Source: Candidatus Saganbacteria bacterium (lineage in GTDB: Bacteria; Margulisbacteria; WOR-1; XYC2-FULL-46-14; XYC2-FULL-37-10). Taken from it: a DNA stretch of 64,000 nt. The notes beneath the pieces are model-generated. The model worked only from the letters and a program-made list of their open reading frames with translations. It did not search any database and had not been told where the DNA came from. This document shows positions 1 through 64,000 of the stretch, one piece after another. Positions within the stretch are counted from its first letter, which is position 1; each line of letters starts with the position of its first letter. The stretch covers positions 37,725 to 101,724 of the forward strand of contig JACRPL010000021.1 in assembly GCA_016223245.1 (NCBI GenBank). Reading direction: 5' to 3'. A program made the position numbers and the translations under genes.

Positions 1-97
1 GTTTTGTAACATCGACATTGGCAATCCTGCCGAATAGGTACCCAAAGGGGATCGAACCGAGAAAATAGCCGATAATAATGAGAAAAATTGTTGTCAT
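1..97 (-). CDS. plsY: Glycerol-3-phosphate acyltransferase PlsY, N-terminal fragment (gene continues past left edge)
   Basis: Reverse-strand ATG at 97-95 opens MTTIFLIIIGYFLGSIPFGYLFGRIANVDVTK, matching the conserved PlsY N-terminal helix. The frame stays open to position 1. Confidence 0.65.
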   Translation of the reverse strand, partial: MTTIFLIIIGYFLGSIPFGYLFGRIANVDVTK

Positions 98-164
98 ATA
101 GCTATTATAACCGAGTTGATAGTGGCAGGCAAGTATGCTAGAATTGAGTCTCAAACCTCTTCAT

Positions 165-238
165 CGCGGGGTGGAGCAGCCTGGTAGCTCGCAAGGCTCA
201 TAACCTTGAGGCCGTAGGTTCAAATCCTACCCCCGCTA
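165..238 (+). tRNA. Initiator tRNA-fMet (anticodon CAT)
   Basis: Hand-folded cloverleaf. Acceptor CGCGGGG/CCCCGCT has a C1:U72 mismatch. D-arm GAGC-AGCCTGGTA-GCTC has A11:U24. Anticodon loop is CTCATAA and T-arm is GTAGG-TTCAAAT-CCTAC. D and T arms are almost identical to E. coli tRNA-fMet as I recall it. No encoded CCA. Confidence 0.9.
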
Positions 239-245
239 TTTAATC

Positions 246-2645
246 TTGGAGAATGCCGTGAGTAATAAGTATATCCGGTTTTTTGATGACCTTAAGGCGG
301 CCGATGTCCCGATCGTCGGCGGGAAAAATGCCTCTCTTAGTGAAATGTATTCAAATCTCAAAGACCAAGGTATCCCTGTTCCCAATGGTTTCGCTACAAC
401 TTCCGAAGCTTATTGGCGATTTGTTGAAGAAAATCATATTAAAGAAAAATTTGCCGCACTCATAGCACAGTATCAAAAGAATCCAAAGACCCTAAGCAAA
501 GTCGGACTTGCTATCCGCGATCTATTTTTAGGATCAAAAATCCCTGACGAACTTAATGACGCAATTATTTCAAGTTATAGGGAACTTTCAAAATCTTATA
601 ACGTAAAAAATGCCGATGTGGCGGTCAGAAGCAGTGCGACAGCCGAAGACCTTCCTGATGCGAGCTTTGCAGGACAACAAGAAACTTTTTTAAATATCAC
701 ATCAGAAGAAGAGCTTTTGGATGCATGCAGACGATGCTACGCATCTTTGTTTACCGATAGGGCGATAGCCTACCGCGAAGAAAAAAAGTTCGACCATCTA
801 AAAGTCGCGCTTTCGATCGGCGTACAAAAAATGGTGAGGTCGGATCTCGCCGGCTCCGGCGTTATGTTTTCGCTTGATACCGATACCGGATTCCGTGATG
901 TTGTAATAATCAACGCATCGTGGGGACTGGGCGAGAATATCGTCCAAGGCACTGTCAATCCGGACGAATATATCCTCTTTAAGCCGCTTCTCGACAAAGA
1001 AAATTTTACTCCAATTTTGGAAAAAACAGTCGGCGCAAAAGAAAAGAAAATGATATATATGAAGAGCGGACCGAAAAAAACGAAAAACATCTTAACTACA
1101 ACAAAAGAACAACGATCTTATGTCCTAAATGATAAAGAAATACTCCAACTTGCCAAATGGGCTGTAATTATCGAAAAGCATTATGGCAAGCCAATGGATA
1201 TGGAATGGGCAAAGGACGGGAAGACCGGCGATCTATTTATTGTACAAGCGAGGCCAGAAACAGTCGAATCGCGAAAAGAAGCTTTCGCTTTTAAAGAGTT
1301 CAGACTTCTTGAAAAAGGAAAAGTTTTAATAGAGGGAATGGCTGTCGGGCAAGCAATAATATCAGGCAAAGCTCAAGTTATTAAGAACCCAAAAGATATC
1401 GGTAAATTTGAAGACGGGTCTATCCTAATAACCGAAATGACCGATCCTGATTGGGTCCCGATCATGAGAAAAGCCGCTGGTATTGTGACCGATCACGGCG
1501 GCAGAACTTCTCATGCGGCAATTGTGAGCCGAGAGCTCGGGATCCCGGCAATTGTAGGAACTGGTTTAGCTACGCAGAAACTTAAACATGGCCAAGAGAT
1601 CACGATCTCGTGCGCCGAGGGTGAGAAAGGTTTCGTGTATGAAGGTCTTCTAAAATTTGATCAGATCGATGTCGATCTGAAAAATCTTCCTAAGACCAAA
1701 ACGCAGATAATGATGAATATTGGCGACCCTGCGGCAGGATTCAGATGGTGGAGGCTTCCAACACAAGGGATCGGTCTTGCTCGAATGGAATTTATAATTA
1801 TCAATTCGATCAAGATCCATCCGATGGCTTTGGTAAAATTCAAACAGCTTAAAGATCTAAAAGCTAAAAAGAAAATTGGAAAGTTAACGGCTGGATATAA
1901 AGATAAAACGGAATTCTTTGTCGATAATCTTGCTCGCGGAATTTCGATGATCGCCGCATCGCAGTATCCGTATCCCGTAATTGTCAGGATGAGCGATTTT
2001 AAAACCAATGAATACGCAAATCTAATAGGCGGGGCCCAATTTGAATCCCATGAAGATAATCCGATGATCGGTTTTCGCGGAGCTTCCAGGTATTACAGCG
2101 AAAAGTACAAAGACGGCTTTGCGCTGGAATGCCGGGCTATCAAGCGTGTTCGAGACGAGATGGGGTTTGCAAATGTAGTCGTCATGATCCCATTTTGCCG
2201 CACAACCTCTGAAGCCGACAATGTCATTAAAGTTATGGAAGAGAACGGATTAAAGAGAGGGGAGAAAGGGCTGCAATTATATGTAATGGCCGAGATCCCT
2301 TCAAATATAATTCTTGCAGACCAATTCTCACAAAGGTTTGACGGATTTTCGATCGGGTCGAATGACCTAACGCAACTAACCCTTGGCATTGACCGCGATT
2401 CTGCGATCCTCGCAAAGCTTTTCGACGAGAGAAATGATGCCATAAAGAGATCGATCAAAAGCTTGATCGAAACAGCGCATAAATTCAATGTAAAGGTCGG
2501 TATATGCGGCCAAGCTCCAAGCGATTATCCCGATTTCGCGGAATTTCTTGTTGAATGCGGGATCGATTCGATGTCATTAAATCCCGATAGCGTAATTGAA
2601 ATTATCAAATCGGTCGCATTGGCCGAAAAAAAACTTACTATGTAG
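246..2645 (+). CDS. ppsA: Phosphoenolpyruvate synthase (pyruvate, water dikinase)
   Basis: 799-aa ORF with the full PpsA architecture: ATP-grasp N-domain, phospho-histidine swivel motif GGRTSHAAIVSRELGIPAIVG, and a PEP-utilising C-domain. TTG start at 246. Confidence 0.93.
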   Translation: MENAVSNKYIRFFDDLKAADVPIVGGKNASLSEMYSNLKDQGIPVPNGFATTSEAYWRFVEENHIKEKFAALIAQYQKNPKTLSKVGLAIRDLFLGSKIPDELNDAIISSYRELSKSYNVKNADVAVRSSATAEDLPDASFAGQQETFLNITSEEELLDACRRCYASLFTDRAIAYREEKKFDHLKVALSIGVQKMVRSDLAGSGVMFSLDTDTGFRDVVIINASWGLGENIVQGTVNPDEYILFKPLLDKENFTPILEKTVGAKEKKMIYMKSGPKKTKNILTTTKEQRSYVLNDKEILQLAKWAVIIEKHYGKPMDMEWAKDGKTGDLFIVQARPETVESRKEAFAFKEFRLLEKGKVLIEGMAVGQAIISGKAQVIKNPKDIGKFEDGSILITEMTDPDWVPIMRKAAGIVTDHGGRTSHAAIVSRELGIPAIVGTGLATQKLKHGQEITISCAEGEKGFVYEGLLKFDQIDVDLKNLPKTKTQIMMNIGDPAAGFRWWRLPTQGIGLARMEFIIINSIKIHPMALVKFKQLKDLKAKKKIGKLTAGYKDKTEFFVDNLARGISMIAASQYPYPVIVRMSDFKTNEYANLIGGAQFESHEDNPMIGFRGASRYYSEKYKDGFALECRAIKRVRDEMGFANVVVMIPFCRTTSEADNVIKVMEENGLKRGEKGLQLYVMAEIPSNIILADQFSQRFDGFSIGSNDLTQLTLGIDRDSAILAKLFDERNDAIKRSIKSLIETAHKFNVKVGICGQAPSDYPDFAEFLVECGIDSMSLNPDSVIEIIKSVALAEKKLTM

Positions 2646-3384
2646 TAACGTTAAAATAAATAGTCGTTGAAAGAGGCAATGTTACGGTTTTTCCGCGATC
2701 ATCGGTCCCGCTTAAAGTGACATTCGCTTTAATAGCAAGCCCAGTTGAGAGTGAAATTGTAAATGCGTATGGCGCCGCCGCGCTTGCCGATACTGAACCG
2801 ATCTTATTGAACACTTGCGTTGCAAGGGCCGAAGATGCGATATTCCCTATAGTTGCAGAGACGCTGCCCGAAACTTCGCCGCTTGCGCCAGTGCCTGAAG
2901 CCGCAGGAATCACAATGCTTACTCCCGATGTTTGCGCGTCGGGTTTCCACGAACCTGCGACCGATTGGGTATCGTTTACAACGCTGTATGTTACGGCCAT
3001 CGACGTGAAAGTGACCTGGGGAAGTATTATTGATGAGATGTTCTCTTTTGCCCTGGTCGACAGCGCAAAGCTTAGAGTTGGAAGGGTTTGTTTTACTATA
3101 TATCCCGTAGTTTTTGTGGTGTCGACGGAAGTTATTGAATATTGGACCAAAGCGCTTGAACTTGTCGACGAGGCGGAAAGGTTGTAATAGTCAGAAACAT
3201 TTAACTGCGTGCTGCAGCCGCTTACAACTAACAAACAAATCCCAAATCCCAATGACCAAATCCCAACAATGAATTTATTATATTTTTTATATCGCGAAGC
3301 GATACAATGTTGGTCATTGGTCATTGGACATTGGACATTACTTTTCATATGGCCTCCTGTGTGCTTCCAGGCAAAATATACCAC
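2638..3384 (-). CDS. Ser/Thr/Ala-rich putative lipoprotein (hypothetical)
   Basis: Signal peptide with lipobox LLVVSGC|S, followed by a low-complexity S/T/A-rich body. The true start is probably an internal Met (3348 or 3324). The first codons are built from the oligo-repeat at 3310-3339. Confidence 0.5.
   Translation of the reverse strand: MVYFAWKHTGGHMKSNVQCPMTNDQHCIASRYKKYNKFIVGIWSLGFGICLLVVSGCSTQLNVSDYYNLSASSTSSSALVQYSITSVDTTKTTGYIVKQTLPTLSFALSTRAKENISSIILPQVTFTSMAVTYSVVNDTQSVAGSWKPDAQTSGVSIVIPAASGTGASGEVSGSVSATIGNIASSALATQVFNKIGSVSASAAAPYAFTISLSTGLAIKANVTLSGTDDRGKTVTLPLSTTIYFNVTT
3237..3267. repeat. A/T-rich oligo-repeat (AAATCCCAA units with an ATGACCAA unit)
   Basis: aaatcccaaatcccaatgaccaaatcccaac, read directly. 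It lies in the lipoprotein/rpoN divergent region. Confidence 0.7.
3310..3339. repeat. Tandem CATTGG(T/A)C oligo-repeat
   Basis: ttggtcattggtcattggacattggacatt. On the minus strand it encodes SNVQCPMTNDQ, the same peptide flavour (MTND / QMSNV) as the GACAAATGTCAAAT family elsewhere. Confidence 0.7.
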
Positions 3385-3397
3385 TATTCATAAGTCG

Positions 3398-4255
3398 ATG
3401 CAACATGCTAGAATTAGATATATGCCTGATCTTAGTTTTGAGCAGAATATCAACCAAAGCTTGGAGATGCACTTATCCCCAAGGCTGTTATCAATGCTCA
3501 AGATATTGAGCCTTCCCTACGCAGATATGGTCTCGGAGATCGAAAAAGCATCGGAAGAAAACCCTTTCCTCGAGATCGAAAAACACGATTCCCTGATTGA
3601 GTATCTCAAATACCTTCAAACCAATAAAAAAGCCAAGAAAGAAGTTGATTTTAAGGAATATCCCGGTTTGGAGAATATCAAAGACATTGACAAGACCCTG
3701 CATACTTTTTTAGTCGACCAAATAAATAAGCTAGAGCTTGGCGAGATGGAGAACAAGATCGCGCTGGAATTGATATCTGACATCGATGCGCGTGGATATT
3801 TGAACGGCTATGATGAGCTAAAAAACAAGATCTCTAAGGAATTTGGTGTGACAGGGCCGAAAGTCGATGAAATATTGGAATTGGTGCAAACATTGGAGCC
3901 AGAAGGCGTGGGTGCCCGCAATCTTAAAGAATGCCTGTTAATCCAAGTCAATGAATTCGGGTTTGATAATGATATGCTTCAAGAAAAGATTGCGGAAGTT
4001 ATAACAGACCATCTCGAAGCTTTGGGAAATAAAGGATACAAAGAGATCGCGGGCGTGCTCCAAATAACTGAAGATGGAGTGAAAGAGATAAAGAATTTTA
4101 TCGAAAATAATCTCAATCCTTATCCTGGCTCTGGCTTCGGCGAGCCGGAGCACCAGATCACCCCGTCGTTCTCGATTACAAAAGAAGGCAAAGAATTGAA
4201 GCTTGTGAACCGCAATAATGGGGATCATTATGGAAACTCAAAAAGATTTTTTTGA
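3398..4255 (+). CDS. rpoN: RNA polymerase sigma-54 factor, N-terminal part (regions I-II and core-binding domain), ends at a frameshift
   Basis: LSFEQNINQSLEMHLSPRLLSMLKILSLPYADMVSEIEKASEENPFLE is a typical sigma-54 region I. Start is ATG 3398 or 3422. The ORF-track extension back to 3209 is repeat-derived read-through. Confidence 0.8.
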   Translation: MQHARIRYMPDLSFEQNINQSLEMHLSPRLLSMLKILSLPYADMVSEIEKASEENPFLEIEKHDSLIEYLKYLQTNKKAKKEVDFKEYPGLENIKDIDKTLHTFLVDQINKLELGEMENKIALELISDIDARGYLNGYDELKNKISKEFGVTGPKVDEILELVQTLEPEGVGARNLKECLLIQVNEFGFDNDMLQEKIAEVITDHLEALGNKGYKEIAGVLQITEDGVKEIKNFIENNLNPYPGSGFGEPEHQITPSFSITKEGKELKLVNRNNGDHYGNSKRFF

Positions 4256-4604
4256 AAAAGGCGCTTTATACCTTTTGCCCTTGGAACAAAAAGAGCTGGC
4301 AGTAAGGCTTGGTCTGCACCCGTCGACCATCTCGCGTGCGATCGCAGGGAAATATGCGCAAACACCTCTAGGTCTCCTGCCTTTGAAATTCTTGTGTCCC
4401 AGGGAATTCAAGGGCAATACCCCCGCCTCGATAAAGGCCAAAATGTCCGATTTGGTTTCAACAGAAGACAAGATGAGCCCTTTGAGCGACGATGACATAA
4501 AAAACACGCTGTTGAGCCTTGGAGTTAGGATCGAACGAAGGACCATTGCCGCTTACCGCAAACAGCTTGGCATTTTGCCTGCATCCGAGAGAATAAAAAA
4601 ATGA
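4218..4604 (+). CDS. rpoN: RNA polymerase sigma-54 factor, C-terminal part (HTH and RpoN box) in the +1 frame
   Basis: QKDFFEKGALYLLPLEQKELAVRLGLHPSTISRAIAGKYAQTPLGLLPLKFL is the sigma-54 DNA-binding HTH. RRTIAAYRKQLGI is RpoN-box-like. This frame is open only from 4209. Confidence 0.8.
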   Translation: MGIIMETQKDFFEKGALYLLPLEQKELAVRLGLHPSTISRAIAGKYAQTPLGLLPLKFLCPREFKGNTPASIKAKMSDLVSTEDKMSPLSDDDIKNTLLSLGVRIERRTIAAYRKQLGILPASERIKK

Positions 4605-5977
4605 ATAAAAAAGAAAAAATCGCGACTATCCTAATTGTTGACGATGAGGAATCAATAAGGGATTCGATGCGGATACTGCTTTCAGAAAATTATCACGTGT
4701 TATTCGCATCCGATGGGAGGCAGGCTATAGAGATCGTAAAGAATAGCCCGCCTGATCTCATGCTATTAGACATTAGGCTGCCGGAGATCGACGGAATCGA
4801 AGTCTTAAAACGCGTAAAAGACCTCGAACCTGATCTTGACGTCATAATGGTAACCGCTATGAATACGGTGCAGTACGCAGTCGAGGCGATAAAAGCGGGA
4901 GCGTACGATTATATTACAAAACCGTTTGATATTGCCACGATCTCAACGCTTGTCGAAAAAATAACAGAGAAAAAAGCATTGTTGAAAGAAAATCTCTACC
5001 TAAAAGAAGAGATCCATAAAAAGTTCCAATTTGAAAAGATAATAGGGAACAGCCCCGCAATGAGGGAGATATTTTCCTTGATATCGCAGATATCGCGCAA
5101 CGATTCGACCATATTGATCCAGGGTGAATCCGGCACCGGCAAAGAGCTTGTCGCCCGCGCGATACACAATACGAGCGGCCGCGTGAACAAGCTTTTTGTC
5201 CCCGTCAATTGCGCCGCGATCCCCGAAAACCTTCTGGAATCCGAATTGTTCGGCCATGAAAAGGGCGCGTTCACCGGGGCATTTGACCGCAAACTTGGGA
5301 AATTCGAAATAGCCGAAGGAGGTACCCTTTTCTTGGACGAAATAGGGAGCCTTCCGCTCTCCATGCAGGGGAAACTTTTAAGGGCTTTGCAGGAAAAAGA
5401 AATTGAGCGGGTGGGCGGGTCAAAGCCCATACCGACTGATGTACGGATCATTTCGGCAACGAATACGGACCTGAACCGCGCGGTCCTCGACGATAAATTC
5501 AGGAAAGACCTGTATTACAGGCTAAACGTTATTCCCATTATCGTCCCGCCCCTAAAAGACAGGCGTGAAGATATAACTTTTTTGGTCGAGCATTTCCTTT
5601 CATATTATAACAATGAGTTCGGGAAAAATATCAAAGGATTTTCTGAATCGGCAATGGGCGCGCTATACAATTACGATTGGCCGGGCAATGTCAGGGAACT
5701 GCAAAACCTTGTCGAAAGGGTTACGGCTCTCTCAAAAACAGATATTATAGAAGTTAACAGGCTGCCCAAAGAGATCGTAAGCAGGGAATCGGATTCCGTT
5801 ATCGATATTTCAAGCGACTTGGATTTTAAGAAAGCCTCGATGAAGTTTGAAGCCGCATTCATCAAAAGAGTCCTTGAAAAAGCAAAGGGCCGAAAATCAA
5901 AAGCCGCTGAACTTATGGGCATCCACCGCAACACCCTCCTCCAAATTGAAAGGAAATTGAAAGACCGCTCAAGCTAA
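4601..5977 (+). CDS. Sigma-54-dependent response regulator (NtrC/AtoC family: REC + AAA+ + Fis HTH)
   Basis: Receiver domain (ILIVDDEESIRD...DLMLLDIRLPEIDG), Walker A GESGTGKE, the sigma-54 contact loop GAFTGA, and a C-terminal HTH. ATGA overlap with the rpoN stop. Confidence 0.92.
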   Translation: MNKKEKIATILIVDDEESIRDSMRILLSENYHVLFASDGRQAIEIVKNSPPDLMLLDIRLPEIDGIEVLKRVKDLEPDLDVIMVTAMNTVQYAVEAIKAGAYDYITKPFDIATISTLVEKITEKKALLKENLYLKEEIHKKFQFEKIIGNSPAMREIFSLISQISRNDSTILIQGESGTGKELVARAIHNTSGRVNKLFVPVNCAAIPENLLESELFGHEKGAFTGAFDRKLGKFEIAEGGTLFLDEIGSLPLSMQGKLLRALQEKEIERVGGSKPIPTDVRIISATNTDLNRAVLDDKFRKDLYYRLNVIPIIVPPLKDRREDITFLVEHFLSYYNNEFGKNIKGFSESAMGALYNYDWPGNVRELQNLVERVTALSKTDIIEVNRLPKEIVSRESDSVIDISSDLDFKKASMKFEAAFIKRVLEKAKGRKSKAAELMGIHRNTLLQIERKLKDRSS

Positions 5978-7270
<1,293 letters not shown>

Positions 7271-7273
7271 AAA

Positions 7274-7305
7274 AATGACAAATGTCTAATGACAAATGTC
7301 AAATT
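7274..7305. repeat. Dispersed oligo-repeat, GACAAATGTCAAAT family (intergenic copy)
   Basis: aatgacaaatgtctaatgacaaatgtcaaatt, directly after the ahcY stop. Confidence 0.75.
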
Positions 7306-7323
7306 ATTGAATAAATTATATTA

Positions 7324-7590
7324 ATGGAACAGCAACAATTATTAGAAGCAATTGAGAATATTAGGCGCGATAAGCACGATCCCTGGCGGTATATGTTATT
7401 TACATTTTTGAACGGCATGGCGCAAGGACTTGGCGTCGCGCTTGGAATGACAGTGGTTTTGGGGTTAGCATTGTTTATTTTGACCCAGGTGATCGCCAAC
7501 ATGGTAAATGTCCCGATAATCGGGCATTATTTCAATGAGCTCGGGCGACTGATCGATATCTACAGCAAGCAAGGCGGCAAATTAAGGTAA
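7324..7590 (+). CDS. Small membrane protein (DUF5665-like, from memory)
   Basis: 88 aa with a central Gly-rich hydrophobic hairpin FLNGMAQGLGVALGMTVVLGLALFILTQV. Abuts lspA. Confidence 0.45.
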   Translation: MEQQQLLEAIENIRRDKHDPWRYMLFTFLNGMAQGLGVALGMTVVLGLALFILTQVIANMVNVPIIGHYFNELGRLIDIYSKQGGKLR

Positions 7591-8028
7591 ATGCTTTTTT
7601 TTGTTGTTTCTTCACTGATATTCCTTGCCGACCAGGCAATAAAATATCACGTTCATAATTTAATGTTTGTCAATCAAAGCATTCCTGTTATTGACGGCAT
7701 TATGAGCTTGACCTATGTCAGGAATAAAGGGGCGGCGTTCAGCTTATTTTCAGGAGAAAGCGCTTTTTTAATTATTGTCGGCGCGCTTGTAGTCGCAGCA
7801 ATAATTTATTTCCATGAAAAAATGGAATTCAACGATTTTCTCCAGTTCCCGCTTGCGATGCTTTTGGGCGGGAGCGTCGGCAATATTTTTGACAGGATAT
7901 TCCGCACATACGTCATAGATTATATAGATTTCCATTTTTTTCCGGTATTTAACCTGGCTGATATTGCGATAAATATTTCGGTCTTTCTTATTATCCTGCG
8001 CTTATTTTATAAAGGGAGGAAAGTATAA
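7591..8028 (+). CDS. lspA: Lipoprotein signal peptidase II
   Basis: 145 aa, four TM segments, conserved NKGAAFS and FNLADIAI motifs carrying the catalytic Asp residues. Confidence 0.9.
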   Translation: MLFFVVSSLIFLADQAIKYHVHNLMFVNQSIPVIDGIMSLTYVRNKGAAFSLFSGESAFLIIVGALVVAAIIYFHEKMEFNDFLQFPLAMLLGGSVGNIFDRIFRTYVIDYIDFHFFPVFNLADIAINISVFLIILRLFYKGRKV

Positions 8029-8765
8029 TGCATCCAGTGCTCATGAAATTGGGGCCGTTTTCTTTCTATTCGTATGGGTTCATGGTCGCGCTTGGTTTTG
8101 TCGCAGGCATCTTGCTGGCGTTTTTTCTTGCCAAAAAAGCCGGCATCGATCCGGAAAAAATATTTGATGTTGCCCTTTTTGTCATTGTAGGGTCGATATT
8201 AGGCGCGCGGCTTTTTTACGTGATATTCTATTGGCCGGACCTTAAAAGCCCATGGGAAGCTTTTATGATATGGAACGGCGGGCTTATTTTTTACGGCGGG
8301 GTATTGTTCGCGATATTCGGGGTCATTATCGCATCAAGGATATTTAAGATCGACATATTGGATATGCTTGACGTCGCGACTCCACCAACAGCTTTAGGTT
8401 ATGCATTCGGGCGAATTGGCTGCTTTCTAAACGGCTGCTGTTCGGGCGTCAAATGCGATCTTCCTTGGGCTATGCATTTCCCAAGTCTTGAGGGATTGAG
8501 GCATCCGACGCAATTATATTCTTCGATCTCAGGGCTTATAATGCTCGCAGTTTTGCTTCTGGTATTTTATAAACGAGGCTTTAAGGGCCAAGTTTTTTCT
8601 TTAGGCATTTGTCTTTATGCTGTCTATCGATTTATTGTCGAATATTATCGCGATCTTCCAAGAGTTTTTGTCGGGCTTACCGAAGCCCAGATCGCTTCAG
8701 TTTTTATCTTTGTTGCAGGCGTTATACTTTATGGAATATTTTATAAAAGAGCAGAATCAGAATAA
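8028..8765 (+). CDS. lgt: Prolipoprotein diacylglyceryl transferase
   Basis: 245 aa polytopic protein with Lgt motifs (GARLFYV, GRIGCFLNGC, HPTQLYS). ATG overlaps the lspA stop. Confidence 0.9.
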   Translation: MHPVLMKLGPFSFYSYGFMVALGFVAGILLAFFLAKKAGIDPEKIFDVALFVIVGSILGARLFYVIFYWPDLKSPWEAFMIWNGGLIFYGGVLFAIFGVIIASRIFKIDILDMLDVATPPTALGYAFGRIGCFLNGCCSGVKCDLPWAMHFPSLEGLRHPTQLYSSISGLIMLAVLLLVFYKRGFKGQVFSLGICLYAVYRFIVEYYRDLPRVFVGLTEAQIASVFIFVAGVILYGIFYKRAESE

Positions 8766-9663
8766 ACGGCTGGATGTCTTTGTTTCAAAACTAGATATCG
8801 GGCTATCAAGATCGCAGGCAAAGCGGCTCATAGACCATAACGAAATATTATTAAATGGGCTTCCCGCAAAATCGAGCCATGTTTTAAGGCCAAATGATAA
8901 AGTTGCCGTCAATATTCCGAAGCCCGCGAAACTTGAAGCAGTATCCCAAGATATTCCCCTTAATATTATTTATGAAGACCAGGATTTAATCGTTGTAAAC
9001 AAGCCGCGCGGAATGGTCGTCCATCCGGCGGCAGGGAATTATTCCGGAACTTTAGTCAATGCGCTGTTATTCCATTGTAAAGATCTTTCAGGAATTGGAG
9101 GCGTTATGCGTCCCGGCATCGTTCATCGTCTGGACAAAGATACAACAGGCGTAATTGTCGCCACAAAAAACGATAATGCGCACGCGTCATTAAGCAAACA
9201 ATTCAAAGATCATGCGGTAAAAAAAATATATCTTGCTTTGGTCAAAGGCATTGTAAAAGACGATAAAGGGGAGATAAACGAACCGATAGGGCGGCATCCC
9301 GTAAATAGAAAAAAAATGGCTGTCATCAGTAGGGTCAAGGGTCAAGGGGCAAGCGGCAAGACGAGGGAAGCTTATACCGAATATGAGGTCGTTAAGCGAT
9401 TTTCGGATACAACACTTCTAACAATTAATCTTGGAACAGGGCGCACTCACCAGATTAGGGTCCACATGGCGCATTTGGGCCATCCGCTTGTAGGTGATCC
9501 GGTGTATGGAAAAGGCCCCTCGACTTCGCTCGGGGTAAACGGACAAATGCTGCATGCCGAAACTTTAGGTTTTAAGCATCCAACGACCGGAAAATATATG
9601 GAGTTTAAGGCCGAGATGCCTGATGATATGAAAGTTTTTTTAGTAGATCACGTAAGAAGTTAA
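8731..9663 (+). CDS. rluD: 23S rRNA pseudouridine synthase, RluD family
   Basis: S4 domain followed by the catalytic HRLDKDTTG motif and RTHQIRVH. Start taken at ATG 8731. The ORF-track 8617 start overlaps lgt. Confidence 0.88.
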   Translation: MEYFIKEQNQNKRLDVFVSKLDIGLSRSQAKRLIDHNEILLNGLPAKSSHVLRPNDKVAVNIPKPAKLEAVSQDIPLNIIYEDQDLIVVNKPRGMVVHPAAGNYSGTLVNALLFHCKDLSGIGGVMRPGIVHRLDKDTTGVIVATKNDNAHASLSKQFKDHAVKKIYLALVKGIVKDDKGEINEPIGRHPVNRKKMAVISRVKGQGASGKTREAYTEYEVVKRFSDTTLLTINLGTGRTHQIRVHMAHLGHPLVGDPVYGKGPSTSLGVNGQMLHAETLGFKHPTTGKYMEFKAEMPDDMKVFLVDHVRS

Positions 9664-9927
9664 GAAGCCTAGGAACGCTGGGAAGAAAATAAAGATCGAT
9701 GTCTCAACAAGCCCGCCGAACTCGATGCCGACAAGCTTTAATATTCCATACATAGAAAGCCCGATTAGTACGCTTAGAAATGCCCCATGAAAAAATCTCT
9801 TTAATATAGAAATAATCGGATTAGTTTTAGGAATATTCTTTTCTTCAACAATAATATGCGGAACGCTTTCTTCCGGAAGCGGATGAAGAAGCCTTACTTG
9901 TATATTTGCCGGAACTTTCGCTAACAC
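9640..9927 (-). CDS. Hypothetical small membrane protein
   Basis: 95-aa ORF with two C-terminal hydrophobic helices. GGAGG lies 6 nt upstream of its GTG start. No recognisable family. Confidence 0.4.
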   Translation of the reverse strand: MLAKVPANIQVRLLHPLPEESVPHIIVEEKNIPKTNPIISILKRFFHGAFLSVLIGLSMYGILKLVGIEFGGLVETSIFIFFPAFLGFLTSYVIY

Positions 9928-10027
9928 TTTAAACCTCCAAGGATCCCTATTTTATTATCGCGTCGAAATATGAAAAATTTCAGTTTATTTTATTAAATTG
10001 TGAGATGTATAGGTACATCCAAGCGTA

Positions 10028-10036
10028 TGTTATAAT
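10028..10036 (+). promoter_or_regulatory. Extended -10 promoter (TGtTATAAT) for coaX, giving a near-leaderless mRNA
   Basis: TGTTATAAT at 10028-10036 lies only 9 nt upstream of the coaX ATG (10046). No Shine-Dalgarno fits in between. Confidence 0.4.
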
Positions 10037-10045
10037 TTATTGATA

Positions 10046-10840
10046 ATGCTAGCTATCGATGTCGGGAATACTTCAACAAGTGTTGGGCTTTTTGAAGGCT
10101 TAAGGCTTAAGAGGGAATGGCGGATGGAGACGGAAAGCCTAAAGGACTTTTTTGAACCTGCGAATGAATTCGCGGTTACAAAAAAGAGCAACATTGTGAG
10201 GAACCGAGAATTAATTCTCAGGTTCCGAACCGAGCTAGATTGTATTGTTTCATCTGTCGTCCCGAAAGTTGATAAGTTTATTAAAAAAGCTTTTCCAAAA
10301 GCGATCTTTATCAGCCACAAAAATATCGGGATCAGAATAAAAGTCAAAAATCCGTCCGAGGTTGGGGCGGATCGGCTGGTTAATGCATTAGCTGTAAGCA
10401 AATTGTATGGTACGCCAGCAATTGTCGTCGATTTCGGGACAGCTACGACTTTTGATGTCATCTCAAAAAATGGGGAATATTTAGGCGGAACTATTGTTCC
10501 GGGCATCCAAATGTCAGTTGATGCTTTGCACGAAAGGACCGCGAAGCTACCAAAGATAACTATCAAAGCACCAAAGAAAGTAATAGGGGATTCAACAATT
10601 TCCGCTATGCAATCAGGGATCCTTTATGGATATGTTTCGTTGGTGGAGGGAATGATCTCAAGAATTAAATCCGAAATCCTAAATTCGAAATCCGAAACAA
10701 ATTCTAAATCTAAAATCCTAATTGTGGCTACTGGAGGCTATGCTAAATTTATAGCGAAATACGCCTTAGGAATTGATATAATTGATACGGATCTCACTCT
10801 AAAAGGATTGATGGGAATAGCTTATGAACTGGATATTTGA
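10046..10840 (+). CDS. coaX: Type III pantothenate kinase
   Basis: MLAIDVGNTSTSVGLF, GADRLVNA, VVDFGTATTFD and IVATGG are the CoaX ASKHA-fold motifs. Confidence 0.88.
   Translation: MLAIDVGNTSTSVGLFEGLRLKREWRMETESLKDFFEPANEFAVTKKSNIVRNRELILRFRTELDCIVSSVVPKVDKFIKKAFPKAIFISHKNIGIRIKVKNPSEVGADRLVNALAVSKLYGTPAIVVDFGTATTFDVISKNGEYLGGTIVPGIQMSVDALHERTAKLPKITIKAPKKVIGDSTISAMQSGILYGYVSLVEGMISRIKSEILNSKSETNSKSKILIVATGGYAKFIAKYALGIDIIDTDLTLKGLMGIAYELDI
10667..10723. repeat. A/T-rich oligo-repeat (GAAATCC / TAAATC units) in frame inside coaX
   Basis: aaatccgaaatcctaaattcgaaatccgaaacaaattctaaatctaaaatcctaatt encodes KSEILNSKSETNSKSKILI, just before the conserved ATGG motif. Confidence 0.7.
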
Positions 10841-11366
10841 ATGGTTTCAAAATAGGCGCATCTACTACGAAGATATATTAAGGAAGCTTAACGAAAAGAA
10901 AATTAATTATCTTTTAGTCGGCGGGCTTGCTGTTTCCATGTACAAAGTCCCGCCAAGATTTACTATGGATATTGACCTGATCGTTGAATTTGCCCCCGAA
11001 AATGTTTCAAAATTCATCAAAGTGTTATTGGAGCTTGGCTACAAGCCTAAAGTACCGGTTGATCCGTCGGATTTTGCAGATCCTAAAAAAAGAGAGCAAT
11101 GGATAAAAGAAAAAAATATGAAGGTTTTTGCTTTTACCCACCCGGACAGGGATTATGAGCTTGTCGATGTATTTGTCGATTACCCGATGGATTATAAGGC
11201 GATGGAATCCGAAAAAAAAGTTATTAATGTAAAGGGAATGAAAATATTCGTTCCGAGCAAAAAGCATCTGATCGCCCTAAAGAAAATGGCCGGAAGGCCG
11301 GAAGATCTTGTCGATATTAAAAATTTGGAGGCCTTGCCGGATGACGAGGAGGAAATAAGAGAATGA
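10824..11366 (+). CDS. Nucleotidyltransferase-fold protein (TA-type, AbiEii/DUF6036-like)
   Basis: INYLLVGGLAVSMYKVPPRFTMDIDLIV resembles the minimal NTase G-G...D-x-D core. 180 aa. Overlaps the coaX end. Confidence 0.5.
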   Translation: MNWIFEWFQNRRIYYEDILRKLNEKKINYLLVGGLAVSMYKVPPRFTMDIDLIVEFAPENVSKFIKVLLELGYKPKVPVDPSDFADPKKREQWIKEKNMKVFAFTHPDRDYELVDVFVDYPMDYKAMESEKKVINVKGMKIFVPSKKHLIALKKMAGRPEDLVDIKNLEALPDDEEEIRE

Positions 11367-11542
11367 AATACGATTGGCAAGGGTCAAATTCTGAAAGATT
11401 TAAAAAGCTTTCTGCTTTAGATGTGCTTGAATGGATGGAGAAGACCAGCCAATTTTACAGAAAAGTCATGTCAAAAGATGATCTTGTTAAAATACGGGAA
11501 TTAAAGGAGAAAAATCTTCAAAATGTCAGAAGAACTAAGTGA
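11363..11542 (+). CDS. Small hypothetical ORF (59 aa), possible partner of the upstream NTase
   Basis: ATGA overlap with the NTase stop. Encodes MKYDWQGSNSERFKKLSALDVLEWMEKTSQFYRKVMSKDDLVKIRELKEKNLQNVRRTK. Hand-translated and below the ORF-track cutoff. Overlaps the lysS start by 20 nt. Confidence 0.25.
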   Translation: MKYDWQGSNSERFKKLSALDVLEWMEKTSQFYRKVMSKDDLVKIRELKEKNLQNVRRTK

Positions 11543-13073
11543 TCTGTTAAAAATTAGACGACAGAAACTTGATGACCTGCGAGCTGCGGGGATAAATCCA
11601 TTCCCATATAAATATGATAGAAGCATAACCGCGCAAGAGATCATAAAGAATTTTGATTCGCTTGTGGAACATCAAGAAAGCCCTGACATTGTGTCGGTTG
11701 CAGGCCGAATCATGACTAAGCGCGGCCATGGCAAAGCCTCATTCGCGACGATACAAGATGAATCTGGGAAAATACAAATATACGCAAGACAAGATGTATT
11801 GAACGAAAAATATGATTTTTACTCAAAATTGGATATCGGAGATATCATCGGGGTCAAAGGCCATGTCTTTAAAACAAAGACCGGCGAAACAACTGTTCGT
11901 GTAGAAGATTGGACACTTCTTTGCAAGAGCCTTCATCCGCTGCCAGAAAAATGGCATGGATTAACTGACAAAGAGCTTTGCTACCGCGAGCGGTATGTTG
12001 ATCTGATAACTAATTCGGAAACTCGAGATACATTCAAAAAGCGGTCAAAGATCATCTCTAATATAAGGAACTTTCTTGAAACAAAGGGTTTTATGGAAGT
12101 TGAAACACCTATACTCCACGTTTTACAGGGCGGAGCCGCCGCAAGGCCGTTCGAAACCTTCCACGACACACTCGATATGCCATTCTTCCTAAGAATAGCG
12201 CCAGAGCTTTATCTTAAAAGATTGATCGTCGGCGGATTTGAAAAAGTGTTCGAATTAGGGCGTGCTTTTAGGAATGAAGGAATGTCATTTAAACATAATC
12301 CTGAATACACAATGCTTGAAGTGTACGAGACTTATGTTGACTACCAAGCTGTAATGAAGATGACAGAGGATATGATAGTTGAAGTGCTACAGAAGGCTGT
12401 TGGGTCTCTCAAATTGGAATTTCGAGGGGAGCCAGTTGACTTTACGCCTCCATTCAAACGAATGCCTCTTCTTGAAGTGTTGAAGCATTACGGGAATATC
12501 GATATAGCAAACAAATCAGATGAAGAGATACGACAGATCGGAAAAACTAATGGGATAGAAGGGGCGATGGAGCTTGGTGTCGGAAAAGTAATAAATGAAC
12601 TTTACGACAAGTTTGTAGAGCCAAACCTCCGCCAGCCGACATTTATCATTGATTATCCAATTGAAACTTCGCCATTAGCCAAGAAGAAAAGAGATAACGA
12701 CAGGTTAGTCGAAAGATTCGAGTTGATAGTCTGCGGAATGGAGATAGCCAACGCTTTCTCGGAATTGAACGATCCGATCGATCAGCGCGAGAGATTTACC
12801 AAACAGGCAGAACTCAAAGCGGCAGGGGATATCGAGGCCGAATCAATGGATGAAGATTTCCTCCGAGCGTTAGAGTACGGAATGCCTCCAACGGGAGGGT
12901 TGGGCGTTGGGGTCGACCGTTTGGTGATGTTGGCGACAAATTCACCAACGATCCGCGATGTACTCCTGTTCCCTCATATGAAGCCGATCCAGAACGCGCA
13001 GACTAAAAAAGAAGAACTTGAAGTATTGGATCGACCCCCACTTAATCTCCCCCTTGGTAAGGGGGAGAAATAG
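11523..13073 (+). CDS. lysS: Lysine--tRNA ligase (class II) with a ~28-aa C-terminal tail
   Basis: OB-fold N-domain and class II motifs (FRNEG, ELIVCGMEIANAFSELNDP, GGLGVGVDRL). The tail after LLFPHMKP runs into a palindromic element (PLNLPLGKGEK). Confidence 0.93.
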   Translation: MSEELSDLLKIRRQKLDDLRAAGINPFPYKYDRSITAQEIIKNFDSLVEHQESPDIVSVAGRIMTKRGHGKASFATIQDESGKIQIYARQDVLNEKYDFYSKLDIGDIIGVKGHVFKTKTGETTVRVEDWTLLCKSLHPLPEKWHGLTDKELCYRERYVDLITNSETRDTFKKRSKIISNIRNFLETKGFMEVETPILHVLQGGAAARPFETFHDTLDMPFFLRIAPELYLKRLIVGGFEKVFELGRAFRNEGMSFKHNPEYTMLEVYETYVDYQAVMKMTEDMIVEVLQKAVGSLKLEFRGEPVDFTPPFKRMPLLEVLKHYGNIDIANKSDEEIRQIGKTNGIEGAMELGVGKVINELYDKFVEPNLRQPTFIIDYPIETSPLAKKKRDNDRLVERFELIVCGMEIANAFSELNDPIDQRERFTKQAELKAAGDIEAESMDEDFLRALEYGMPPTGGLGVGVDRLVMLATNSPTIRDVLLFPHMKPIQNAQTKKEELEVLDRPPLNLPLGKGEK

Positions 13074-13080
13074 AGGGGGT
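13034..13080. repeat. C-rich nested palindrome (CTTAATCxCCCC family) over the lysS stop
   Basis: Inner stem tctccccctt/aagggggaga (13046-13068, loop ggt). Outer stem accccc/gggggt (13034-39/13075-80). No T-tract. Confidence 0.75.
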
Positions 13081-13085
13081 ATAAG

Positions 13086-13952
13086 TTGAAAGTAATCGAT
13101 CTATTTAAGCCAGGCTATCAGACAATATCTTTCGAGTTCTTTCCGCCAAAAACCCTCGAACAAGAAGCAAATCTCTTTAAGGTTTTAGGCGAGCTTAAGA
13201 AATTCGATCCCGATTTTGTATCTGTAACTTATGGCGCAATGGGGACAACACGAGAGAAAACTTTTAAATGGGTAAAAATGATCAAAGAAGAATTTGGCAT
13301 TGAGCCCGTCGTCCACCTGACCTGCATTGCCGCCACAAAAGACTCGATTAAATCCCAGTTGGACGAATTATCCGCTATGGAAGTGTTTAATATCCTTGCT
13401 TTACGCGGTGATCCTCCAGAGGGTGACGATTCTTTTGAGCCGCCAAAGAACGGTTTTAAATATGCAAAAGATCTTGTTTTATTCATTAAAAATCATCACC
13501 CTGAGTTTTGTGTTGGTGTTGCCGGGTTTCCAGAGGGGCATATATCAACAAAAGATCTTACATTGGACATTAAATATCTAAAAGAAAAGATAGAAGCCGG
13601 CGCTCAATATATCGTCACCCAGATGTTTTTCGACAATAGATATTTCTTTGATTTTGTTGAACAATGCAAAAAAGCCGGTATTAATATCCCGATTGTCCCG
13701 GGAATTATGCCGATCACAAATTTAAAACAGGTAAAAAAGATCACAAGCATTTGCGGGGCGACTATTCCTCAAGAAGAATTAAATCAGTTGGAAGAATATG
13801 CGGATGACCAATGCGCCGTTGAAAAATTTGGGATCGATCGCGCGGTAAAGCAATGCAAAGAGCTGCTAGAATCAAAAGCTTGCGGTATTCATTTTTTTGT
13901 TATGAACCAATCAGGACCGATATCGAAAATAATTTCAAATCTTACTCGATAA
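13086..13952 (+). CDS. metF: Methylenetetrahydrofolate reductase
   Basis: ISFEFFPPKT, HLTC, LALRGDPP and the TIM-barrel MetF layout. TTG start. Confidence 0.88.
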   Translation: MKVIDLFKPGYQTISFEFFPPKTLEQEANLFKVLGELKKFDPDFVSVTYGAMGTTREKTFKWVKMIKEEFGIEPVVHLTCIAATKDSIKSQLDELSAMEVFNILALRGDPPEGDDSFEPPKNGFKYAKDLVLFIKNHHPEFCVGVAGFPEGHISTKDLTLDIKYLKEKIEAGAQYIVTQMFFDNRYFFDFVEQCKKAGINIPIVPGIMPITNLKQVKKITSICGATIPQEELNQLEEYADDQCAVEKFGIDRAVKQCKELLESKACGIHFFVMNQSGPISKIISNLTR

Positions 13953-16779
13953 ATTCCCTTAACTCTAAAATATATGGGCGTAATTTATTAAATGCAGCAA
14001 CTTCGATCTGTCTTATTCTTTCTCTTGTTAGACCAAGCATTTGACCGACTTCCTCGAACGTATGGTCGATATTTCCATTCAATCCAAATCTTTGTTCAAG
14101 CACAAATCTTTCTTTGCCCTTGAGCGATGTAACCAGTTCCTTTTTTAATGATTCACTTAACATCCTCTTCATTGTTTCAGCTTCAGGGTTTGGCGACGAT
14201 TGATCCGATACCCCACTTCCGAGTTCAGCATCTCCATCTAATTTGGGCGCATTTAAAGATAAAGTTTGTTGTGTTTGTTTTTTTATTCCTCTTAATTTTG
14301 CAAGAGGAATTTCGAGGTATGCCGCAATTTCCGACTCTTCCGGCTCCCGCTCGAAAGCGATCCGGAGTTCGCATTCCGCGCGATTTATTTTTTTCATGAT
14401 ATCTTGAGTATAGTTTGAAATCCATATCGTACGCCCTTGATTCCCAATTGCACGCAATATTTCTGCTTTGATCCAAATGCATCCATAATGGGCTAAAGTT
14501 CCTTTTTCCGGTTCGTACAATTCAACAGCCCTATATAGGCCAAGAATACCTTCTTGTACGAGGTCGGCAAAATCCAATCCTCTTCCAACATATTTCTTTG
14601 CCATCATGTAAACAAGTCTCATATTTTCGTTAACAGTGGCCCAATTTTTTCTGGAGAGGTCAGCGCTATTATCTACCGGCAGGTGCATTCGTTTTGTTGT
14701 ATTCCAATTTATTGAAGTCATTTCGTCTTCGGGGATCCCAAATTTATCGACCTTCATTCTTTTGAATATGGCCTCGTTCCCCGGAGTAGGGTGGCACAAG
14801 GCCCACCTTGTGAGATAGGATAAGTTCGGGTCGTTAAATAATACCTTTAAGGCCAGAAGCATTCTTTTTCCGGTGAATTTGTCAAAGTCGAGCAAGGAAG
14901 GCAGGAGCCTGAAAGCATTTTGGAAAAGATACGGATCGCTTCCGTAATATCCATGCGCCAATCCCGACAGAACTTCAAGGGCATAAGCAATGCTTGTCGA
15001 GTTGTGTGTTTCTTGATTGAAATACTGGGCAAGCGCCATTAAATTCTGTTCGCTTGTGTTGGACCTTGTTATGTTTTGGACGAGCCATTCATAGTATTCT
15101 TTTCTTTTTTTTAAGTGCGCTTCTCTTGTAAGGTCGGATGATTTTACTTCCATAGCTTTTTTCAATAGTTCAAAATCATAAGGATTCGCTCGATATGCTT
15201 CCGCGTATAATTCAAAAGCCTTATTAAAACCATCTGGATCAAGCAAACTTTTTCCCGCAGAATCAAAATGCACTGCCGCTTGTTTTGCTTTTTCACCCGA
15301 GATAGGCTTATCTACCGTTAGATCTTGTTCACCCGATCTTGCGCGAATGATAAGCTCGCACAATTCCCTTTCATCTCGGCTCATCCTCGCCGCGTCAGTA
15401 AAAAATAGCACTTCTTTCCCATCAAAAGCAAGAAGGGATAACTGCAATGGCTTCATTTCCCATGGGCACCTGTGCGTCACAAACATTAATACATCGCCGA
15501 ATTTGATCTTTTGTACGCTGTTCGCGACACTTGTACTGAATTGTTCGATCAGACGGTATCCGTGCAATTTATCTTTTTCAAGAAATGAGAAAGTAGTGTT
15601 TGCCAGTGTGAATTTTTCCCATGACCATTCCCAATTCAATACGAAAGGCAAAACGGTTCTGTTGTTTTTTTTATCTGTGTGGATAAGTGCGCAAACCTTA
15701 TTTCCAATCGCTTCAACTTCAAGCATAACGCCTGCTTGCAAGCCAAGTTTTTTGGCTATTTCTTCGCCAATTCGGATGACAGGTTTTTTACCGAAGCAGA
15801 TATAGTAGCTAGTTTTTCCCTTTACTGAGTCAGCGCAAACTTTAGTAAATATCTTTTCTTCAGCGTCTTTTAACTTATGTTTTTCTATTTGCTCTCCGCC
15901 AATCAAGATTGTAGTTTTTCCTTCTTTGTCATGTTTCCTTGTAATTGATAAAGGATTTTTACTGCTGTTTTCAGCAAATATCTGGTAGACGGAGCCATCT
16001 TTTATTCTTATCTTGAATACTTCGTTTTCTTTTCTTCGCCTCCCGGCAAAGAAAATCTTTATGCCAAATATTTCCGATGAAAATATCGAATCTTTTTTAT
16101 TTGAAACGACAAAATAATTTGTAATTCCTAGGTTTATAAAATAGAAGAGGAAGTTTTTTAGGTCGAAGTTAAGGTCGCCAATAAAACTATTATCTTTGGC
16201 ATTAAACATGAGCAGAATTATGTCTTCTCCGATTCTTTGCGGGGCAAGGAGAACTTCCGTTTTTTCGCGGATTCCCGTCGGATATGGGATCAGTTTGCCT
16301 TCGTGTTCAAACATAACTATCCCCAATTCGTCGGATTCGGTCCGAAGAAGTCCGGAAAATCCTATGCCAAGTTTTGCTTCATCCATGAAAGTCGTAAAAA
16401 AGTTATTTCGATCAGTTATTTCAGGCCTAGTTTTAAGTATTGCCCCATCATAGCCAAGAGCTACCTCCCAGAAGTTTATTCCTGGTTTTTTCTGTCCAAT
16501 CCCATTTACCGTATCTACAGGGATTCCGTTAACAACGAGAGGGCTCCCGTCGATCCTTAAAAATGCTCCATGGCGGTCAACAGGGATTGCAAGCTTTGCT
16601 TCGCCTGTTTTGTCAATAAACATTAAACCTGAACCAGAAGAAAATGAAACATTGCAGCCACCGCGCGCCAACATTTTGTTTGTCCCATTAGACCTCGAAA
16701 ATGAGAATTTCCAACCATTTACTCTAACTGCGGTTAACTGCGGGCTTGTATGAGGGGCTCTTGATCTTACAAGTTCCAT
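13942..16779 (-). CDS. Giant sigma-70-family protein: ~690-aa uncharacterised N-terminal region fused to sigma regions 2-4
   Basis: Single uninterrupted 945-aa ORF. The C-terminus has region 2 (DLVQEGILGLYRAVELYEPEKG...WIKAEILRAI), region 3, and region 4 HTH (TFEEVGQMLGLTRERIRQIEVAAFNKLR). The N-terminus has no family I recognise. Confidence 0.7.
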   Translation of the reverse strand: MELVRSRAPHTSPQLTAVRVNGWKFSFSRSNGTNKMLARGGCNVSFSSGSGLMFIDKTGEAKLAIPVDRHGAFLRIDGSPLVVNGIPVDTVNGIGQKKPGINFWEVALGYDGAILKTRPEITDRNNFFTTFMDEAKLGIGFSGLLRTESDELGIVMFEHEGKLIPYPTGIREKTEVLLAPQRIGEDIILLMFNAKDNSFIGDLNFDLKNFLFYFINLGITNYFVVSNKKDSIFSSEIFGIKIFFAGRRRKENEVFKIRIKDGSVYQIFAENSSKNPLSITRKHDKEGKTTILIGGEQIEKHKLKDAEEKIFTKVCADSVKGKTSYYICFGKKPVIRIGEEIAKKLGLQAGVMLEVEAIGNKVCALIHTDKKNNRTVLPFVLNWEWSWEKFTLANTTFSFLEKDKLHGYRLIEQFSTSVANSVQKIKFGDVLMFVTHRCPWEMKPLQLSLLAFDGKEVLFFTDAARMSRDERELCELIIRARSGEQDLTVDKPISGEKAKQAAVHFDSAGKSLLDPDGFNKAFELYAEAYRANPYDFELLKKAMEVKSSDLTREAHLKKRKEYYEWLVQNITRSNTSEQNLMALAQYFNQETHNSTSIAYALEVLSGLAHGYYGSDPYLFQNAFRLLPSLLDFDKFTGKRMLLALKVLFNDPNLSYLTRWALCHPTPGNEAIFKRMKVDKFGIPEDEMTSINWNTTKRMHLPVDNSADLSRKNWATVNENMRLVYMMAKKYVGRGLDFADLVQEGILGLYRAVELYEPEKGTLAHYGCIWIKAEILRAIGNQGRTIWISNYTQDIMKKINRAECELRIAFEREPEESEIAAYLEIPLAKLRGIKKQTQQTLSLNAPKLDGDAELGSGVSDQSSPNPEAETMKRMLSESLKKELVTSLKGKERFVLEQRFGLNGNIDHTFEEVGQMLGLTRERIRQIEVAAFNKLRPYILELREFIE

Positions 16780-16780
16780 G

Positions 16781-16791
16781 TATATATATCG
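16781..16791 (-). promoter_or_regulatory. CGATATATATA box immediately 5' of the giant-sigma ATG
   Basis: Minus strand reads tttCGATATATATAcATG. The same CGATATATAT core occurs at 18550, 29231 and 30848 in the sense orientation of the downstream genes. Confidence 0.5.
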
Positions 16792-16814
16792 AAAGAATTA
16801 GGGGCAGATTTCAG

Positions 16815-18188
16815 TTATCTTCCGCCGACAACGATCTGGGGAATTCTAATAGTAGGCTGGGCATCGGACACTGGTACATGGTCATATTTGCCGCAGATGC
16901 CGACCTGGAAGCCAAGGTCGGATCCTACCATATCAATAGTTTCTAAAACTCTAGGCCCGTTCCCTGTAAGAATTGCACCACGAACTGGATGCGTAACTTT
17001 TCCGTTCTCGATAAGATAGCCCTCATTTATTTCAAAAACAAAATCGCCATTGGCGACATTTACTTCTCCGCCGCCTATTCGAATAACTAATATTCCATTC
17101 TTTACGGAATCAATTATCTCTTGAGGATCGGAATGGCCTGAAGCGATCATTGTATTTGTCATGCGAGGAACAGGCTTTGTCCTGAATGATTCCCGGCGCC
17201 CATTTCCCGATGATTTTATTCCAAGTTCCCTTGCCGTATACCAATCGCTTAGAAATCCTTTTAGAATTCCATTCTCTATTAGAATGGTCTTTTGTGCAGG
17301 GGTTCCTTCATCATCAAATGCAGCTGATCCAAATTTTTGAGGAAGGGTAGTGTCGTCAATTACAGTTATAAGCGGGCTTGCGACGAATTTTCCAAGCTTC
17401 CCGTTGAAAATAGATGTTCCTTTCATAATAAAATCCGCTTCAAGCGAATGTCCGCATGCTTCATGAATTAATGTTCCGCCGGCTTCAGATGATAATACCG
17501 CCATCATTTTGCCTGATGGAGCATGAGGCGCATCAAGCATAAGCACAGCTCTTTTTGCAGCTTTACCCGCCATTTCAGCCGGAGGATAAATATCAAATAG
17601 TTCAAAACCGACAGATCCTCCAGGAGCTTCATATCCGGTTTGGAGCACTCCGTTCTTTTCGGCTATGACATTAATAAAATATCTTGAGCGGATGCGATTG
17701 TCTTCTATATATATGCCTTCAGAATTAGCGATCGTCACCGCTTGGTTTGTGTCGGAATATCTAACTGTTACTTGTTTTATCTTTGGGCCGAACGATCTTG
17801 CGGTTTTATTTAATATATCGACCATGCCGATCTTTTCATCTAGTACGATCAGGTTAGGCCTTTTAAGGATTGAACTCATTTGTTCAGGGATATTGGGAAC
17901 AATATCTTTTATTTTTTTTGGTTCGCCTTTGATCGATTGAGCGATCTTCTGCGCGGCGGATATTAGCCCCTCATAACTTGTATCAGTTGATGCTATGTAT
18001 GAAACTTCTTTATTTGAAATAAGGCGGATACCTGCGCCAATATCCGTGCCTGAGATTATCTTTTCTATTTTATTATCTTCGCAGGAAACGGTTGTCGCGT
18101 TCGATTCTTCAATAAAGACCTCGGCGAGATCCCCGCCGTTTTTGAGGGCGGTAGATAGAATTTCTTCAAGATTATTGAGAGAAAGCAT
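16815..18188 (-). CDS. tldD: Metalloprotease TldD
   Basis: 457 aa with the TldD/PmbA fold signature and HEACGHSLEADF metal site. Confidence 0.88.
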   Translation of the reverse strand: MLSLNNLEEILSTALKNGGDLAEVFIEESNATTVSCEDNKIEKIISGTDIGAGIRLISNKEVSYIASTDTSYEGLISAAQKIAQSIKGEPKKIKDIVPNIPEQMSSILKRPNLIVLDEKIGMVDILNKTARSFGPKIKQVTVRYSDTNQAVTIANSEGIYIEDNRIRSRYFINVIAEKNGVLQTGYEAPGGSVGFELFDIYPPAEMAGKAAKRAVLMLDAPHAPSGKMMAVLSSEAGGTLIHEACGHSLEADFIMKGTSIFNGKLGKFVASPLITVIDDTTLPQKFGSAAFDDEGTPAQKTILIENGILKGFLSDWYTARELGIKSSGNGRRESFRTKPVPRMTNTMIASGHSDPQEIIDSVKNGILVIRIGGGEVNVANGDFVFEINEGYLIENGKVTHPVRGAILTGNGPRVLETIDMVGSDLGFQVGICGKYDHVPVSDAQPTIRIPQIVVGGR

Positions 18189-18532
18189 CAGTTAGAGGTT
18201 AAGACTTTTTCTTCTATATGTTTGATTCTTTCTTCATGGTTCTCAAGCTTGACTTCTTGTCGGCGGGATTGAGCATATGACATCTTTTGTTCAATGGACA
18301 GATCTTCAAGTTTTTTCATTATTTTATCTTGGCTTGTGAGGATATCGTTTTTTAATTCTGATTTTAAGCTATTAAGACCGGTTTGAAGTTCCTGTTTTGT
18401 GGCAAATATTGCAGAAAACTTAATAATAATGTTTTCAATGTCTTTTTTTGTGATTACCATATTAAGAATATTATATATATCCAGCTTATTAATTGCAACA
18501 TGAAATTTTAATTCTTCTTTCGCCTGCTGCAA
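18188..18532 (-). CDS. Hypothetical coiled-coil protein
   Basis: 114 aa, heptad-rich (ELQTGLNSLKSELKNDILTSQDKIMKKLEDL). Its TGA shares one base with the tldD ATG. Confidence 0.4.
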   Translation of the reverse strand: MQQAKEELKFHVAINKLDIYNILNMVITKKDIENIIIKFSAIFATKQELQTGLNSLKSELKNDILTSQDKIMKKLEDLSIEQKMSYAQSRRQEVKLENHEERIKHIEEKVLTSN

Positions 18533-18549
18533 TTATCTAGTGTTTTTGA

Positions 18550-18618
18550 CGATATATATGCGGGCCAAAAAGAAAAAGATAATCCATGGGAAAATGGGTT
18601 GATTTTTCAGAGGTCTCA
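18550..18618 (+). promoter_or_regulatory. Conserved leader element, copy X (upstream of the 252-aa orphan gene)
   Basis: cGATATATATGCGGGCCAAAAAGAAAAAGATAATCCATGGGAAAATGGGTTGATTTTTCAGAGGTCTCA. 67 of 68 nt are identical to the reverse complement of 29163-29230. Confidence 0.8.
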
Positions 18619-18634
18619 GTAAGAGATAAACAAA

Positions 18635-19393
18635 TTGATCAATACGAATTTATATATTAAACCCGGGCAGTTAAGACCCTTAGGGCTTGGAAAAGTTGAA
18701 CAGAGAATGGTACTAAATGTTGTAAATGGAATTGGGCGCCTCGAAAGCCGTTTTCTTTTGCTTTTCCATATATTTTATTTCAGCAAGGGCAAAATGGATG
18801 TTTGCCAGCATGCAGCTTTCGCGTTATCGCGAGTGCTTGGAGCAAGATATGATCTTCCGGTGTCCAACACTTTGAAGCCAAATATTGATCATATAGAAAT
18901 AGCAGTCGGGGTATTTGCTCCGCAGGATCTTTCGAGATCCTTTCATCAGACATTTTTAAAAGTGTTTCTTAAAGGCAAGACATTTTACCTCGATCCAACC
19001 CTTAAGTATTTAGAGGAGGATGTCCCATCGATCATTTTGCGCGAATATCCGGCTGGCGAATTCGACAGCCGCCTTCAAAATGAATTCATGATAGAACCGT
19101 ACGCTCCAAACCATCGTGCTTATGCGCACCGTGCCATAATTGCAAGCCAGTACCTTGATCTCGGAAGCCGTGCAAAATACGTTGAGGCATCGTTACGATT
19201 GCTGCATGATCCAAAACTGGTCGTTGATGTTGACCAACGCGAAGCGATATATTTCAGCCAGGATGACTGGACTAGACTTGATAGGATAATAAGAGCTATT
19301 GAACCAAAGGGAGGCCTTCCTTCTATTGAAACACAAGTTGAACAATTATCTGGTGATGAACTTTTGCGCTGGAGTGTATTTGGCGGCATTTAG
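18635..19393 (+). CDS. Hypothetical protein, possible transglutaminase-like/papain-like Cys-His-Asp fold
   Basis: 252 aa. Ordered candidate triad: C in KMDVCQHAAFALSRVLG, H in IDHIEIAVGVF, D in TFYLDPT. Start uncertain (TTG 18635 or ATG 18707). Confidence 0.45.
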   Translation: MINTNLYIKPGQLRPLGLGKVEQRMVLNVVNGIGRLESRFLLLFHIFYFSKGKMDVCQHAAFALSRVLGARYDLPVSNTLKPNIDHIEIAVGVFAPQDLSRSFHQTFLKVFLKGKTFYLDPTLKYLEEDVPSIILREYPAGEFDSRLQNEFMIEPYAPNHRAYAHRAIIASQYLDLGSRAKYVEASLRLLHDPKLVVDVDQREAIYFSQDDWTRLDRIIRAIEPKGGLPSIETQVEQLSGDELLRWSVFGGI

Positions 19394-19399
19394 TCCAGC

Positions 19400-22180
19400 T
19401 CACTTCGCTTCCGCCCAGTTCTCCCCAACTCCAATATCAATTTTTAGAGGGACAGAAAGCTTTAAGGCATTCTGCATTTCATCTTGGATGATCTTTTTAA
19501 CTTTATCGACTTCAGAATTCGGGACTTCGAAGACCAATTCGTCGTGGACCTGCAGGATCATTTGACATTTGACACTTGACATTTGACATTTGCGATGGAT
19601 ATTTACCATCGCTAACTTTATCATATCGGCTGCGGTTCCTTGGACTGGAGTATTTATAGCCGTTCTCTCGGCAAAACCTCTCATTCCTTGATTGGGAGAA
19701 TTAATATCGGGTAGGGGGCGTTTTCGCCCAAGCATCGTTGTTACAAATCCTGTATCTTTAGCATCTTTAATAGTTTTTTCTATAAAAGCCTTTATGCCGG
19801 GATATCTTTTGAAATATTTTTCAATAAATTGCTCGGCTTCCGTTCTTTTGATCTTTAAACTTTTAGCCAAGCCAAAACCGGATATCCCGTAAATGATCCC
19901 AAAATTAACTGTTTTAGCGCTTGATCTCATTTCTTTTGTAACTTTATCAAGAGGTACATTGAAGATATCGGCAGCCGTTGCAGTATGGATATCTTCATCC
20001 AATTTGAAAGCCTCAATAAATTTTTCATCTTGTGAAAGATGCGCGAGAACCCTTAATTCAATTTGAGAATAATCGGCCGCAATTATCTTATATCCTTTAT
20101 TTTGCGGGACAAATGCTTCTCTTACTCTTTTTCCAAGTTCGGATTTTACGGGAATATTCTGCATATTTGGATTTGAGCTCGATAACCTGCCTGTCGCAGT
20201 GATCGTTTGGTTGAAATTTGCATGAACGCGTCCGGTTTCTTTATTTATTAGTTCCGGCAAAGTATCAACGTAGGTTGATTTGAGTTTGTTCAATCCTCGA
20301 TATTCCAGAAGTTTTTCAGCGATCTCAAATTGGCCGGACAATTCTTCCAATACTTCCGCATCTGTTGAAGCGCCTGTTTTTGTTTTCTTAATTATGGGCA
20401 GCTTTAGTTTCTCAAATAAAACTACAGCCAATTGCTTTGGAGAGTTCAAATTGAAAACTTCTCCGCATATGGCAAAGATGTGCCGCTCAAGATCTTTCAT
20501 TGCAAGTTCGATCTCTTGGCTAAGTTTCTTTAAGTATTTGGCATCGATGAAAACACCTGTCTCTTCCATTTTGATCAACACATCAAGCAATGGCATCTCA
20601 ATTTTGTTAAAGACATCCTCCATATTTTCCGACTTGAGAGTTTTCTCAAAGACTTCTTTTAACCCGCGAGTCACATCGGCATCCGAACATGCGTAATCTT
20701 TCGCGACATCTATCGGAACTGTTGCGAAGTTGCCTTCAGACCCAAGTTCATCGAAGTTTATCATTTCTGTTCGGCCAAGATACTGCGCGCCGACTTTCTT
20801 TAAACTATACCTGCCGATAGTCGGGTCGATCAAATATGCGGCTACCATGGTGTCGAAATAGGGTGACGATACTTCAATATCGTATTTTTTCATCACCTCG
20901 ACGTCGTACTTTAAATTATGTCCGATCTTGAGCTTGGTTTTATCTTCAAAAATCGGTTTTAGCGCAGTTAATGCCATTTTAATATTAACTTGCGGCTGAA
21001 CGCCGCGGTTAATGCTTTTGGAACCGCGAGCCGTGCCTACCGGCAGGCAGGGTTCACTCGCAGGTTCCACCTTGTGCCCAAAAGGCAAATAAAAAGCTTC
21101 GCTTTCGTCAATTGAAAAAGATATACCTATAAGATTTGCTTTGAAAGTATTGAGGCTGTCTGTCTCGGTATCAAAGGCAAAAGACTCGCATTCTTTTAAT
21201 TTATGGATTAGGTTTTGATAATGATTATCATTATCAATTAGCTTGAAGTTGAATTTCGAAATTTCTTTCCTTTTTGTCTCAACCTTGTCGAATAGATTGG
21301 GGGTTTGATGCTCCTTGTATTTGTTTATCAGAGTCTTGAATTCCATTCGTTCGAAGAATTTAATGACTTTTTCCCAGTCCGGGGTTTGAGTTGATGTGAA
21401 ATCGGTTTCGAGTGGTACGTCAGTTATAATCGTTACCAGCATTTTGCTCAAATGCGCTTTTTCTTGTTCGTTCAATAATGTTTCGCGAAGCTTTGGCTTT
21501 TCGATATCTTTGGCATGAGCTAATAAATTATCAAGTGTATGATATTTTTTTAATAGTTCAGCGGCTGTTTTATCTCCGATCCCGGGCATTCCCGGGACAT
21601 TGTCAGATGTATCGCCTTTTAAAGCTTTAAAATCAATTAATTGGTTTGGTTTGAGGCCATATCTTTCCTCAACTGCTTTTTCGTCATAGATAACTATGTC
21701 GGAGATCCCTTTCCTGGTAGTCATTACTTTTATTTTCTCTGTTACAAGCTGTAATGCGTCGCTGTCGCCTGTTACTATTTCTACTTCAAAGCCTTCTTTT
21801 TCTGCCTTCTTGGCCAAAGTTCCTATGAGATCGTCGGCTTCAAAGCCTACTAATTCATAGATCGGGATATTTAGGTCTTCGACCAGTTCTTTTATATACG
21901 GAAATTGAGGATGGAGGGTGGGAGGCGCTTTATCTCTTGTTCCCTTGTATTCTTTGTATTTTATATGGCGGAAGGTCGGTTCTTTCCTGTCGAAAGCGAC
22001 TGCAATATAATCCGGTTTTTCCTCGACAAGCTTTAGGATCATCGAAGTGAAGCCATATATGGCATTAGTTACTATGCCTTCGGAGTTCTTCATGGTGTCT
22101 GGAAGCGCATAAAAAGCGCGGTAGGCAAGCGAGTTGCCGTCGATCAGGATTGCTTTAGGGTTGTATAAAGATTTGACCAA
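19400..22180 (-). CDS. polA: DNA polymerase I
   Basis: 926 aa with 5'-nuclease (ILIDGNSLAYRAFYA), 3'-5' exonuclease and polymerase domains (RRSAKTVNFGIIYG-type motif B, QVHDELVFE motif C). The TTG start abuts the HEPN stop. Confidence 0.95.
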   Translation of the reverse strand: MVKSLYNPKAILIDGNSLAYRAFYALPDTMKNSEGIVTNAIYGFTSMILKLVEEKPDYIAVAFDRKEPTFRHIKYKEYKGTRDKAPPTLHPQFPYIKELVEDLNIPIYELVGFEADDLIGTLAKKAEKEGFEVEIVTGDSDALQLVTEKIKVMTTRKGISDIVIYDEKAVEERYGLKPNQLIDFKALKGDTSDNVPGMPGIGDKTAAELLKKYHTLDNLLAHAKDIEKPKLRETLLNEQEKAHLSKMLVTIITDVPLETDFTSTQTPDWEKVIKFFERMEFKTLINKYKEHQTPNLFDKVETKRKEISKFNFKLIDNDNHYQNLIHKLKECESFAFDTETDSLNTFKANLIGISFSIDESEAFYLPFGHKVEPASEPCLPVGTARGSKSINRGVQPQVNIKMALTALKPIFEDKTKLKIGHNLKYDVEVMKKYDIEVSSPYFDTMVAAYLIDPTIGRYSLKKVGAQYLGRTEMINFDELGSEGNFATVPIDVAKDYACSDADVTRGLKEVFEKTLKSENMEDVFNKIEMPLLDVLIKMEETGVFIDAKYLKKLSQEIELAMKDLERHIFAICGEVFNLNSPKQLAVVLFEKLKLPIIKKTKTGASTDAEVLEELSGQFEIAEKLLEYRGLNKLKSTYVDTLPELINKETGRVHANFNQTITATGRLSSSNPNMQNIPVKSELGKRVREAFVPQNKGYKIIAADYSQIELRVLAHLSQDEKFIEAFKLDEDIHTATAADIFNVPLDKVTKEMRSSAKTVNFGIIYGISGFGLAKSLKIKRTEAEQFIEKYFKRYPGIKAFIEKTIKDAKDTGFVTTMLGRKRPLPDINSPNQGMRGFAERTAINTPVQGTAADMIKLAMVNIHRKCQMSSVKCQMILQVHDELVFEVPNSEVDKVKKIIQDEMQNALKLSVPLKIDIGVGENWAEAK
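19559..19592. repeat. Dispersed oligo-repeat, GACAAATGTCAAAT family, in frame inside polA
   Basis: catttgacatttgacacttgacatttgacatttg encodes (minus strand) KCQMSSVKCQM, directly before the conserved ILQVHDELVFE motif. Confidence 0.8.
21020..21068. repeat. CCTGCC/GGCAGG-type palindromic element in frame inside polA
   Basis: ggaaccgcgag-ccg-tgcct-accggc-aggca-gggttca-ctcgc-a-ggttcc, three nested stems. Encodes VEPASEPCLPVGTARGSKS between the exonuclease motifs. Confidence 0.7.
22095..22159. repeat. 65-bp direct repeat, copy 1 (codons 2-23 of the original polA, now in the live gene)
   Basis: 60 of 65 nt are identical to 23100-23164. Confidence 0.9.
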
Positions 22181-22582
22181 TTATAAAAACTCTTTAATTC
22201 GTTTTTTTAATAACAGGGCTAATTTCTTTGTTGTCTTAATAACTTTTTTTAATTCTTCCGAGGTAATGTCTTCTCCTGGATACCTAAAACCAACGGCATA
22301 GGGATTTAATATCTTGAATTCAGAATATATTCCATACAAAAATGGGTCTTTTGGCTGGAGCAGTTTTAATAATTCAATTAGGTCATGTGTTTTAGGGAAT
22401 AATATCTCATGGCTGAGAAGTAATGTTTTTAGGTATTTTTCGATTGCTTGCTGGCAATGGAAAGCAATGATATAGAATGTTTTCTTTTTGCTTTTGTTTT
22501 TATTTAATGTTAACGCGGCTTCTAAGTCTCCCTCAGCCTTATCCTCCCACTCAATAACCAAGGATTTACTTGGATGAATCAT
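22181..22582 (-). CDS. HEPN-domain toxin (HepT-like) of an MNT/HEPN module
   Basis: 133 aa all-helical protein with QQAIEKYLK, KTHDL and RYPG motifs typical of HEPN. Overlaps the MNT gene by 17 nt. Confidence 0.75.
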   Translation of the reverse strand: MIHPSKSLVIEWEDKAEGDLEAALTLNKNKSKKKTFYIIAFHCQQAIEKYLKTLLLSHEILFPKTHDLIELLKLLQPKDPFLYGIYSEFKILNPYAVGFRYPGEDITSEELKKVIKTTKKLALLLKKRIKEFL

Positions 22583-22931
22583 ATAAGACTTTGCCCTTAT
22601 TTATTATTTCATGATAAAAAGGATCTCCCATTTTAAGTCGTTTTTTTACTTCACTAGGAGTTTTGATTAAGATGTCCATTGGAAAAAGATGCTCGATGTG
22701 TCGAGTTGCCCATGAATAACGCTTCATACCTTTCAACCTTGTATCTTTTATGAACAATAAATCAACATCGCTATCTTTGTTGGGATTTCCATAAGCATAT
22801 GATCCAAAAAGAATAACCTTTTCCGGTTTTATACTCTCCGCCGCAGTTTTAATTACTTTTGTTAGCTGCCGCTTAAAAAGTCGTTGCTTTGTCATAGTTG
22901 TTTGCCTTGTGAATATTATAGCATGAAACAT
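22566..22931 (-). CDS. Minimal nucleotidyltransferase antitoxin (MntA-like)
   Basis: GSYAYGNPNKDSDVDLLF is the classic GSx10DxD MNT motif. The likely true start is Met13 (22895), downstream of a TGcTATAAT box. Confidence 0.8.
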   Translation of the reverse strand: MFHAIIFTRQTTMTKQRLFKRQLTKVIKTAAESIKPEKVILFGSYAYGNPNKDSDVDLLFIKDTRLKGMKRYSWATRHIEHLFPMDILIKTPSEVKKRLKMGDPFYHEIINKGKVLYDSSK

Positions 22932-22940
22932 AAAATAGCA

Positions 22941-22967
22941 TTGACATTTTCTGGGGGGGGGTAGAAT
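22941..22967 (+). promoter_or_regulatory. Promoter-like TTGACA-N15-TAGAAT with a G9 homopolymer in the spacer
   Basis: TTGACA 22941-46, TAGAAT 22962-67. The spacer ttttct+GGGGGGGGG (G-run 22953-22961) is 2 nt shorter than optimal. Confidence 0.35.
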
Positions 22968-23025
22968 AAAAAAACAGAATATCAGAAGATCAGAGCGTCG
23001 GAATATAAATAGGAGGTGAAAAATT

Positions 23026-23151
23026 ATGTCAGAAATTTTAGGTTCCAGTTTTCACAAACCTGATCCGAGGAAATCGGCCAACTTTAAAGAGACTGCTGTG
23101 TGTCTGGAAGCGCGTAAAAAGCGAGATAGGCAAGCGAGTTGCCGTCGATAA
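23026..23151 (+). CDS. Small ORF (41 aa) with a consensus Shine-Dalgarno, antisense to the polA fossil
   Basis: AGGAGGTG lies 7 nt before the ATG. Encodes MSEILGSSFHKPDPRKSANFKETAVCLEARKKRDRQASCRR. Hand-translated. Coding status uncertain. Confidence 0.25.
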   Translation: MSEILGSSFHKPDPRKSANFKETAVCLEARKKRDRQASCRR

Positions 23152-23167
23152 GAATTGCTTTAGGCAT
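23084..23167 (-). pseudogene. polA: Fossil 5' end of polA (27 codons then stop), left behind by the cassette insertion
   Basis: Minus strand ATG CCT AAA GCA ATT... gives MPKAILIDGNSLAYLAFYALPDTQQSL*. Located 25 nt downstream of the tsf stop. Confidence 0.7.
23100..23164. repeat. 65-bp direct repeat, copy 2 (in the fossil polA start)
   Basis: Five differences from 22095-22159. Four are synonymous in the polA frame. Confidence 0.9.
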
Positions 23168-23192
23168 TGAACCTATTTTATCACAAAATAGA

Positions 23193-23795
23193 TTACGACT
23201 TCTCGCCTAGTTGGTATCTTGTAAATCGCCTTACAACGATGTTTTCGCCGATCTTTGCGGATAGTTCGCCTAAAAGGTCCTTTATCTTGACTTTTGGATC
23301 CTTGATAAAAGCCTGGTCCATTAAGCATACTTCTTCGTAAAACTTCTCGAGGCGTCCGATCATGATCTTTTCCATGGCGGCCGCAGGCTTCTTTTCCGTT
23401 TCTGCCTGTTTGAGCAATACTTCTTTCTCATGTTCTATCGAGGCTTCGGGAACTTCGCTTCTTGTGATATATTGCGGATTCTGCGCGGCTATTTGCATCG
23501 AGACGTCTTTTGCGAAATTATGGAAATCGGAATTCTTGGCGACGAAATCCGTTTCGCAATTGAGTTCGAGCAATACTCCAAGTTTTCCACCCATATGTAT
23601 GTAAGAGTTGATAATCCCTTGTGCGGCAACACGTTTCGCGCGTTTGGCAACAGATGCCAAACCTTTTTGCCTCAAAAGATCGACAGCTTGATCAATGTTG
23701 CCTTTGGTCTCGACCAAAGCTTTCTTGCAATCCATCATCCCGCAGCCTGTCTTTTCCCTTAGCTGTACGATTATTTCAGTTGTGATGTCGCCCAT
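23193..23795 (-). CDS. tsf: Elongation factor Ts (short form)
   Basis: UBA-like N-terminus LREKTGCGMMDCKKALVE and the EF-Ts core. 200 aa. Confidence 0.93.
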   Translation of the reverse strand: MGDITTEIIVQLREKTGCGMMDCKKALVETKGNIDQAVDLLRQKGLASVAKRAKRVAAQGIINSYIHMGGKLGVLLELNCETDFVAKNSDFHNFAKDVSMQIAAQNPQYITRSEVPEASIEHEKEVLLKQAETEKKPAAAMEKIMIGRLEKFYEEVCLMDQAFIKDPKVKIKDLLGELSAKIGENIVVRRFTRYQLGEKS

Positions 23796-24665
23796 TTAAA
23801 ATCCAACCCTTTCTTCGGTTTCTTTTTCTTTGACCAATACTTTAGGAGCAAGTTCCGCCAGCCTTTCTTCTTCGCTTAACATCATAGCTTCTTCCATGGT
23901 GGTTTCTTCTGTTTCGGCAGGCTTTGCTTCTCCTTCTTCCGCGGGAACGGCAATTTCTATAGTTCTTTCTTCGATCGGTTTGCCCATTTCACGGCCTGCA
24001 ATAACTGCTTCAGCGACGATTGCTGTCAATAACTTGATCGAGCGGATAGCGTCGTCATTTGCCGGAATAGGGAAGTCGACAACATCAGGATCGCAGTTTG
24101 TATCGACTACAGCGACAACTGGGATGTCTAGCCTTTTTGCTTCGGCGATCGCCGTTGCTTCTTTTTGCGAGTCTACGATAAATATGACGCTTGGAGGATT
24201 GACCATTTCACGGATACCGCCAAGGCCTCGGACTAGCTTCCCGTATTCTCGTTCAATACCTGCAACTTCTTTTTTCGGTAACTTTTCATAAGTGCCGTCA
24301 GTCTTCATTTTTTCAATTTCTTTCATACGGACGATGTTCTTCTTTAATGTTTTGAAATTGGTGAGTGTTCCGCCAAGCCATCTGTCCCTGACATAGAACA
24401 TGCCGCAGCGTTTTGCTTCTTCTTCGATAGCGTCCTGGGCTTGTTTCTTTGTTCCTACAAATAAAACAGTACCGTTGTCTTTTACCGCGTTCTTGATGAA
24501 ATCACATGCTTTTTCGATCAACGGAATGGTCTTGTGAAGGTCGATAACATGGATGTTATTTCTCGACGAATAAATATACTTTCCCATTTTTGGATTCCAA
24601 CGTTTACTTTGGTGCCCGAAATGAACCCCCGCTTCGAGCAACTCTTTCATGGTTACTACTGGCAT
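23796..24665 (-). CDS. rpsB: 30S ribosomal protein S2 with an acidic C-terminal tail
   Basis: [19 protein letters not shown] and the rest of the S2 fold. Abuts tsf. Confidence 0.95.
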
Positions 24666-24911
24666 TGCTTCCTCCTTAAATTATTAGGTCTATAGTTTTT
24701 CAAGCAGACAAACAATAATTTTATCACAGAATTGGCTTTTTTGCCAATGAAATTTGGACGGGATTGGACGATAATAACATAGAGAGCTCCGAAAAATTTG
24801 CAAGATAAAAAATATAGCAATTAATATGGTTGTTTTTTAAATCTGCCTGCCTTGGCTCGATCTTATAGCGTTCTCCTTTCATCACGATTTCATATTCCTC
24901 AAACCTGCGCT

Positions 24912-24929
24912 CGGCAGGATATCCTGCCG
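24912..24929. repeat. Perfect 18-nt palindrome of the CCTGCC/GGCAGG family (intergenic)
   Basis: cggcaggatatcctgccg, with ctgcctgcc also at 24843-24851. Confidence 0.7.
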
Positions 24930-25229
24930 GGCAAAAAAGGATTGATCATTTTGCCGACAATCTTTTTTTTCCTCATTTTTTTGTTTTTTCCCTTCTTCGT
25001 CAAAATACTCATCTTTCCTTTCTTCCAATATCCTGTCCAGGCTACCAGACAATAAGGAAAGGTTCCATCAGTCGCTTGATAACAAAACTCCTTGGCAGGT
25101 TTACTGCGGAGGGATCGTTGAAGGCTATGAAGTCCAGCCTTTAATGAGTGAGGTTTTCTATCTTAATTGTAGCAAGGAATTGGTCTTGACAAACCCGACC
25201 ACTTCACTTGGGGCATTAAAAAGGTAGGA

Positions 25230-25832
25230 TTATTTAACTAAAGCCATTCTGGACCAAAATGCAACGGCTCGCGCATATGCTTTAAGATCAATTGGCACAG
25301 GATTCGCAACTCCTCCAAAGTCTATTCCCAAACCATTTCTTAAAATCGTAATCGGCAGCATCGGTTCTTCTTTGCAGCCTGTAATGCCATTAATTGAAAT
25401 GATTCCCCAATTGGAATCAGCTGGATCAATTGCCTCGCCTTCAGTTTTAAGTTCTTCACTTGTATAAAGAATGATATCTAAATACGGCGCCTTGGGAGGG
25501 ACAACATCAGCTGAATCGAACCATCTTGTAAGTACTGGAAGCTCTTCCGTCTTGCGCGCAACATAACCCGTTTTAATAAATTTTTCATTGGCAGCCGTTA
25601 TTTCAACGACCCCGGCTCTTGCATCCGTAAAGTTCTCAAGAAATAAATGCGCGCAAAAAGAGACATAACCTGGCGTTAGCGATTTTCCTTGAGCCAATTG
25701 GTTCGCTTTATTCGTAAAAGCATTAGAATCTATATTACCAATTTTTGTTCCAGGAAATTCCGGGTTAAAATGCCTTCCTGCAGCAAACTGGGTCATTCCA
25801 ATTTTTATCATATTTCCAGCGGCAACATCCAT
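25230..25832 (-). CDS. Hypothetical 200-aa protein (DUF3228-like, from memory), translationally coupled to the 1091-aa gene
   Basis: ATG lies 2 nt after the upstream stop, with AGGAGG embedded in the upstream gene's 3' end. No catalytic motif recognised. Confidence 0.5.
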   Translation of the reverse strand: MDVAAGNMIKIGMTQFAAGRHFNPEFPGTKIGNIDSNAFTNKANQLAQGKSLTPGYVSFCAHLFLENFTDARAGVVEITAANEKFIKTGYVARKTEELPVLTRWFDSADVVPPKAPYLDIILYTSEELKTEGEAIDPADSNWGIISINGITGCKEEPMLPITILRNGLGIDFGGVANPVPIDLKAYARAVAFWSRMALVK

Positions 25833-25834
25833 TT

Positions 25835-28800
25835 TTATCTCCTCCTTGATAATTGCGACAACAAGTATGTTCCCATTTGTTCTTTTGCCCTAAGGATCCT
25901 AGGGTTCGTCCCTAGTTCTGCATCAGCCAACGTTTCCCCTTCTTTCCCTGGGATATCCGAAAAATAACCCATCATTGAAACTGACAAAGATGGCTTAGCG
26001 CCAAGACCTCTAACAAGCGGCCCCATTTCAAGTTCAACAGAAGTTGCCTTTCTTCCCATAAGGTCCGCAAGAAAAGCATCATGTTCTTGTAAAGGAGAAT
26101 CTACATAGCCCGCATGTGTTGTCAGGACAAATCTTATGGCACTATCTCCTGCTTTACTATCTGTGCCTCCAGCCAAATCAACAACTTCTTGCCTTTGAGC
26201 TAAAGCATAGGAAACAACATCATTGACAAAGCCATTAGCCTCTCCTTTTTCTTCAAGCATCGTACTTGGGACAAATAGATCCCCGACATTTATTTCTGTT
26301 TGATTTTGGCCCGCTCCGGCGATAAAACCGCCATTTCCAAAAAACGTCACATTTTCGACATTCTCTTCGGCAACTGCTTGCCCTAAATAACCTGATAAGC
26401 TCCCAAAAGGAATTGTTACCATAAGGAATGGCGCTTTCCCCGGCAATCTTATTAAACTTGCCTGGTAAACATCATTAGGCACGCGGGCTTTCATGCTTTC
26501 CGGTTTCAACTTCTCTGGCAATATAAAAGGAGGGTTTCTATTCATCCCAAGCTTCGCATAAACGCCTTCAAGCTTGTCTCTAAGCGCCAATAGCCTTGCA
26601 GCAAGGTTAGGATTAAGCATTATTTCTTCAGGATCTAGTGAAAAAGCCGCCGTCAAATTCGTTTTATCATCAAAAATTTGTCCAATGATTTTTGGCGTAA
26701 GCACTCTGATCTCAGCTTGAATATTTGGGATAGCTTGTTCTATCTCTTCATTTTGAGCAGTTTCATAGCTTTCAATTAAAATAATACCAAATTCCGCAAG
26801 AAGTTTTAAGCATTGTTTTATTCTCTTAATAAATACATTTTTCATCTCTTGCGCCGGTATTTTTGGATTGTTTTTTGTAAACGAGCCATAATCAAGGTTT
26901 GCCGCCAATTCCTCCAATTTCATATTAACTGCTCGGCTTAGATCTGCCTCAACTTCATTAAGCAATTCTTCGCCTTTCAACCCTGGTTTAAGGAAAGCAG
27001 CTAATACTCTTGCGGCATTTATCCTCTCTGCTAAAATATAGCTTATCGTTCCCCCTGGACCAACAACTACCATTTTTGGGAATTTGCCATTGTTTTTGCT
27101 TTTGGTTGCGGCAATCAAATTTTTGGCGTCCACCATATAATCTTCAGAATAGACATGATGGTATATTTTTTCAACGGATAATCCCGCATAAGTTAGATAC
27201 AGCCTCATATGCATCAATTTTGTTTCGCCAAGAATATTAACAACAATAAATTGATTAGTCCCTTTTACCCTATACCAATGCTGCTTAACGCCGTCTTCTG
27301 TTCTTTCTACCGCAAGCCGCTCCAATTGTGAACGTTTATCGGTGATATATTGCATGCTTGTAGAAAGCGGGCCATGATGCAATTCAATTGAAACAAATTT
27401 ACCTTCATCCAATAGGTCCAATGCGGCTTTTGGGATTCTGGGGATAAGATATTCAGGCAAATTCAATGAATGCCTGCGATACATTGCGACCCCTTGGCGC
27501 ACGTTTTCGATAACAGGCATTCTGCCGATAGCAGATACAATATCGTCAATTGAAAGCGATGTTTTTCTTTGTTCTGCCGGAAGCTCTTTTGGGAACATAG
27601 GAGATCCTCCCGCCTTTGAAAATCCGCCCCAACCCTTTCGCAGCTCCGAAAAGCCCAGTGTTGCTCTCTTTTTCTTTTCCTCTTGGCCTAACTTTTCCCA
27701 TAAATTTGTAAGGTCTATCTCGACTTCAAGCGAAGAATTCGGGTCGATCCCGACCATATATTCATATCCCATATTGCATTCAGCGTCATATGAGATGGCA
27801 AGATGTATCTGGTCCTTCGCGGCCCTTTTTCGGTTATACCCTTCCATGAACGCATATATCCCCCTGCGACTGACAACTTTTTTCCATTCAACATCCCCTC
27901 TCCAAGGATGTTTCACAATAATGGTATTTCCTCGAATTTCAACGCTTGTGTTGTTTGAATCATTTATCGCTTGAGCTAAATATTCGACTTCTCTTTCCAA
28001 TACTTCCCGCGCTCCTCTGTAAATCGCCAAATAACCATTAGGGAGGGTCGCTTCATGTTCTAGGCTATCAAGTATGCGGCAAAGATCTGAAAATACATTA
28101 TCTCTTAACACGGGGAATGCGGCTGCGCAACTTGTATGATAATCTTTGATCTCGAGGAATTTACCCCTTTCCAAAGAATACATTTCTTCAAGCAATAGCA
28201 TAAGTTTTCCGCCATCGGAACGGACGGATCCTTTCTGAAGATCAGATAGGTCCGAAGCTTCTAGTAATATTTTTTTCTGCCCTTCGCTTAAATAAAGCGC
28301 CAATCCAGGATTACATAACAGCCACTGTTCAATAAACGCATAACAATCGGAATAAACTTTAATTTTTCGGCCGTTTAAGGATTCCCTTTGAAGTGTTTCA
28401 AGTTTTTCGGTTGCTTCCATTATTTCTTTTGTTTGCGTAGTATCTTTATGCGGCAGGAAAAGGAAATCCTTTAATTCTGCCAATCGCTTCTGAATTGTTT
28501 CTCCGTTCATCCCGCGATTCTTTAATATAGCAGCAACCGGTTCACCAATATTTTTATCAAAATCAATATTATATCGTAAGGTAACCATAGACATTAATAT
28601 CCCTTGTTCAAGATTATCCGCAATTATTGGGACTAATTTATCAATATCGCTTGTGTCTACAAATAAAGCTTCTGGTTTTGAGTCAATGATCGTGCGCTGT
28701 CCGGCAAGAGATTGAGAAGGTTGGCTAACAGCCATTGCGCATGCAGCAGGGTTCGAAACGCCTGAAAGATCCAATGAATATACTGCTCCACAGAAAAATA

Positions 28801-29110
28801 CATCAATATTATTTCGCCCAAAATCCCTGCGATCGACCAAAACGACTGCAGTTTTCGATCTGCCGATTCTCATTGTTACAAGGCTAAGGTTTCGCAATTC
28901 TAATTCTTGAGGCGATAAATTTCCTTGTAATATGCTAGCGCGAAGATCTGTTTCAAGTGCAACAGTTGCTAATGCAGCTTCGCTAAAAGCATGTTTTTTT
29001 AATGCCAGCAAAGCACTTGCGCTATGCATTAAGGGAGCCAAATGTGATTTTTGCATTAGGGCTAAAGGGGTCAATTTTTGTGCGGTTGGGCCAACTACTT
29101 GAATATTCAC
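25835..29110 (-). CDS. 1091-aa orphan protein with a nucleoside phosphorylase/nucleosidase-like C-terminal domain
   Basis: Uninterrupted ORF with GGAGG 9 nt before the GTG start. The last ~250 aa show PNP/UDP/MTAN-like motif order (FLMVTIPFG, FFGNGGFIAG, VGDLFVPS, SVELEMGP, GYFSDIP). The rest is unassigned. Confidence 0.6.
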   Translation of the reverse strand: MNIQVVGPTAQKLTPLALMQKSHLAPLMHSASALLALKKHAFSEAALATVALETDLRASILQGNLSPQELELRNLSLVTMRIGRSKTAVVLVDRRDFGRNNIDVFFCGAVYSLDLSGVSNPAACAMAVSQPSQSLAGQRTIIDSKPEALFVDTSDIDKLVPIIADNLEQGILMSMVTLRYNIDFDKNIGEPVAAILKNRGMNGETIQKRLAELKDFLFLPHKDTTQTKEIMEATEKLETLQRESLNGRKIKVYSDCYAFIEQWLLCNPGLALYLSEGQKKILLEASDLSDLQKGSVRSDGGKLMLLLEEMYSLERGKFLEIKDYHTSCAAAFPVLRDNVFSDLCRILDSLEHEATLPNGYLAIYRGAREVLEREVEYLAQAINDSNNTSVEIRGNTIIVKHPWRGDVEWKKVVSRRGIYAFMEGYNRKRAAKDQIHLAISYDAECNMGYEYMVGIDPNSSLEVEIDLTNLWEKLGQEEKKKRATLGFSELRKGWGGFSKAGGSPMFPKELPAEQRKTSLSIDDIVSAIGRMPVIENVRQGVAMYRRHSLNLPEYLIPRIPKAALDLLDEGKFVSIELHHGPLSTSMQYITDKRSQLERLAVERTEDGVKQHWYRVKGTNQFIVVNILGETKLMHMRLYLTYAGLSVEKIYHHVYSEDYMVDAKNLIAATKSKNNGKFPKMVVVGPGGTISYILAERINAARVLAAFLKPGLKGEELLNEVEADLSRAVNMKLEELAANLDYGSFTKNNPKIPAQEMKNVFIKRIKQCLKLLAEFGIILIESYETAQNEEIEQAIPNIQAEIRVLTPKIIGQIFDDKTNLTAAFSLDPEEIMLNPNLAARLLALRDKLEGVYAKLGMNRNPPFILPEKLKPESMKARVPNDVYQASLIRLPGKAPFLMVTIPFGSLSGYLGQAVAEENVENVTFFGNGGFIAGAGQNQTEINVGDLFVPSTMLEEKGEANGFVNDVVSYALAQRQEVVDLAGGTDSKAGDSAIRFVLTTHAGYVDSPLQEHDAFLADLMGRKATSVELEMGPLVRGLGAKPSLSVSMMGYFSDIPGKEGETLADAELGTNPRILRAKEQMGTYLLSQLSRRR

Positions 29111-29162
29111 CTGGTATTTTCCTCCATTGTTTTCCTAGCTATCATGATCATCTCGCTTACTA

Positions 29163-29231
29163 TGAGACCTCTGAAAAATCAACCCATTTTCCCATGGATT
29201 ATCTTTTTCTCTTTGGCCCGCATATATATCG
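29163..29231 (-). promoter_or_regulatory. Conserved leader element, copy Y (upstream of the 1091-aa gene)
   Basis: The reverse complement matches 18551-18618 at 67 of 68 nt. Weaker similarity continues about 15 nt further toward the gene. Confidence 0.8.
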
Positions 29232-29263
29232 ACAGCCCCCACCGAAGATTTCACTATGGAACA

Positions 29264-29297
29264 AACTATTTCCCAACTATTTTCCCAACTATTTCAA
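29264..29297. repeat. Three tandem 11-12-nt direct repeats (AACTATTT(T)CCC)
   Basis: aactatttccc aactattttccc aactatttcaa. They straddle the stop of the ARH gene, upstream of leader copy Y. A related ccaaccaactatttt occurs at 30875-30889. Confidence 0.65.
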
Positions 29298-30878
29298 ATG
29301 GATACGAGATAATTGATCTGCATAAGCGCTGATTTCTCTGTGTTCAATAAGCCCTTCGATCCATTCATTTGGTATTACTGTTAATCCATTATGTGCTGCG
29401 CTTATTGCTCCAGCTAATCCTGCAATGCTATCGGAATCTCCTTGCGTATTGACCCCGGCAATAATTGTTCTTCTAAAATCCGGTAAGCTTTTCAAAAAGC
29501 AATAAATTGCCGATGGAACCACTCCAAGCGCTTTCATTCCAGTTTTGACTTTTTTCCCATCAATGTTGCTTGGGATTTGGTTTAAACCATCTTCTGTAGA
29601 TACTTGCATCAATGACGGCAATCTTCTTATTTCAAATGCCATTTTTGGACTTTCATTTTCTATATATTGCGCCGTTCTTTCAACAATTCCCTCTACTGAA
29701 TCCGGAAGCCGGCTTAAACGACCTTGATTAATAAGATATGCGATCGCCAAAGCGCCGCCGAGCGCTTCCTTGCCTGTTTTTGTGATCAATGTTACAGCTC
29801 CTACGCTTTTTCTTAGCAATGCAAGGTCATCAATAATTAAGCCCAAGGGCACAACTGCGGTTGCCGGCCCACAGCCGTCGCTTTGGTTTGCCGCTAACCG
29901 CCAATTTAGCCCCGCATATAACCTTCTATAAGATGTAAGAGTACTATTAGAATAACCGACATTCCTGGTCAAGCCCATGTCAAGCTTTAAACCAAAAGCC
30001 GCAAAAATTCCGGCCATGTCGTTTGGATCGATCTTTCCAGTGCGAATGATCGACTTGGCAACCATAAGGGCCATTTGGGTATCATCCGTATAATCGCCGG
30101 GAAATAATGGGCGCACAGGATCTTTCAAAAAACCGTCTACATATCCTATCCGTCTGATTTCTTCAAGCGATGAAAATTCTACTGGCGCTCCCATCGCATC
30201 GCCTATTGCTTCGCCAAATAAAACAGCTCGATGAATATCGAAAGAAGTTGGACTCGACAATTCGACATTCACCTGCGCTTTTGGATAAAGAAAAGAAAAG
30301 GACGTTTCTCTTATCGACAAAGCGGCATCCTCTTCAAACTCCTTTATTAAATTCAAATCACCGAATCTGCCCAACATGTGTACCGCAAGATTCTTTATTG
30401 CTTCAGGGCCTTGAAGTCCTGTTTTTATTAAGGGTACGATTCCGGAAACAATTCTTTGCATTTGCATTATTGAAGCAAGCATCCAGTTTTCGGATTTTTG
30501 CGTTCGCAGCAATCTCCCGAGTTCAGCAATATATTTATGGGGATCAGACGCTCCCAAGGAAAGGGCGGAAAACCAGCGGACTTGGCCATCGGGATCTTGA
30601 AGCATTGTTTTCAATGTTGCGGCCGCTTGTTCCTGCTCAACCCAAGCCATCATTTTTTTTGATGTTTCCCTTCGGACTCTTGAGCTTGGATCAGAGCTCA
30701 AAGGTAATATTGCCGCAAGATCTTGTGCCGCTCGAATAGAAGAAAGCTTCGCCTCAATAATAGGATTAGCTCTATAATAAGTTCTTAGCATTGCGCTTTT
30801 TGCGCAAGATGCATATATTTGCATGTGTTTGGCCTCACATATATATCGGCCCCCCTCATCGAAAATTTCATTTTCCAA
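29289..30878 (-). CDS. HEAT-repeat / ADP-ribosylglycohydrolase fusion protein
   Basis: N-terminal HEAT-like repeats (DPSSRVRRE, DPDGQVRWFSALSLG). ARH domain motifs GDAMGAPVEF, DYTDDTQMAL, GDSDSIAGLAGAISAA. The real start is probably ATG 30824 (GAGG Shine-Dalgarno) rather than TTG 30878. Confidence 0.8.
   Translation of the reverse strand: MENEIFDEGGRYICEAKHMQIYASCAKSAMLRTYYRANPIIEAKLSSIRAAQDLAAILPLSSDPSSRVRRETSKKMMAWVEQEQAAATLKTMLQDPDGQVRWFSALSLGASDPHKYIAELGRLLRTQKSENWMLASIMQMQRIVSGIVPLIKTGLQGPEAIKNLAVHMLGRFGDLNLIKEFEEDAALSIRETSFSFLYPKAQVNVELSSPTSFDIHRAVLFGEAIGDAMGAPVEFSSLEEIRRIGYVDGFLKDPVRPLFPGDYTDDTQMALMVAKSIIRTGKIDPNDMAGIFAAFGLKLDMGLTRNVGYSNSTLTSYRRLYAGLNWRLAANQSDGCGPATAVVPLGLIIDDLALLRKSVGAVTLITKTGKEALGGALAIAYLINQGRLSRLPDSVEGIVERTAQYIENESPKMAFEIRRLPSLMQVSTEDGLNQIPSNIDGKKVKTGMKALGVVPSAIYCFLKSLPDFRRTIIAGVNTQGDSDSIAGLAGAISAAHNGLTVIPNEWIEGLIEHREISAYADQLSRIHLK
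30828..30864 (-). promoter_or_regulatory. Partial third copy (Z) of the leader 5' module, at the 5' end of the ARH gene
   Basis: Minus strand tttcgatgaggggggcCGATATATATGTGAGGCCAAA aligns with copy Y tcttcggtgggggctgtCGATATATATGCGGGCCAAA. Confidence 0.6.
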
Positions 30879-30938
30879 CCAACTATTTTGGAAAATATAA
30901 GTGTTGACTCTTTAACCTTCCCCGCCTAAAATCAAATC

Positions 30939-31592
30939 ATGCCAACGATCGCGCAAAAAATAGCCGATATAAAACAACAAATATCTTCAACTATCACTCT
31001 GCTCGCTGTTGTGAAAAACGTCTCAACTGAAAAGATCTTTGAAGCGCTGGATGCCGGGATAGATACTATCGGCGAAAATCGCATCCAAGAAGCATCGGAG
31101 CGAATCCAGGCGATCAGGCAAAAATATCCAAATATCAAAATCCATTTCATCGGCCATCTGCAATCCAATAAGATAAATCAAGCTCTTCAAATGTTTGATG
31201 TTATAGAGTCTGTCGATAGTTTTGAATTGGCAGAAGCAATAAATAAGAGGGCGGAAAAGCCAGTCGAAATTTTTGTTGAAGTTAATACTTCGGGTGAACA
31301 AAGCAAAAATGGCGTCGATCTTAAAGATGCGATCGACCTTATCGATAAAATTTCAACTTTTAAGAATTTAAGGCTTACAGGCCTAATGACAATTGGCGCA
31401 AACAGTTCCGATGAAGAAAAAGTCCGGGCATGTTTTAGAAAACTTCGAGAAATTAGAGACGAATCAAGCAAAAAGGGGTATACTAATATCGTCCATCTTT
31501 CCATGGGAATGTCGCACGACTTTCCTATAGCAATTGAAGAAGGTTCTGATATAATACGGATAGGAACAGGGATCTTTGGAAATAGGAGGTAA
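30939..31592 (+). CDS. yggS: YggS-family pyridoxal-phosphate homeostasis protein
   Basis: 217 aa alanine-racemase-N fold. AVVKNV (PLP Lys), HFIGHLQSNK and SMGMSHDF motifs. Confidence 0.88.
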   Translation: MPTIAQKIADIKQQISSTITLLAVVKNVSTEKIFEALDAGIDTIGENRIQEASERIQAIRQKYPNIKIHFIGHLQSNKINQALQMFDVIESVDSFELAEAINKRAEKPVEIFVEVNTSGEQSKNGVDLKDAIDLIDKISTFKNLRLTGLMTIGANSSDEEKVRACFRKLREIRDESSKKGYTNIVHLSMGMSHDFPIAIEEGSDIIRIGTGIFGNRR

Positions 31593-31597
31593 TTTGA

Positions 31598-32059
31598 ATG
31601 GAAAACTTATTGAAACGTGCGAAAGCTTTTATCGGACTTGAAGAGGGAGATGAAGATTTTACACCTAGCGACAACACGCGCCAAATGGAAATCACTCAAG
31701 TATTCAAAGCAAGACGCGAAAAAGAAAATCACAACGGGAATTTCGACGACGCATCCGAAATTATTGTGTATGAACCAAAGATATATGAGGACTCGCTCAA
31801 TATATCGGGCAATTTGAGGCATGGCAAACCGGTCATTATTAATCTCAAGCATTTAGAGCCCGCCGAAGGAACAAGGCTGATCGATTTCATTTGCGGCGCG
31901 GCTTACGCGATAGACGGCCATATGATGAAGATCGGTGAATCGATCTTTTTATTTACCCCGGGATCCATAAGAATAACCGATGCCGAAGAACGCTCATCGC
32001 TTGGAGAGGAGATCTCGTCCATTGAGTCCCAAAAAGAAAGTTTTTTCTCGCGCAGATAG
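31598..32059 (+). CDS. sepF: Cell division protein SepF
   Basis: The C-terminal DUF552 core IIVYEPKIYEDSLNISGNLRHGKPVIINL...DFICGAAYAIDGHMMKIGESIFLFTP is the SepF signature. Canonical yggS-sepF-proC order. Confidence 0.85.
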   Translation: MENLLKRAKAFIGLEEGDEDFTPSDNTRQMEITQVFKARREKENHNGNFDDASEIIVYEPKIYEDSLNISGNLRHGKPVIINLKHLEPAEGTRLIDFICGAAYAIDGHMMKIGESIFLFTPGSIRITDAEERSSLGEEISSIESQKESFFSRR

Positions 32060-32852
32060 GCTCGCGTTCATCGGAGGAGGCAAGATGGCGGAAGCCATCA
32101 TTTCCGGCCTTGTTGGATCAAAGAGCGTTTTATCTTCACAAATTATTGTTTCTGACATTAATGAAGAGAGGTTGATCTATCTTCACGATGTATTCGATGT
32201 TGAGACAACAAAAAGAAATCAAAAAGCCTTGGATGAAGCAACAATTGTAATATTGGCCGTTAAACCTCAAAGTTTTTCAGAAGTTTTATCGGGGCTGGAT
32301 TTTTCTGGCGCAAAAATCGTTATATCTATTGCCGCGGGGATCACTATAGGATATCTTGAAGCGAAAATACAAAACAAGCCTATTATCAGGGTCATGCCGA
32401 ATAATCCCGCTTTTGTAGGCTCGGGAATAACGGCTATCGCACTTGGATCTTGCGCAAAAGAAAGCGACTCCAAGATCGCTGAATCTATCTTTAAAACTGT
32501 AGGCGAAGTTATCCATGTTGAAGAGCCTGATATGGATGCTGTTACAGGCATGTCGGGTTCAGGACCGGCTTTCGTATATTTGTTCTGTGAAGCGATGGTC
32601 GAGGCCGGAGAAACTCTCGGGATCACAAAAACAGTTGCCAAAAAACTGGCGATCCACACATTGCTTGGATCGGCCGAAACACTGTTGAAAACAGGAAAAG
32701 ATCCAAAAGAATTAAGGGAAATGGTCACATCTCCCAATGGCACGACCAAGGCAGGTTTAGGCGTGCTTTCCGAAAAAGGGTTTAACCAGGCTGTGATTGA
32801 TGCTATAATAGCAGCAGCCAAGAGATCCAAAGAACTAAATCTCTCCACTTAA
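31980..32852 (+). CDS. proC: Pyrroline-5-carboxylate reductase
   Basis: Rossmann FIGGGKMAEAI plus the P5CR dimerisation domain (SPNGTTKAGL). Start uncertain: TTG 32019 with a GGAGAGGAG Shine-Dalgarno is a better candidate than ATG 31980, which overlaps sepF. Confidence 0.85.
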   Translation: MPKNAHRLERRSRPLSPKKKVFSRADRLAFIGGGKMAEAIISGLVGSKSVLSSQIIVSDINEERLIYLHDVFDVETTKRNQKALDEATIVILAVKPQSFSEVLSGLDFSGAKIVISIAAGITIGYLEAKIQNKPIIRVMPNNPAFVGSGITAIALGSCAKESDSKIAESIFKTVGEVIHVEEPDMDAVTGMSGSGPAFVYLFCEAMVEAGETLGITKTVAKKLAIHTLLGSAETLLKTGKDPKELREMVTSPNGTTKAGLGVLSEKGFNQAVIDAIIAAAKRSKELNLST

Positions 32853-32857
32853 ATAAT

Positions 32858-33757
32858 ATGTCGCTATTAATTGCAGGAACAGTCGCATTAGATTCAGTAG
32901 AAACACCGTTTGGCAAGAAAGATAATATCTTGGGCGGGTCAGCCGTCCATGCATCGATTAGCGCAAGTTTTTTTACCGATATCGTTCTATCCGGTGTTAT
33001 CGGAGAGGATTTTCCATCCGAACATCTTGATTTTTTAAGATCAAAAAATATCGATGTCTCGGGGCTTATTGTTGATCCAGGCAAGACATTCAGATGGGCG
33101 GGCTTTTACGAATACGATATGAACCAGGCCCATACGCGAGATACGCAATTAAATGTATTGGCAGGATTTGATCCCAAGCTTTCAAAAAAACAAAAAGGTT
33201 CCGATTTCGTTTTTTTAGCCAATCTTGATCCTGATATCCAATTAAAAATTATCGGCCAATTGGAAGGGCCAAAGATGGTCGCGGTCGATACTATGGATTT
33301 TTGGATCAAAAGCAAACGCAAATCGCTCCACGAAGTCATAAAGAAAGTTGATTTTGTTCTGATAAATGAATCAGAAATAAGAATGTTCATGGAAACGCCG
33401 AACATTCCGCTTGCCGCAAGAAGGCTTTTGGAGCTTGGGGCAAAGGGTGTTATCGTAAAACAGGGTGAACATGGAGCGCTGGTTTTTTCCGATGGAATGC
33501 ATTTCTCCGCGCCTTCGTATCCGCAGGAAATGTTCCGCGATCCGACCGGAGCGGGGGATTCGTTCGCCGGCGGGTTTATGGGGCATCTTTCGAAAACAAA
33601 TGATATCTCGCAAGCAAATATACGAAAAGCTGTGATATTGGGATCGGTCATGGCTTCGTTTAATATTGAAGAATTCAGCGCGGACCGCATGCGCTCGCTT
33701 AAGATGCACGAAATATTGGAAAGATTCGACGAGTTTAAAAAGTTTACGGAATTTTAG
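32858..33757 (+). CDS. PfkB-family sugar/nucleoside kinase
   Basis: Ribokinase-fold signatures GGSAVHASI and DPTGAGDSFAGGF. Confidence 0.8.
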   Translation: MSLLIAGTVALDSVETPFGKKDNILGGSAVHASISASFFTDIVLSGVIGEDFPSEHLDFLRSKNIDVSGLIVDPGKTFRWAGFYEYDMNQAHTRDTQLNVLAGFDPKLSKKQKGSDFVFLANLDPDIQLKIIGQLEGPKMVAVDTMDFWIKSKRKSLHEVIKKVDFVLINESEIRMFMETPNIPLAARRLLELGAKGVIVKQGEHGALVFSDGMHFSAPSYPQEMFRDPTGAGDSFAGGFMGHLSKTNDISQANIRKAVILGSVMASFNIEEFSADRMRSLKMHEILERFDEFKKFTEF

Positions 33758-33766
33758 GAGGAAAAA

Positions 33767-34423
33767 ATGCTCGAGCAATTTCAATTTGTAGGACGAAAGC
33801 TGTTTGAAGAAGGATTAGTCGGGTCGCACAACGGAAGTTTAAGCGTTAGAGAAGGGGACAAGATAGCTATTACGGTCAAGAATGCGATGCTATCCGAAAT
33901 AAAAAAAGAAGATATTATAGAAGTCCCGCTTGAAGGCGAAATCCCTGCAAATGCCCCATTCGACCTTCCGGTCCATAGGTCGATCTATGCAAATACTAAA
34001 ACCCAGGCAATAGTCCATGCGAAATCCCCGTATGGCATTTCGATCTCGATCCATGAAGAAAAGATAATCCCCCAAGACCACGAAGGCAAACAATTTTTAA
34101 AATCAATTCCCGTCATCCGCGTACGCGAACCCATAACAACGGAAGAAGTTATCAGGTTCTTAACGCCGACGTTCAAGAGCGGCTATAACGCGCTGCTTGT
34201 CCGAGGTTTTGGAAGCTATGCGGGAAATTCAACCTTAGAAAACGCATATAGGTTGACATCGATCCTTGAAAATTCATGCAAGGTAAGCCTTTTATCAAAA
34301 GCGCCGTCAACTCCGCCTCCCGCTCCAAAAAGAGAGGATAAGCGAGCGCCTTACAGGTCGGCGATCCCGCCATCGATCGGGGTCATGGACCGGTCTTATA
34401 ACAGGGACCGCGGTAAGAGATGA
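33767..34423 (+). CDS. Class II aldolase/adducin-family protein with a Pro/Arg-rich tail
   Basis: GSHNGSLSVR and the HAKSPY metal-site region. The C-terminal ~40 aa are low-complexity and overlap the relA start. Confidence 0.65.
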   Translation: MLEQFQFVGRKLFEEGLVGSHNGSLSVREGDKIAITVKNAMLSEIKKEDIIEVPLEGEIPANAPFDLPVHRSIYANTKTQAIVHAKSPYGISISIHEEKIIPQDHEGKQFLKSIPVIRVREPITTEEVIRFLTPTFKSGYNALLVRGFGSYAGNSTLENAYRLTSILENSCKVSLLSKAPSTPPPAPKREDKRAPYRSAIPPSIGVMDRSYNRDRGKR

Positions 34424-36567
34424 CGATCGATGACCTTAAAGCAAAACTAAAATATATAAAAGATCCCGATCTTTCCCTTCTCGATAGAGTTTACAAATTC
34501 GCGGAAGAAAAACATCGCAATCACAAAAGGCTTTCAGGCGAGCCATATATTTCGCATCCACTTGCCGTTGCCTCTGTTTTGACCGATCTCGAACAAGACC
34601 TTCCGACTATTTGCGCGGCGCTCTTGCATGACACGATAGAAGACAGCGGCGTTACATTTGTGGAAATTTCCGAAAAATTCTCGCCAGAGATCGCAAAGCT
34701 TGTTGAAGGCGTCACAAAATTGAGCCAATTGATCTATGAATCAAAGGAAGAAAGGCAAGCGGAGAACTTTAGGAAAATGTTCATGGCAATGGGCGAGGAC
34801 CTTCGGGTAATTGTGATCAAATTGGCGGATCGTTTGCATAATATGCAGACATTGAAATATTTATCGCAAAAAAAAATCAAAGAAACATCCCTTGAAACCA
34901 GGGAGATCTTTTCCCCTTTAGCGCATCGCTTGGGCATGTGGAAGCTTAAATGGGAATTAGAAGACCTGTCTTTTGGTTTTCTTGAGCCCGATAAATATGC
35001 CGATATCCAAGCAAAAGTTTCTGAAAGCCGCGAGGCTCGTGAAGCATATATAAAGAATTTCGTCGAAAAACTAACTGAAGTTTTAAAAAAAGTAAGCCTT
35101 ATATCCGATGTTTACGGCAGGCCAAAGCATTTATTTTCAATTTATCATAAAATGGTCGATCAAAATTTGGATTTCTCCGAAATTTACGACCTGACAGCTG
35201 TTAGGGTAATTGTCGAATCAATAAAAGATTGTTACGCGGTATTGGGCATCGTTCACGCTACTTGGAAGCCCATACCAGGAAGATTCCGCGATTATATTGC
35301 TGTCCCAAAGAGTAATGGGTACCAATCGCTGCATACAACGGTTATTGGGGAAGAAGGAAAGCCTGTTGAAGTGCAGATAAGGACTCGGGAGATGCATAGG
35401 ATCGCCGAGTATGGAGTTGCCGCCCACTGGGTATATAAGGAAGAAGCGACAGATAAGGCATTCGATAAGAAAATGGCTTGGTTCAGACAAATGCTTGAAA
35501 CCCAGACCGAACTCAAAGACGCCAAAGATTTTCTTGATTCGCTAAAGATTGATCTTTTTGTCGATGAAGTATTTGTTTTTACCCCAAAAGGGCAAGTCAT
35601 TCAAATGCCGATCGGGGCTACTCCTATCGATTTTGCGTACCATGTCCATACAGAAGTAGGCCATAGGACAGCGGGGGTCAAAGTCAATGGCAGGATACTT
35701 CCGTTGGATTCAATTCTAAAAAATGGGGATATAGTTGAGATCATTACTTCAAAGATCGGGAATCCGTCGCTTGATTGGCTTAATTTCGTTAAAACTTCCG
35801 GCGCCCGCACAAAAATTAAGGGTTGGTTCCGCAAAGTAAAGAGGGACGAAAGTATTGAGAGGGGGAGAGTACAGCTTGAAGAAGAGCTTAAAAAATTCAG
35901 GCTTCATCCAAAAACCGTTCTTATCTATGAAAATATAAAAAATTTCATAGCTTCGCAAAAATTAAAAACAGAAGACGATTTTTTCGCGGCGATCGGATAC
36001 GGCGATATTTCGGCATACGATATAGCTAGAAAAATGCATTCTATCCTAAAACCGGAAGACAAAGAAGAAATGACCGAAAAGCCAAAAACAGTTCGTCCTC
36101 GAAAGAGAAATATTGTTCATGGTGTAAACGTGTCCGGCTTAACAGGCGTCATGGTCAAAATGTCAAAATGCTGCAGGCCGCTGCCTGGGGACGATATTAT
36201 CGGATTTGTGACCCACGGCAAAGGCGTTGCTGTCCACAGGAAGGATTGCGCCACACTGCTTCGCAATAAGCCCGATCCAAAGAAGCTCGTCAAAGTCGAC
36301 TGGGAATTGTCAGCGGATATTTATTATCCTGTTGAGATCGAAATTGAAGCATTCGACAGGGTGGGAGCATTGAAAGATATCATGACCCAAATATCCGAAA
36401 CAAAGACGAACGTAGCCTCGGCATACATTAAAACAAAGCGCGGAAGCACTGCGTTTTTGCGAATTGTTGTTGACGTAAAAAATGTCGATCAATTGCAGCT
36501 TGTAATGCAGTCCCTCCGCAATGTTTCCGACGTTTATGACGTCAAGCGGTATGATATAATCAAGTGA
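34420..36567 (+). CDS. relA: Bifunctional (p)ppGpp synthetase/hydrolase (RelA/SpoT homologue)
   Basis: HD hydrolase (HPLAVASVL...HDTIED), synthetase (YQSLHTTV), TGS and ACT domains. 715 aa. Confidence 0.93.
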   Translation: MTIDDLKAKLKYIKDPDLSLLDRVYKFAEEKHRNHKRLSGEPYISHPLAVASVLTDLEQDLPTICAALLHDTIEDSGVTFVEISEKFSPEIAKLVEGVTKLSQLIYESKEERQAENFRKMFMAMGEDLRVIVIKLADRLHNMQTLKYLSQKKIKETSLETREIFSPLAHRLGMWKLKWELEDLSFGFLEPDKYADIQAKVSESREAREAYIKNFVEKLTEVLKKVSLISDVYGRPKHLFSIYHKMVDQNLDFSEIYDLTAVRVIVESIKDCYAVLGIVHATWKPIPGRFRDYIAVPKSNGYQSLHTTVIGEEGKPVEVQIRTREMHRIAEYGVAAHWVYKEEATDKAFDKKMAWFRQMLETQTELKDAKDFLDSLKIDLFVDEVFVFTPKGQVIQMPIGATPIDFAYHVHTEVGHRTAGVKVNGRILPLDSILKNGDIVEIITSKIGNPSLDWLNFVKTSGARTKIKGWFRKVKRDESIERGRVQLEEELKKFRLHPKTVLIYENIKNFIASQKLKTEDDFFAAIGYGDISAYDIARKMHSILKPEDKEEMTEKPKTVRPRKRNIVHGVNVSGLTGVMVKMSKCCRPLPGDDIIGFVTHGKGVAVHRKDCATLLRNKPDPKKLVKVDWELSADIYYPVEIEIEAFDRVGALKDIMTQISETKTNVASAYIKTKRGSTAFLRIVVDVKNVDQLQLVMQSLRNVSDVYDVKRYDIIK

Positions 36568-36568
36568 C

Positions 36569-36637
36569 AACTCACCCCCTTAATCCCCCTCTCTTAATAA
36601 GAGAGGGGGAAACCGACGAAGTCGAAGGGGGTGAGTT
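36569..36637. repeat. C-rich nested palindrome (CTTAATCxCCCC family) between relA and trpD
   Basis: Outer stem aactcaccccc/gggggtgagtt. Inner stem ccccctctctt/aagagaggggg (loop aat). Third mini-hairpin cgac-gaa-gtcg. Translating it gives the spurious THPLNPPLLIREGE N-terminus. Confidence 0.8.
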
Positions 36638-36650
36638 AGCAGATTTATTT

Positions 36651-37667
36651 ATGATAAAAGAAGCAATAAAGAAAGTAATCGACGGTAAAAATTTAACGGA
36701 AGAAGAAGCCTCGCTTACCGCAAGAACCATCATGAGCGGGGAAGCGACTCCCAGCCAAATAGGATCCCTTTTAACAGCTTTGCATATTAAAGGCGAAACA
36801 GTTTCCGAGATCACGGGATTTGCAAGAGAAATGCAGGCATATGCCCAAAAAATCGAACCTAATGTCTCTAATTTAGTGGACACTTGCGGTACAGGCGGTG
36901 ATTCTTCCCAAACATTTAATATTTCAACGATCTCTGCATTAGTAGTAGCCGGCGCAGGTGTTCCTGTGGCAAAACACGGGAATAGATCGATCTCGAGCAA
37001 ATGCGGAAGCGCCGATCTTCTCGAGGCTCTAGGCGCCAAAGTAGACCTTCAACCGGAAAAAGTTAAAGAATGTATAGAAAAGATCGGATTCGGGTTCATG
37101 TTTGCGCCTATTTTCCATCCAGCGATGAAATACGCGGGTCCTACTAGAAAAGAAATTGGTTTCAGGACAATATTTAATGTATTAGGGCCGCTAACAAATC
37201 CTGCCCAAACAAAAAAACAAATTATCGGAGTTTATTCAGAAAAGCTTGTTGATGTAATAGCTGAAGTCCTAAAAAATCTTGGCATAGAGCACGCCATGGT
37301 TGTCCACGGGATGGATGGACTAGACGAGATATCCTTGTCCGATAAAACTAAAGTCGCTGAACTGATTAATGGGAAAATTAAAAAATATTTTGTTTCGCCT
37401 AAAGATTTTTATCTGAAAAAAGCCGAGAAGAATATCTTCAAAGTACAGAATGTCGAAGGATCTAAAATTGTCGCGTTGTCGATATTAGAGCGGCGTGAAA
37501 CGGGCCCGTTAAGGGATATTGTAGTACTAAATGCCGCGGCGGCCATCTATTTAGCCGGATGCGCAAAAGATATTAAAGAAGGTTTCAAATATGCGAATGA
37601 ATCGATAGATTCAGGCGCCGCATTTAATAAATTGAATGAAGTTATAAAATTCACCCAAGGAGCATAG
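36651..37667 (+). CDS. trpD: Anthranilate phosphoribosyltransferase family protein
   Basis: CGTGGDSSQTFNIST, KHGNRSISSKCGSADLLEALG and the GP-family fold. Start taken at ATG 36651, after the palindrome. Confidence 0.82.
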   Translation: MIKEAIKKVIDGKNLTEEEASLTARTIMSGEATPSQIGSLLTALHIKGETVSEITGFAREMQAYAQKIEPNVSNLVDTCGTGGDSSQTFNISTISALVVAGAGVPVAKHGNRSISSKCGSADLLEALGAKVDLQPEKVKECIEKIGFGFMFAPIFHPAMKYAGPTRKEIGFRTIFNVLGPLTNPAQTKKQIIGVYSEKLVDVIAEVLKNLGIEHAMVVHGMDGLDEISLSDKTKVAELINGKIKKYFVSPKDFYLKKAEKNIFKVQNVEGSKIVALSILERRETGPLRDIVVLNAAAAIYLAGCAKDIKEGFKYANESIDSGAAFNKLNEVIKFTQGA

Positions 37668-37668
37668 C

Positions 37669-38391
37669 GTGTTTATAAAAACCGAAAAATTGGTGAAATC
37701 TTATAATAAGAAACGCGTAGTCGATGAAATATCGATCGAGGTGTCGCAAGGCGAGATAGTCGGCCTATTGGGCCCGAACGGCGCCGGCAAAACAACCACT
37801 TTCTATATGACCGTAGGCCTTGTTAAACCGGATTCGGGCAATGTTTATCTTGGCGAGCAAAATATCACGAACCTTCCGATGCATAAAAGGTCCCAGCACG
37901 GGATAGGGTACCTCCCGCAGGAAGCCTCTATCTTCCGCAAGCTTACAGTCGAGGAGAATATTTTGATTCTTTGGGAACTGATGCCGCAAATCCCAAAAAA
38001 AGAATATGAAGAAAGATTGGTCGCACTTCTTAATGAACTTGGCGTCACGCATTTAAGGGAGCAAAAAGCATATACGTTATCGGGCGGTGAATCGAGGCGG
38101 GTAGAAATTGCGCGCGCCTTGGCAACGGGCCCTTCTTTTTTGCTTTTGGACGAGCCGTTCACGGGGATCGACCCTAAAACCGTGAATGATATCCAGCAGA
38201 TCATAAGATATTTGAAGCAAAAAGGGATCGGGATATTGATCACCGACCATAATGTCAGGGAGACTCTTGCAATAACAGACCGGGCATACATCATTTCAAA
38301 AGGAAAAATACTTGTTTCAGGCAATGCAAAAACAATATCTGAATCCGATGTCGCCAAAAAGTCTTATCTTGGAGAGCAATTCACTTTGTGA
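37669..38391 (+). CDS. lptB: LPS export ABC transporter ATP-binding protein
   Basis: Walker A GPNGAGKTT, signature LSGGESRR, Walker B LLLDEPF. 240 aa. Followed by an LptF/G permease. Confidence 0.88.
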   Translation: MFIKTEKLVKSYNKKRVVDEISIEVSQGEIVGLLGPNGAGKTTTFYMTVGLVKPDSGNVYLGEQNITNLPMHKRSQHGIGYLPQEASIFRKLTVEENILILWELMPQIPKKEYEERLVALLNELGVTHLREQKAYTLSGGESRRVEIARALATGPSFLLLDEPFTGIDPKTVNDIQQIIRYLKQKGIGILITDHNVRETLAITDRAYIISKGKILVSGNAKTISESDVAKKSYLGEQFTL

Positions 38392-39479
38392 TAAAGACAA
38401 TCGATAAATATATCTTCAAAGAGCTTATCGATCCATTTTTTTTCGGTTTGCTCTCTTTTTCATTGATACTTTCCGCATCAATGGTCCTTTTCGAACTCGT
38501 CCGCGCTGTCGTATTACAAGGAATGCCTCTTTTGACAGCCTTTAAGGTTTTTATTTTCAGGATGCCGTCGGTTGTCGTGTATATTTTCCCTATGGCGACG
38601 CTTTTGGCCGCGCTTCTGGGATTTTCTAGGCTTTCGAAAGATTCAGAAATAATCGCCTTCCGCGCTTCCGGGGTCTCGCTCTACAGGCTTATGGTATCTG
38701 TCATCGTATTCGGCCTTTTGGTTTCATTTATTACACTTGCTTTCTACGAAGTAGTTGTGCCCGAATCGAATAAGACCGTGAAAAACCTTCTCCTCGAAAC
38801 TGCCGCTAATAGGTCCCCCAAGATCGAACAAAATATCTTTGTTCCCGAGATGCAGGCAGGCGCTTTAAAGAGGATATTTTACGCACAAAAAATGCAGGGC
38901 AGCAATCTTTCCGGCGTCATTGTTTCCGAATTCGACAGCGGAAAGCTAATCCAGATCGTGAACGCGAAATCCGCACTATGGAACAAAGAAAAGAACCAAT
39001 GGCTGTTTCGTAATGGGATAGTTTATCTTTTATCGGAAGCTGGAGAGTATAAGCATCTGATAAAATTCGATGAACAATATGTTTCGATAAAATACACTCC
39101 GGCCGATCTATCGGTCGGCGACAAGTCGCCTGACGATATGAACGTAGCCGAACTTCGTGATTACATAACACTTAAAGAAAAAATGGGTATTAAAGTTATG
39201 GATTTTAAGATCCAGCTTAACATGAAGATGGCTATCCCTTTTGCGAGCCTTGTTTTCGCGCTCCTTGGCGCCCCGCTCGGGCTTTCGCCTCGCCGTACAT
39301 CCTCTTCTATGGGGCTTGGTCTTTCTATTATCGTTATTTTTGTATATTATGTTTTAATGTTCGCGTCGATCGCCCTTGGGGAGCTTGAGATCGTATCACC
39401 GGGCTTGTCCGCATGGCTTCCGAACATTATAACTCTGGGACTGGGCTTTTTGATACTTCGGCGCACGGCAACATCATGA
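38388..39479 (+). CDS. LPS export permease, LptF/LptG (YjgP/YjgQ) family
   Basis: 363 aa with 3+3 TM segments and a central periplasmic beta-jellyroll segment. N-terminus KYIFKELIDPFFFGL is typical. Confidence 0.8.
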   Translation: MIKTIDKYIFKELIDPFFFGLLSFSLILSASMVLFELVRAVVLQGMPLLTAFKVFIFRMPSVVVYIFPMATLLAALLGFSRLSKDSEIIAFRASGVSLYRLMVSVIVFGLLVSFITLAFYEVVVPESNKTVKNLLLETAANRSPKIEQNIFVPEMQAGALKRIFYAQKMQGSNLSGVIVSEFDSGKLIQIVNAKSALWNKEKNQWLFRNGIVYLLSEAGEYKHLIKFDEQYVSIKYTPADLSVGDKSPDDMNVAELRDYITLKEKMGIKVMDFKIQLNMKMAIPFASLVFALLGAPLGLSPRRTSSSMGLGLSIIVIFVYYVLMFASIALGELEIVSPGLSAWLPNIITLGLGFLILRRTATS

Positions 39480-40456
39480 CATACGCATTCGCGATAAAAT
39501 TATTATTGGTCTTGTTCTTTCTCTCGGGCATAATAGCCTACGTTGGAAATGTCATAGGCCGGGCTTTCGGGAAAAGAAGGCTATCGATATTCGGCCTGCG
39601 TCCTAAATACACGGCGATGGTTTTTACGATAGTTTCCGGCATTGTCATCATGGCTCTGACTTTTACGACCCTGATCGTGATATCGGCCGATGTAAGGACA
39701 GCGCTTTTTGGCATGGAAGAATTGAGAGGGCAGATATCGCAAACGCATGCCGAATTGGAAAAAAACAAGAAAGAATTATCGAAAATCAGCAATGATCTGG
39801 CATTGATCCAGATAGAAAAATTAAATCTGGAGAAACTTAGGGACAGCCAACGGAAAGAATTGGGCAAGCAAACTTTGCAATCGGTCGTTTTCTTCGCGAA
39901 TAAGACAGTTTATACGACATCAATTAAAGGCGGGCAAGGCAAGAGTGTTGCTGAAAAAGAATTAAAAGAGATACTCTCAAAACTTGACAAAGAAGTCAAG
40001 AAATATAAAATCCAGGATGTCGAGGTGAACAAAGCCGATTTCAATTCAACGGTTTCATATATAGCCAATATGTCTTCAAGCGTACTTTTAAAGATCATTT
40101 CAGTAAAAAATGTTGTCATGGGCGGGAATTTGCCTGTCGTATTTGATGTGTCGCAAAATAATCTGATCTTCCATGAAGGGGACGAGATATTGAAAGTTAA
40201 AATTTCAGGCTTGCTTCCGCTCTCCGAGATCGAAACCAAATTAAAAGAAATAATCCAAGCAGCCGACCTTATTGCGGCAAATCGAGGGATATCCCCAAGT
40301 TTAACTGGCGCAATATCGGATGTTCCATACACTGATATTTTAGATTCGGCAAAACGTATAAAAGGCTATGGCCGAGTGGCAAATATTAAAGCCATAGCTG
40401 CGCGAGATATTTTTTCGATCGGTCCCCTCCAGATAAGATTTACGGTAGATATATGA
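39476..40456 (+). CDS. DUF3084-like membrane/coiled-coil protein
   Basis: N-terminal TM pair with GNVIGRAFGKRRLSIFGLRPKYTA, then a long coiled coil. ATGA overlap with the lptF/G stop. Confidence 0.5.
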   Translation: MTYAFAIKLLLVLFFLSGIIAYVGNVIGRAFGKRRLSIFGLRPKYTAMVFTIVSGIVIMALTFTTLIVISADVRTALFGMEELRGQISQTHAELEKNKKELSKISNDLALIQIEKLNLEKLRDSQRKELGKQTLQSVVFFANKTVYTTSIKGGQGKSVAEKELKEILSKLDKEVKKYKIQDVEVNKADFNSTVSYIANMSSSVLLKIISVKNVVMGGNLPVVFDVSQNNLIFHEGDEILKVKISGLLPLSEIETKLKEIIQAADLIAANRGISPSLTGAISDVPYTDILDSAKRIKGYGRVANIKAIAARDIFSIGPLQIRFTVDI

Positions 40457-40842
40457 TCCTCGCCCTCGATCCCGGCCTCCTAAAATGCGGATTAGCGGTG
40501 CTCGACGCGTCAGCCCATGTTCTCGATAAGAAAATAATTGAGATCAAGACGCTCGATTTTGAAATAACGTCTTTTGTCGCAAAATACGCCGTAAATACCG
40601 TCGTTGTGGGATCGGGCACTGGATCAAAAGAAATACAAAAAAGCATTTCAAAATTAAACCTTCCCGCCGATATCGCAACTATTCGGGAGGCCAATTCAAC
40701 ACTTGAAGCAAAAAAACTATATTTCAGAGAAAATCCGCCAAGTTTTTTTATGCGGCTTATTCCGATCTCTCTTCAGACTCCACCGCGGCCGATAGATGAT
40801 TATGCCGCCATAATTCTAGGGGAGCGGTATCTGAAAGGTTAA
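40453..40842 (+). CDS. RNase H-fold protein, YqgF/RuvX- or RuvC-like putative nuclease
   Basis: The MILALDPGLLKCGLAVLD N-terminus resembles the first acidic-residue strand of RuvC/YqgF folds. 129 aa. Confidence 0.4.
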   Translation: MILALDPGLLKCGLAVLDASAHVLDKKIIEIKTLDFEITSFVAKYAVNTVVVGSGTGSKEIQKSISKLNLPADIATIREANSTLEAKKLYFRENPPSFFMRLIPISLQTPPRPIDDYAAIILGERYLKG

Positions 40843-42180
40843 ATAGCCCCGTTCATTTAGCTTTAGTTTCTTTAATACTCTTCCATATGGATCGATAAAT
40901 CCTGATATGCCTGTGTTTGCGCATTGGATAACAGATCTCCTGTTCTCGATCGCGCGAAATATAGCCTGGTTGAAGTGTTCATAAGGAGCGCTGGAATCGT
41001 AAAACCACGCGTCATTGGTAACGACCAATAAAATATCCGCGCCTTCTTTTACTTTTTGCCGCGCCATTTCCGGGAATGTTGATTCAAAACATATTAACGC
41101 CCCGAAGTTTATGCCTAAAACTTTGATCGGTCTCTTTTCTGGCCCGGGATAGAAATCATTGTCAAAATAATTTGTCATCTTTAAAAACGGGTAAAGGATG
41201 GGCCTGAAAGGCAGGTATTCGCCGAATGTCACTAAATGCTGTTTATCATATCGTCCGACGACTTCACCAGAGGGTGAAATGGCTGCGATCGAGTTGTAGG
41301 CTTCTTTTTTTTCGTCAAAATTCGGTGTCCCGATCATAAGATATGCTTTTGTATCTTTGGCTAGCCGTTTTATTTTATTCATATAAATCTGATCGTGCAA
41401 TAAATAACTGAATACCGTCGTTTCTGGCCATATGATGATATCGGGGGATTCCTTTGCAGCTTGGAGCGTAAGGCCCGCATGGATGCTAAAATTCTCGCCA
41501 TTAAAACTTGATGACATTTTCTTTTCCTGGGAGATATTGCCTTGGATAATAGCGATCTTAATAATTTTATTTTGGAAACCGCGACGCTTGTCCCGATTCC
41601 CACATCGGGATTTAGTCGCAGGTTTCCCATTCGAGGCCAAAGAATTGTTCTTCAGCTCCAAACTTCCATAGATCAACGCCGCGATAATTAATATTACAGA
41701 TGATATTAGTAATATCGGGTTCTTTTTTGCGATAAGCTTCGCGCATGCGATATTAAATAAAATTATCAAAAAAGACACTCCAAAAACCGTAAAGATCGAA
41801 GCGATCTGTATCAAGGGAAGAATTTCAAACTGCGAGTAGCCGAGGACTCCTTCCGAAACGCCGAAAGCGCCCATCCCGCGCGCATATTCTATCGCAACCC
41901 ACAGCAGCGCCTGTAGGAAAGTTAGGTTGATATTTAGTTTCTTTGAGAGATATGCAAAAACGGCTAAAAATACGGATTGGAAAAGGGCAAGGGTTATCCA
42001 TCCAAGGACCGCAAAAAAACCGACAAAACTCGTCAAAGTATTTATCCAAAAGAAACTGCAGCCAAATAATAATATTCCAAATATAAAGCCAAATAATGCG
42101 GATCGTTTTGGACTTTTGCTTTTTTCGATCAAGATCAATAGCGGGATGATCGCAAACCAGGCAATGATAGAGTAAATCAC
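40816..42180 (-). CDS. lnt: Apolipoprotein N-acyltransferase
   Basis: Polytopic N-domain plus CN-hydrolase domain (IIWPE, LICFESTFPE). 454 aa. Confidence 0.88.
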   Translation of the reverse strand: MIYSIIAWFAIIPLLILIEKSKSPKRSALFGFIFGILLFGCSFFWINTLTSFVGFFAVLGWITLALFQSVFLAVFAYLSKKLNINLTFLQALLWVAIEYARGMGAFGVSEGVLGYSQFEILPLIQIASIFTVFGVSFLIILFNIACAKLIAKKNPILLISSVILIIAALIYGSLELKNNSLASNGKPATKSRCGNRDKRRGFQNKIIKIAIIQGNISQEKKMSSSFNGENFSIHAGLTLQAAKESPDIIIWPETTVFSYLLHDQIYMNKIKRLAKDTKAYLMIGTPNFDEKKEAYNSIAAISPSGEVVGRYDKQHLVTFGEYLPFRPILYPFLKMTNYFDNDFYPGPEKRPIKVLGINFGALICFESTFPEMARQKVKEGADILLVVTNDAWFYDSSAPYEHFNQAIFRAIENRRSVIQCANTGISGFIDPYGRVLKKLKLNERGYLTFQIPLP

Positions 42181-42845
42181 GGCAAACTTATCTTCCAGCT
42201 TAAAATATCGAGCGCGGAATTTAGGTCGGAGCTTGTTTCGTCGGATTTTGAGATGACCGTCCCCTTGATCGGCTCAAAATTGTTTGTCGGGGGCGATATC
42301 CTGTCTTTTAGGACTTTGAGGGAATTTTGCGGGTATGATGCCGCGATAACATCTATATATAATTGTTTCGGCAATGTTGCGCCAAAAAGCCTGTCGAGGC
42401 GGACAGTAAATGCAAGTTTATTGGTAACAGTTCCAAGTCCTGAAATGAGTTCCCTCGTGACAGCATTGGTCGCAATAAAAGGGCCATTTACCAGGGAATA
42501 TCCTTGGCTATCGATAACTACATAGCTTGACCAAGTGGAATAATATTGGCTGAAGTAATCTGATATTGATTTTGCGCCTGGCTGCGGGGCAGAGCCAGGT
42601 TCCAAAAATTCATCTTGGCTATCTGGCGGGGGAAGAGGGATTTGGTATGATTCCATCGTAGAAAATATAACAAAATACCTGTTGTTTATTACATCGGCCG
42701 AGGCCCCGAGGGTGATTTCAATATTCAATTCATTCCCGAACGTTGGCATTGTAGTAACGGTCCTTGAGCAACCAGCTAAGATAAAAATACTAAATACTAA
42801 TATCGAAATTCTAAACAAATCCAAAATTCTAATGTTTGTTTTCAT
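42177..42845 (-). CDS. Putative lipoprotein (possible LptE analogue)
   Basis: Lipobox ILAGC|S. 222 aa. 4-nt overlaps with lptD upstream and lnt downstream. Confidence 0.45.
   Translation of the reverse strand: MKTNIRILDLFRISILVFSIFILAGCSRTVTTMPTFGNELNIEITLGASADVINNRYFVIFSTMESYQIPLPPPDSQDEFLEPGSAPQPGAKSISDYFSQYYSTWSSYVVIDSQGYSLVNGPFIATNAVTRELISGLGTVTNKLAFTVRLDRLFGATLPKQLYIDVIAASYPQNSLKVLKDRISPPTNNFEPIKGTVISKSDETSSDLNSALDILSWKISLP
42785..42834. repeat. A/T-rich oligo-repeat (AAATACT / GAAATTC / AAATCC units) forming the lipoprotein signal peptide
   Basis: aaatactaaatactaatatcgaaattctaaacaaatccaaaattctaatg. The minus strand encodes NIRILDLFRISILVFSIF. Confidence 0.65.
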
Positions 42846-45151
42846 CTCTTTGGCGACTCCATTTGAGTTTGTTCTTTTAGCGCTTTGTCAAACGTGTCAA
42901 AATAGAACCCTCGGCCTGTCTTATAACCGATCGGATCTCCCGGGAAAGCCTTAAGCGTGAACATCATTGCTATTTCCTTCCTGTAATCGGAATACGTATA
43001 GCTTATTTCCCAGCAGTGCAGATCCTTGGCTATCATGATATCACGAAGCTTCAGCTCTTTTGAAGCCGGTTCATATACATAGCCGTATTTGAATTTCCAA
43101 TGGTTGCCCCAATCTTTCTCGTCGGCGGTTTCCAGCTCTAAAAGCATATTCCCGTATTTTATGCCGCCAAAGTTCAGGTCGTTCACAAAACTTAAATTTG
43201 TCGAGAACTTGTCCCAAGGGAGCAGCCTGATATTAGAGCTTAGGTCGAGGTATTTTTGGTTTTCGATATCAAAACCCGATACAAAATTCATGTTTACGGC
43301 GTTTAACGGGCGGATCATCATGGAAGAGTCGTAATTAAAATATTTATTCGTCTCATAATTGTATCCGCATGAATTTGTCCAATTCCAATAGTTCCCATAA
43401 TAAAAAACCAACGTATCTCTTATATTGTGGTATTTTGTGGAAAATTTATCAAAAAAGAATGGCGAGTTCCCGTCGGATATACCCCTGGAATAACTCAAGT
43501 CATTTCTCATGAAATCATATCCCTGCGTTGATAAACCCGCATCTTCCCTGAATGCGTTCATCGCGTCGCCCGGGTCGTACAAAAATTGGTCAAGCCCAGC
43601 GCCAAGCCTGAAGGTTGTTCCCAAACCTAATGGGATCGATTTGTTGGCATTTATGGCCGCCTTATACCTCCCTGTCGAATAATCGCGGTTCGCGTTAATG
43701 CCCGACGCGTAATGTATTTCGTGGAACCATCCGTAATTGAGCGAAGAGCTAAGGCTTACAAGTTTTAGGTCGACAGGATTTAAGTTCAGGGTTATTTCTG
43801 GCTGTGTCTCAAGATATTGGTCGTTTGAATCCCCCGTATACAGGTTCCTATCAAGATCGATATGGGCGTTCTCGTAAAGCCGAAGATTATAAAATGAGCC
43901 TGAATTAATTATTTCGATATTCGGTTCGAACAGTTCGTCGCCGTATATCCCTGCGTTTTGTATGGCGCGGTAATATGCAGCATTAAAATTAAGCCTTGTG
44001 TTCCCAAGCGGAAGCTGCTGGCTATGGGACAACCTTTGGGTGTTCCTTATATATCTTCCGTCCCCTTTGCTTTGGTCCAAATTGAAGCCATAACTTGTAT
44101 TGGCAGACGAAAGCGAACGGTTGACCGAAAAGTCCAGATGTTCCTGGTTTCCGGCGCGGTTGTCGAAAACATTCATTGTAGAACTAAAATTTGCGTCAGT
44201 AGTCCCTGTCCCCGTATGGTTAAGGTTTATCGAATATGATGTTTGGCTTAGCCTTCCAGCGGGGATCTGATACATGTTGTTAAGCGCAAAAGCAAGCCCG
44301 AGCTTTGTTTTATCATTTATCCCGATGTTATGGTTTATTTTTGCGACCCAATCGGTCAATCCAGCGTCTGCTTCTTCAACATGATATAAATATAATGACC
44401 CGTTATTGTTTTGGTTGTTGTAATCATATGTAAATCCCTGTCCCGAGCTTTTTTTCTGCATTTCATCGAGAAATATCTGGCCGTGGGGGTATCCCCATGT
44501 TGTTTTGATAAAATCACCTTCCACATCGTTATGCCCAAACGACCAATTCCGGTCGCGTTTGCCATGCAAGTCGTAGACAAGAAAAGGCAGCCAAAATACG
44601 GGTATATCCATGATATATAATGTGTTGCTGTAGCCTATGATCTTATCTTCCGGGTAATACTCGACGCGCTTGGATGCAGAAAAATAATGCGGGTCGGACT
44701 TGTCGCAAGTAGTGACTTTCCCTTCTTGTCCGGTCATTTTATTCCTCAAATCGTTTATTTCGTCGGCTTTTAAGTAGAGGCTTCCTCGGACATTGGATGG
44801 GGATACTATGCTTTGAAAACCTTTATAAGAAGCGGTTTCTTGGCTTACCAAATAAAGCATCGAAGCGCATTGGGCGTCGTAATCAAGGCCCGACATCAAT
44901 ACGTTGCCTTCAGCCGTGACAATGTTTGTTTTTGTATCCATGATGAGCGAATCGGCGCGGATCGTAACGCGATCAAGCTTGACCTCGACCGATCCTTCAG
45001 CTCGAATTATACTTGTGCCCTCAATGTACTTTAGCTTTTCGGCTTTGATATTGACTGGTATCTCCTCTTCGGCAAATGCTGTTGTTGCGATAGAAATAAA
45101 TATTAATAATAATAGAAACCTTTTCACCACTTTGATTATATCAGAAAGCAT
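42842..45151 (-). CDS. lptD: LPS-assembly outer-membrane protein LptD (OstA family)
   Basis: Signal peptide, OstA-N jellyroll (IKAEKLKYIEGTSIIRAEGSVEV...ADSLIMDTKTNIVTAEGNV), then a large aromatic-rich beta-barrel region. Confidence 0.75.
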   Translation of the reverse strand: MLSDIIKVVKRFLLLLIFISIATTAFAEEEIPVNIKAEKLKYIEGTSIIRAEGSVEVKLDRVTIRADSLIMDTKTNIVTAEGNVLMSGLDYDAQCASMLYLVSQETASYKGFQSIVSPSNVRGSLYLKADEINDLRNKMTGQEGKVTTCDKSDPHYFSASKRVEYYPEDKIIGYSNTLYIMDIPVFWLPFLVYDLHGKRDRNWSFGHNDVEGDFIKTTWGYPHGQIFLDEMQKKSSGQGFTYDYNNQNNNGSLYLYHVEEADAGLTDWVAKINHNIGINDKTKLGLAFALNNMYQIPAGRLSQTSYSINLNHTGTGTTDANFSSTMNVFDNRAGNQEHLDFSVNRSLSSANTSYGFNLDQSKGDGRYIRNTQRLSHSQQLPLGNTRLNFNAAYYRAIQNAGIYGDELFEPNIEIINSGSFYNLRLYENAHIDLDRNLYTGDSNDQYLETQPEITLNLNPVDLKLVSLSSSLNYGWFHEIHYASGINANRDYSTGRYKAAINANKSIPLGLGTTFRLGAGLDQFLYDPGDAMNAFREDAGLSTQGYDFMRNDLSYSRGISDGNSPFFFDKFSTKYHNIRDTLVFYYGNYWNWTNSCGYNYETNKYFNYDSSMMIRPLNAVNMNFVSGFDIENQKYLDLSSNIRLLPWDKFSTNLSFVNDLNFGGIKYGNMLLELETADEKDWGNHWKFKYGYVYEPASKELKLRDIMIAKDLHCWEISYTYSDYRKEIAMMFTLKAFPGDPIGYKTGRGFYFDTFDKALKEQTQMESPKR

Positions 45152-45165
45152 GATAAAATATCATT

Positions 45166-45396
45166 ATGCGCCTGCCTAAGGAATTCAAAAAATACTTTTG
45201 GGATGTCGATTTTAACAAGCTGTCCTATAAAAAATACCCTAAATTTGTCTTAAGCAGAATAATGCAATATGGAGATCTTTTTGCCCTTAAATGGCTGATG
45301 AAGATGCCAAAAAGAACAATTCTTGGTGTAGCGAGGACTAGCAGGGAAATTGATGACAAAACAAAGAACTATTGGGAAACAGTCTATGGGAGATAA
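45166..45396 (+). CDS. Small protein, putative antitoxin partner of the AbiEii-like NTase (DUF6922-like, from memory)
   Basis: 76 aa with FWDVDFNKL...RIMQYGDLFALKWL. Overlaps the downstream NTase gene by 11 nt. Confidence 0.45.
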   Translation: MRLPKEFKKYFWDVDFNKLSYKKYPKFVLSRIMQYGDLFALKWLMKMPKRTILGVARTSREIDDKTKNYWETVYGR

Positions 45397-46030
45397 ATTC
45401 CACTTAGAGATATTGCCAAAAAGACAACGGATCTTATTTGATGTTTTTTCCCGGTCCGACTGGATATCGCAATTTTATTTGGCAGGAGGCACGTCGTTAG
45501 CTCTGCAGATCGCGCATAGAAGATCAATTGATTTCGACTTTTTTTCGGAACAAGAATTCGATACTAGGCTTGTAAAAGAAAAACTCGCAAAAATCGGCGA
45601 TTACCAAATATTATCAGAGTCGGAACAAATACTTGACGGCCGATTGAATGATGTCCGCGCATCTTTTTTTAATTTGCCTTTTCGCTTGATAAGACCCGTC
45701 AAAAATTTCTGGAAATTACGGATCATTTCTAAAGAAGATGCTGCTGCAATGAAATTGAGCGCGATTTCTATGAGAGGCAGCAGGAAGGATTTTATTGATA
45801 TTTATTTTCTATTAAAAGAGTTTTCATTGGAGCAAATGTTCGATTATTTTAGGCAGAAATACGGAGAAAACAAAGAAAATATTTTTTGTGCGTTAAAGGG
45901 GCTTGTTTATTTTAACGATGCGGAAGAAATGCCAATGCCAAGCATGATCCGTCATGTTGTTTGGGGAAATATCAAGAAAACAATTTTGTCCGCCCATAAA
46001 AAGTATATCGACACACTTAGAAACGAATAA
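45386..46030 (+). CDS. Nucleotidyltransferase, AbiEii/AbiGii toxin-like
   Basis: FYLAGGTSLALQIAHRRSIDFDFF (G-G-T...S-x-D-x-D) and a downstream KDFIDIYFL motif. Start taken at ATG 45386. Confidence 0.6.
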   Translation: MGDKFHLEILPKRQRILFDVFSRSDWISQFYLAGGTSLALQIAHRRSIDFDFFSEQEFDTRLVKEKLAKIGDYQILSESEQILDGRLNDVRASFFNLPFRLIRPVKNFWKLRIISKEDAAAMKLSAISMRGSRKDFIDIYFLLKEFSLEQMFDYFRQKYGENKENIFCALKGLVYFNDAEEMPMPSMIRHVVWGNIKKTILSAHKKYIDTLRNE

Positions 46031-46034
46031 TTTT

Positions 46035-47483
46035 GTGTTTGACGACTTTCAAATCAAAGGCCTCTCCTATGATTCCCGTAAAGTAAAACCAGGCGATGTG
46101 TTTGTCGCGATCCCCGGTTCAAATGTTGACGGCTATGATTTTATTCTACAGGCGATCGAAAATGGAGCACGAGCGGTTGTGGCCGAAAAAGATTTTCCCG
46201 CGCCGTCACATGTTCAAAAATTAATTGTTCAGAATGCACGGCAAGCATTGGCGGAACTTTCAAATAGATTCTATGATTATCCGTCAAAGAAGCTCAAATT
46301 GATCGGTGTAACCGGGACTAACGGCAAAACAACGATCTCATATTTGATCGAATCGATATTAACAACTGCGGGTTTCAAGGTTGGATTAATTGGGACGATC
46401 GAAACAAGAATAGCCGGCAGGCCGATCGAATCAAATCTAACAACTCCGGAATCCCTAGAACTCCAAGCCTTGCTCTCGCAAATGGAAAAAGAGGGCGTTA
46501 CGCATGTTGTTATGGAAGTTTCTTCCCATTCTTTAGCACAATATCGGGTTTACGGATGTGGGTTCGATGTAGCGATCTATACCAATTTAACCCATGACCA
46601 TTTGGATTTCCACAAGACAATGGGACAATATTTAGAAGAAAAGAAAAAACTTTTTAGGATGCTTAAGCCTGAAGGCTTGGCTATTGTGAATATTGATGAC
46701 CCATACGCGAACGAAATAATATCCGAGGTCGAAAATGAAGTAATATTCTATGGCATAAAAGAGGCTAAGCATGAACTTAAAAGCGCAAAATATAGTGAAT
46801 TGGACCTTCAGTTTAAAGATTATTCTTTCGATCTGGACCAAATGCGCATAAAGATCGATTCTTTGGAAATAATGACTCAATTGATCGGTACATATAATGT
46901 ATATAATGTTTTGGCGGCATATCAGTGCGGCCTTTCTTTCAATCTAAGCCGCGATATTATTAAAAATGGTATTGAGAAAACAGTAGTGTCTGGGCGGATG
47001 GAAAGGATCGAAAACAATAAAGGCATCAAGATAATTGTAGATTTCGCACATTCACCTGATGCTCTGCAAAAACTTCTTGAAACCCTTAAACCATATGCTA
47101 AAGGCAATCTGATATTAGTTTTTGGTTGTCCTGGCGATCGCGATCGCGATAAGCGCCCGATCATGGGGAAAATTGCTTCTGATTTGGCGGATCACGTGAT
47201 TGTAACAACAGACGATCCGCACACCGAACCTCCTGGTCAAATAATATCTGAGATATTAAGCGGAATGACAAATGACAAATTTCAAATGTCAAATTATGAA
47301 GCAATTCAAGATCGAAGAGATGCGATCGAAAAAGCTTTGAGTATCGCCAAGAAAGGAGACATTTTGGTCATCGCGGGCCGCGGGCACGAGAAATTTCAGG
47401 ATTTTAGTGGGAAGAAGGTTCTGATCGATGATAGGGAAGTTGTGAGGGGATTTTTTAGGAGCGATAAAGTTGGAAAAAGTTAA
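46035..47483 (+). CDS. murE: UDP-N-acetylmuramoyl-L-alanyl-D-glutamate--2,6-diaminopimelate ligase
   Basis: DSRKVKPGDVFVA, P-loop GVTGTNGKTT, and a DNPR-type motif region. Start set at GTG 46035, after the upstream stop. The N-terminus is short. Confidence 0.9.
   Translation: MFDDFQIKGLSYDSRKVKPGDVFVAIPGSNVDGYDFILQAIENGARAVVAEKDFPAPSHVQKLIVQNARQALAELSNRFYDYPSKKLKLIGVTGTNGKTTISYLIESILTTAGFKVGLIGTIETRIAGRPIESNLTTPESLELQALLSQMEKEGVTHVVMEVSSHSLAQYRVYGCGFDVAIYTNLTHDHLDFHKTMGQYLEEKKKLFRMLKPEGLAIVNIDDPYANEIISEVENEVIFYGIKEAKHELKSAKYSELDLQFKDYSFDLDQMRIKIDSLEIMTQLIGTYNVYNVLAAYQCGLSFNLSRDIIKNGIEKTVVSGRMERIENNKGIKIIVDFAHSPDALQKLLETLKPYAKGNLILVFGCPGDRDRDKRPIMGKIASDLADHVIVTTDDPHTEPPGQIISEILSGMTNDKFQMSNYEAIQDRRDAIEKALSIAKKGDILVIAGRGHEKFQDFSGKKVLIDDREVVRGFFRSDKVGKS
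47264..47295. repeat. Dispersed oligo-repeat, GACAAATGTCAAAT family, in frame inside murE
   Basis: aatgacaaatgacaaatttcaaatgtcaaatt encodes MTNDKFQMSN. Same length as the intergenic copy at 7274-7305 and the same 3' end (caaatgtcaaatt). Confidence 0.8.
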
Positions 47484-48642
47484 GGTTGCGATAATTGGCG
47501 CGGGGGTCGTTGGGCTTGCAATTGCCGAAACTCTTTCAAGAAAGATCGACGGAGATATTGTTGTCTTTGAAAAGCATGATAAGTTCGGGCAAGAAACAAG
47601 CAGCCGCAACAGCGAAGTGATCCATGCAGGGATCTATTACCCAAAAAATTCTTTGAAAAGCGCATTATGCCTGCGCGGCAATAAAATGCTATATGACATA
47701 TGTAAAAAAGAAGGCATCAAATATAAAAATTGCGACAAATTAATTATATCAACTAACGATAGCGAAGCAAAAAGGATCCTGTCAATTCACGAAAACGCGG
47801 TTTCAGTTGGCGTTCCAGGGCTAAGTCTTCTTACAAAAAACGAAATTGCCGATCTTGAGCCTAATATTTTCGCATTAAATGGAATATTTTCTGAAACAAC
47901 GGGGATCATTGATTCTCACGGGCTTATGAACTACTTGTGTAAATCTTCTGAATCAAATGGCGCGATGTTCTCGTTTGGAAATGAAGTCACAGGGATTGTG
48001 AGGAGAGGGGCGGGAGGAGGGGGCCTGCCTGCCGGACAGGCAGGGAGTAGCACAGATTCTGGATACATATTAAGGACAAGTGATGGCGAAGAAATTTTAT
48101 CGGAATTTGTAATTAATTCTGCGGGGCTTTTGTCTGATAAGATCGCCCGAATGGCAGGGTTTGATATTGATGCTTTGCACTACAACTTGCATTTTTGCAA
48201 AGGAGATTATTTCTCGATCAAAGGTTCATCAGGAAAACTAAATCATCTTGTGTATCCTGTTCCGCATGAAAAAGGGCATGGATTGGGGGTTCATGCAACG
48301 CTTGATCTGGATGGATATATTAGGCTTGGGCCTGACACCGAATATGTTGATAGAATATATTACGATATCGATCCAAAAAAGAGATTGGATTTTTATAAGG
48401 CGGCTAAAACATATCTTCCTTGGCTAAATGAAGAAATGCTGGCTCCAGATACTTCCGGAATGAGGCCAAAACTCCAAGGCCCAGATGACGCCATGCCTGA
48501 CGGCAGGCAGGGGTTCAGGGATTTTATTATAAAAGAAGAATCGGAAAACGGATTTCCTGGATTTATTAATCTGATAGGAATTGAATCTCCCGGGCTAACG
48601 AGTTGTTTGGCTATTGGAAAATTCATCTTGAATTTGTTATAA
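47470..48642 (+). CDS. FAD-dependent oxidoreductase (L-2-hydroxyglutarate oxidase LhgO-like)
   Basis: Dinucleotide fold VAIIGAGVVGLAIA with the DAO-family layout. Contains two hairpin-derived inserts. Confidence 0.78.
   Translation: MEKVKVAIIGAGVVGLAIAETLSRKIDGDIVVFEKHDKFGQETSSRNSEVIHAGIYYPKNSLKSALCLRGNKMLYDICKKEGIKYKNCDKLIISTNDSEAKRILSIHENAVSVGVPGLSLLTKNEIADLEPNIFALNGIFSETTGIIDSHGLMNYLCKSSESNGAMFSFGNEVTGIVRRGAGGGGLPAGQAGSSTDSGYILRTSDGEEILSEFVINSAGLLSDKIARMAGFDIDALHYNLHFCKGDYFSIKGSSGKLNHLVYPVPHEKGHGLGVHATLDLDGYIRLGPDTEYVDRIYYDIDPKKRLDFYKAAKTYLPWLNEEMLAPDTSGMRPKLQGPDDAMPDGRQGFRDFIIKEESENGFPGFINLIGIESPGLTSCLAIGKFILNLL
48024..48044. repeat. CCTGCC/GGCAGG hairpin in frame inside the oxidoreductase
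   Basis: cctgcctg-ccgga-caggcagg (8-bp stem) within a G-rich insert encoding RRGAGGGGLPAGQAGSST. Confidence 0.75.
48494..48509. repeat. CCTGCC/GGCAGG hairpin in frame inside the oxidoreductase (second copy)
   Basis: tgcctg-acgg-caggca encodes MPDGRQG. Confidence 0.7.
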
Positions 48643-48646
48643 TAGA

Positions 48647-49018
48647 TTGAGCGAGGTGCTTGCAATGGGAATTACGTTTATCGAAGGAAAAGTTAAAGGT
48701 CCCGACGGAATCGAAAAAAATGTGCGTTTTTTGGTTGACAGCGGCGCTACCTATTCATTGCTTCCCAAAGTGGATTGGCAGGAGATCAATTTAACGCCGA
48801 AACGCGAGGTAACTTTTTCGCTGGCTGACGGCAGTAAGATAATGCGAAAGGTTTCGGAATGTTATTTTGAATTGCCTCAAGGGGAAGGACATGCGCCGGT
48901 AATTTTGGGCGAGAATGGCGACGAGGCTCTATTAGGAGCCGTGACGCTTGAGGTCTTAGGCCTGGTGCTTGACCCGTTTAAGCGGACACTGCAGCCAATG
49001 CACATGCTGTTAGCATAA
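48647..49018 (+). CDS. Retropepsin-like (clan AA) aspartic protease
   Basis: 123 aa with the FLVDSGATYSLLP active-site motif and C-terminal LLGAVTLEVLGLVLDP. Confidence 0.65.
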   Translation: MSEVLAMGITFIEGKVKGPDGIEKNVRFLVDSGATYSLLPKVDWQEINLTPKREVTFSLADGSKIMRKVSECYFELPQGEGHAPVILGENGDEALLGAVTLEVLGLVLDPFKRTLQPMHMLLA

Positions 49019-49045
49019 TAAACCAATGTCTGCTTGATCAACCAT

Positions 49046-49074
49046 TTGTAGGCTAGCTTTGCCCATGGTATAAT
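49046..49074 (+). promoter_or_regulatory. Sigma-70-type promoter for the polysaccharide export operon
   Basis: TTGTAG (49046-51), 17-nt spacer, TATAAT (49069-74) with an upstream TGG. Lies 30 nt before the wza-like start. Confidence 0.45.
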
Positions 49075-49103
49075 TACTAAATTAAGAAAGCGAGGGAATA
49101 ATA

Positions 49104-51296
49104 TTGTTTAAGAATAAGGCTATGTTGAAGTATTGTTCGGTATTTCTTTTATTGATCTTTTCCTGCCCTTGTTTTGCTGAAGTCCAAATATCAGATGTGT
49201 TATCGAATCCCGCGGCAAGGCAAGCCGCTCAAGATTATATAAACACCCAGAATCCAGCACAAGATAATGTTAATGTCGCAACAGAAAAATATACTTCTGA
49301 AAATAGAGCTGTTAATGCCCAAAAAGGTAATGCCCCAAAAAAATATTATGATGAGAATTATAATCCAACACTTGAGATAAAGGGAAAGATTTCTGGCTTG
49401 GAAGCAATGTTCTCTGAATCTGTTTCTCTTGAGGGTTTTTCTGAAATAAAACAGTTTGGGTATGATATTTTTAACAAATCCGCTTCGAATTTTATCTCTC
49501 CCCAAAAAAATACTCCGGTCGGCGATAATTATTCTATAGGGCCTGGAGACAGTTTTGATGTGACAATGTGGGGGGTTAGCGAGGGAACTTTCAAAGTTAC
49601 TGTCAATCCAAATGGAGAAATAACTCTACCTAAAGTTGGCTTGGTTTCTGTCGCAGGTTTAAGTTATTCGCAGCTAAAGCCTTTTCTTGAATCCCAGCTT
49701 AATAGGTTTTATCAGGGGATAAATCTTGGGATAACCTTCGATACAATTAAAACTATACAGGTTTATGTCGTTGGCGAAGTGAAACAACCGGGAAGCTATC
49801 CTATAAGTTCTCTTTCCTCCGCATTTAATGCATTATTTTACGCAGGAGGGCCGACAAAACAAGGTTCTTTGCGCGATGTGAGGATATTGCGCAATGGAAA
49901 GGTTGTTGCGCGTTTAGATCTTTATAAGTTTCTCTTAAAAGGCGACAATAGCCAAGACGTTGCATTAAGAGCGGGCGATACTGTTTTTGTCCCGTTGATA
50001 GGCGGCGTTGTGGCAGTTGCCGGTAATGTAAAGCGTCCTGCAATATATGAGGTAAAAGGAACGGTGGATCTTTCTGATATTTTGTCTTTGGCAGGGGAAG
50101 TCAACCCTTCGAGTTATTTGAACCGCATTCAGATCGAACGGATTGTTGCCCATCAAAAAAAGATAGTTATCGACAAAGAGATATCAATTGCTGATGCAGC
50201 AGGGAATTTGGGGATCCCAGTCCAAAATATGGACCTGGTGAAAATATTCCCGATCTATGCGCAAGTGAACAATAAAATATACGTCAAAGGCGCCGTGAAA
50301 TATCCCGGGAGTTACGCGTACAAAGAAGGGATTAGGCTGCTGGATATTCTAAATGAAGACGCTCTTGTTTCATATTATTATTTTCCCAAAATTGAGGTAA
50401 CCCGCATAATAAGCAGCCATTCTTTTAAAATAGATATTTACGATGTTGATTATGATAAATTATTCAAAGAAAAAGATGATTCCTCAAATATTTATTTGCA
50501 GCCAGGGGATGTAATAAGCATTTTCGCTTCAAAAAAGAATGCGGAGAAAATCACAGTACAGGGCGAGATTAAGCGACCTGGTGAATATGTTGTAAGGGAT
50601 GGGGAGAGGATAAGCTCTGTTCTTGAGCGCGCAGGCGGCTATAATGATTCCGCATTTTTATACGGGGCAATTTTAACAAGAAAAAATGCCATTGATATCG
50701 AATCGGAAAACTATTCCAAAATGGTCGGTAATTTGGAATTGGACCTTTTGCGCAAGCAAAGGGAGCTTTCTTCAAGTTTTGTGGTAAAAGAGGATATCGC
50801 GACCCGCCAAATGTCCTTTGCGCAGACCAGGCAAATTGTTGATTTCATGAAATCAGCCTCTATGAAAGGAAGAGTTATCATCAACTTGGATTCAATAGAA
50901 AAATTAAAAAACAGCCCGAATGATATTGAGATCGAGGATGGGGATGTGCTGTATATTCCAAAAACTCCAAAAAGCGTAATCGTCCTTGGCCAGGTTTATC
51001 ACCAAACCGCCGTAGCTTTCGACCATAAAAAGAACGGCAGGGGTTATGTCGACATGGCAGGGGGGGCGACTAATACCGCGAACGAAGGGGATGCATATGT
51101 AATAAGGGCTAACGGGTCTGTTATTAGCAATCGGCAGGGGGTTAATATTTATTCATCAAAGCTTTTCCCCGGCGATACAATTATTATTCCAGAAAAGATT
51201 GATACAAGAAGCATTTGGTCTGTGTTCCAGGACTTTACCCATTGGGCTTACGAGGCCGTTGTGTCGGCAATTGTACTTAAGAAAATATTGCAGTAG
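49104..51296 (+). CDS. Polysaccharide export protein (Wza/SLBB-domain family)
   Basis: Signal peptide, Poly_export motif (YSIGPGDSFDVTMWG), then repeated SLBB-like modules (GEVKQPGSY, GAVKYPGSY, GEIKRPGEY). 730 aa. Confidence 0.8.
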   Translation: MFKNKAMLKYCSVFLLLIFSCPCFAEVQISDVLSNPAARQAAQDYINTQNPAQDNVNVATEKYTSENRAVNAQKGNAPKKYYDENYNPTLEIKGKISGLEAMFSESVSLEGFSEIKQFGYDIFNKSASNFISPQKNTPVGDNYSIGPGDSFDVTMWGVSEGTFKVTVNPNGEITLPKVGLVSVAGLSYSQLKPFLESQLNRFYQGINLGITFDTIKTIQVYVVGEVKQPGSYPISSLSSAFNALFYAGGPTKQGSLRDVRILRNGKVVARLDLYKFLLKGDNSQDVALRAGDTVFVPLIGGVVAVAGNVKRPAIYEVKGTVDLSDILSLAGEVNPSSYLNRIQIERIVAHQKKIVIDKEISIADAAGNLGIPVQNMDLVKIFPIYAQVNNKIYVKGAVKYPGSYAYKEGIRLLDILNEDALVSYYYFPKIEVTRIISSHSFKIDIYDVDYDKLFKEKDDSSNIYLQPGDVISIFASKKNAEKITVQGEIKRPGEYVVRDGERISSVLERAGGYNDSAFLYGAILTRKNAIDIESENYSKMVGNLELDLLRKQRELSSSFVVKEDIATRQMSFAQTRQIVDFMKSASMKGRVIINLDSIEKLKNSPNDIEIEDGDVLYIPKTPKSVIVLGQVYHQTAVAFDHKKNGRGYVDMAGGATNTANEGDAYVIRANGSVISNRQGVNIYSSKLFPGDTIIIPEKIDTRSIWSVFQDFTHWAYEAVVSAIVLKKILQ

Positions 51297-51305
51297 AAGG
51301 GATTT

Positions 51306-51971
51306 ATGGAAGACGAGATTAATATTGTTGATTATTTAAGGGTTGTAAATAAGAGGAAATGGGTGATCCTCATTTTTATAGTAGCTGGCGCGGCAACCAT
51401 GTTTTTTCAAACATTATCTGCTCCAAAACTTTATAAGGCTGAAGTGACATTCCTTTCTTTAGGTTCGAATATTGGGAATCTGTCACAAGCTTTTTCATCA
51501 CTTGGTTTAGGCGGCGGGGGACAGGGTGAAGGGGCGAATATCGACACTATATTAAAAAGCCGCACCTTATCTCGCATGGTTGCACAACATGAAGGTTTGA
51601 AAAAAATTGTATTTAAAGAATTGTGGGATGCACAAAATAATAGGTGGCTTGATAGAGAGCCTACCCTTGATGAAGCCGCTTCTGCGGTTAGTGGTGGAAT
51701 TTCGGAAGGAAGCCAAACACATATTGAAGTTGTGTGGAATAATGCTGAAACTGCAGCCAATATTGCCAATACTTATGCAATAGAGCTAATAAGATTTTTG
51801 AATCAAAAATCCATTGGGGTAAACCTACAGATCTTAGATGAAGCACAACCACCAAAGGCGCCTTTTAATAAAAAATCAAATCTTAGTGCATTTATTGGCG
51901 GGATATTTGGATTGTTTATTGGTCTTTTCTTAACATTTTCATTGGAATATTGGTTAAACATTAAAAAGTAG
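51306..51971 (+). CDS. Wzz-type chain-length determinant protein (no kinase domain)
   Basis: N-terminal Wzz motif INIVDYLRVVNKRKWVIL plus TM, periplasmic helical region, and a C-terminal TM. Confidence 0.7.
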   Translation: MEDEINIVDYLRVVNKRKWVILIFIVAGAATMFFQTLSAPKLYKAEVTFLSLGSNIGNLSQAFSSLGLGGGGQGEGANIDTILKSRTLSRMVAQHEGLKKIVFKELWDAQNNRWLDREPTLDEAASAVSGGISEGSQTHIEVVWNNAETAANIANTYAIELIRFLNQKSIGVNLQILDEAQPPKAPFNKKSNLSAFIGGIFGLFIGLFLTFSLEYWLNIKK

Positions 51972-52008
51972 CCGCCGCTTACTAATTCTGACAAGAATAG
52001 TTGTACTC

Positions 52009-52036
52009 TTGACAAGATTTGAATATGGCATATAAT
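52009..52036 (+). promoter_or_regulatory. Consensus sigma-70 promoter giving a leaderless mRNA for the HTH gene
   Basis: TTGACA (52009-14), 16-nt spacer, TATAAT (52031-36). The ATG at 52043 begins 7 nt after the -10, with no room for a Shine-Dalgarno. Confidence 0.55.
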
Positions 52037-52042
52037 TAATAT

Positions 52043-52264
52043 ATGCTTGTTGATGAAAAAGAAATCTATACTCCACAGGAAGTCATATCAATTCTAAAAG
52101 TTTCAGATTCCACTTTTCGCAGGCTGGTCCGAAAAGGGATACTTCGTGCAGGTAAAATTGGAGGACAATACCGAGTCCTTGGAAAGCATATTTTGCAATT
52201 ATTGAATCCTGAATTGCCTGAAGAAGTTAAAAAAACATATAAAAACATAATTTCTAAGATATGA
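52043..52264 (+). CDS. Excisionase/MerR-family helix-turn-helix DNA-binding protein
   Basis: YTPQEVISILKVSDSTFRRLVRKGILRAGKIGGQYRV is the excisionase-type HTH_17 pattern. 73 aa. Confidence 0.7.
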   Translation: MLVDEKEIYTPQEVISILKVSDSTFRRLVRKGILRAGKIGGQYRVLGKHILQLLNPELPEEVKKTYKNIISKI

Positions 52265-52295
52265 TCATTTATTTTTTTAAACGAGATAATATGTT

Positions 52296-54234
<1,939 letters not shown>

Positions 54235-54235
54235 A

Positions 54236-55384
54236 TTGGTTCAAATTCCTTATGCGACGCAATGGATAGATGAAGAAGATGTAAAAGAGGTCATTGAAGT
54301 TCTGCGCTCGGGATATTTAACCCAGGGGCCCAGAATTGCCGAGTTCGAGAAAAAAGTAGCGGATTATTGTGGCGCAAAATACGCAGTTGTTGTCAATTCG
54401 GGCACTGCGGCGTTACATGCCGCCTGTTTTGCCGCCGGCATAAAACCTGGCGATGAAGTAATAACTTCGCCGATCACATTCGTTGCTTCAGCCAATTGCA
54501 TTTTGTATTGTGGCGGGAAGCCGGTGTTTGCGGATATCCAGGCCGACACCATTAATATTGATCCGAAAGAGATCGAGAAAAAGGTCGGCTCTAAAACGAA
54601 AGCGGTCATCCCGGTTCACTTTGCCGGCCATCCTTGTGACCTTGAAGAGATTGCCGATGTCGCCAAAAAGAAAAAATTGATTGTGATAGAGGATGCGGCG
54701 CATGCTTTGGGCGCAGAATATAAGGGCGCAAGAATCGGTTCTTGTAAATATTCTGATATGGCCATCTTCTGTTTTCATGCCACAAAGATTATTACTACTG
54801 GCGAAGGCGGGATGATATTAACAAATAATGAAGAATATTATAGAAAGCTGTTAATGTTCAGGACGCATGGAATTACAAGAGATCCTAAAATAATGAAAAA
54901 TAATAATGAAGGCGATTGGTATTATGAGATGCAATATCTTGGATATAACTATCGGCTCACAGATTTTCAGTGCGCATTGGGAATAAGACAGATGGATAAA
55001 CTGGAAGGATTTGTTGCCCGCCGAAGAGAGATCGCGGGCAAATATAATCAGGCCTTTAGAGATATAGATGGAATTGGGTTGCCGGTGGAAAAGGAGCAGG
55101 TCAAATCGTCTTGGCATCTTTATCCGATACAAATTAAGAACAATCGTCGGAAAGTTTTTGAAGATTTGCGGAGCGAAGGGATAGGGGGCAATGTTCATTA
55201 CATCCCGGTTTACCTGCAGCCGTATTATCAAAAGCTTGGTTATCGGCAAGGGCTTTGCCGTCTGGCTGAAGAATATTATTGGCAGTGCATCTCTCTGCCG
55301 ATGTATCCAAAACTAACTGATAGTGACCAGGACTATGTCATCAAGATATTTTGTGCGGTTTTGAGCTCGGTAAATATGAGGTGA
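54236..55384 (+). CDS. pseC: UDP-4-amino-4,6-dideoxy-sugar aminotransferase, PseC-like (DegT family)
   Basis: IPYATQWIDEEDVKEVIEVLRSGYLTQGP, and the PLP-Lys region FHATKIITTGEGG. Confidence 0.8.
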   Translation: MVQIPYATQWIDEEDVKEVIEVLRSGYLTQGPRIAEFEKKVADYCGAKYAVVVNSGTAALHAACFAAGIKPGDEVITSPITFVASANCILYCGGKPVFADIQADTINIDPKEIEKKVGSKTKAVIPVHFAGHPCDLEEIADVAKKKKLIVIEDAAHALGAEYKGARIGSCKYSDMAIFCFHATKIITTGEGGMILTNNEEYYRKLLMFRTHGITRDPKIMKNNNEGDWYYEMQYLGYNYRLTDFQCALGIRQMDKLEGFVARRREIAGKYNQAFRDIDGIGLPVEKEQVKSSWHLYPIQIKNNRRKVFEDLRSEGIGGNVHYIPVYLQPYYQKLGYRQGLCRLAEEYYWQCISLPMYPKLTDSDQDYVIKIFCAVLSSVNMR

Positions 55385-55387
55385 AGC

Positions 55388-56368
55388 ATGAGAAGCATGG
55401 AATTGGCGTCGCGTGATCTGTTATATTCTGTAGTCATTCCTGTCTATAATAGTGAAAAGACCATAGAAAATGTTTGTCGCAGGATCATTGACCTTTTCGA
55501 GGGGGTGCAAAAAAGATTCGAAATCATCCTTGTCAATGATGGCAGCCGGGATGGCTCGTGGCAGGCCATGCAAAAGCTCGTGTTTAATAGCCGGAAAATA
55601 AAAATAATAAACTTGATGCGGAACTTTGGCGAGCACAATGCAGTCATCGCAGGGCTAAATTATTCCCGAGGAGAATATGTTATTGTTATGGATGATGATG
55701 GGCAAAACCCGCCTGAAGAAATTGGCAGATTGATCAATAAAATGCACGAGGGCTATGATGTTGTTTTTGCCTATTACGAGACTATGAGACAGAGCTTATT
55801 AAGAAATCTGGGTAGTGCTTTTAATGACAAGATAGCCACAATCCTGTTAAGAAAACCGAAAGGCTTATATCTTTGCAGTTTTAAGATCATCAGTCGTGCG
55901 CTTGTTAATGAAGTCGTGAAATATGCAGGGCCATTTCCTTACATCGATGGGCTTATCTTTAGGAGCACGCATAATATCGGAACCGTTTTAGTTGACCACA
56001 AAGAACGGGCTTATGGCCATTCAAACTATACCATAGGTAAATTGGTCGCCCTGTGGTTGAATATGTTCACAAATTTTTCCATCCTTCCCTTAAGGATTGC
56101 AACATTAGTCGGCTTGTTATTCTCTATCATCGGTTTTGTCTCAGCCTTGTATTACGCCGTTGAGAAAATAGTCCATCCCGATTCATCTATCGGGTTTGCT
56201 ACATTGATTATTGCTATTTTGATGTTTTCCGGAATCCAGCTCTTGACCGTGGGTGTGATTGGTGAATATATCGGCCGATTGTTCATGTCGCTAAATCGTA
56301 CGCCCCAGTTTATCGTCAGGGAGATGAAAGGATTCCATGATATTCCAACTTCTGATTTTGGAGGCTGA
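55388..56368 (+). CDS. GT2 polyprenyl-phosphate sugar transferase (ArnC/GtrB-like)
   Basis: VVIPVYNSE, LVNDGSRD and MDDDGQNPPEE (DxD), plus two C-terminal TM helices. This is the ArnC/GtrB/DPM1 architecture. Confidence 0.8.
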   Translation: MRSMELASRDLLYSVVIPVYNSEKTIENVCRRIIDLFEGVQKRFEIILVNDGSRDGSWQAMQKLVFNSRKIKIINLMRNFGEHNAVIAGLNYSRGEYVIVMDDDGQNPPEEIGRLINKMHEGYDVVFAYYETMRQSLLRNLGSAFNDKIATILLRKPKGLYLCSFKIISRALVNEVVKYAGPFPYIDGLIFRSTHNIGTVLVDHKERAYGHSNYTIGKLVALWLNMFTNFSILPLRIATLVGLLFSIIGFVSALYYAVEKIVHPDSSIGFATLIIAILMFSGIQLLTVGVIGEYIGRLFMSLNRTPQFIVREMKGFHDIPTSDFGG

Positions 56369-56369
56369 C

Positions 56370-56786
56370 GTGGCTTTATTAGATAAAATCAACTGGCTCA
56401 AATTGCCTTCGGCAACCGATGTACGAGGTGTGCTGACGTCGATTGAAAGTGAAATTGACGCTCCGTTCATGATCAACCGAGTCTTTTATATGCATCACAT
56501 CGTTTCCGAAAGAGGCGGTCATGCGCATATGGATACGGACCAGATCGTGATCGCAGTGGCCGGGTCGTTCAAATTGTCTCTTTCTGATGGTGTTGATAAA
56601 AGAACATTCGTTCTGGACGATGCTAAAATTGGACTCTATATTCCGCGTCAGATCTTTATTAATATCAGTGATATTTCGCCCAACGCAGTTTGTCTCGTTT
56701 TAGCAAGTTCGCATTATGACATCAAAAGATCGATCCGGAGCTGGGATGATTATCTAAAATATCTTGGCTGTGAAAAAAAACAATAA
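56370..56786 (+). CDS. FdtA/WxcM-type NDP-sugar 3,4-ketoisomerase (cupin)
   Basis: ERGGHAH motif and cupin barrel. GTG 56370 with a GGAGG Shine-Dalgarno is preferred over ATG 56337, which overlaps the GT2 gene. Confidence 0.7.
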   Translation: MALLDKINWLKLPSATDVRGVLTSIESEIDAPFMINRVFYMHHIVSERGGHAHMDTDQIVIAVAGSFKLSLSDGVDKRTFVLDDAKIGLYIPRQIFINISDISPNAVCLVLASSHYDIKRSIRSWDDYLKYLGCEKKQ

Positions 56787-56789
56787 TAT

Positions 56790-58217
56790 ATGCCAAAGCC
56801 ATATCTTGATATTAATAATATCGATGGGAGTTTTTTGCAGTCAGCACTGTTGACGGGCAGCGAACTGCTCGGCCTCGGCGACTTTGAACGGTGGCTTGAA
56901 GCGCGGTATAAGGCGAGCGATTTTGAAGTTAGGCAGATACCATTCAATGAACTCGATAATTGGTATTTTGAGGAATCCCTCGGCAGCCTTATCCACAAAA
57001 GTGGGAAATTCTTTAAGATCGAAGGCTTGAGCGTCAAAACTAATTTCGGTCGCACCGCGGAATGGGAACAGCCGATCATCAACCAGCCGGAGATCGGAAT
57101 ACTGGGGATCATAACAAAGAAGATCAATAGCATCCGCTACTTTCTTATGCAGGCCAAAATGGAGCCCGGCAATATCAATACTATCCAATTATCACCGACT
57201 GTCCAGGCCACAAAAAGCAATTATATGCAAGTCCACGAGGGAAAAAAGCCTCTGTTCCTCAATTACTTTTTGGACCGGACTAAATCAAAAGTCCTGATCG
57301 ATCAACTGCAATCAGAGCAGGGGGCGAGATTTTTGCGTAAAAGGAACAGGAACATGGTTGTCGAGGTTGAGCAGGAACTGGATATCCCCGATGATTTTTG
57401 CTGGTTGACACTGGGGCAGATCAAGCAATTATTAGCGATTGATAATCTGGTCAACATGGATGCCAGATCGGTTTTGTCCACAATCCGGTTGTTCGACGGG
57501 TTGCCTGTCAGGGATATCCACTTCAATGCTTTACAGGTGTCTGAGTTTTCTCTTGACATTCTTCGCTCTCTAGTGGAAGACGGCCCATTGCACAGCCACA
57601 CCGAAATCTTGAGTTGGTTTACCGGCTTAAAAACGCAATATTTTTGCCAGGTCGAAAGCAAACCATTATTAAGCATCAGAAAATGGCGGCGCTCCGAATC
57701 GGAAATATTCCATGAGTCGGGGGGGCTCTTTTCCGTTATGGCGGTTTCGGTCAGCGCAGGAAACCGGGAAGTGAATAAATGGACGCAGCCGCTCATAAAA
57801 CAAAACGGCATTGGCATTGTGGGATTTGTCTGTAAAAAAATAAACGGTGTCTTGCATTTTCTGGTTCAGGCCAAAGTCGAAGCCGGATATATTGACATTA
57901 TTGAAATGGTCCCGACCCTTTCGATCTCAAACCTCAAAGCAAATATGGATGGCACTCAGCTTTTTGCAGAAATATTTATGGATCCGCCGCTGGAGCGGGT
58001 TCGATTTTCGGCTATTTTGTCCGAAGAAGGCGGTCGTTTTTACCATGCGCAGAACAGGTATATGATTGTTGAGGCGGCTGAAGGGGCAGACTTTGATCTC
58101 CCAGAAAATTATATTTGGATGACCCTGGGTCAATTGCTTGAGTTTGAGCAATACAGCAATTACGTCGCAATCGAGACACGAAGTTTGTTGTCATGCGTAA
58201 AATTGAAATGCTTGTGA
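56790..58217 (+). CDS. NDP-hexose 2,3-dehydratase (EvaA family, tandem Nudix-like domains)
   Basis: Two internal repeats (GILGIITKKINSIRYFLMQAKMEPGN... and GIVGFVCKKINGVLHFLVQAKVEAGY...), each followed by EQGARF/EEGGRF. Typical EvaA/TylX3 layout. Confidence 0.8.
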   Translation: MPKPYLDINNIDGSFLQSALLTGSELLGLGDFERWLEARYKASDFEVRQIPFNELDNWYFEESLGSLIHKSGKFFKIEGLSVKTNFGRTAEWEQPIINQPEIGILGIITKKINSIRYFLMQAKMEPGNINTIQLSPTVQATKSNYMQVHEGKKPLFLNYFLDRTKSKVLIDQLQSEQGARFLRKRNRNMVVEVEQELDIPDDFCWLTLGQIKQLLAIDNLVNMDARSVLSTIRLFDGLPVRDIHFNALQVSEFSLDILRSLVEDGPLHSHTEILSWFTGLKTQYFCQVESKPLLSIRKWRRSESEIFHESGGLFSVMAVSVSAGNREVNKWTQPLIKQNGIGIVGFVCKKINGVLHFLVQAKVEAGYIDIIEMVPTLSISNLKANMDGTQLFAEIFMDPPLERVRFSAILSEEGGRFYHAQNRYMIVEAAEGADFDLPENYIWMTLGQLLEFEQYSNYVAIETRSLLSCVKLKCL

Positions 58218-58230
58218 TAAGGGAGCAGAG

Positions 58231-59652
58231 ATGAATATATTGCTTGTTCGGCCGCCGGATTCGTTACAAAATGCGACCTTGTTAAGCCATACAAAACCAA
58301 TCAACCTTGCTTATATTGCGGCTTATCTGTTGCAGAAAGGCTTTAATGTCAAGATTATCGATTATGAAATACAGGCTTTTTCTAGCGAGGCCTTCTTGAA
58401 CATTTTGAGTGAGTTCAAGCCTGGAGTGATCGGCGTTTCATGTATGACCCCTACAATAAAGAATGGGGCTGCAATCTGTGAGCTAGCGAAACAACATGAT
58501 ATTAATATAAAAACCGTTGTAGGCGGAGTGCATGCAAATGGCCTTCCTGTAAGGACACTTGATGAATTTGATTCTTTCGATTATCTTGTTTATGGGGAGG
58601 GGGAGATCACATTTCATGAATTATGCTTGTGTTTTCAGGACAAAAAGAGCGTTGCAGAAGTAACTGGCATCGTCTATCGCGATGACAGAGGCGTGATCGT
58701 CAAAAATTCTCCCCGTGCATTAATCAAGGATTTGGATATTCTGCCTTTTCCGGCACGTGATTTGATCGATTTTGGACAACAAGTTGGACATTCATCAAGA
58801 GGTTTCACAAACAAAATAAGATCAGCCGAAATATTCACATCGCGTGGATGTCCTGTCGGGTGCACTTTTTGCGCTATCCAGGCGACTTTTGGCCGCATGG
58901 TCAGGTTTCGAAGCCCTGTTTATATCGAACGTGAGATCAAAGAATGTGTCGAGAAGTACGGGTGTAATCATATCGTCATTGCCGATGATACGTTTACGCT
59001 GATCAAGGAGCACGCGTTGAAAATTTGCGATATTTTAAAACGCTCTGGGATCAAGTCCTGGAATTGTGATACGAGGGTCAACACAGTTAGCGAAGAATTG
59101 CTTACTGCCATGAAAGACAGCGGTTGCCAAAAAGTTGCCTTTGGCGTAGAGTCGGGCAGCCAGAGGATCATTGATCTCATCGGGAAAAAGATTACGGTTG
59201 AACAGGTCAAAAATGCTGTATCACTGGCTAAAAAGGTTGGCATCAAACATATCGAAGGTAATTTTATTATCGGCAGCGACCCTTCAGAAACGCTGGAAGA
59301 CGTCGCCCAGACCAAAAAATTGATCAATTCTTTGTCCTGGACTTTTGTTTCAGTCACCGTGATCGTACCTTATCCTGGCACGCCTCTTTATGATTCAATG
59401 CAGGCGAAAGGCCTGTTAAAAGTTGAGGAGTGGGAAGATTTTGTTATGTTTGGCAAGGTGCCAAAATGGCGGACAGAAAATTTTACTGCAACAGAGTTGG
59501 TTGGCCTCCAGAAGGAGTTAACAAAATCATTTTATCTAAATCCAAAATATATCATTCGCCAGTTATTAGGCATAAGAACCATAAAAGATGTTCAATATTG
59601 GGCTAATGCAGGATTTTCGTATATTAAATGGTATTTAACGGGGAAGGTTTGA
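58231..59652 (+). CDS. B12-binding-domain radical SAM enzyme
   Basis: N-terminal cobalamin-binding Rossmann region (VIGVSCMTP), then the CxxxCxxC cluster RGCPVGCTFC. Confidence 0.85.
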   Translation: MNILLVRPPDSLQNATLLSHTKPINLAYIAAYLLQKGFNVKIIDYEIQAFSSEAFLNILSEFKPGVIGVSCMTPTIKNGAAICELAKQHDINIKTVVGGVHANGLPVRTLDEFDSFDYLVYGEGEITFHELCLCFQDKKSVAEVTGIVYRDDRGVIVKNSPRALIKDLDILPFPARDLIDFGQQVGHSSRGFTNKIRSAEIFTSRGCPVGCTFCAIQATFGRMVRFRSPVYIEREIKECVEKYGCNHIVIADDTFTLIKEHALKICDILKRSGIKSWNCDTRVNTVSEELLTAMKDSGCQKVAFGVESGSQRIIDLIGKKITVEQVKNAVSLAKKVGIKHIEGNFIIGSDPSETLEDVAQTKKLINSLSWTFVSVTVIVPYPGTPLYDSMQAKGLLKVEEWEDFVMFGKVPKWRTENFTATELVGLQKELTKSFYLNPKYIIRQLLGIRTIKDVQYWANAGFSYIKWYLTGKV

Positions 59653-59662
59653 ATTCAATAAA

Positions 59663-60625
59663 ATGATAATTTTGATCTTAGGCTATTCGAGGATCGCGCG
59701 GAAGAGGGTCATTCCGGCGTTAGCGCAAATCGACAATGTGAAGCAGGTCGAGGTGGCCTCCGTCTCGTCGGCCAATCGTGTGGTCTTGCCAGAAAAGATC
59801 GCTGGCGCGGTTTATAATGATTATGATGCTGCTCTATCTGCAAGTAAAGCTAACGTGGTTTATGTCTCAACTTTCAACGGCGACCACTCCCGACTTATCG
59901 AAAAAGCTCTCAAACGAGGTTTCCACGTGATCGTCGATAAACCAGCCATGACTGATTATCGTGATGCGAAAATGCTGGCAATCCTTGCACGCGAAAAACG
60001 GCTCTGCCTGGCCGAGGCAACCGCTTATGCCTTTCATCCGCAAATAATACAGGCAAAAAATATTTTTCTCGACGCCGACCGGCAGCCGAAACGTTTGACG
60101 GTAATCTTTACTTTTCCGCCAATCGACGCGAATGATTTCCGCTATGACAAGGATTTGGGCGGCGGCGCGCTGCTTGATCTTGGCCCGTACGCCGTCAGCA
60201 TTGGGCGGGTATTCTTTGAGGTAAAGCCGGACGAGGTATTTTGTCGACTGCTCTCTTTCGGCGGCAAAAACAATGTTGAGACAGCTTTCAGCCTGCTCGC
60301 GACTTATCCTGGCGGGCGGGCGATGGTCGGCCATTTTGGTTTTGATGCCGAATACAGGAATTACGTCAATATTTTGAGCGAGGGCGTCTCCCTGGAATTT
60401 GAGCGTGTTTTTACGATTCCTCATGATCAAGAAAATATCCTCAAGATCAAACAGGCTAACCAGCCAAAAGAGGTAAAAGCGACGGCGGGCGATTGTTTCG
60501 CCCTTTATTTAGATAATGTGCTGGCGGGCATTCGTAGCGGCGATTATCAGTATCACATCGACAATTTGTTGTCCGACGCCTATGTCTTGCAGCAATTGCG
60601 CCTAGCGGCAAATGGGGCAGCTTAA
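59663..60625 (+). CDS. Gfo/Idh/MocA-family oxidoreductase (candidate NDP-hexose 3-ketoreductase)
   Basis: N-terminal Rossmann fold, EKPMA-like VDKPAM motif, C-terminal alpha/beta domain. Noticeably higher GC than its neighbours. Confidence 0.7.
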   Translation: MIILILGYSRIARKRVIPALAQIDNVKQVEVASVSSANRVVLPEKIAGAVYNDYDAALSASKANVVYVSTFNGDHSRLIEKALKRGFHVIVDKPAMTDYRDAKMLAILAREKRLCLAEATAYAFHPQIIQAKNIFLDADRQPKRLTVIFTFPPIDANDFRYDKDLGGGALLDLGPYAVSIGRVFFEVKPDEVFCRLLSFGGKNNVETAFSLLATYPGGRAMVGHFGFDAEYRNYVNILSEGVSLEFERVFTIPHDQENILKIKQANQPKEVKATAGDCFALYLDNVLAGIRSGDYQYHIDNLLSDAYVLQQLRLAANGAA

Positions 60626-61735
60626 ATGACCATAAAAGTTTGGGATTACTTGGCAGAATACGACAGCGAGAAGACGGAAATCATGGCGGCTGTGGAAAAG
60701 GTTTTTTCATCCGGCCGGCTGATCCTGGGCCAGAATGTCCAGGATTTTGAGTCGGAGTTTTCAAAATATTGCGATGTAAGATTTGGTGTTGGTGTCAACA
60801 GTGGCACGGACGCCCTGTTTCTTGCTTTAAAGGCGATTGGCGTTGCGCAGGGGGATGAGGTGATCACGGTCGCCAATACCGCCGTGCCGACCGTTTCGGC
60901 CATCGTTTCGTCCGGTGCTCGTCCGGTTTTTGTTGATATCGATCCTGCGACTTATCTGATGGACACGGCACAGCTTGAGGACGCCGTCACGCCCAGGACG
61001 AAATGTATTATGCCGGTCCATTTGTTCGGGCAGTGCGTTAATATGGCCGCGGTACAAAAAGTTGCACAGGCACACGGCTTAAAAGTGATCGAAGATTGCG
61101 CGCAATCGCACGGTGCGATGTTTAAGAGTAAAAAAGCTGGTTCCCTCTCTGATTTGGCGGCCTTCTCGTTTTATCCCACCAAGATTCTAGGTGGTTTTGG
61201 CGACGGGGGGATGGTCATTACTGACAATCAGGAGTATTATGAAAGATTAAAAAGATTGAGATTCTATGGGATGGAAACGGCTTATTATTCCAAGGAACAT
61301 GGCTATAACTCCAGGCTTGACGAATTGCATGCTGCCATTCTTCTGTCTAAATTAAAGCATTTGGATGGCTATATCGCTCGCCGCAGGGAACTGGCAAAAA
61401 AATACGATGAGCTATTGAAGAATTCGGGTCTTGTCCTGCCGACCACCGCGGACGATAATTTCCACGCTTATTACCTTTATGTCTGTCGTCACGCCAAGCG
61501 GGATCAGATAATTGCGGGACTGAAGCAGAGGGATATTGTTGTCAACATCAGTTATCCCTGGCCGATCCATACGATGACCGGCTATGAATTCCTGGGTTAC
61601 AAGAGCGGGGATCTCCCGCAAACCGAAGCGGTTTGTAAAGAGGTATTTTCCTTGCCTATGTATCCTGCGCTGACCGACAATGAACTTGGCTCGGTCGTGT
61701 CGGCCTTGATAGAAATATTGCGAGACATTATTTGA
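60626..61735 (+). CDS. DegT/DnrJ/EryC1/StrS-family NDP-sugar aminotransferase
   Basis: NSGTDALFLAL, and the PLP-Lys region FSFYPTKILGGFGDGG. 369 aa. Confidence 0.88.
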   Translation: MTIKVWDYLAEYDSEKTEIMAAVEKVFSSGRLILGQNVQDFESEFSKYCDVRFGVGVNSGTDALFLALKAIGVAQGDEVITVANTAVPTVSAIVSSGARPVFVDIDPATYLMDTAQLEDAVTPRTKCIMPVHLFGQCVNMAAVQKVAQAHGLKVIEDCAQSHGAMFKSKKAGSLSDLAAFSFYPTKILGGFGDGGMVITDNQEYYERLKRLRFYGMETAYYSKEHGYNSRLDELHAAILLSKLKHLDGYIARRRELAKKYDELLKNSGLVLPTTADDNFHAYYLYVCRHAKRDQIIAGLKQRDIVVNISYPWPIHTMTGYEFLGYKSGDLPQTEAVCKEVFSLPMYPALTDNELGSVVSALIEILRDII

Positions 61736-61767
61736 TCCGAATTGATTATTGGCTGGGAGGTTGAATT

Positions 61768-62523
61768 ATGTTAGAAAAAGAATATGAAACAATGTATAAC
61801 GTTGAGGACAATCATTGGTGGTACGTTGGTATGCATAGAATATTTTTTGATATACTTAAAAAATATCTTTTTAATAGGGGGGAGAGAGGCCAAAATCTAA
61901 AAATCTTAGATGCAGGTTGTGGAACAGGGAAAGTGATGGAAAGCTTATCAAAATATGGAGAAACGCTGGGCATAGATTATTCAGAGTATGCTATTGTTTT
62001 TTGTAAAAAACGTGGATTTAATAGTGTTTTTCAATGCTCAATAGAAAAATTGCAATTCCCTGATGAATATTTTGATGTTATCACATGTTTTGATGTATTA
62101 TCTAATGTGGATGACAAGAAGGCACTTGATGAGCTTTATCGAGTTTGTAAACCTGGAGGTTTGATCTTAATTAATGTGGTTGCTTGGCAATCTTTATTTA
62201 GTACTCATGACATGGCTGTAGGCGTAAAAAGAAGATATTCAAAAAATGAATTGGAGGAAAAGATAAATAAATCCGGCCTTATTATCAAAAAAATCACTTA
62301 TCTTAATTGTTTTCTATTTCCACTAATAGCTTTAGTCAGGATTCTAAAAAAACGGATGATTAATGGTAATATTATTGAATCTGATTTAGTAATGCCCATT
62401 CCTATATTAAATTTCATCCTAACTCGCGTTTTATATTTAGAAGCATTTTTGGCAAGGAAAATTAATCTGCCGATTGGTCTTTCTCTTTTTTGTGTAGCTG
62501 AAAGGCAGCAAAAAGACAAATAA
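61768..62523 (+). CDS. Class I SAM-dependent methyltransferase
   Basis: Motif I ILDAGCGTGK and motif post-II CKPGGLILI. A C-terminal hydrophobic segment is present. Low GC. Confidence 0.85.
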   Translation: MLEKEYETMYNVEDNHWWYVGMHRIFFDILKKYLFNRGERGQNLKILDAGCGTGKVMESLSKYGETLGIDYSEYAIVFCKKRGFNSVFQCSIEKLQFPDEYFDVITCFDVLSNVDDKKALDELYRVCKPGGLILINVVAWQSLFSTHDMAVGVKRRYSKNELEEKINKSGLIIKKITYLNCFLFPLIALVRILKKRMINGNIIESDLVMPIPILNFILTRVLYLEAFLARKINLPIGLSLFCVAERQQKDK

Positions 62524-62537
62524 AAATAGAATAAATT

Positions 62538-64000
62538 ATGTACTCTGAGGCAAAAAATACTGTTTCATTCTTATCCGCCATTATTGCGTTAATAATGGCA
62601 ACTGTTTATTGCGTCCTCAGGCTCGGGTTCGATAATTCCGGCGATACCTCGTTGCTCTCCGTATTTAATATCCTGGCGCTCGGCTGGTTCGTTTTATTAT
62701 TGCCGGCCAATTTGCGGCGCGCCAGGTCGGTCCTTAAGATTAAAGAGATCGGCGGCTGGGCCGGCAACGACGCCTTTGTTTTACTGGTCGGCTTGTTTAT
62801 TGTCGCCGTCGCCGGCCTGTGGGTTTCGTTCGGCGGGTTAAGCCTTGCCCCGATCTTTGTGCCGGCCGGAATTATATTTTTCATCTTTAGTTTTTTCGAT
62901 TTCCTGAAACAAGCCAGGCTTTTTTATCTTGTCATCACGACATTGTTCGCGGTCTTTTATGCCCTGTGGATCGCCGGTTTGATCTGGGGTTCCGGCGTCT
63001 TTGACCCTCTTTTTCTTGAAAGGATATTTACCGGCGTGGGTTATGTCGATGTACTATTCCATGCTTCGATAGTCGGCATGATCAAAACATACGGCCTGGT
63101 TTCAACCGGTTTGGACGGTCTGCCCTTTGTCGGTTTTCATTTCGGCAGCCACTGGCTGTACGCCCAGTTTGCCGGCCTGTTAAGGATGCGAGCGATAACT
63201 TTTTATCAATTGGGTTTTCCTGTAATCTTTCTCCCGCTCATGACCAATGTTTTCATGTTGACGGCACTCTATTTTAGGAATATCGTGTCGCCTAAAAATG
63301 TCTTTGAGATCGCGAAAGACTATTGGTTTTGGATCTTTTTTATCGCTCTTCAAATCGGCATTTTCCCGATGCGCCTTTATTCAGAAATGAGCGCGATCGT
63401 CTGGTACAGGCGCTACGGCAGTGATTCTTATTCGCTTTCGCTTACACTTTTCCTGCTCTTATTTATGCTCTGCGGTCATTTTTGGCAGGAGAGAGAAAAG
63501 AATAAATTTTCCGAGGTTTTGTTCTTAATCGTCGTTGTGCCGCTGTTTTTGGGATTGATTGCCATAACCAAGCTCTTCACCGGGTTTCTGGTTACTGCCC
63601 TAGGCCTTTATCTTTTTATCCGGCTTGGCTTGTACAAAAAAGCGTTGTATAATGCGAGCTGTTGTCTGGGGCTTCTAGCGACATACCTGGCTTATAATAT
63701 CTCTTCCGGCATGCATACTGGCATGGTTTCCGCCGGCCGGGCGATCGCTTTGAAACCGTTCTATAGCATTTACTCCATGCCCTTAGTTCTGCTCCCGTTC
63801 TATCCTGTCTTTTTTTACTTGTTCCCATTGATATTAATCATTTTCAGGCTGCACCAGATGAAGATTGGCACGCTGGGGCAGTTTTTTTGTGCTGTGAAAG
63901 CCAAGCAAATGATCGACATCGAAATTGTTCTGGCGTTAAGCGTCATTGGTTTCATTCCCGCTGCGATGTTTTATATACCCGACGGCAGCGGCCTGTATCT
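62538..64000 (+). CDS. Large polytopic membrane protein, partial (candidate glycan polymerase or GT-C glycosyltransferase)
   Basis: I hand-translated from ATG 62538 and the frame stays open to the window end (over 480 codons). At least 10 hydrophobic segments. High GC. Not in the ORF track because it has no stop. Confidence 0.6.
   Translation, partial: MYSEAKNTVSFLSAIIALIMATVYCVLRLGFDNSGDTSLLSVFNILALGWFVLLLPANLRRARSVLKIKEIGGWAGNDAFVLLVGLFIVAVAGLWVSFGGLSLAPIFVPAGIIFFIFSFFDFLKQARLFYLVITTLFAVFYALWIAGLIWGSGVFDPLFLERIFTGVGYVDVLFHASIVGMIKTYGLVSTGLDGLPFVGFHFGSHWLYAQFAGLLRMRAITFYQLGFPVIFLPLMTNVFMLTALYFRNIVSPKNVFEIAKDYWFWIFFIALQIGIFPMRLYSEMSAIVWYRRYGSDSYSLSLTLFLLLFMLCGHFWQEREKNKFSEVLFLIVVVPLFLGLIAITKLFTGFLVTALGLYLFIRLGLYKKALYNASCCLGLLATYLAYNISSGMHTGMVSAGRAIALKPFYSIYSMPLVLLPFYPVFFYLFPLILIIFRLHQMKIGTLGQFFCAVKAKQMIDIEIVLALSVIGFIPAAMFYIPDGSGLY

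Follow-up and report, generated by a model that had tools for sequence, protein, structure and literature searches.

A conserved gene pair of Candidatus Saganbacteria joins a HEAT-ADP-ribosylglycohydrolase with a multidomain protein of predicted nucleosidase fold under a sigma-28-like promoter class

The present study identified a conserved two-gene module in a 64,000-nucleotide stretch of Candidatus Saganbacteria DNA (hereafter, the window). The first gene (g1) encodes a HEAT-repeat ADP-ribosylglycohydrolase (ARH) protein, and the second (g2) encodes a multidomain protein with a predicted nucleosidase-like C-terminus. Since g1 and g2 are kept together and carry the same promoter, we regard them as a real, undescribed enzyme module. 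We tentatively propose, at somewhat less than even odds, that a sigma factor controls this module and that its products act on a molecule derived from a nucleotide or ADP-ribose, to dismantle or reset it.

The features of the locus are summarized in Table 1. The first-pass annotation placed three minus-strand genes between rpsB-tsf and a YggS-type gene; the genes are real, their open reading frames (ORFs) and flanks lie where it placed them, and all of the peptide motifs it quoted were found in the translations. The ORF of g1 was retained, but its TTG start was not. The alignment of homologues begins only at a downstream Met and, thus, ATG 30824 is most likely the start codon, with the 54 nt 5' of it corresponding to a shared promoter element. 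The g3 ATG is located 2 nt past the g2 TAA, and AGGAGG lies within the end of g2. This spacing agrees with the earlier claim of coupling, and g3 is predicted to be translationally coupled to g2. The GC content of the locus is native, and no mobile-element genes flank it.

Table 1. Coordinates of features in the window
Feature	Position	Strand	Details and evidence
g1, HEAT-repeat and ADP-ribosylglycohydrolase protein	29289..30824	minus	511 aa from probable ATG 30824; Pfam and homologue alignment
g1, mechanical ORF	29289-30878	minus	extends to TTG 30878
HEAT repeats of g1	30495..30704	minus	residues 59-128 (TTG numbering); HEAT_2, 31.2 bits, E 2.7e-07
ADP-ribosylglycohydrolase domain of g1	29367..30224	minus	DDT and DSDS metal-binding motifs; PF03747 profile
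g2, 1091-aa multidomain protein	25835..29110	minus	GTG start, GGAGG 10 nt upstream
Central region of g2, most conserved	27011..27820	minus	residues 431-700; identity by region
PNP/UDP-type (NP-I fold) nucleosidase-like domain of g2, predicted	25838..26470	minus	residues 881-1091; profile, AF2/Foldseek, distant homologues
g3, DUF3228 protein	25230..25832	minus	PF11539 match; junction with g2
Sigma-28-like promoter of g1	30843..30870	minus	TGAAATTTT-N11-GCCGATAT; motif match
Sigma-28-like promoter of g2-g3	29226..29253	minus	TGAAATCTT-N11-GTCGATAT; motif match
-10 box and ~60 nt 5' leader of g2	29163..29234	minus	97% identical to leader of ORF 18635
Promoter class, shared leader and orphan ORF	18528..19393	plus	TGCAAT-N16-CGATAT; leader 18547-18618; ORF up to 252 aa
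Sigma-70-family protein, 945 aa	13942..16813	minus	gene at 13942-16779; promoter motif at 16786-16813
Promoter motif copy five and 95-aa hydrophobic ORF	9640..9982	minus	motif at 9955-9982, upstream of ORF
tsf and rpsB	23193-24665		flank of locus
YggS-type gene	30939-31592		Ala_racemase_N; flank of locus

g1 matched Pfam ADP_ribosyl_GH (PF03747) with 170.7 bits (cut-off 26.2, E 7e-50) over profile positions 2-286 of 287. Together with the HEAT_2 match, this near full-length alignment bears out the proposal that g1 fuses HEAT repeats to a complete ARH domain. The HEAT region is conserved in the homologues of L007, L010, and L016. g1 carries the motifs DYTDDTQ and GDSDSIAG, which are invariant in three lineages, as are D276, D277, T278, D492, D494, and S495 (alignment numbering, i.e., TTG numbering +11). 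We take the DDT and DxD[ST] motifs to be the binuclear metal site, as in ARH3 and DraG. The PDB relatives of g1 are MJ1187, DraG, and ARH3. Its best NCBIfam matches, DraG (68.1 bits) and Tri1 (63.4 bits), fall far below the cut-offs of 337 and 490 bits for these equivalogs, and PADLOC returned weak HEAT matches only. The substrate of g1 may be an ADP-ribosylated protein or small molecule, with cleavage at the ribose C1'' linkage.

When g2 was searched directly against Pfam, NCBIfam, PADLOC, PHROG, and PDB sequences, no match was obtained, including to Pfam PNP_UDP_1 (PF01048) at E<=1. Three independent lines of evidence agree with the PNP/MTAN-type C-terminus suggested in the first-pass annotation. 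A profile of the g2 family matched solely AMP nucleosidase 1ybf (E 0.006) and DeoD PNPs in PDB. The AF2 model of residues 787-1091, of moderate confidence at most (pLDDT 69.6), gave 228 Foldseek matches in PDB at E<=1e-3 (E 1e-6, probability 1.00), with alignments spanning ~225 of 245 columns; the best 50 of the 228 were all uridine or purine nucleoside phosphorylases. In addition, the distant homologues P0026 and P0028 scored 22.5 and 23.1 bits against PNP_UDP_1, under the cut-off of 25.1. The fold predicted from profile and model is that of the PNP/UDP phosphorylases and nucleosidases.

Regarding chemistry, all 8 sequences compared have E1028 and D1052, which align to the VEME (ribose-binding Glu) and SD (catalytic Asp) motifs of 1ybf and DeoD. 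The phosphate-binding Arg of the phosphorylases (IRVG in DeoD, before the GxxG strand) aligns to the invariant F923 of g2, and AMP nucleosidase 1ybf likewise does not have this Arg. On account of the Arg-to-Phe replacement, we take the domain for a probable hydrolase (AMP-nucleosidase/MTAN type), not a phosphorylase. The nucleosidase-like assignment made earlier stands for the fold, while phosphorylase chemistry has been replaced by a predicted hydrolase type. In analogy to AMP nucleosidase, MTAN, and the ATP nucleosidases, the most likely reaction is hydrolysis of an N-glycosidic bond, with an adenine nucleotide or a compound of the ADP-ribose type as substrate.

The first ~800 residues of g2 had been described as having no recognizable domain, and Pfam, NCBIfam, and PADLOC were empty for them. 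The central region contains a family-specific WGGxxxAGGSP segment and an alpha/beta domain (ELHHGP, NILGETKL) common to the giant multi-enzyme proteins P0026-P0029. Invariant residues are numerous in the g2-specific segment of residues 431-545 (H436, S440, D442, Y451, N458, W494-G496, and G501-P504). A Mur-ligase-like assignment of the central domain was set aside; the profile match, to the Mur-ligase central/P-loop region, was marginal (E 0.0024). The N-terminal profile (residues 1-430) matched nothing in PDB, and no relatives of known fold could be detected for the first ~540 residues. The full-length AF2 model (pLDDT 58) was poor over residues 1-545 and gave zero Foldseek matches at E<=1e-3. 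The N-terminus of g2 evolves rapidly, with 21-22% identity versus 49-57% in the catalytic parts, and with 30% where the adjoining ARH shows 63%. We picture g2 as a rapidly evolving N-terminal region, a central alpha/beta domain that is conserved, and a C-terminal NP-I-fold domain. In distant homologues, the unit of central and PNP domains is fused to APH, DHH, PRK, and CYTH domains. These fusion partners, and the HD and DUF6687 proteins that neighbor the module elsewhere, all act on nucleotides.

The g2 family is very rare, with 9 matches among 1.84 billion representative proteins. Its relatives emerged only by a full HMMER scan; a word-indexed search of 5.8 billion proteins returned g2 itself alone. 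The homologues are P0022, P0023, P0024, and the L017 fragment, and scans of genomes, metagenomes, and viruses yielded just one further fragment, plus one contig from a lineage that was already represented. The subfamily of full-length HEAT-ARH proteins is equally rare. g1 and g2 were adjacent in all four testable lineages (30-63% identity), in the order g1 then g2 in the window, L007/8/9/13, L010, and L017, with differing neighborhoods, and the pair is kept in about five poorly known bacterial lineages. This adjacency establishes the linkage of genes 1 and 2 that had been proposed. In contrast, the three-gene unit was not conserved: g3 is missing from the other g1-g2 lineages, the loci of which instead carry accessory genes for a methyltransferase, an HD protein, or DUF6687. 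The AAA_14 genes on either side of the L007 module share only 24% identity, and a composite transposon was therefore rejected there.

The third gene, previously noted as a coupled but unrecognized 200-aa protein, was identified as DUF3228 (PF11539; 183.1 bits, cut-off 25, E 6e-54, profile positions 2-193 of 194), with 2pd0 and 4fbd as solved relatives (E 1e-33) and no PADLOC match. The distribution of DUF3228 is independent of the g1-g2 module, and elsewhere the family adjoins RNA-repair genes. An RNA ligase was present within 4 kb in 8 of 29 viral loci; a CCA-adding enzyme neighbored DUF3228 in two unrelated contexts, one of which also contained Metallophos and AAA_33; and further neighbors were YhbY, RNase T, and an RF-1 domain protein. 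Members of the family are found in bacteria, apicomplexans, and large viruses. No papers on DUF3228 or DUF6687 turned up in the literature searches. A Chlamydiae origin, considered from DUF3228 and the sigma-28 resemblance described below, was dropped for want of evidence. We regard g3 as a lineage-specific add-on, predicted to be co-translated with g2, and not as a member of the conserved core.

Genes 1 and 2 had been reported to share a cis-element, and pairwise identity and motif counts both confirmed this. Positions 29212-29271 and 30829-30888 are 75% identical over 60 nt, and 29163-29234 and 18547-18618 are 97% identical over 72 nt. GNCGATATATATG occurs exactly at precisely three sites, those of the shared element. 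The element is promoter-like (TGAAAT-N16-CGATAT), and the pattern TGMAAT-N16-CGATRW was found 5 times in the window versus 0.14 expected, a count reached in 0 of 100 shuffles. The sigma-28 consensus is TAAAGTTT-n11-GCCGATAA (PMC2859248). The elements of g1 (GAAATTTT-n11-GCCGATAT) and g2 (GAAATCTT-n11-GTCGATAT) agree with its -35 TAAA(GTTT), its -10 GCCGATAA, and its 11-nt spacing, whereas rpsB and yggS have canonical TTGnCn-N17/18-TAAAAT promoters. The same hairpin was predicted in both copies of the leader (g2 and ORF 18635); however, a structured RNA was rejected, with no Rfam match and folding z-scores of -1.8 and -0.7, which are not significant. The orphan ORF behind the second leader copy had no match in Pfam, PADLOC, or PHROG and is probably co-regulated with the module.

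The promoter also stays with the module elsewhere. In L007/L013, L010, and L017, module genes are preceded by the exact motif, with g2 being the gene concerned in L007/L013 and L017; the HEAT-ARH gene of L016 has the same architecture with a one-base variant (AGAT for CGAT). All 10 exact-pattern sites in the window, L007, L010, and L017 were correctly oriented, 6-150 nt 5' of starts, and CGAT was invariant among them. Since this specialized promoter is kept across lineages, which span 37-53% GC, it points to membership in a sigma-factor regulon. The 945-aa sigma-70-family protein, the gene of which bears the motif, is a candidate for the cognate, self-regulated sigma factor. It has regions 2-4 at residues 716-934 and a 700-aa N-terminus with no assigned domain. 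Because regions 2-4 are RpoD-like, not FliA-like, we only infer this pairing of promoter and sigma factor. No FliA or flagellar genes were visible within the window.

Based on these features, we envision that g1 has one promoter and g2-g3 another, both of a single alternative, sigma-28-like class. As the genes share this class, they would be co-activated with a few other genes, including that for the 945-aa sigma factor. Under the control of this sigma factor, g1 and g2 may jointly dismantle a molecule derived from nucleotides or ADP-ribose, or reset it. The physiological role would be either a lineage-specific regulon for nucleotide/ADP-ribose breakdown or a conflict system.

The latter possibility, an anti-phage or conflict system acting through nucleotide depletion, is conceivable but rather unlikely. 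The N-terminus of g2 would sense infection, the PNP-like domain would destroy ATP/dATP or NAD-derived molecules to cause abortive infection, and HEAT-ARH would restrain or reset the response. A preprint presents PNP-type ATP nucleosidases as proven immune effectors (bioRxiv 10.1101/2023.01.24.525353). The very sparse distribution and a core pair with lineage-variable accessory genes (DUF3228, methyltransferase, HD, and DUF6687), as in defense islands, fit this reading equally well, and the rapid evolution of the g2 N-terminus is a further point in its favor. Toxin-antitoxin cassettes are also nearby (HEPN/NT at 22181-22931 and AbiEii at 45350), and the neighboring 945-aa sigma factor scored 164 bits on the MzaA model, although this match is confined to generic sigma regions. 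However, the defense module suggested in the first-pass annotation received no direct support. PADLOC gave no match for g2 or g3 and weak HEAT matches for g1, no sensor or signaling partner of known type was found, g2 was absent from viral contigs, and the native GC content, the absence of mobile-element flanks, and the low identity of the AAA_14 genes flanking the L007 module also speak against it. Furthermore, retention of a specialized promoter across lineages of such different GC content is unusual for horizontally moving defense genes.

We consider it improbable that g1 and g2 constitute a writer-eraser pair similar to DraT/DraG, Tre1/Tri1, or DarT/DarG3, in which residues 431-545 of g2 harbor an unrecognized NAD-using ADP-ribosyltransferase or other toxic activity reversed by g1. 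Strict adjacency and the many invariant residues in the g2-specific segment are consistent with such a pair. Characterized ARH proteins pair with ADP-ribosyltransferases, DraG and Tri1 are the best NCBIfam matches of g1, and an ARH-like antitoxin, DarG3, has been reported (PMC13069673). However, Pfam, NCBIfam, PADLOC, the PDB profile, and Foldseek revealed no ADP-ribosyltransferase family or motif in g2, the 431-545 segment being within its poorly modeled part. Moreover, g1 precedes g2 and has a separate promoter; therefore, the genes are not arranged as a tight toxin-antitoxin pair. There is also an outside chance that the locus represents an undescribed regulon, in which a giant sensor-type sigma factor (945 aa) switches on HEAT-ARH and the 1091-aa nucleosidase upon a signal, as an apparatus dedicated to dismantling ADP-ribose or nucleotides. 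Very unlikely is a role with DUF3228 in RNA-end or NAD-cap processing, in which ARH removes ADP-ribose and the nucleosidase degrades the freed nucleotide: ARH3-type enzymes can take ADP-ribose off RNA ends and DUF3228 neighbors RNA-handling genes elsewhere, but no RNA-binding domain was detected in g1 or g2, and the other g1-g2 loci lack DUF3228, which thus cannot define the core function.

The g1-g2 module has several implications. Both PNP-fold nucleosidases and ADP-ribose hydrolases have central roles in bacterial immunity and in NAD/ADP-ribose signaling, and their conserved pairing is undescribed. g2 represents a new multidomain family that combines a predicted nucleotide N-glycosidase domain, which is probably active, with ~880 residues that have no assigned fold. 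A promoter class that stays with a gene module across lineages provides a handle on the regulator and the remaining regulon, and the association of DUF3228 with RNA repair and of DUF6687 with the g1-g2 module are contextual leads. If the module depletes nucleotides upon a signal, it would extend the nucleotide-depleting effectors by a further, new architecture; otherwise, it would indicate an unfamiliar pathway of nucleotide catabolism in bacteria that have received little study. Should it be a sigma-triggered immune or dormancy switch, the locus would constitute a new class of nucleotide-centered system, and a sigma-driven regulon would give DUF3228 its first functional context, as an RNA- or ADP-ribose-end processing enzyme.

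The earlier view that no described system has this composition holds: PADLOC returned nothing beyond noise for g2, g3, their homologues, or neighbors, and the ORF map contained no kinase/receiver or CD-NTase partner genes. The ATP nucleosidases Cap17 (CBASS) and DtcC (Detocs) also have a PNP/MTAN-type C-terminus on a larger protein, and for g2, too, the predicted reaction splits a nucleotide between base and ribose. However, the g2 locus has no CD-NTase, SAVED, histidine kinase, or receiver and no PADLOC match, and g2 differs in the architecture of its 880-aa N-terminal part and in having an ARH partner. The AMP nucleosidase Amn (1ybf, 2guw) was the best PDB sequence-profile match of g2, at a marginal E of 0.006, and was also among the structural matches. 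Amn is a hydrolase-type NP-I enzyme without the phosphorylase Arg, in which an N-terminal regulatory domain precedes the catalytic domain, whereas g2 has neither AMNp_N nor an above-threshold PNP_UDP_1 match in Pfam/NCBIfam and is more than twice as long. DraT/DraG, Tre1/Tri1, and DarHTG (DarG3) likewise encode an ARH-family hydrolase beside a functional partner; unlike these systems, g1 has an N-terminal HEAT domain and no ADP-ribosyltransferase is detectable in the adjoining g2. The g1 promoter resembles those of sigma-28 (FliA/SigD/WhiG) in its -35 and -10 elements at n11 spacing (PMC2859248), but its -35 element begins with G, not T, the nearby motif-bearing sigma gene is RpoD-like, and FliA and flagellar genes were not seen in the window. 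Pfam DUF6909 and P0026-P0029 differ from g2 in their fusion to APH, DHH, PRK, and CYTH domains, in the absence of pairing with ARH, and in sequence (17-25% identity); nevertheless, they contain the same two-part unit, in which a PNP-like domain comes after a central alpha/beta domain (ELHHGP...NILGETKL).

The conserved core of this locus is two genes rather than three: g1, encoding a fusion of HEAT repeats to an ADP-ribosylglycohydrolase (ARH) domain, and g2, encoding a 1091-aa protein. They lie with g3, a DUF3228 gene, between tsf-rpsB and a YggS-type gene, which is followed by sepF and proC. The ORF positions of the first-pass annotation were reproduced, every peptide motif that it quoted was found in the translations, and the junction sequence (...AGGAGGAGATAAAAATG...) confirmed a 2-nt gap between the g2 stop and the g3 start. 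Pfam bore out the proposed fusion in g1 (HEAT_2 and a complete ARH domain, E 7e-50), and its PDB relatives are MJ1187, DraG, and ARH3. Since homologues align only from the Met at ATG 30824 and the 54 nt upstream are a promoter element, g1 probably starts there and encodes 511 aa, which corrects the earlier start at 30878.

Coordinates of features in the window and identity of g2 segments to homologues
Feature	Position	Strand	Remark
g1 ORF	29289-30878	-	HEAT_2, complete ARH domain
g2 ORF	25835-29110	-	1091 aa
g3 ORF	25230-25832	-	DUF3228
tsf-rpsB	23193-24665		
g2 segment	residues 1-225		21-22% identity
g2 segment	residues 226-430		34-40% identity
g2 segment	residues 431-700		34-63% identity
g2 segment	residues 701-880		21-32% identity
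g2 segment	residues 881-1091		37-56% identity
Promoter site 1			upstream of g1
Promoter site 2			upstream of g2
Promoter site 3			upstream of orphan ORF 18635
Promoter site 4		-	TGAAAT-N16-CGATAT, 6 nt before ATG of sigma-70-family gene
Promoter site 5	9955-9982	-	upstream of 95-aa hydrophobic ORF
Orphan ORF 18635	18635-19393		
72-nt repeat, copy at ORF 18635	18547-18618	+	-10 box and 5' leader
72-nt repeat, copy at g2	29163-29234	-	-10 box and 5' leader
Sigma-70-family gene	13942-16779	-	945 aa; 13942-16813 with motif
95-aa hydrophobic ORF	9640-9927	-	GTG start, GGAGG upstream; 9640-9982 with promoter
Promoter near-match	24748-24775	+	TGAAAT-N13-GACGATAA
polA region with duplication	22095-23164		
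polA duplicated 65 nt	22095-22159; 23100-23164		92% identical
HEPN gene	22181-22582		
Nucleotidyltransferase gene	22566-22931		
AbiEii-type toxin gene	45350-46030	+	nucleotidyltransferase
TGACAAATGTCAAAT-type repeats	7273-7307; 19557-19591; 47264-47316		one inside polA coding region

Other elements were also observed in the window. The initial 65 nt of polA occur twice, with a relic start directly after tsf and a HEPN/nucleotidyltransferase toxin-antitoxin pair between it and the live gene, whose start codon is now TTG. This arrangement suggests that the cassette was inserted into the polA 5' end with target duplication. An AbiEii-type gene represents another toxin-antitoxin or abortive-infection element, and a short repeat occurs in dispersed copies.

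The first-pass annotation had treated the three genes as a unit. The linkage of g1 and g2 stood: HEAT-ARH is followed by g2 in 4/4 testable lineages, among about five lineages sampled, several as contig fragments (L011/L012 and L016 end too early). However, DUF3228 was not found in the other g1-g2 loci, and the window contains no homologues of their accessory genes; therefore, the core excludes g3. The L007/L008/L009/L013 loci carry a SAM methyltransferase, HEAT-ARH (45-46% identity to g1 along the full length), a g2 homologue (40-44%), 655-aa and 221-aa unknowns, an HD protein, and DUF6687. L010 carries a methyltransferase, a DUF6687-like gene, HEAT-ARH, a g2 homologue fused to DUF6687, and an HD protein, while L017 has a HEAT-ARH fragment (63%) and then the g2 N-terminus (30%, E 3e-47). 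Neighbourhoods around the pair thus vary between lineages. The subfamily of full-length HEAT-ARH proteins and g2 are equally rare; past P0035 (34%), the HEAT-ARH match list consists of ordinary 305-aa ARH proteins. DUF6687 (PF20392; L007 17278-18435, L010 7301-8470, and the C-terminus of the g2 homologue P0024), either a separate gene or fused, has a faint DHH-like match and seems to be accessory to the module in other lineages.

The C-terminus of g2 is a domain of the purine/uridine phosphorylase-nucleosidase (PNP, NP-I) fold, as had been read from its motifs. Direct searches with g2 (Pfam, NCBIfam, PADLOC, PHROGs, and PDB sequences) gave no match, and when 1.84 billion representative proteins were scanned in full with HMMER, only 9 relatives emerged, including three close ones (P0022, P0023, and P0024; 31-49% identity) and one fragment. 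Four distant relatives share two segments with g2 in the same order (residues ~540-667 and ~850-1066). PNP_UDP_1 matches in two of these four, at 22.5 and 23.1 bits (just below the cut-off of 25.1), fall exactly on the second segment. A profile of eight aligned C-terminal domains retrieved only NP-I enzymes from the whole PDB (AMP nucleosidase 1ybf, E 0.006; DeoD-type PNPs, E 0.009). Residues 787-1091 were modelled with AlphaFold2 from this alignment (pLDDT 69.6, the g2 models being of medium quality), and Foldseek gave 228 matches to the model at E<=1e-3. The best 50 were all uridine or purine nucleoside phosphorylases (E about 1e-6, probability 1.00, about 225/245 target residues covered). 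E1028, which aligns with the ribose-binding Glu (VEME motif), and D1052, which aligns with the catalytic Asp (SD motif), are invariant in 8/8 sequences, and the phosphate-binding Arg of the IRVG motif is replaced by invariant F923. Because both residues are kept and this Arg is likewise missing from AMP nucleosidase, the domain is probably an active N-glycosidase of the hydrolase type.

The full-length g2 model is confident for about residues 560-920 only, and its fold search gave no significant match; residues 1-430 matched nothing in the profile search. The central domain (ELHHGP ... NILGETKL) is common to distant relatives; its single marginal hit, to a Mur-ligase central domain in the P-loop region (E 0.0024), is a lead only. 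The distant homologues join the central and PNP unit to domains of the APH kinase, DHH phosphoesterase, PRK/uridine kinase, and CYTH types, all of which act on nucleotides.

The shared cis-element of the first-pass annotation was present. Upstream, g1 and g2 have 60 nt in common (75% identity), and g2 and ORF 18635 have 72 nt (97%). This 72-nt stretch contains a conserved hairpin (AAAAAGAUAAUCCAUGGGAAAAUGGGUUGAUUUUU) but had no Rfam match and no significant folding energy. The common core is TGAAAT-N14-GnCGATATATATG. TGMAAT-N16-CGATRW occurs at five sites in the window against 0.14 expected, a count reached in 0/100 shuffles. In L007/L013, the pattern recurs ahead of both the methyltransferase and g2; in L010, ahead of the methyltransferase and of the DUF6687-like gene; and in L017, ahead of g2. 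L016 has TGAAAT-N14-TTAGATATATATGTGAG before HEAT-ARH. The exact-pattern sites are all correctly oriented near start codons, and none was found at other genes of those 23-kb loci. The g1 promoter reads GAAATTTT-n11-GCCGATAT and fits the sigma-28 consensus TAAAGTTT-n11-GCCGATAA (PMC2859248), whereas the rpsB and yggS promoters are canonical (TTGnCn-N17/18-TAAAAT). Since the pattern recurs across lineages and has this form, we infer from sequence that the module is part of an alternative-sigma regulon kept across lineages with 37-53% GC. The 945-aa sigma-70-family gene is a candidate for the cognate, self-regulated factor, and the spacing of its motif suggests a nearly leaderless transcript. Sigma regions 2-4 occur only at residues 716-934 and are RpoD-like (185 bits), not FliA-like (84 bits); the 700-aa N-terminus contains no known domain. 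The 95-aa hydrophobic ORF may be another regulon member. A near-match in the 560-nt rpsB/g3 intergenic region is directed to the g3 3' end and, as no convincing ORF lies downstream, might be the promoter of a small or antisense RNA.

DUF3228 (PF11539; g3, E 6e-54) has two solved, uncharacterised structures (2pd0 and 4fbd); a literature search found no paper mentioning the family, and PHROGs v4 does not include it. Large viral contigs frequently carry it (29 in IMG/VR, up to 488 kb), and in 8/29 an RNA ligase (PF09414, E 6e-23) is found <=4 kb away. Elsewhere, it adjoins a nucleotidyltransferase of the CCA-adding type in two unrelated contexts (of which one also has a metallophosphatase and an AAA_33 kinase), overlaps the gene for the RNA-binding protein YhbY with RNase T near, or adjoins an RF-1-domain protein. 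This gene context suggests an RNA-end or RNA-repair role. The repeated neighbours (RNA ligase, CCA-adding enzyme, YhbY, and RNase T at L001, L003, L014, and L018-L046) provide a contextual lead to RNA repair for a family with two structures and no literature.

We tentatively favour g1 and g2 as a co-regulated enzyme pair acting at ribose C1 bonds. The g2 product would be a large regulatory protein that contains a nucleotide N-glycosidase, and the g1 product an ADP-ribose hydrolase; together, and controlled by an alternative sigma factor, they may break down or reset a molecule of adenine-nucleotide or ADP-ribose origin. A role in defence or conflict, also raised by the first-pass annotation, is rather unlikely. 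The module is rare, its accessory genes are variable, the g2 N-terminus evolves fast, and a preprint (bioRxiv 10.1101/2023.01.24.525353) offers PNP-type ATP nucleosidase effectors as a precedent; however, the locus has native GC content, a conserved specialised promoter, no PADLOC match, and no mobile-element hallmarks, and g2 was not found in viral contigs. A writer-eraser pair is improbable; it has precedents in DraT/DraG, Tre1/Tri1, and DarG3 (PMC13069673), but no transferase domain was detectable. RNA-end processing by the pair is very unlikely, its sole basis being DUF3228, outside the core.

The folds that compose the proposed ribose-C1 enzyme pair are already known. In agreement with the first-pass annotation, which knew of no system of this composition, the libraries and literature searched contain no description of the g1-g2 pairing, the 1091-aa architecture, or the conserved promoter.
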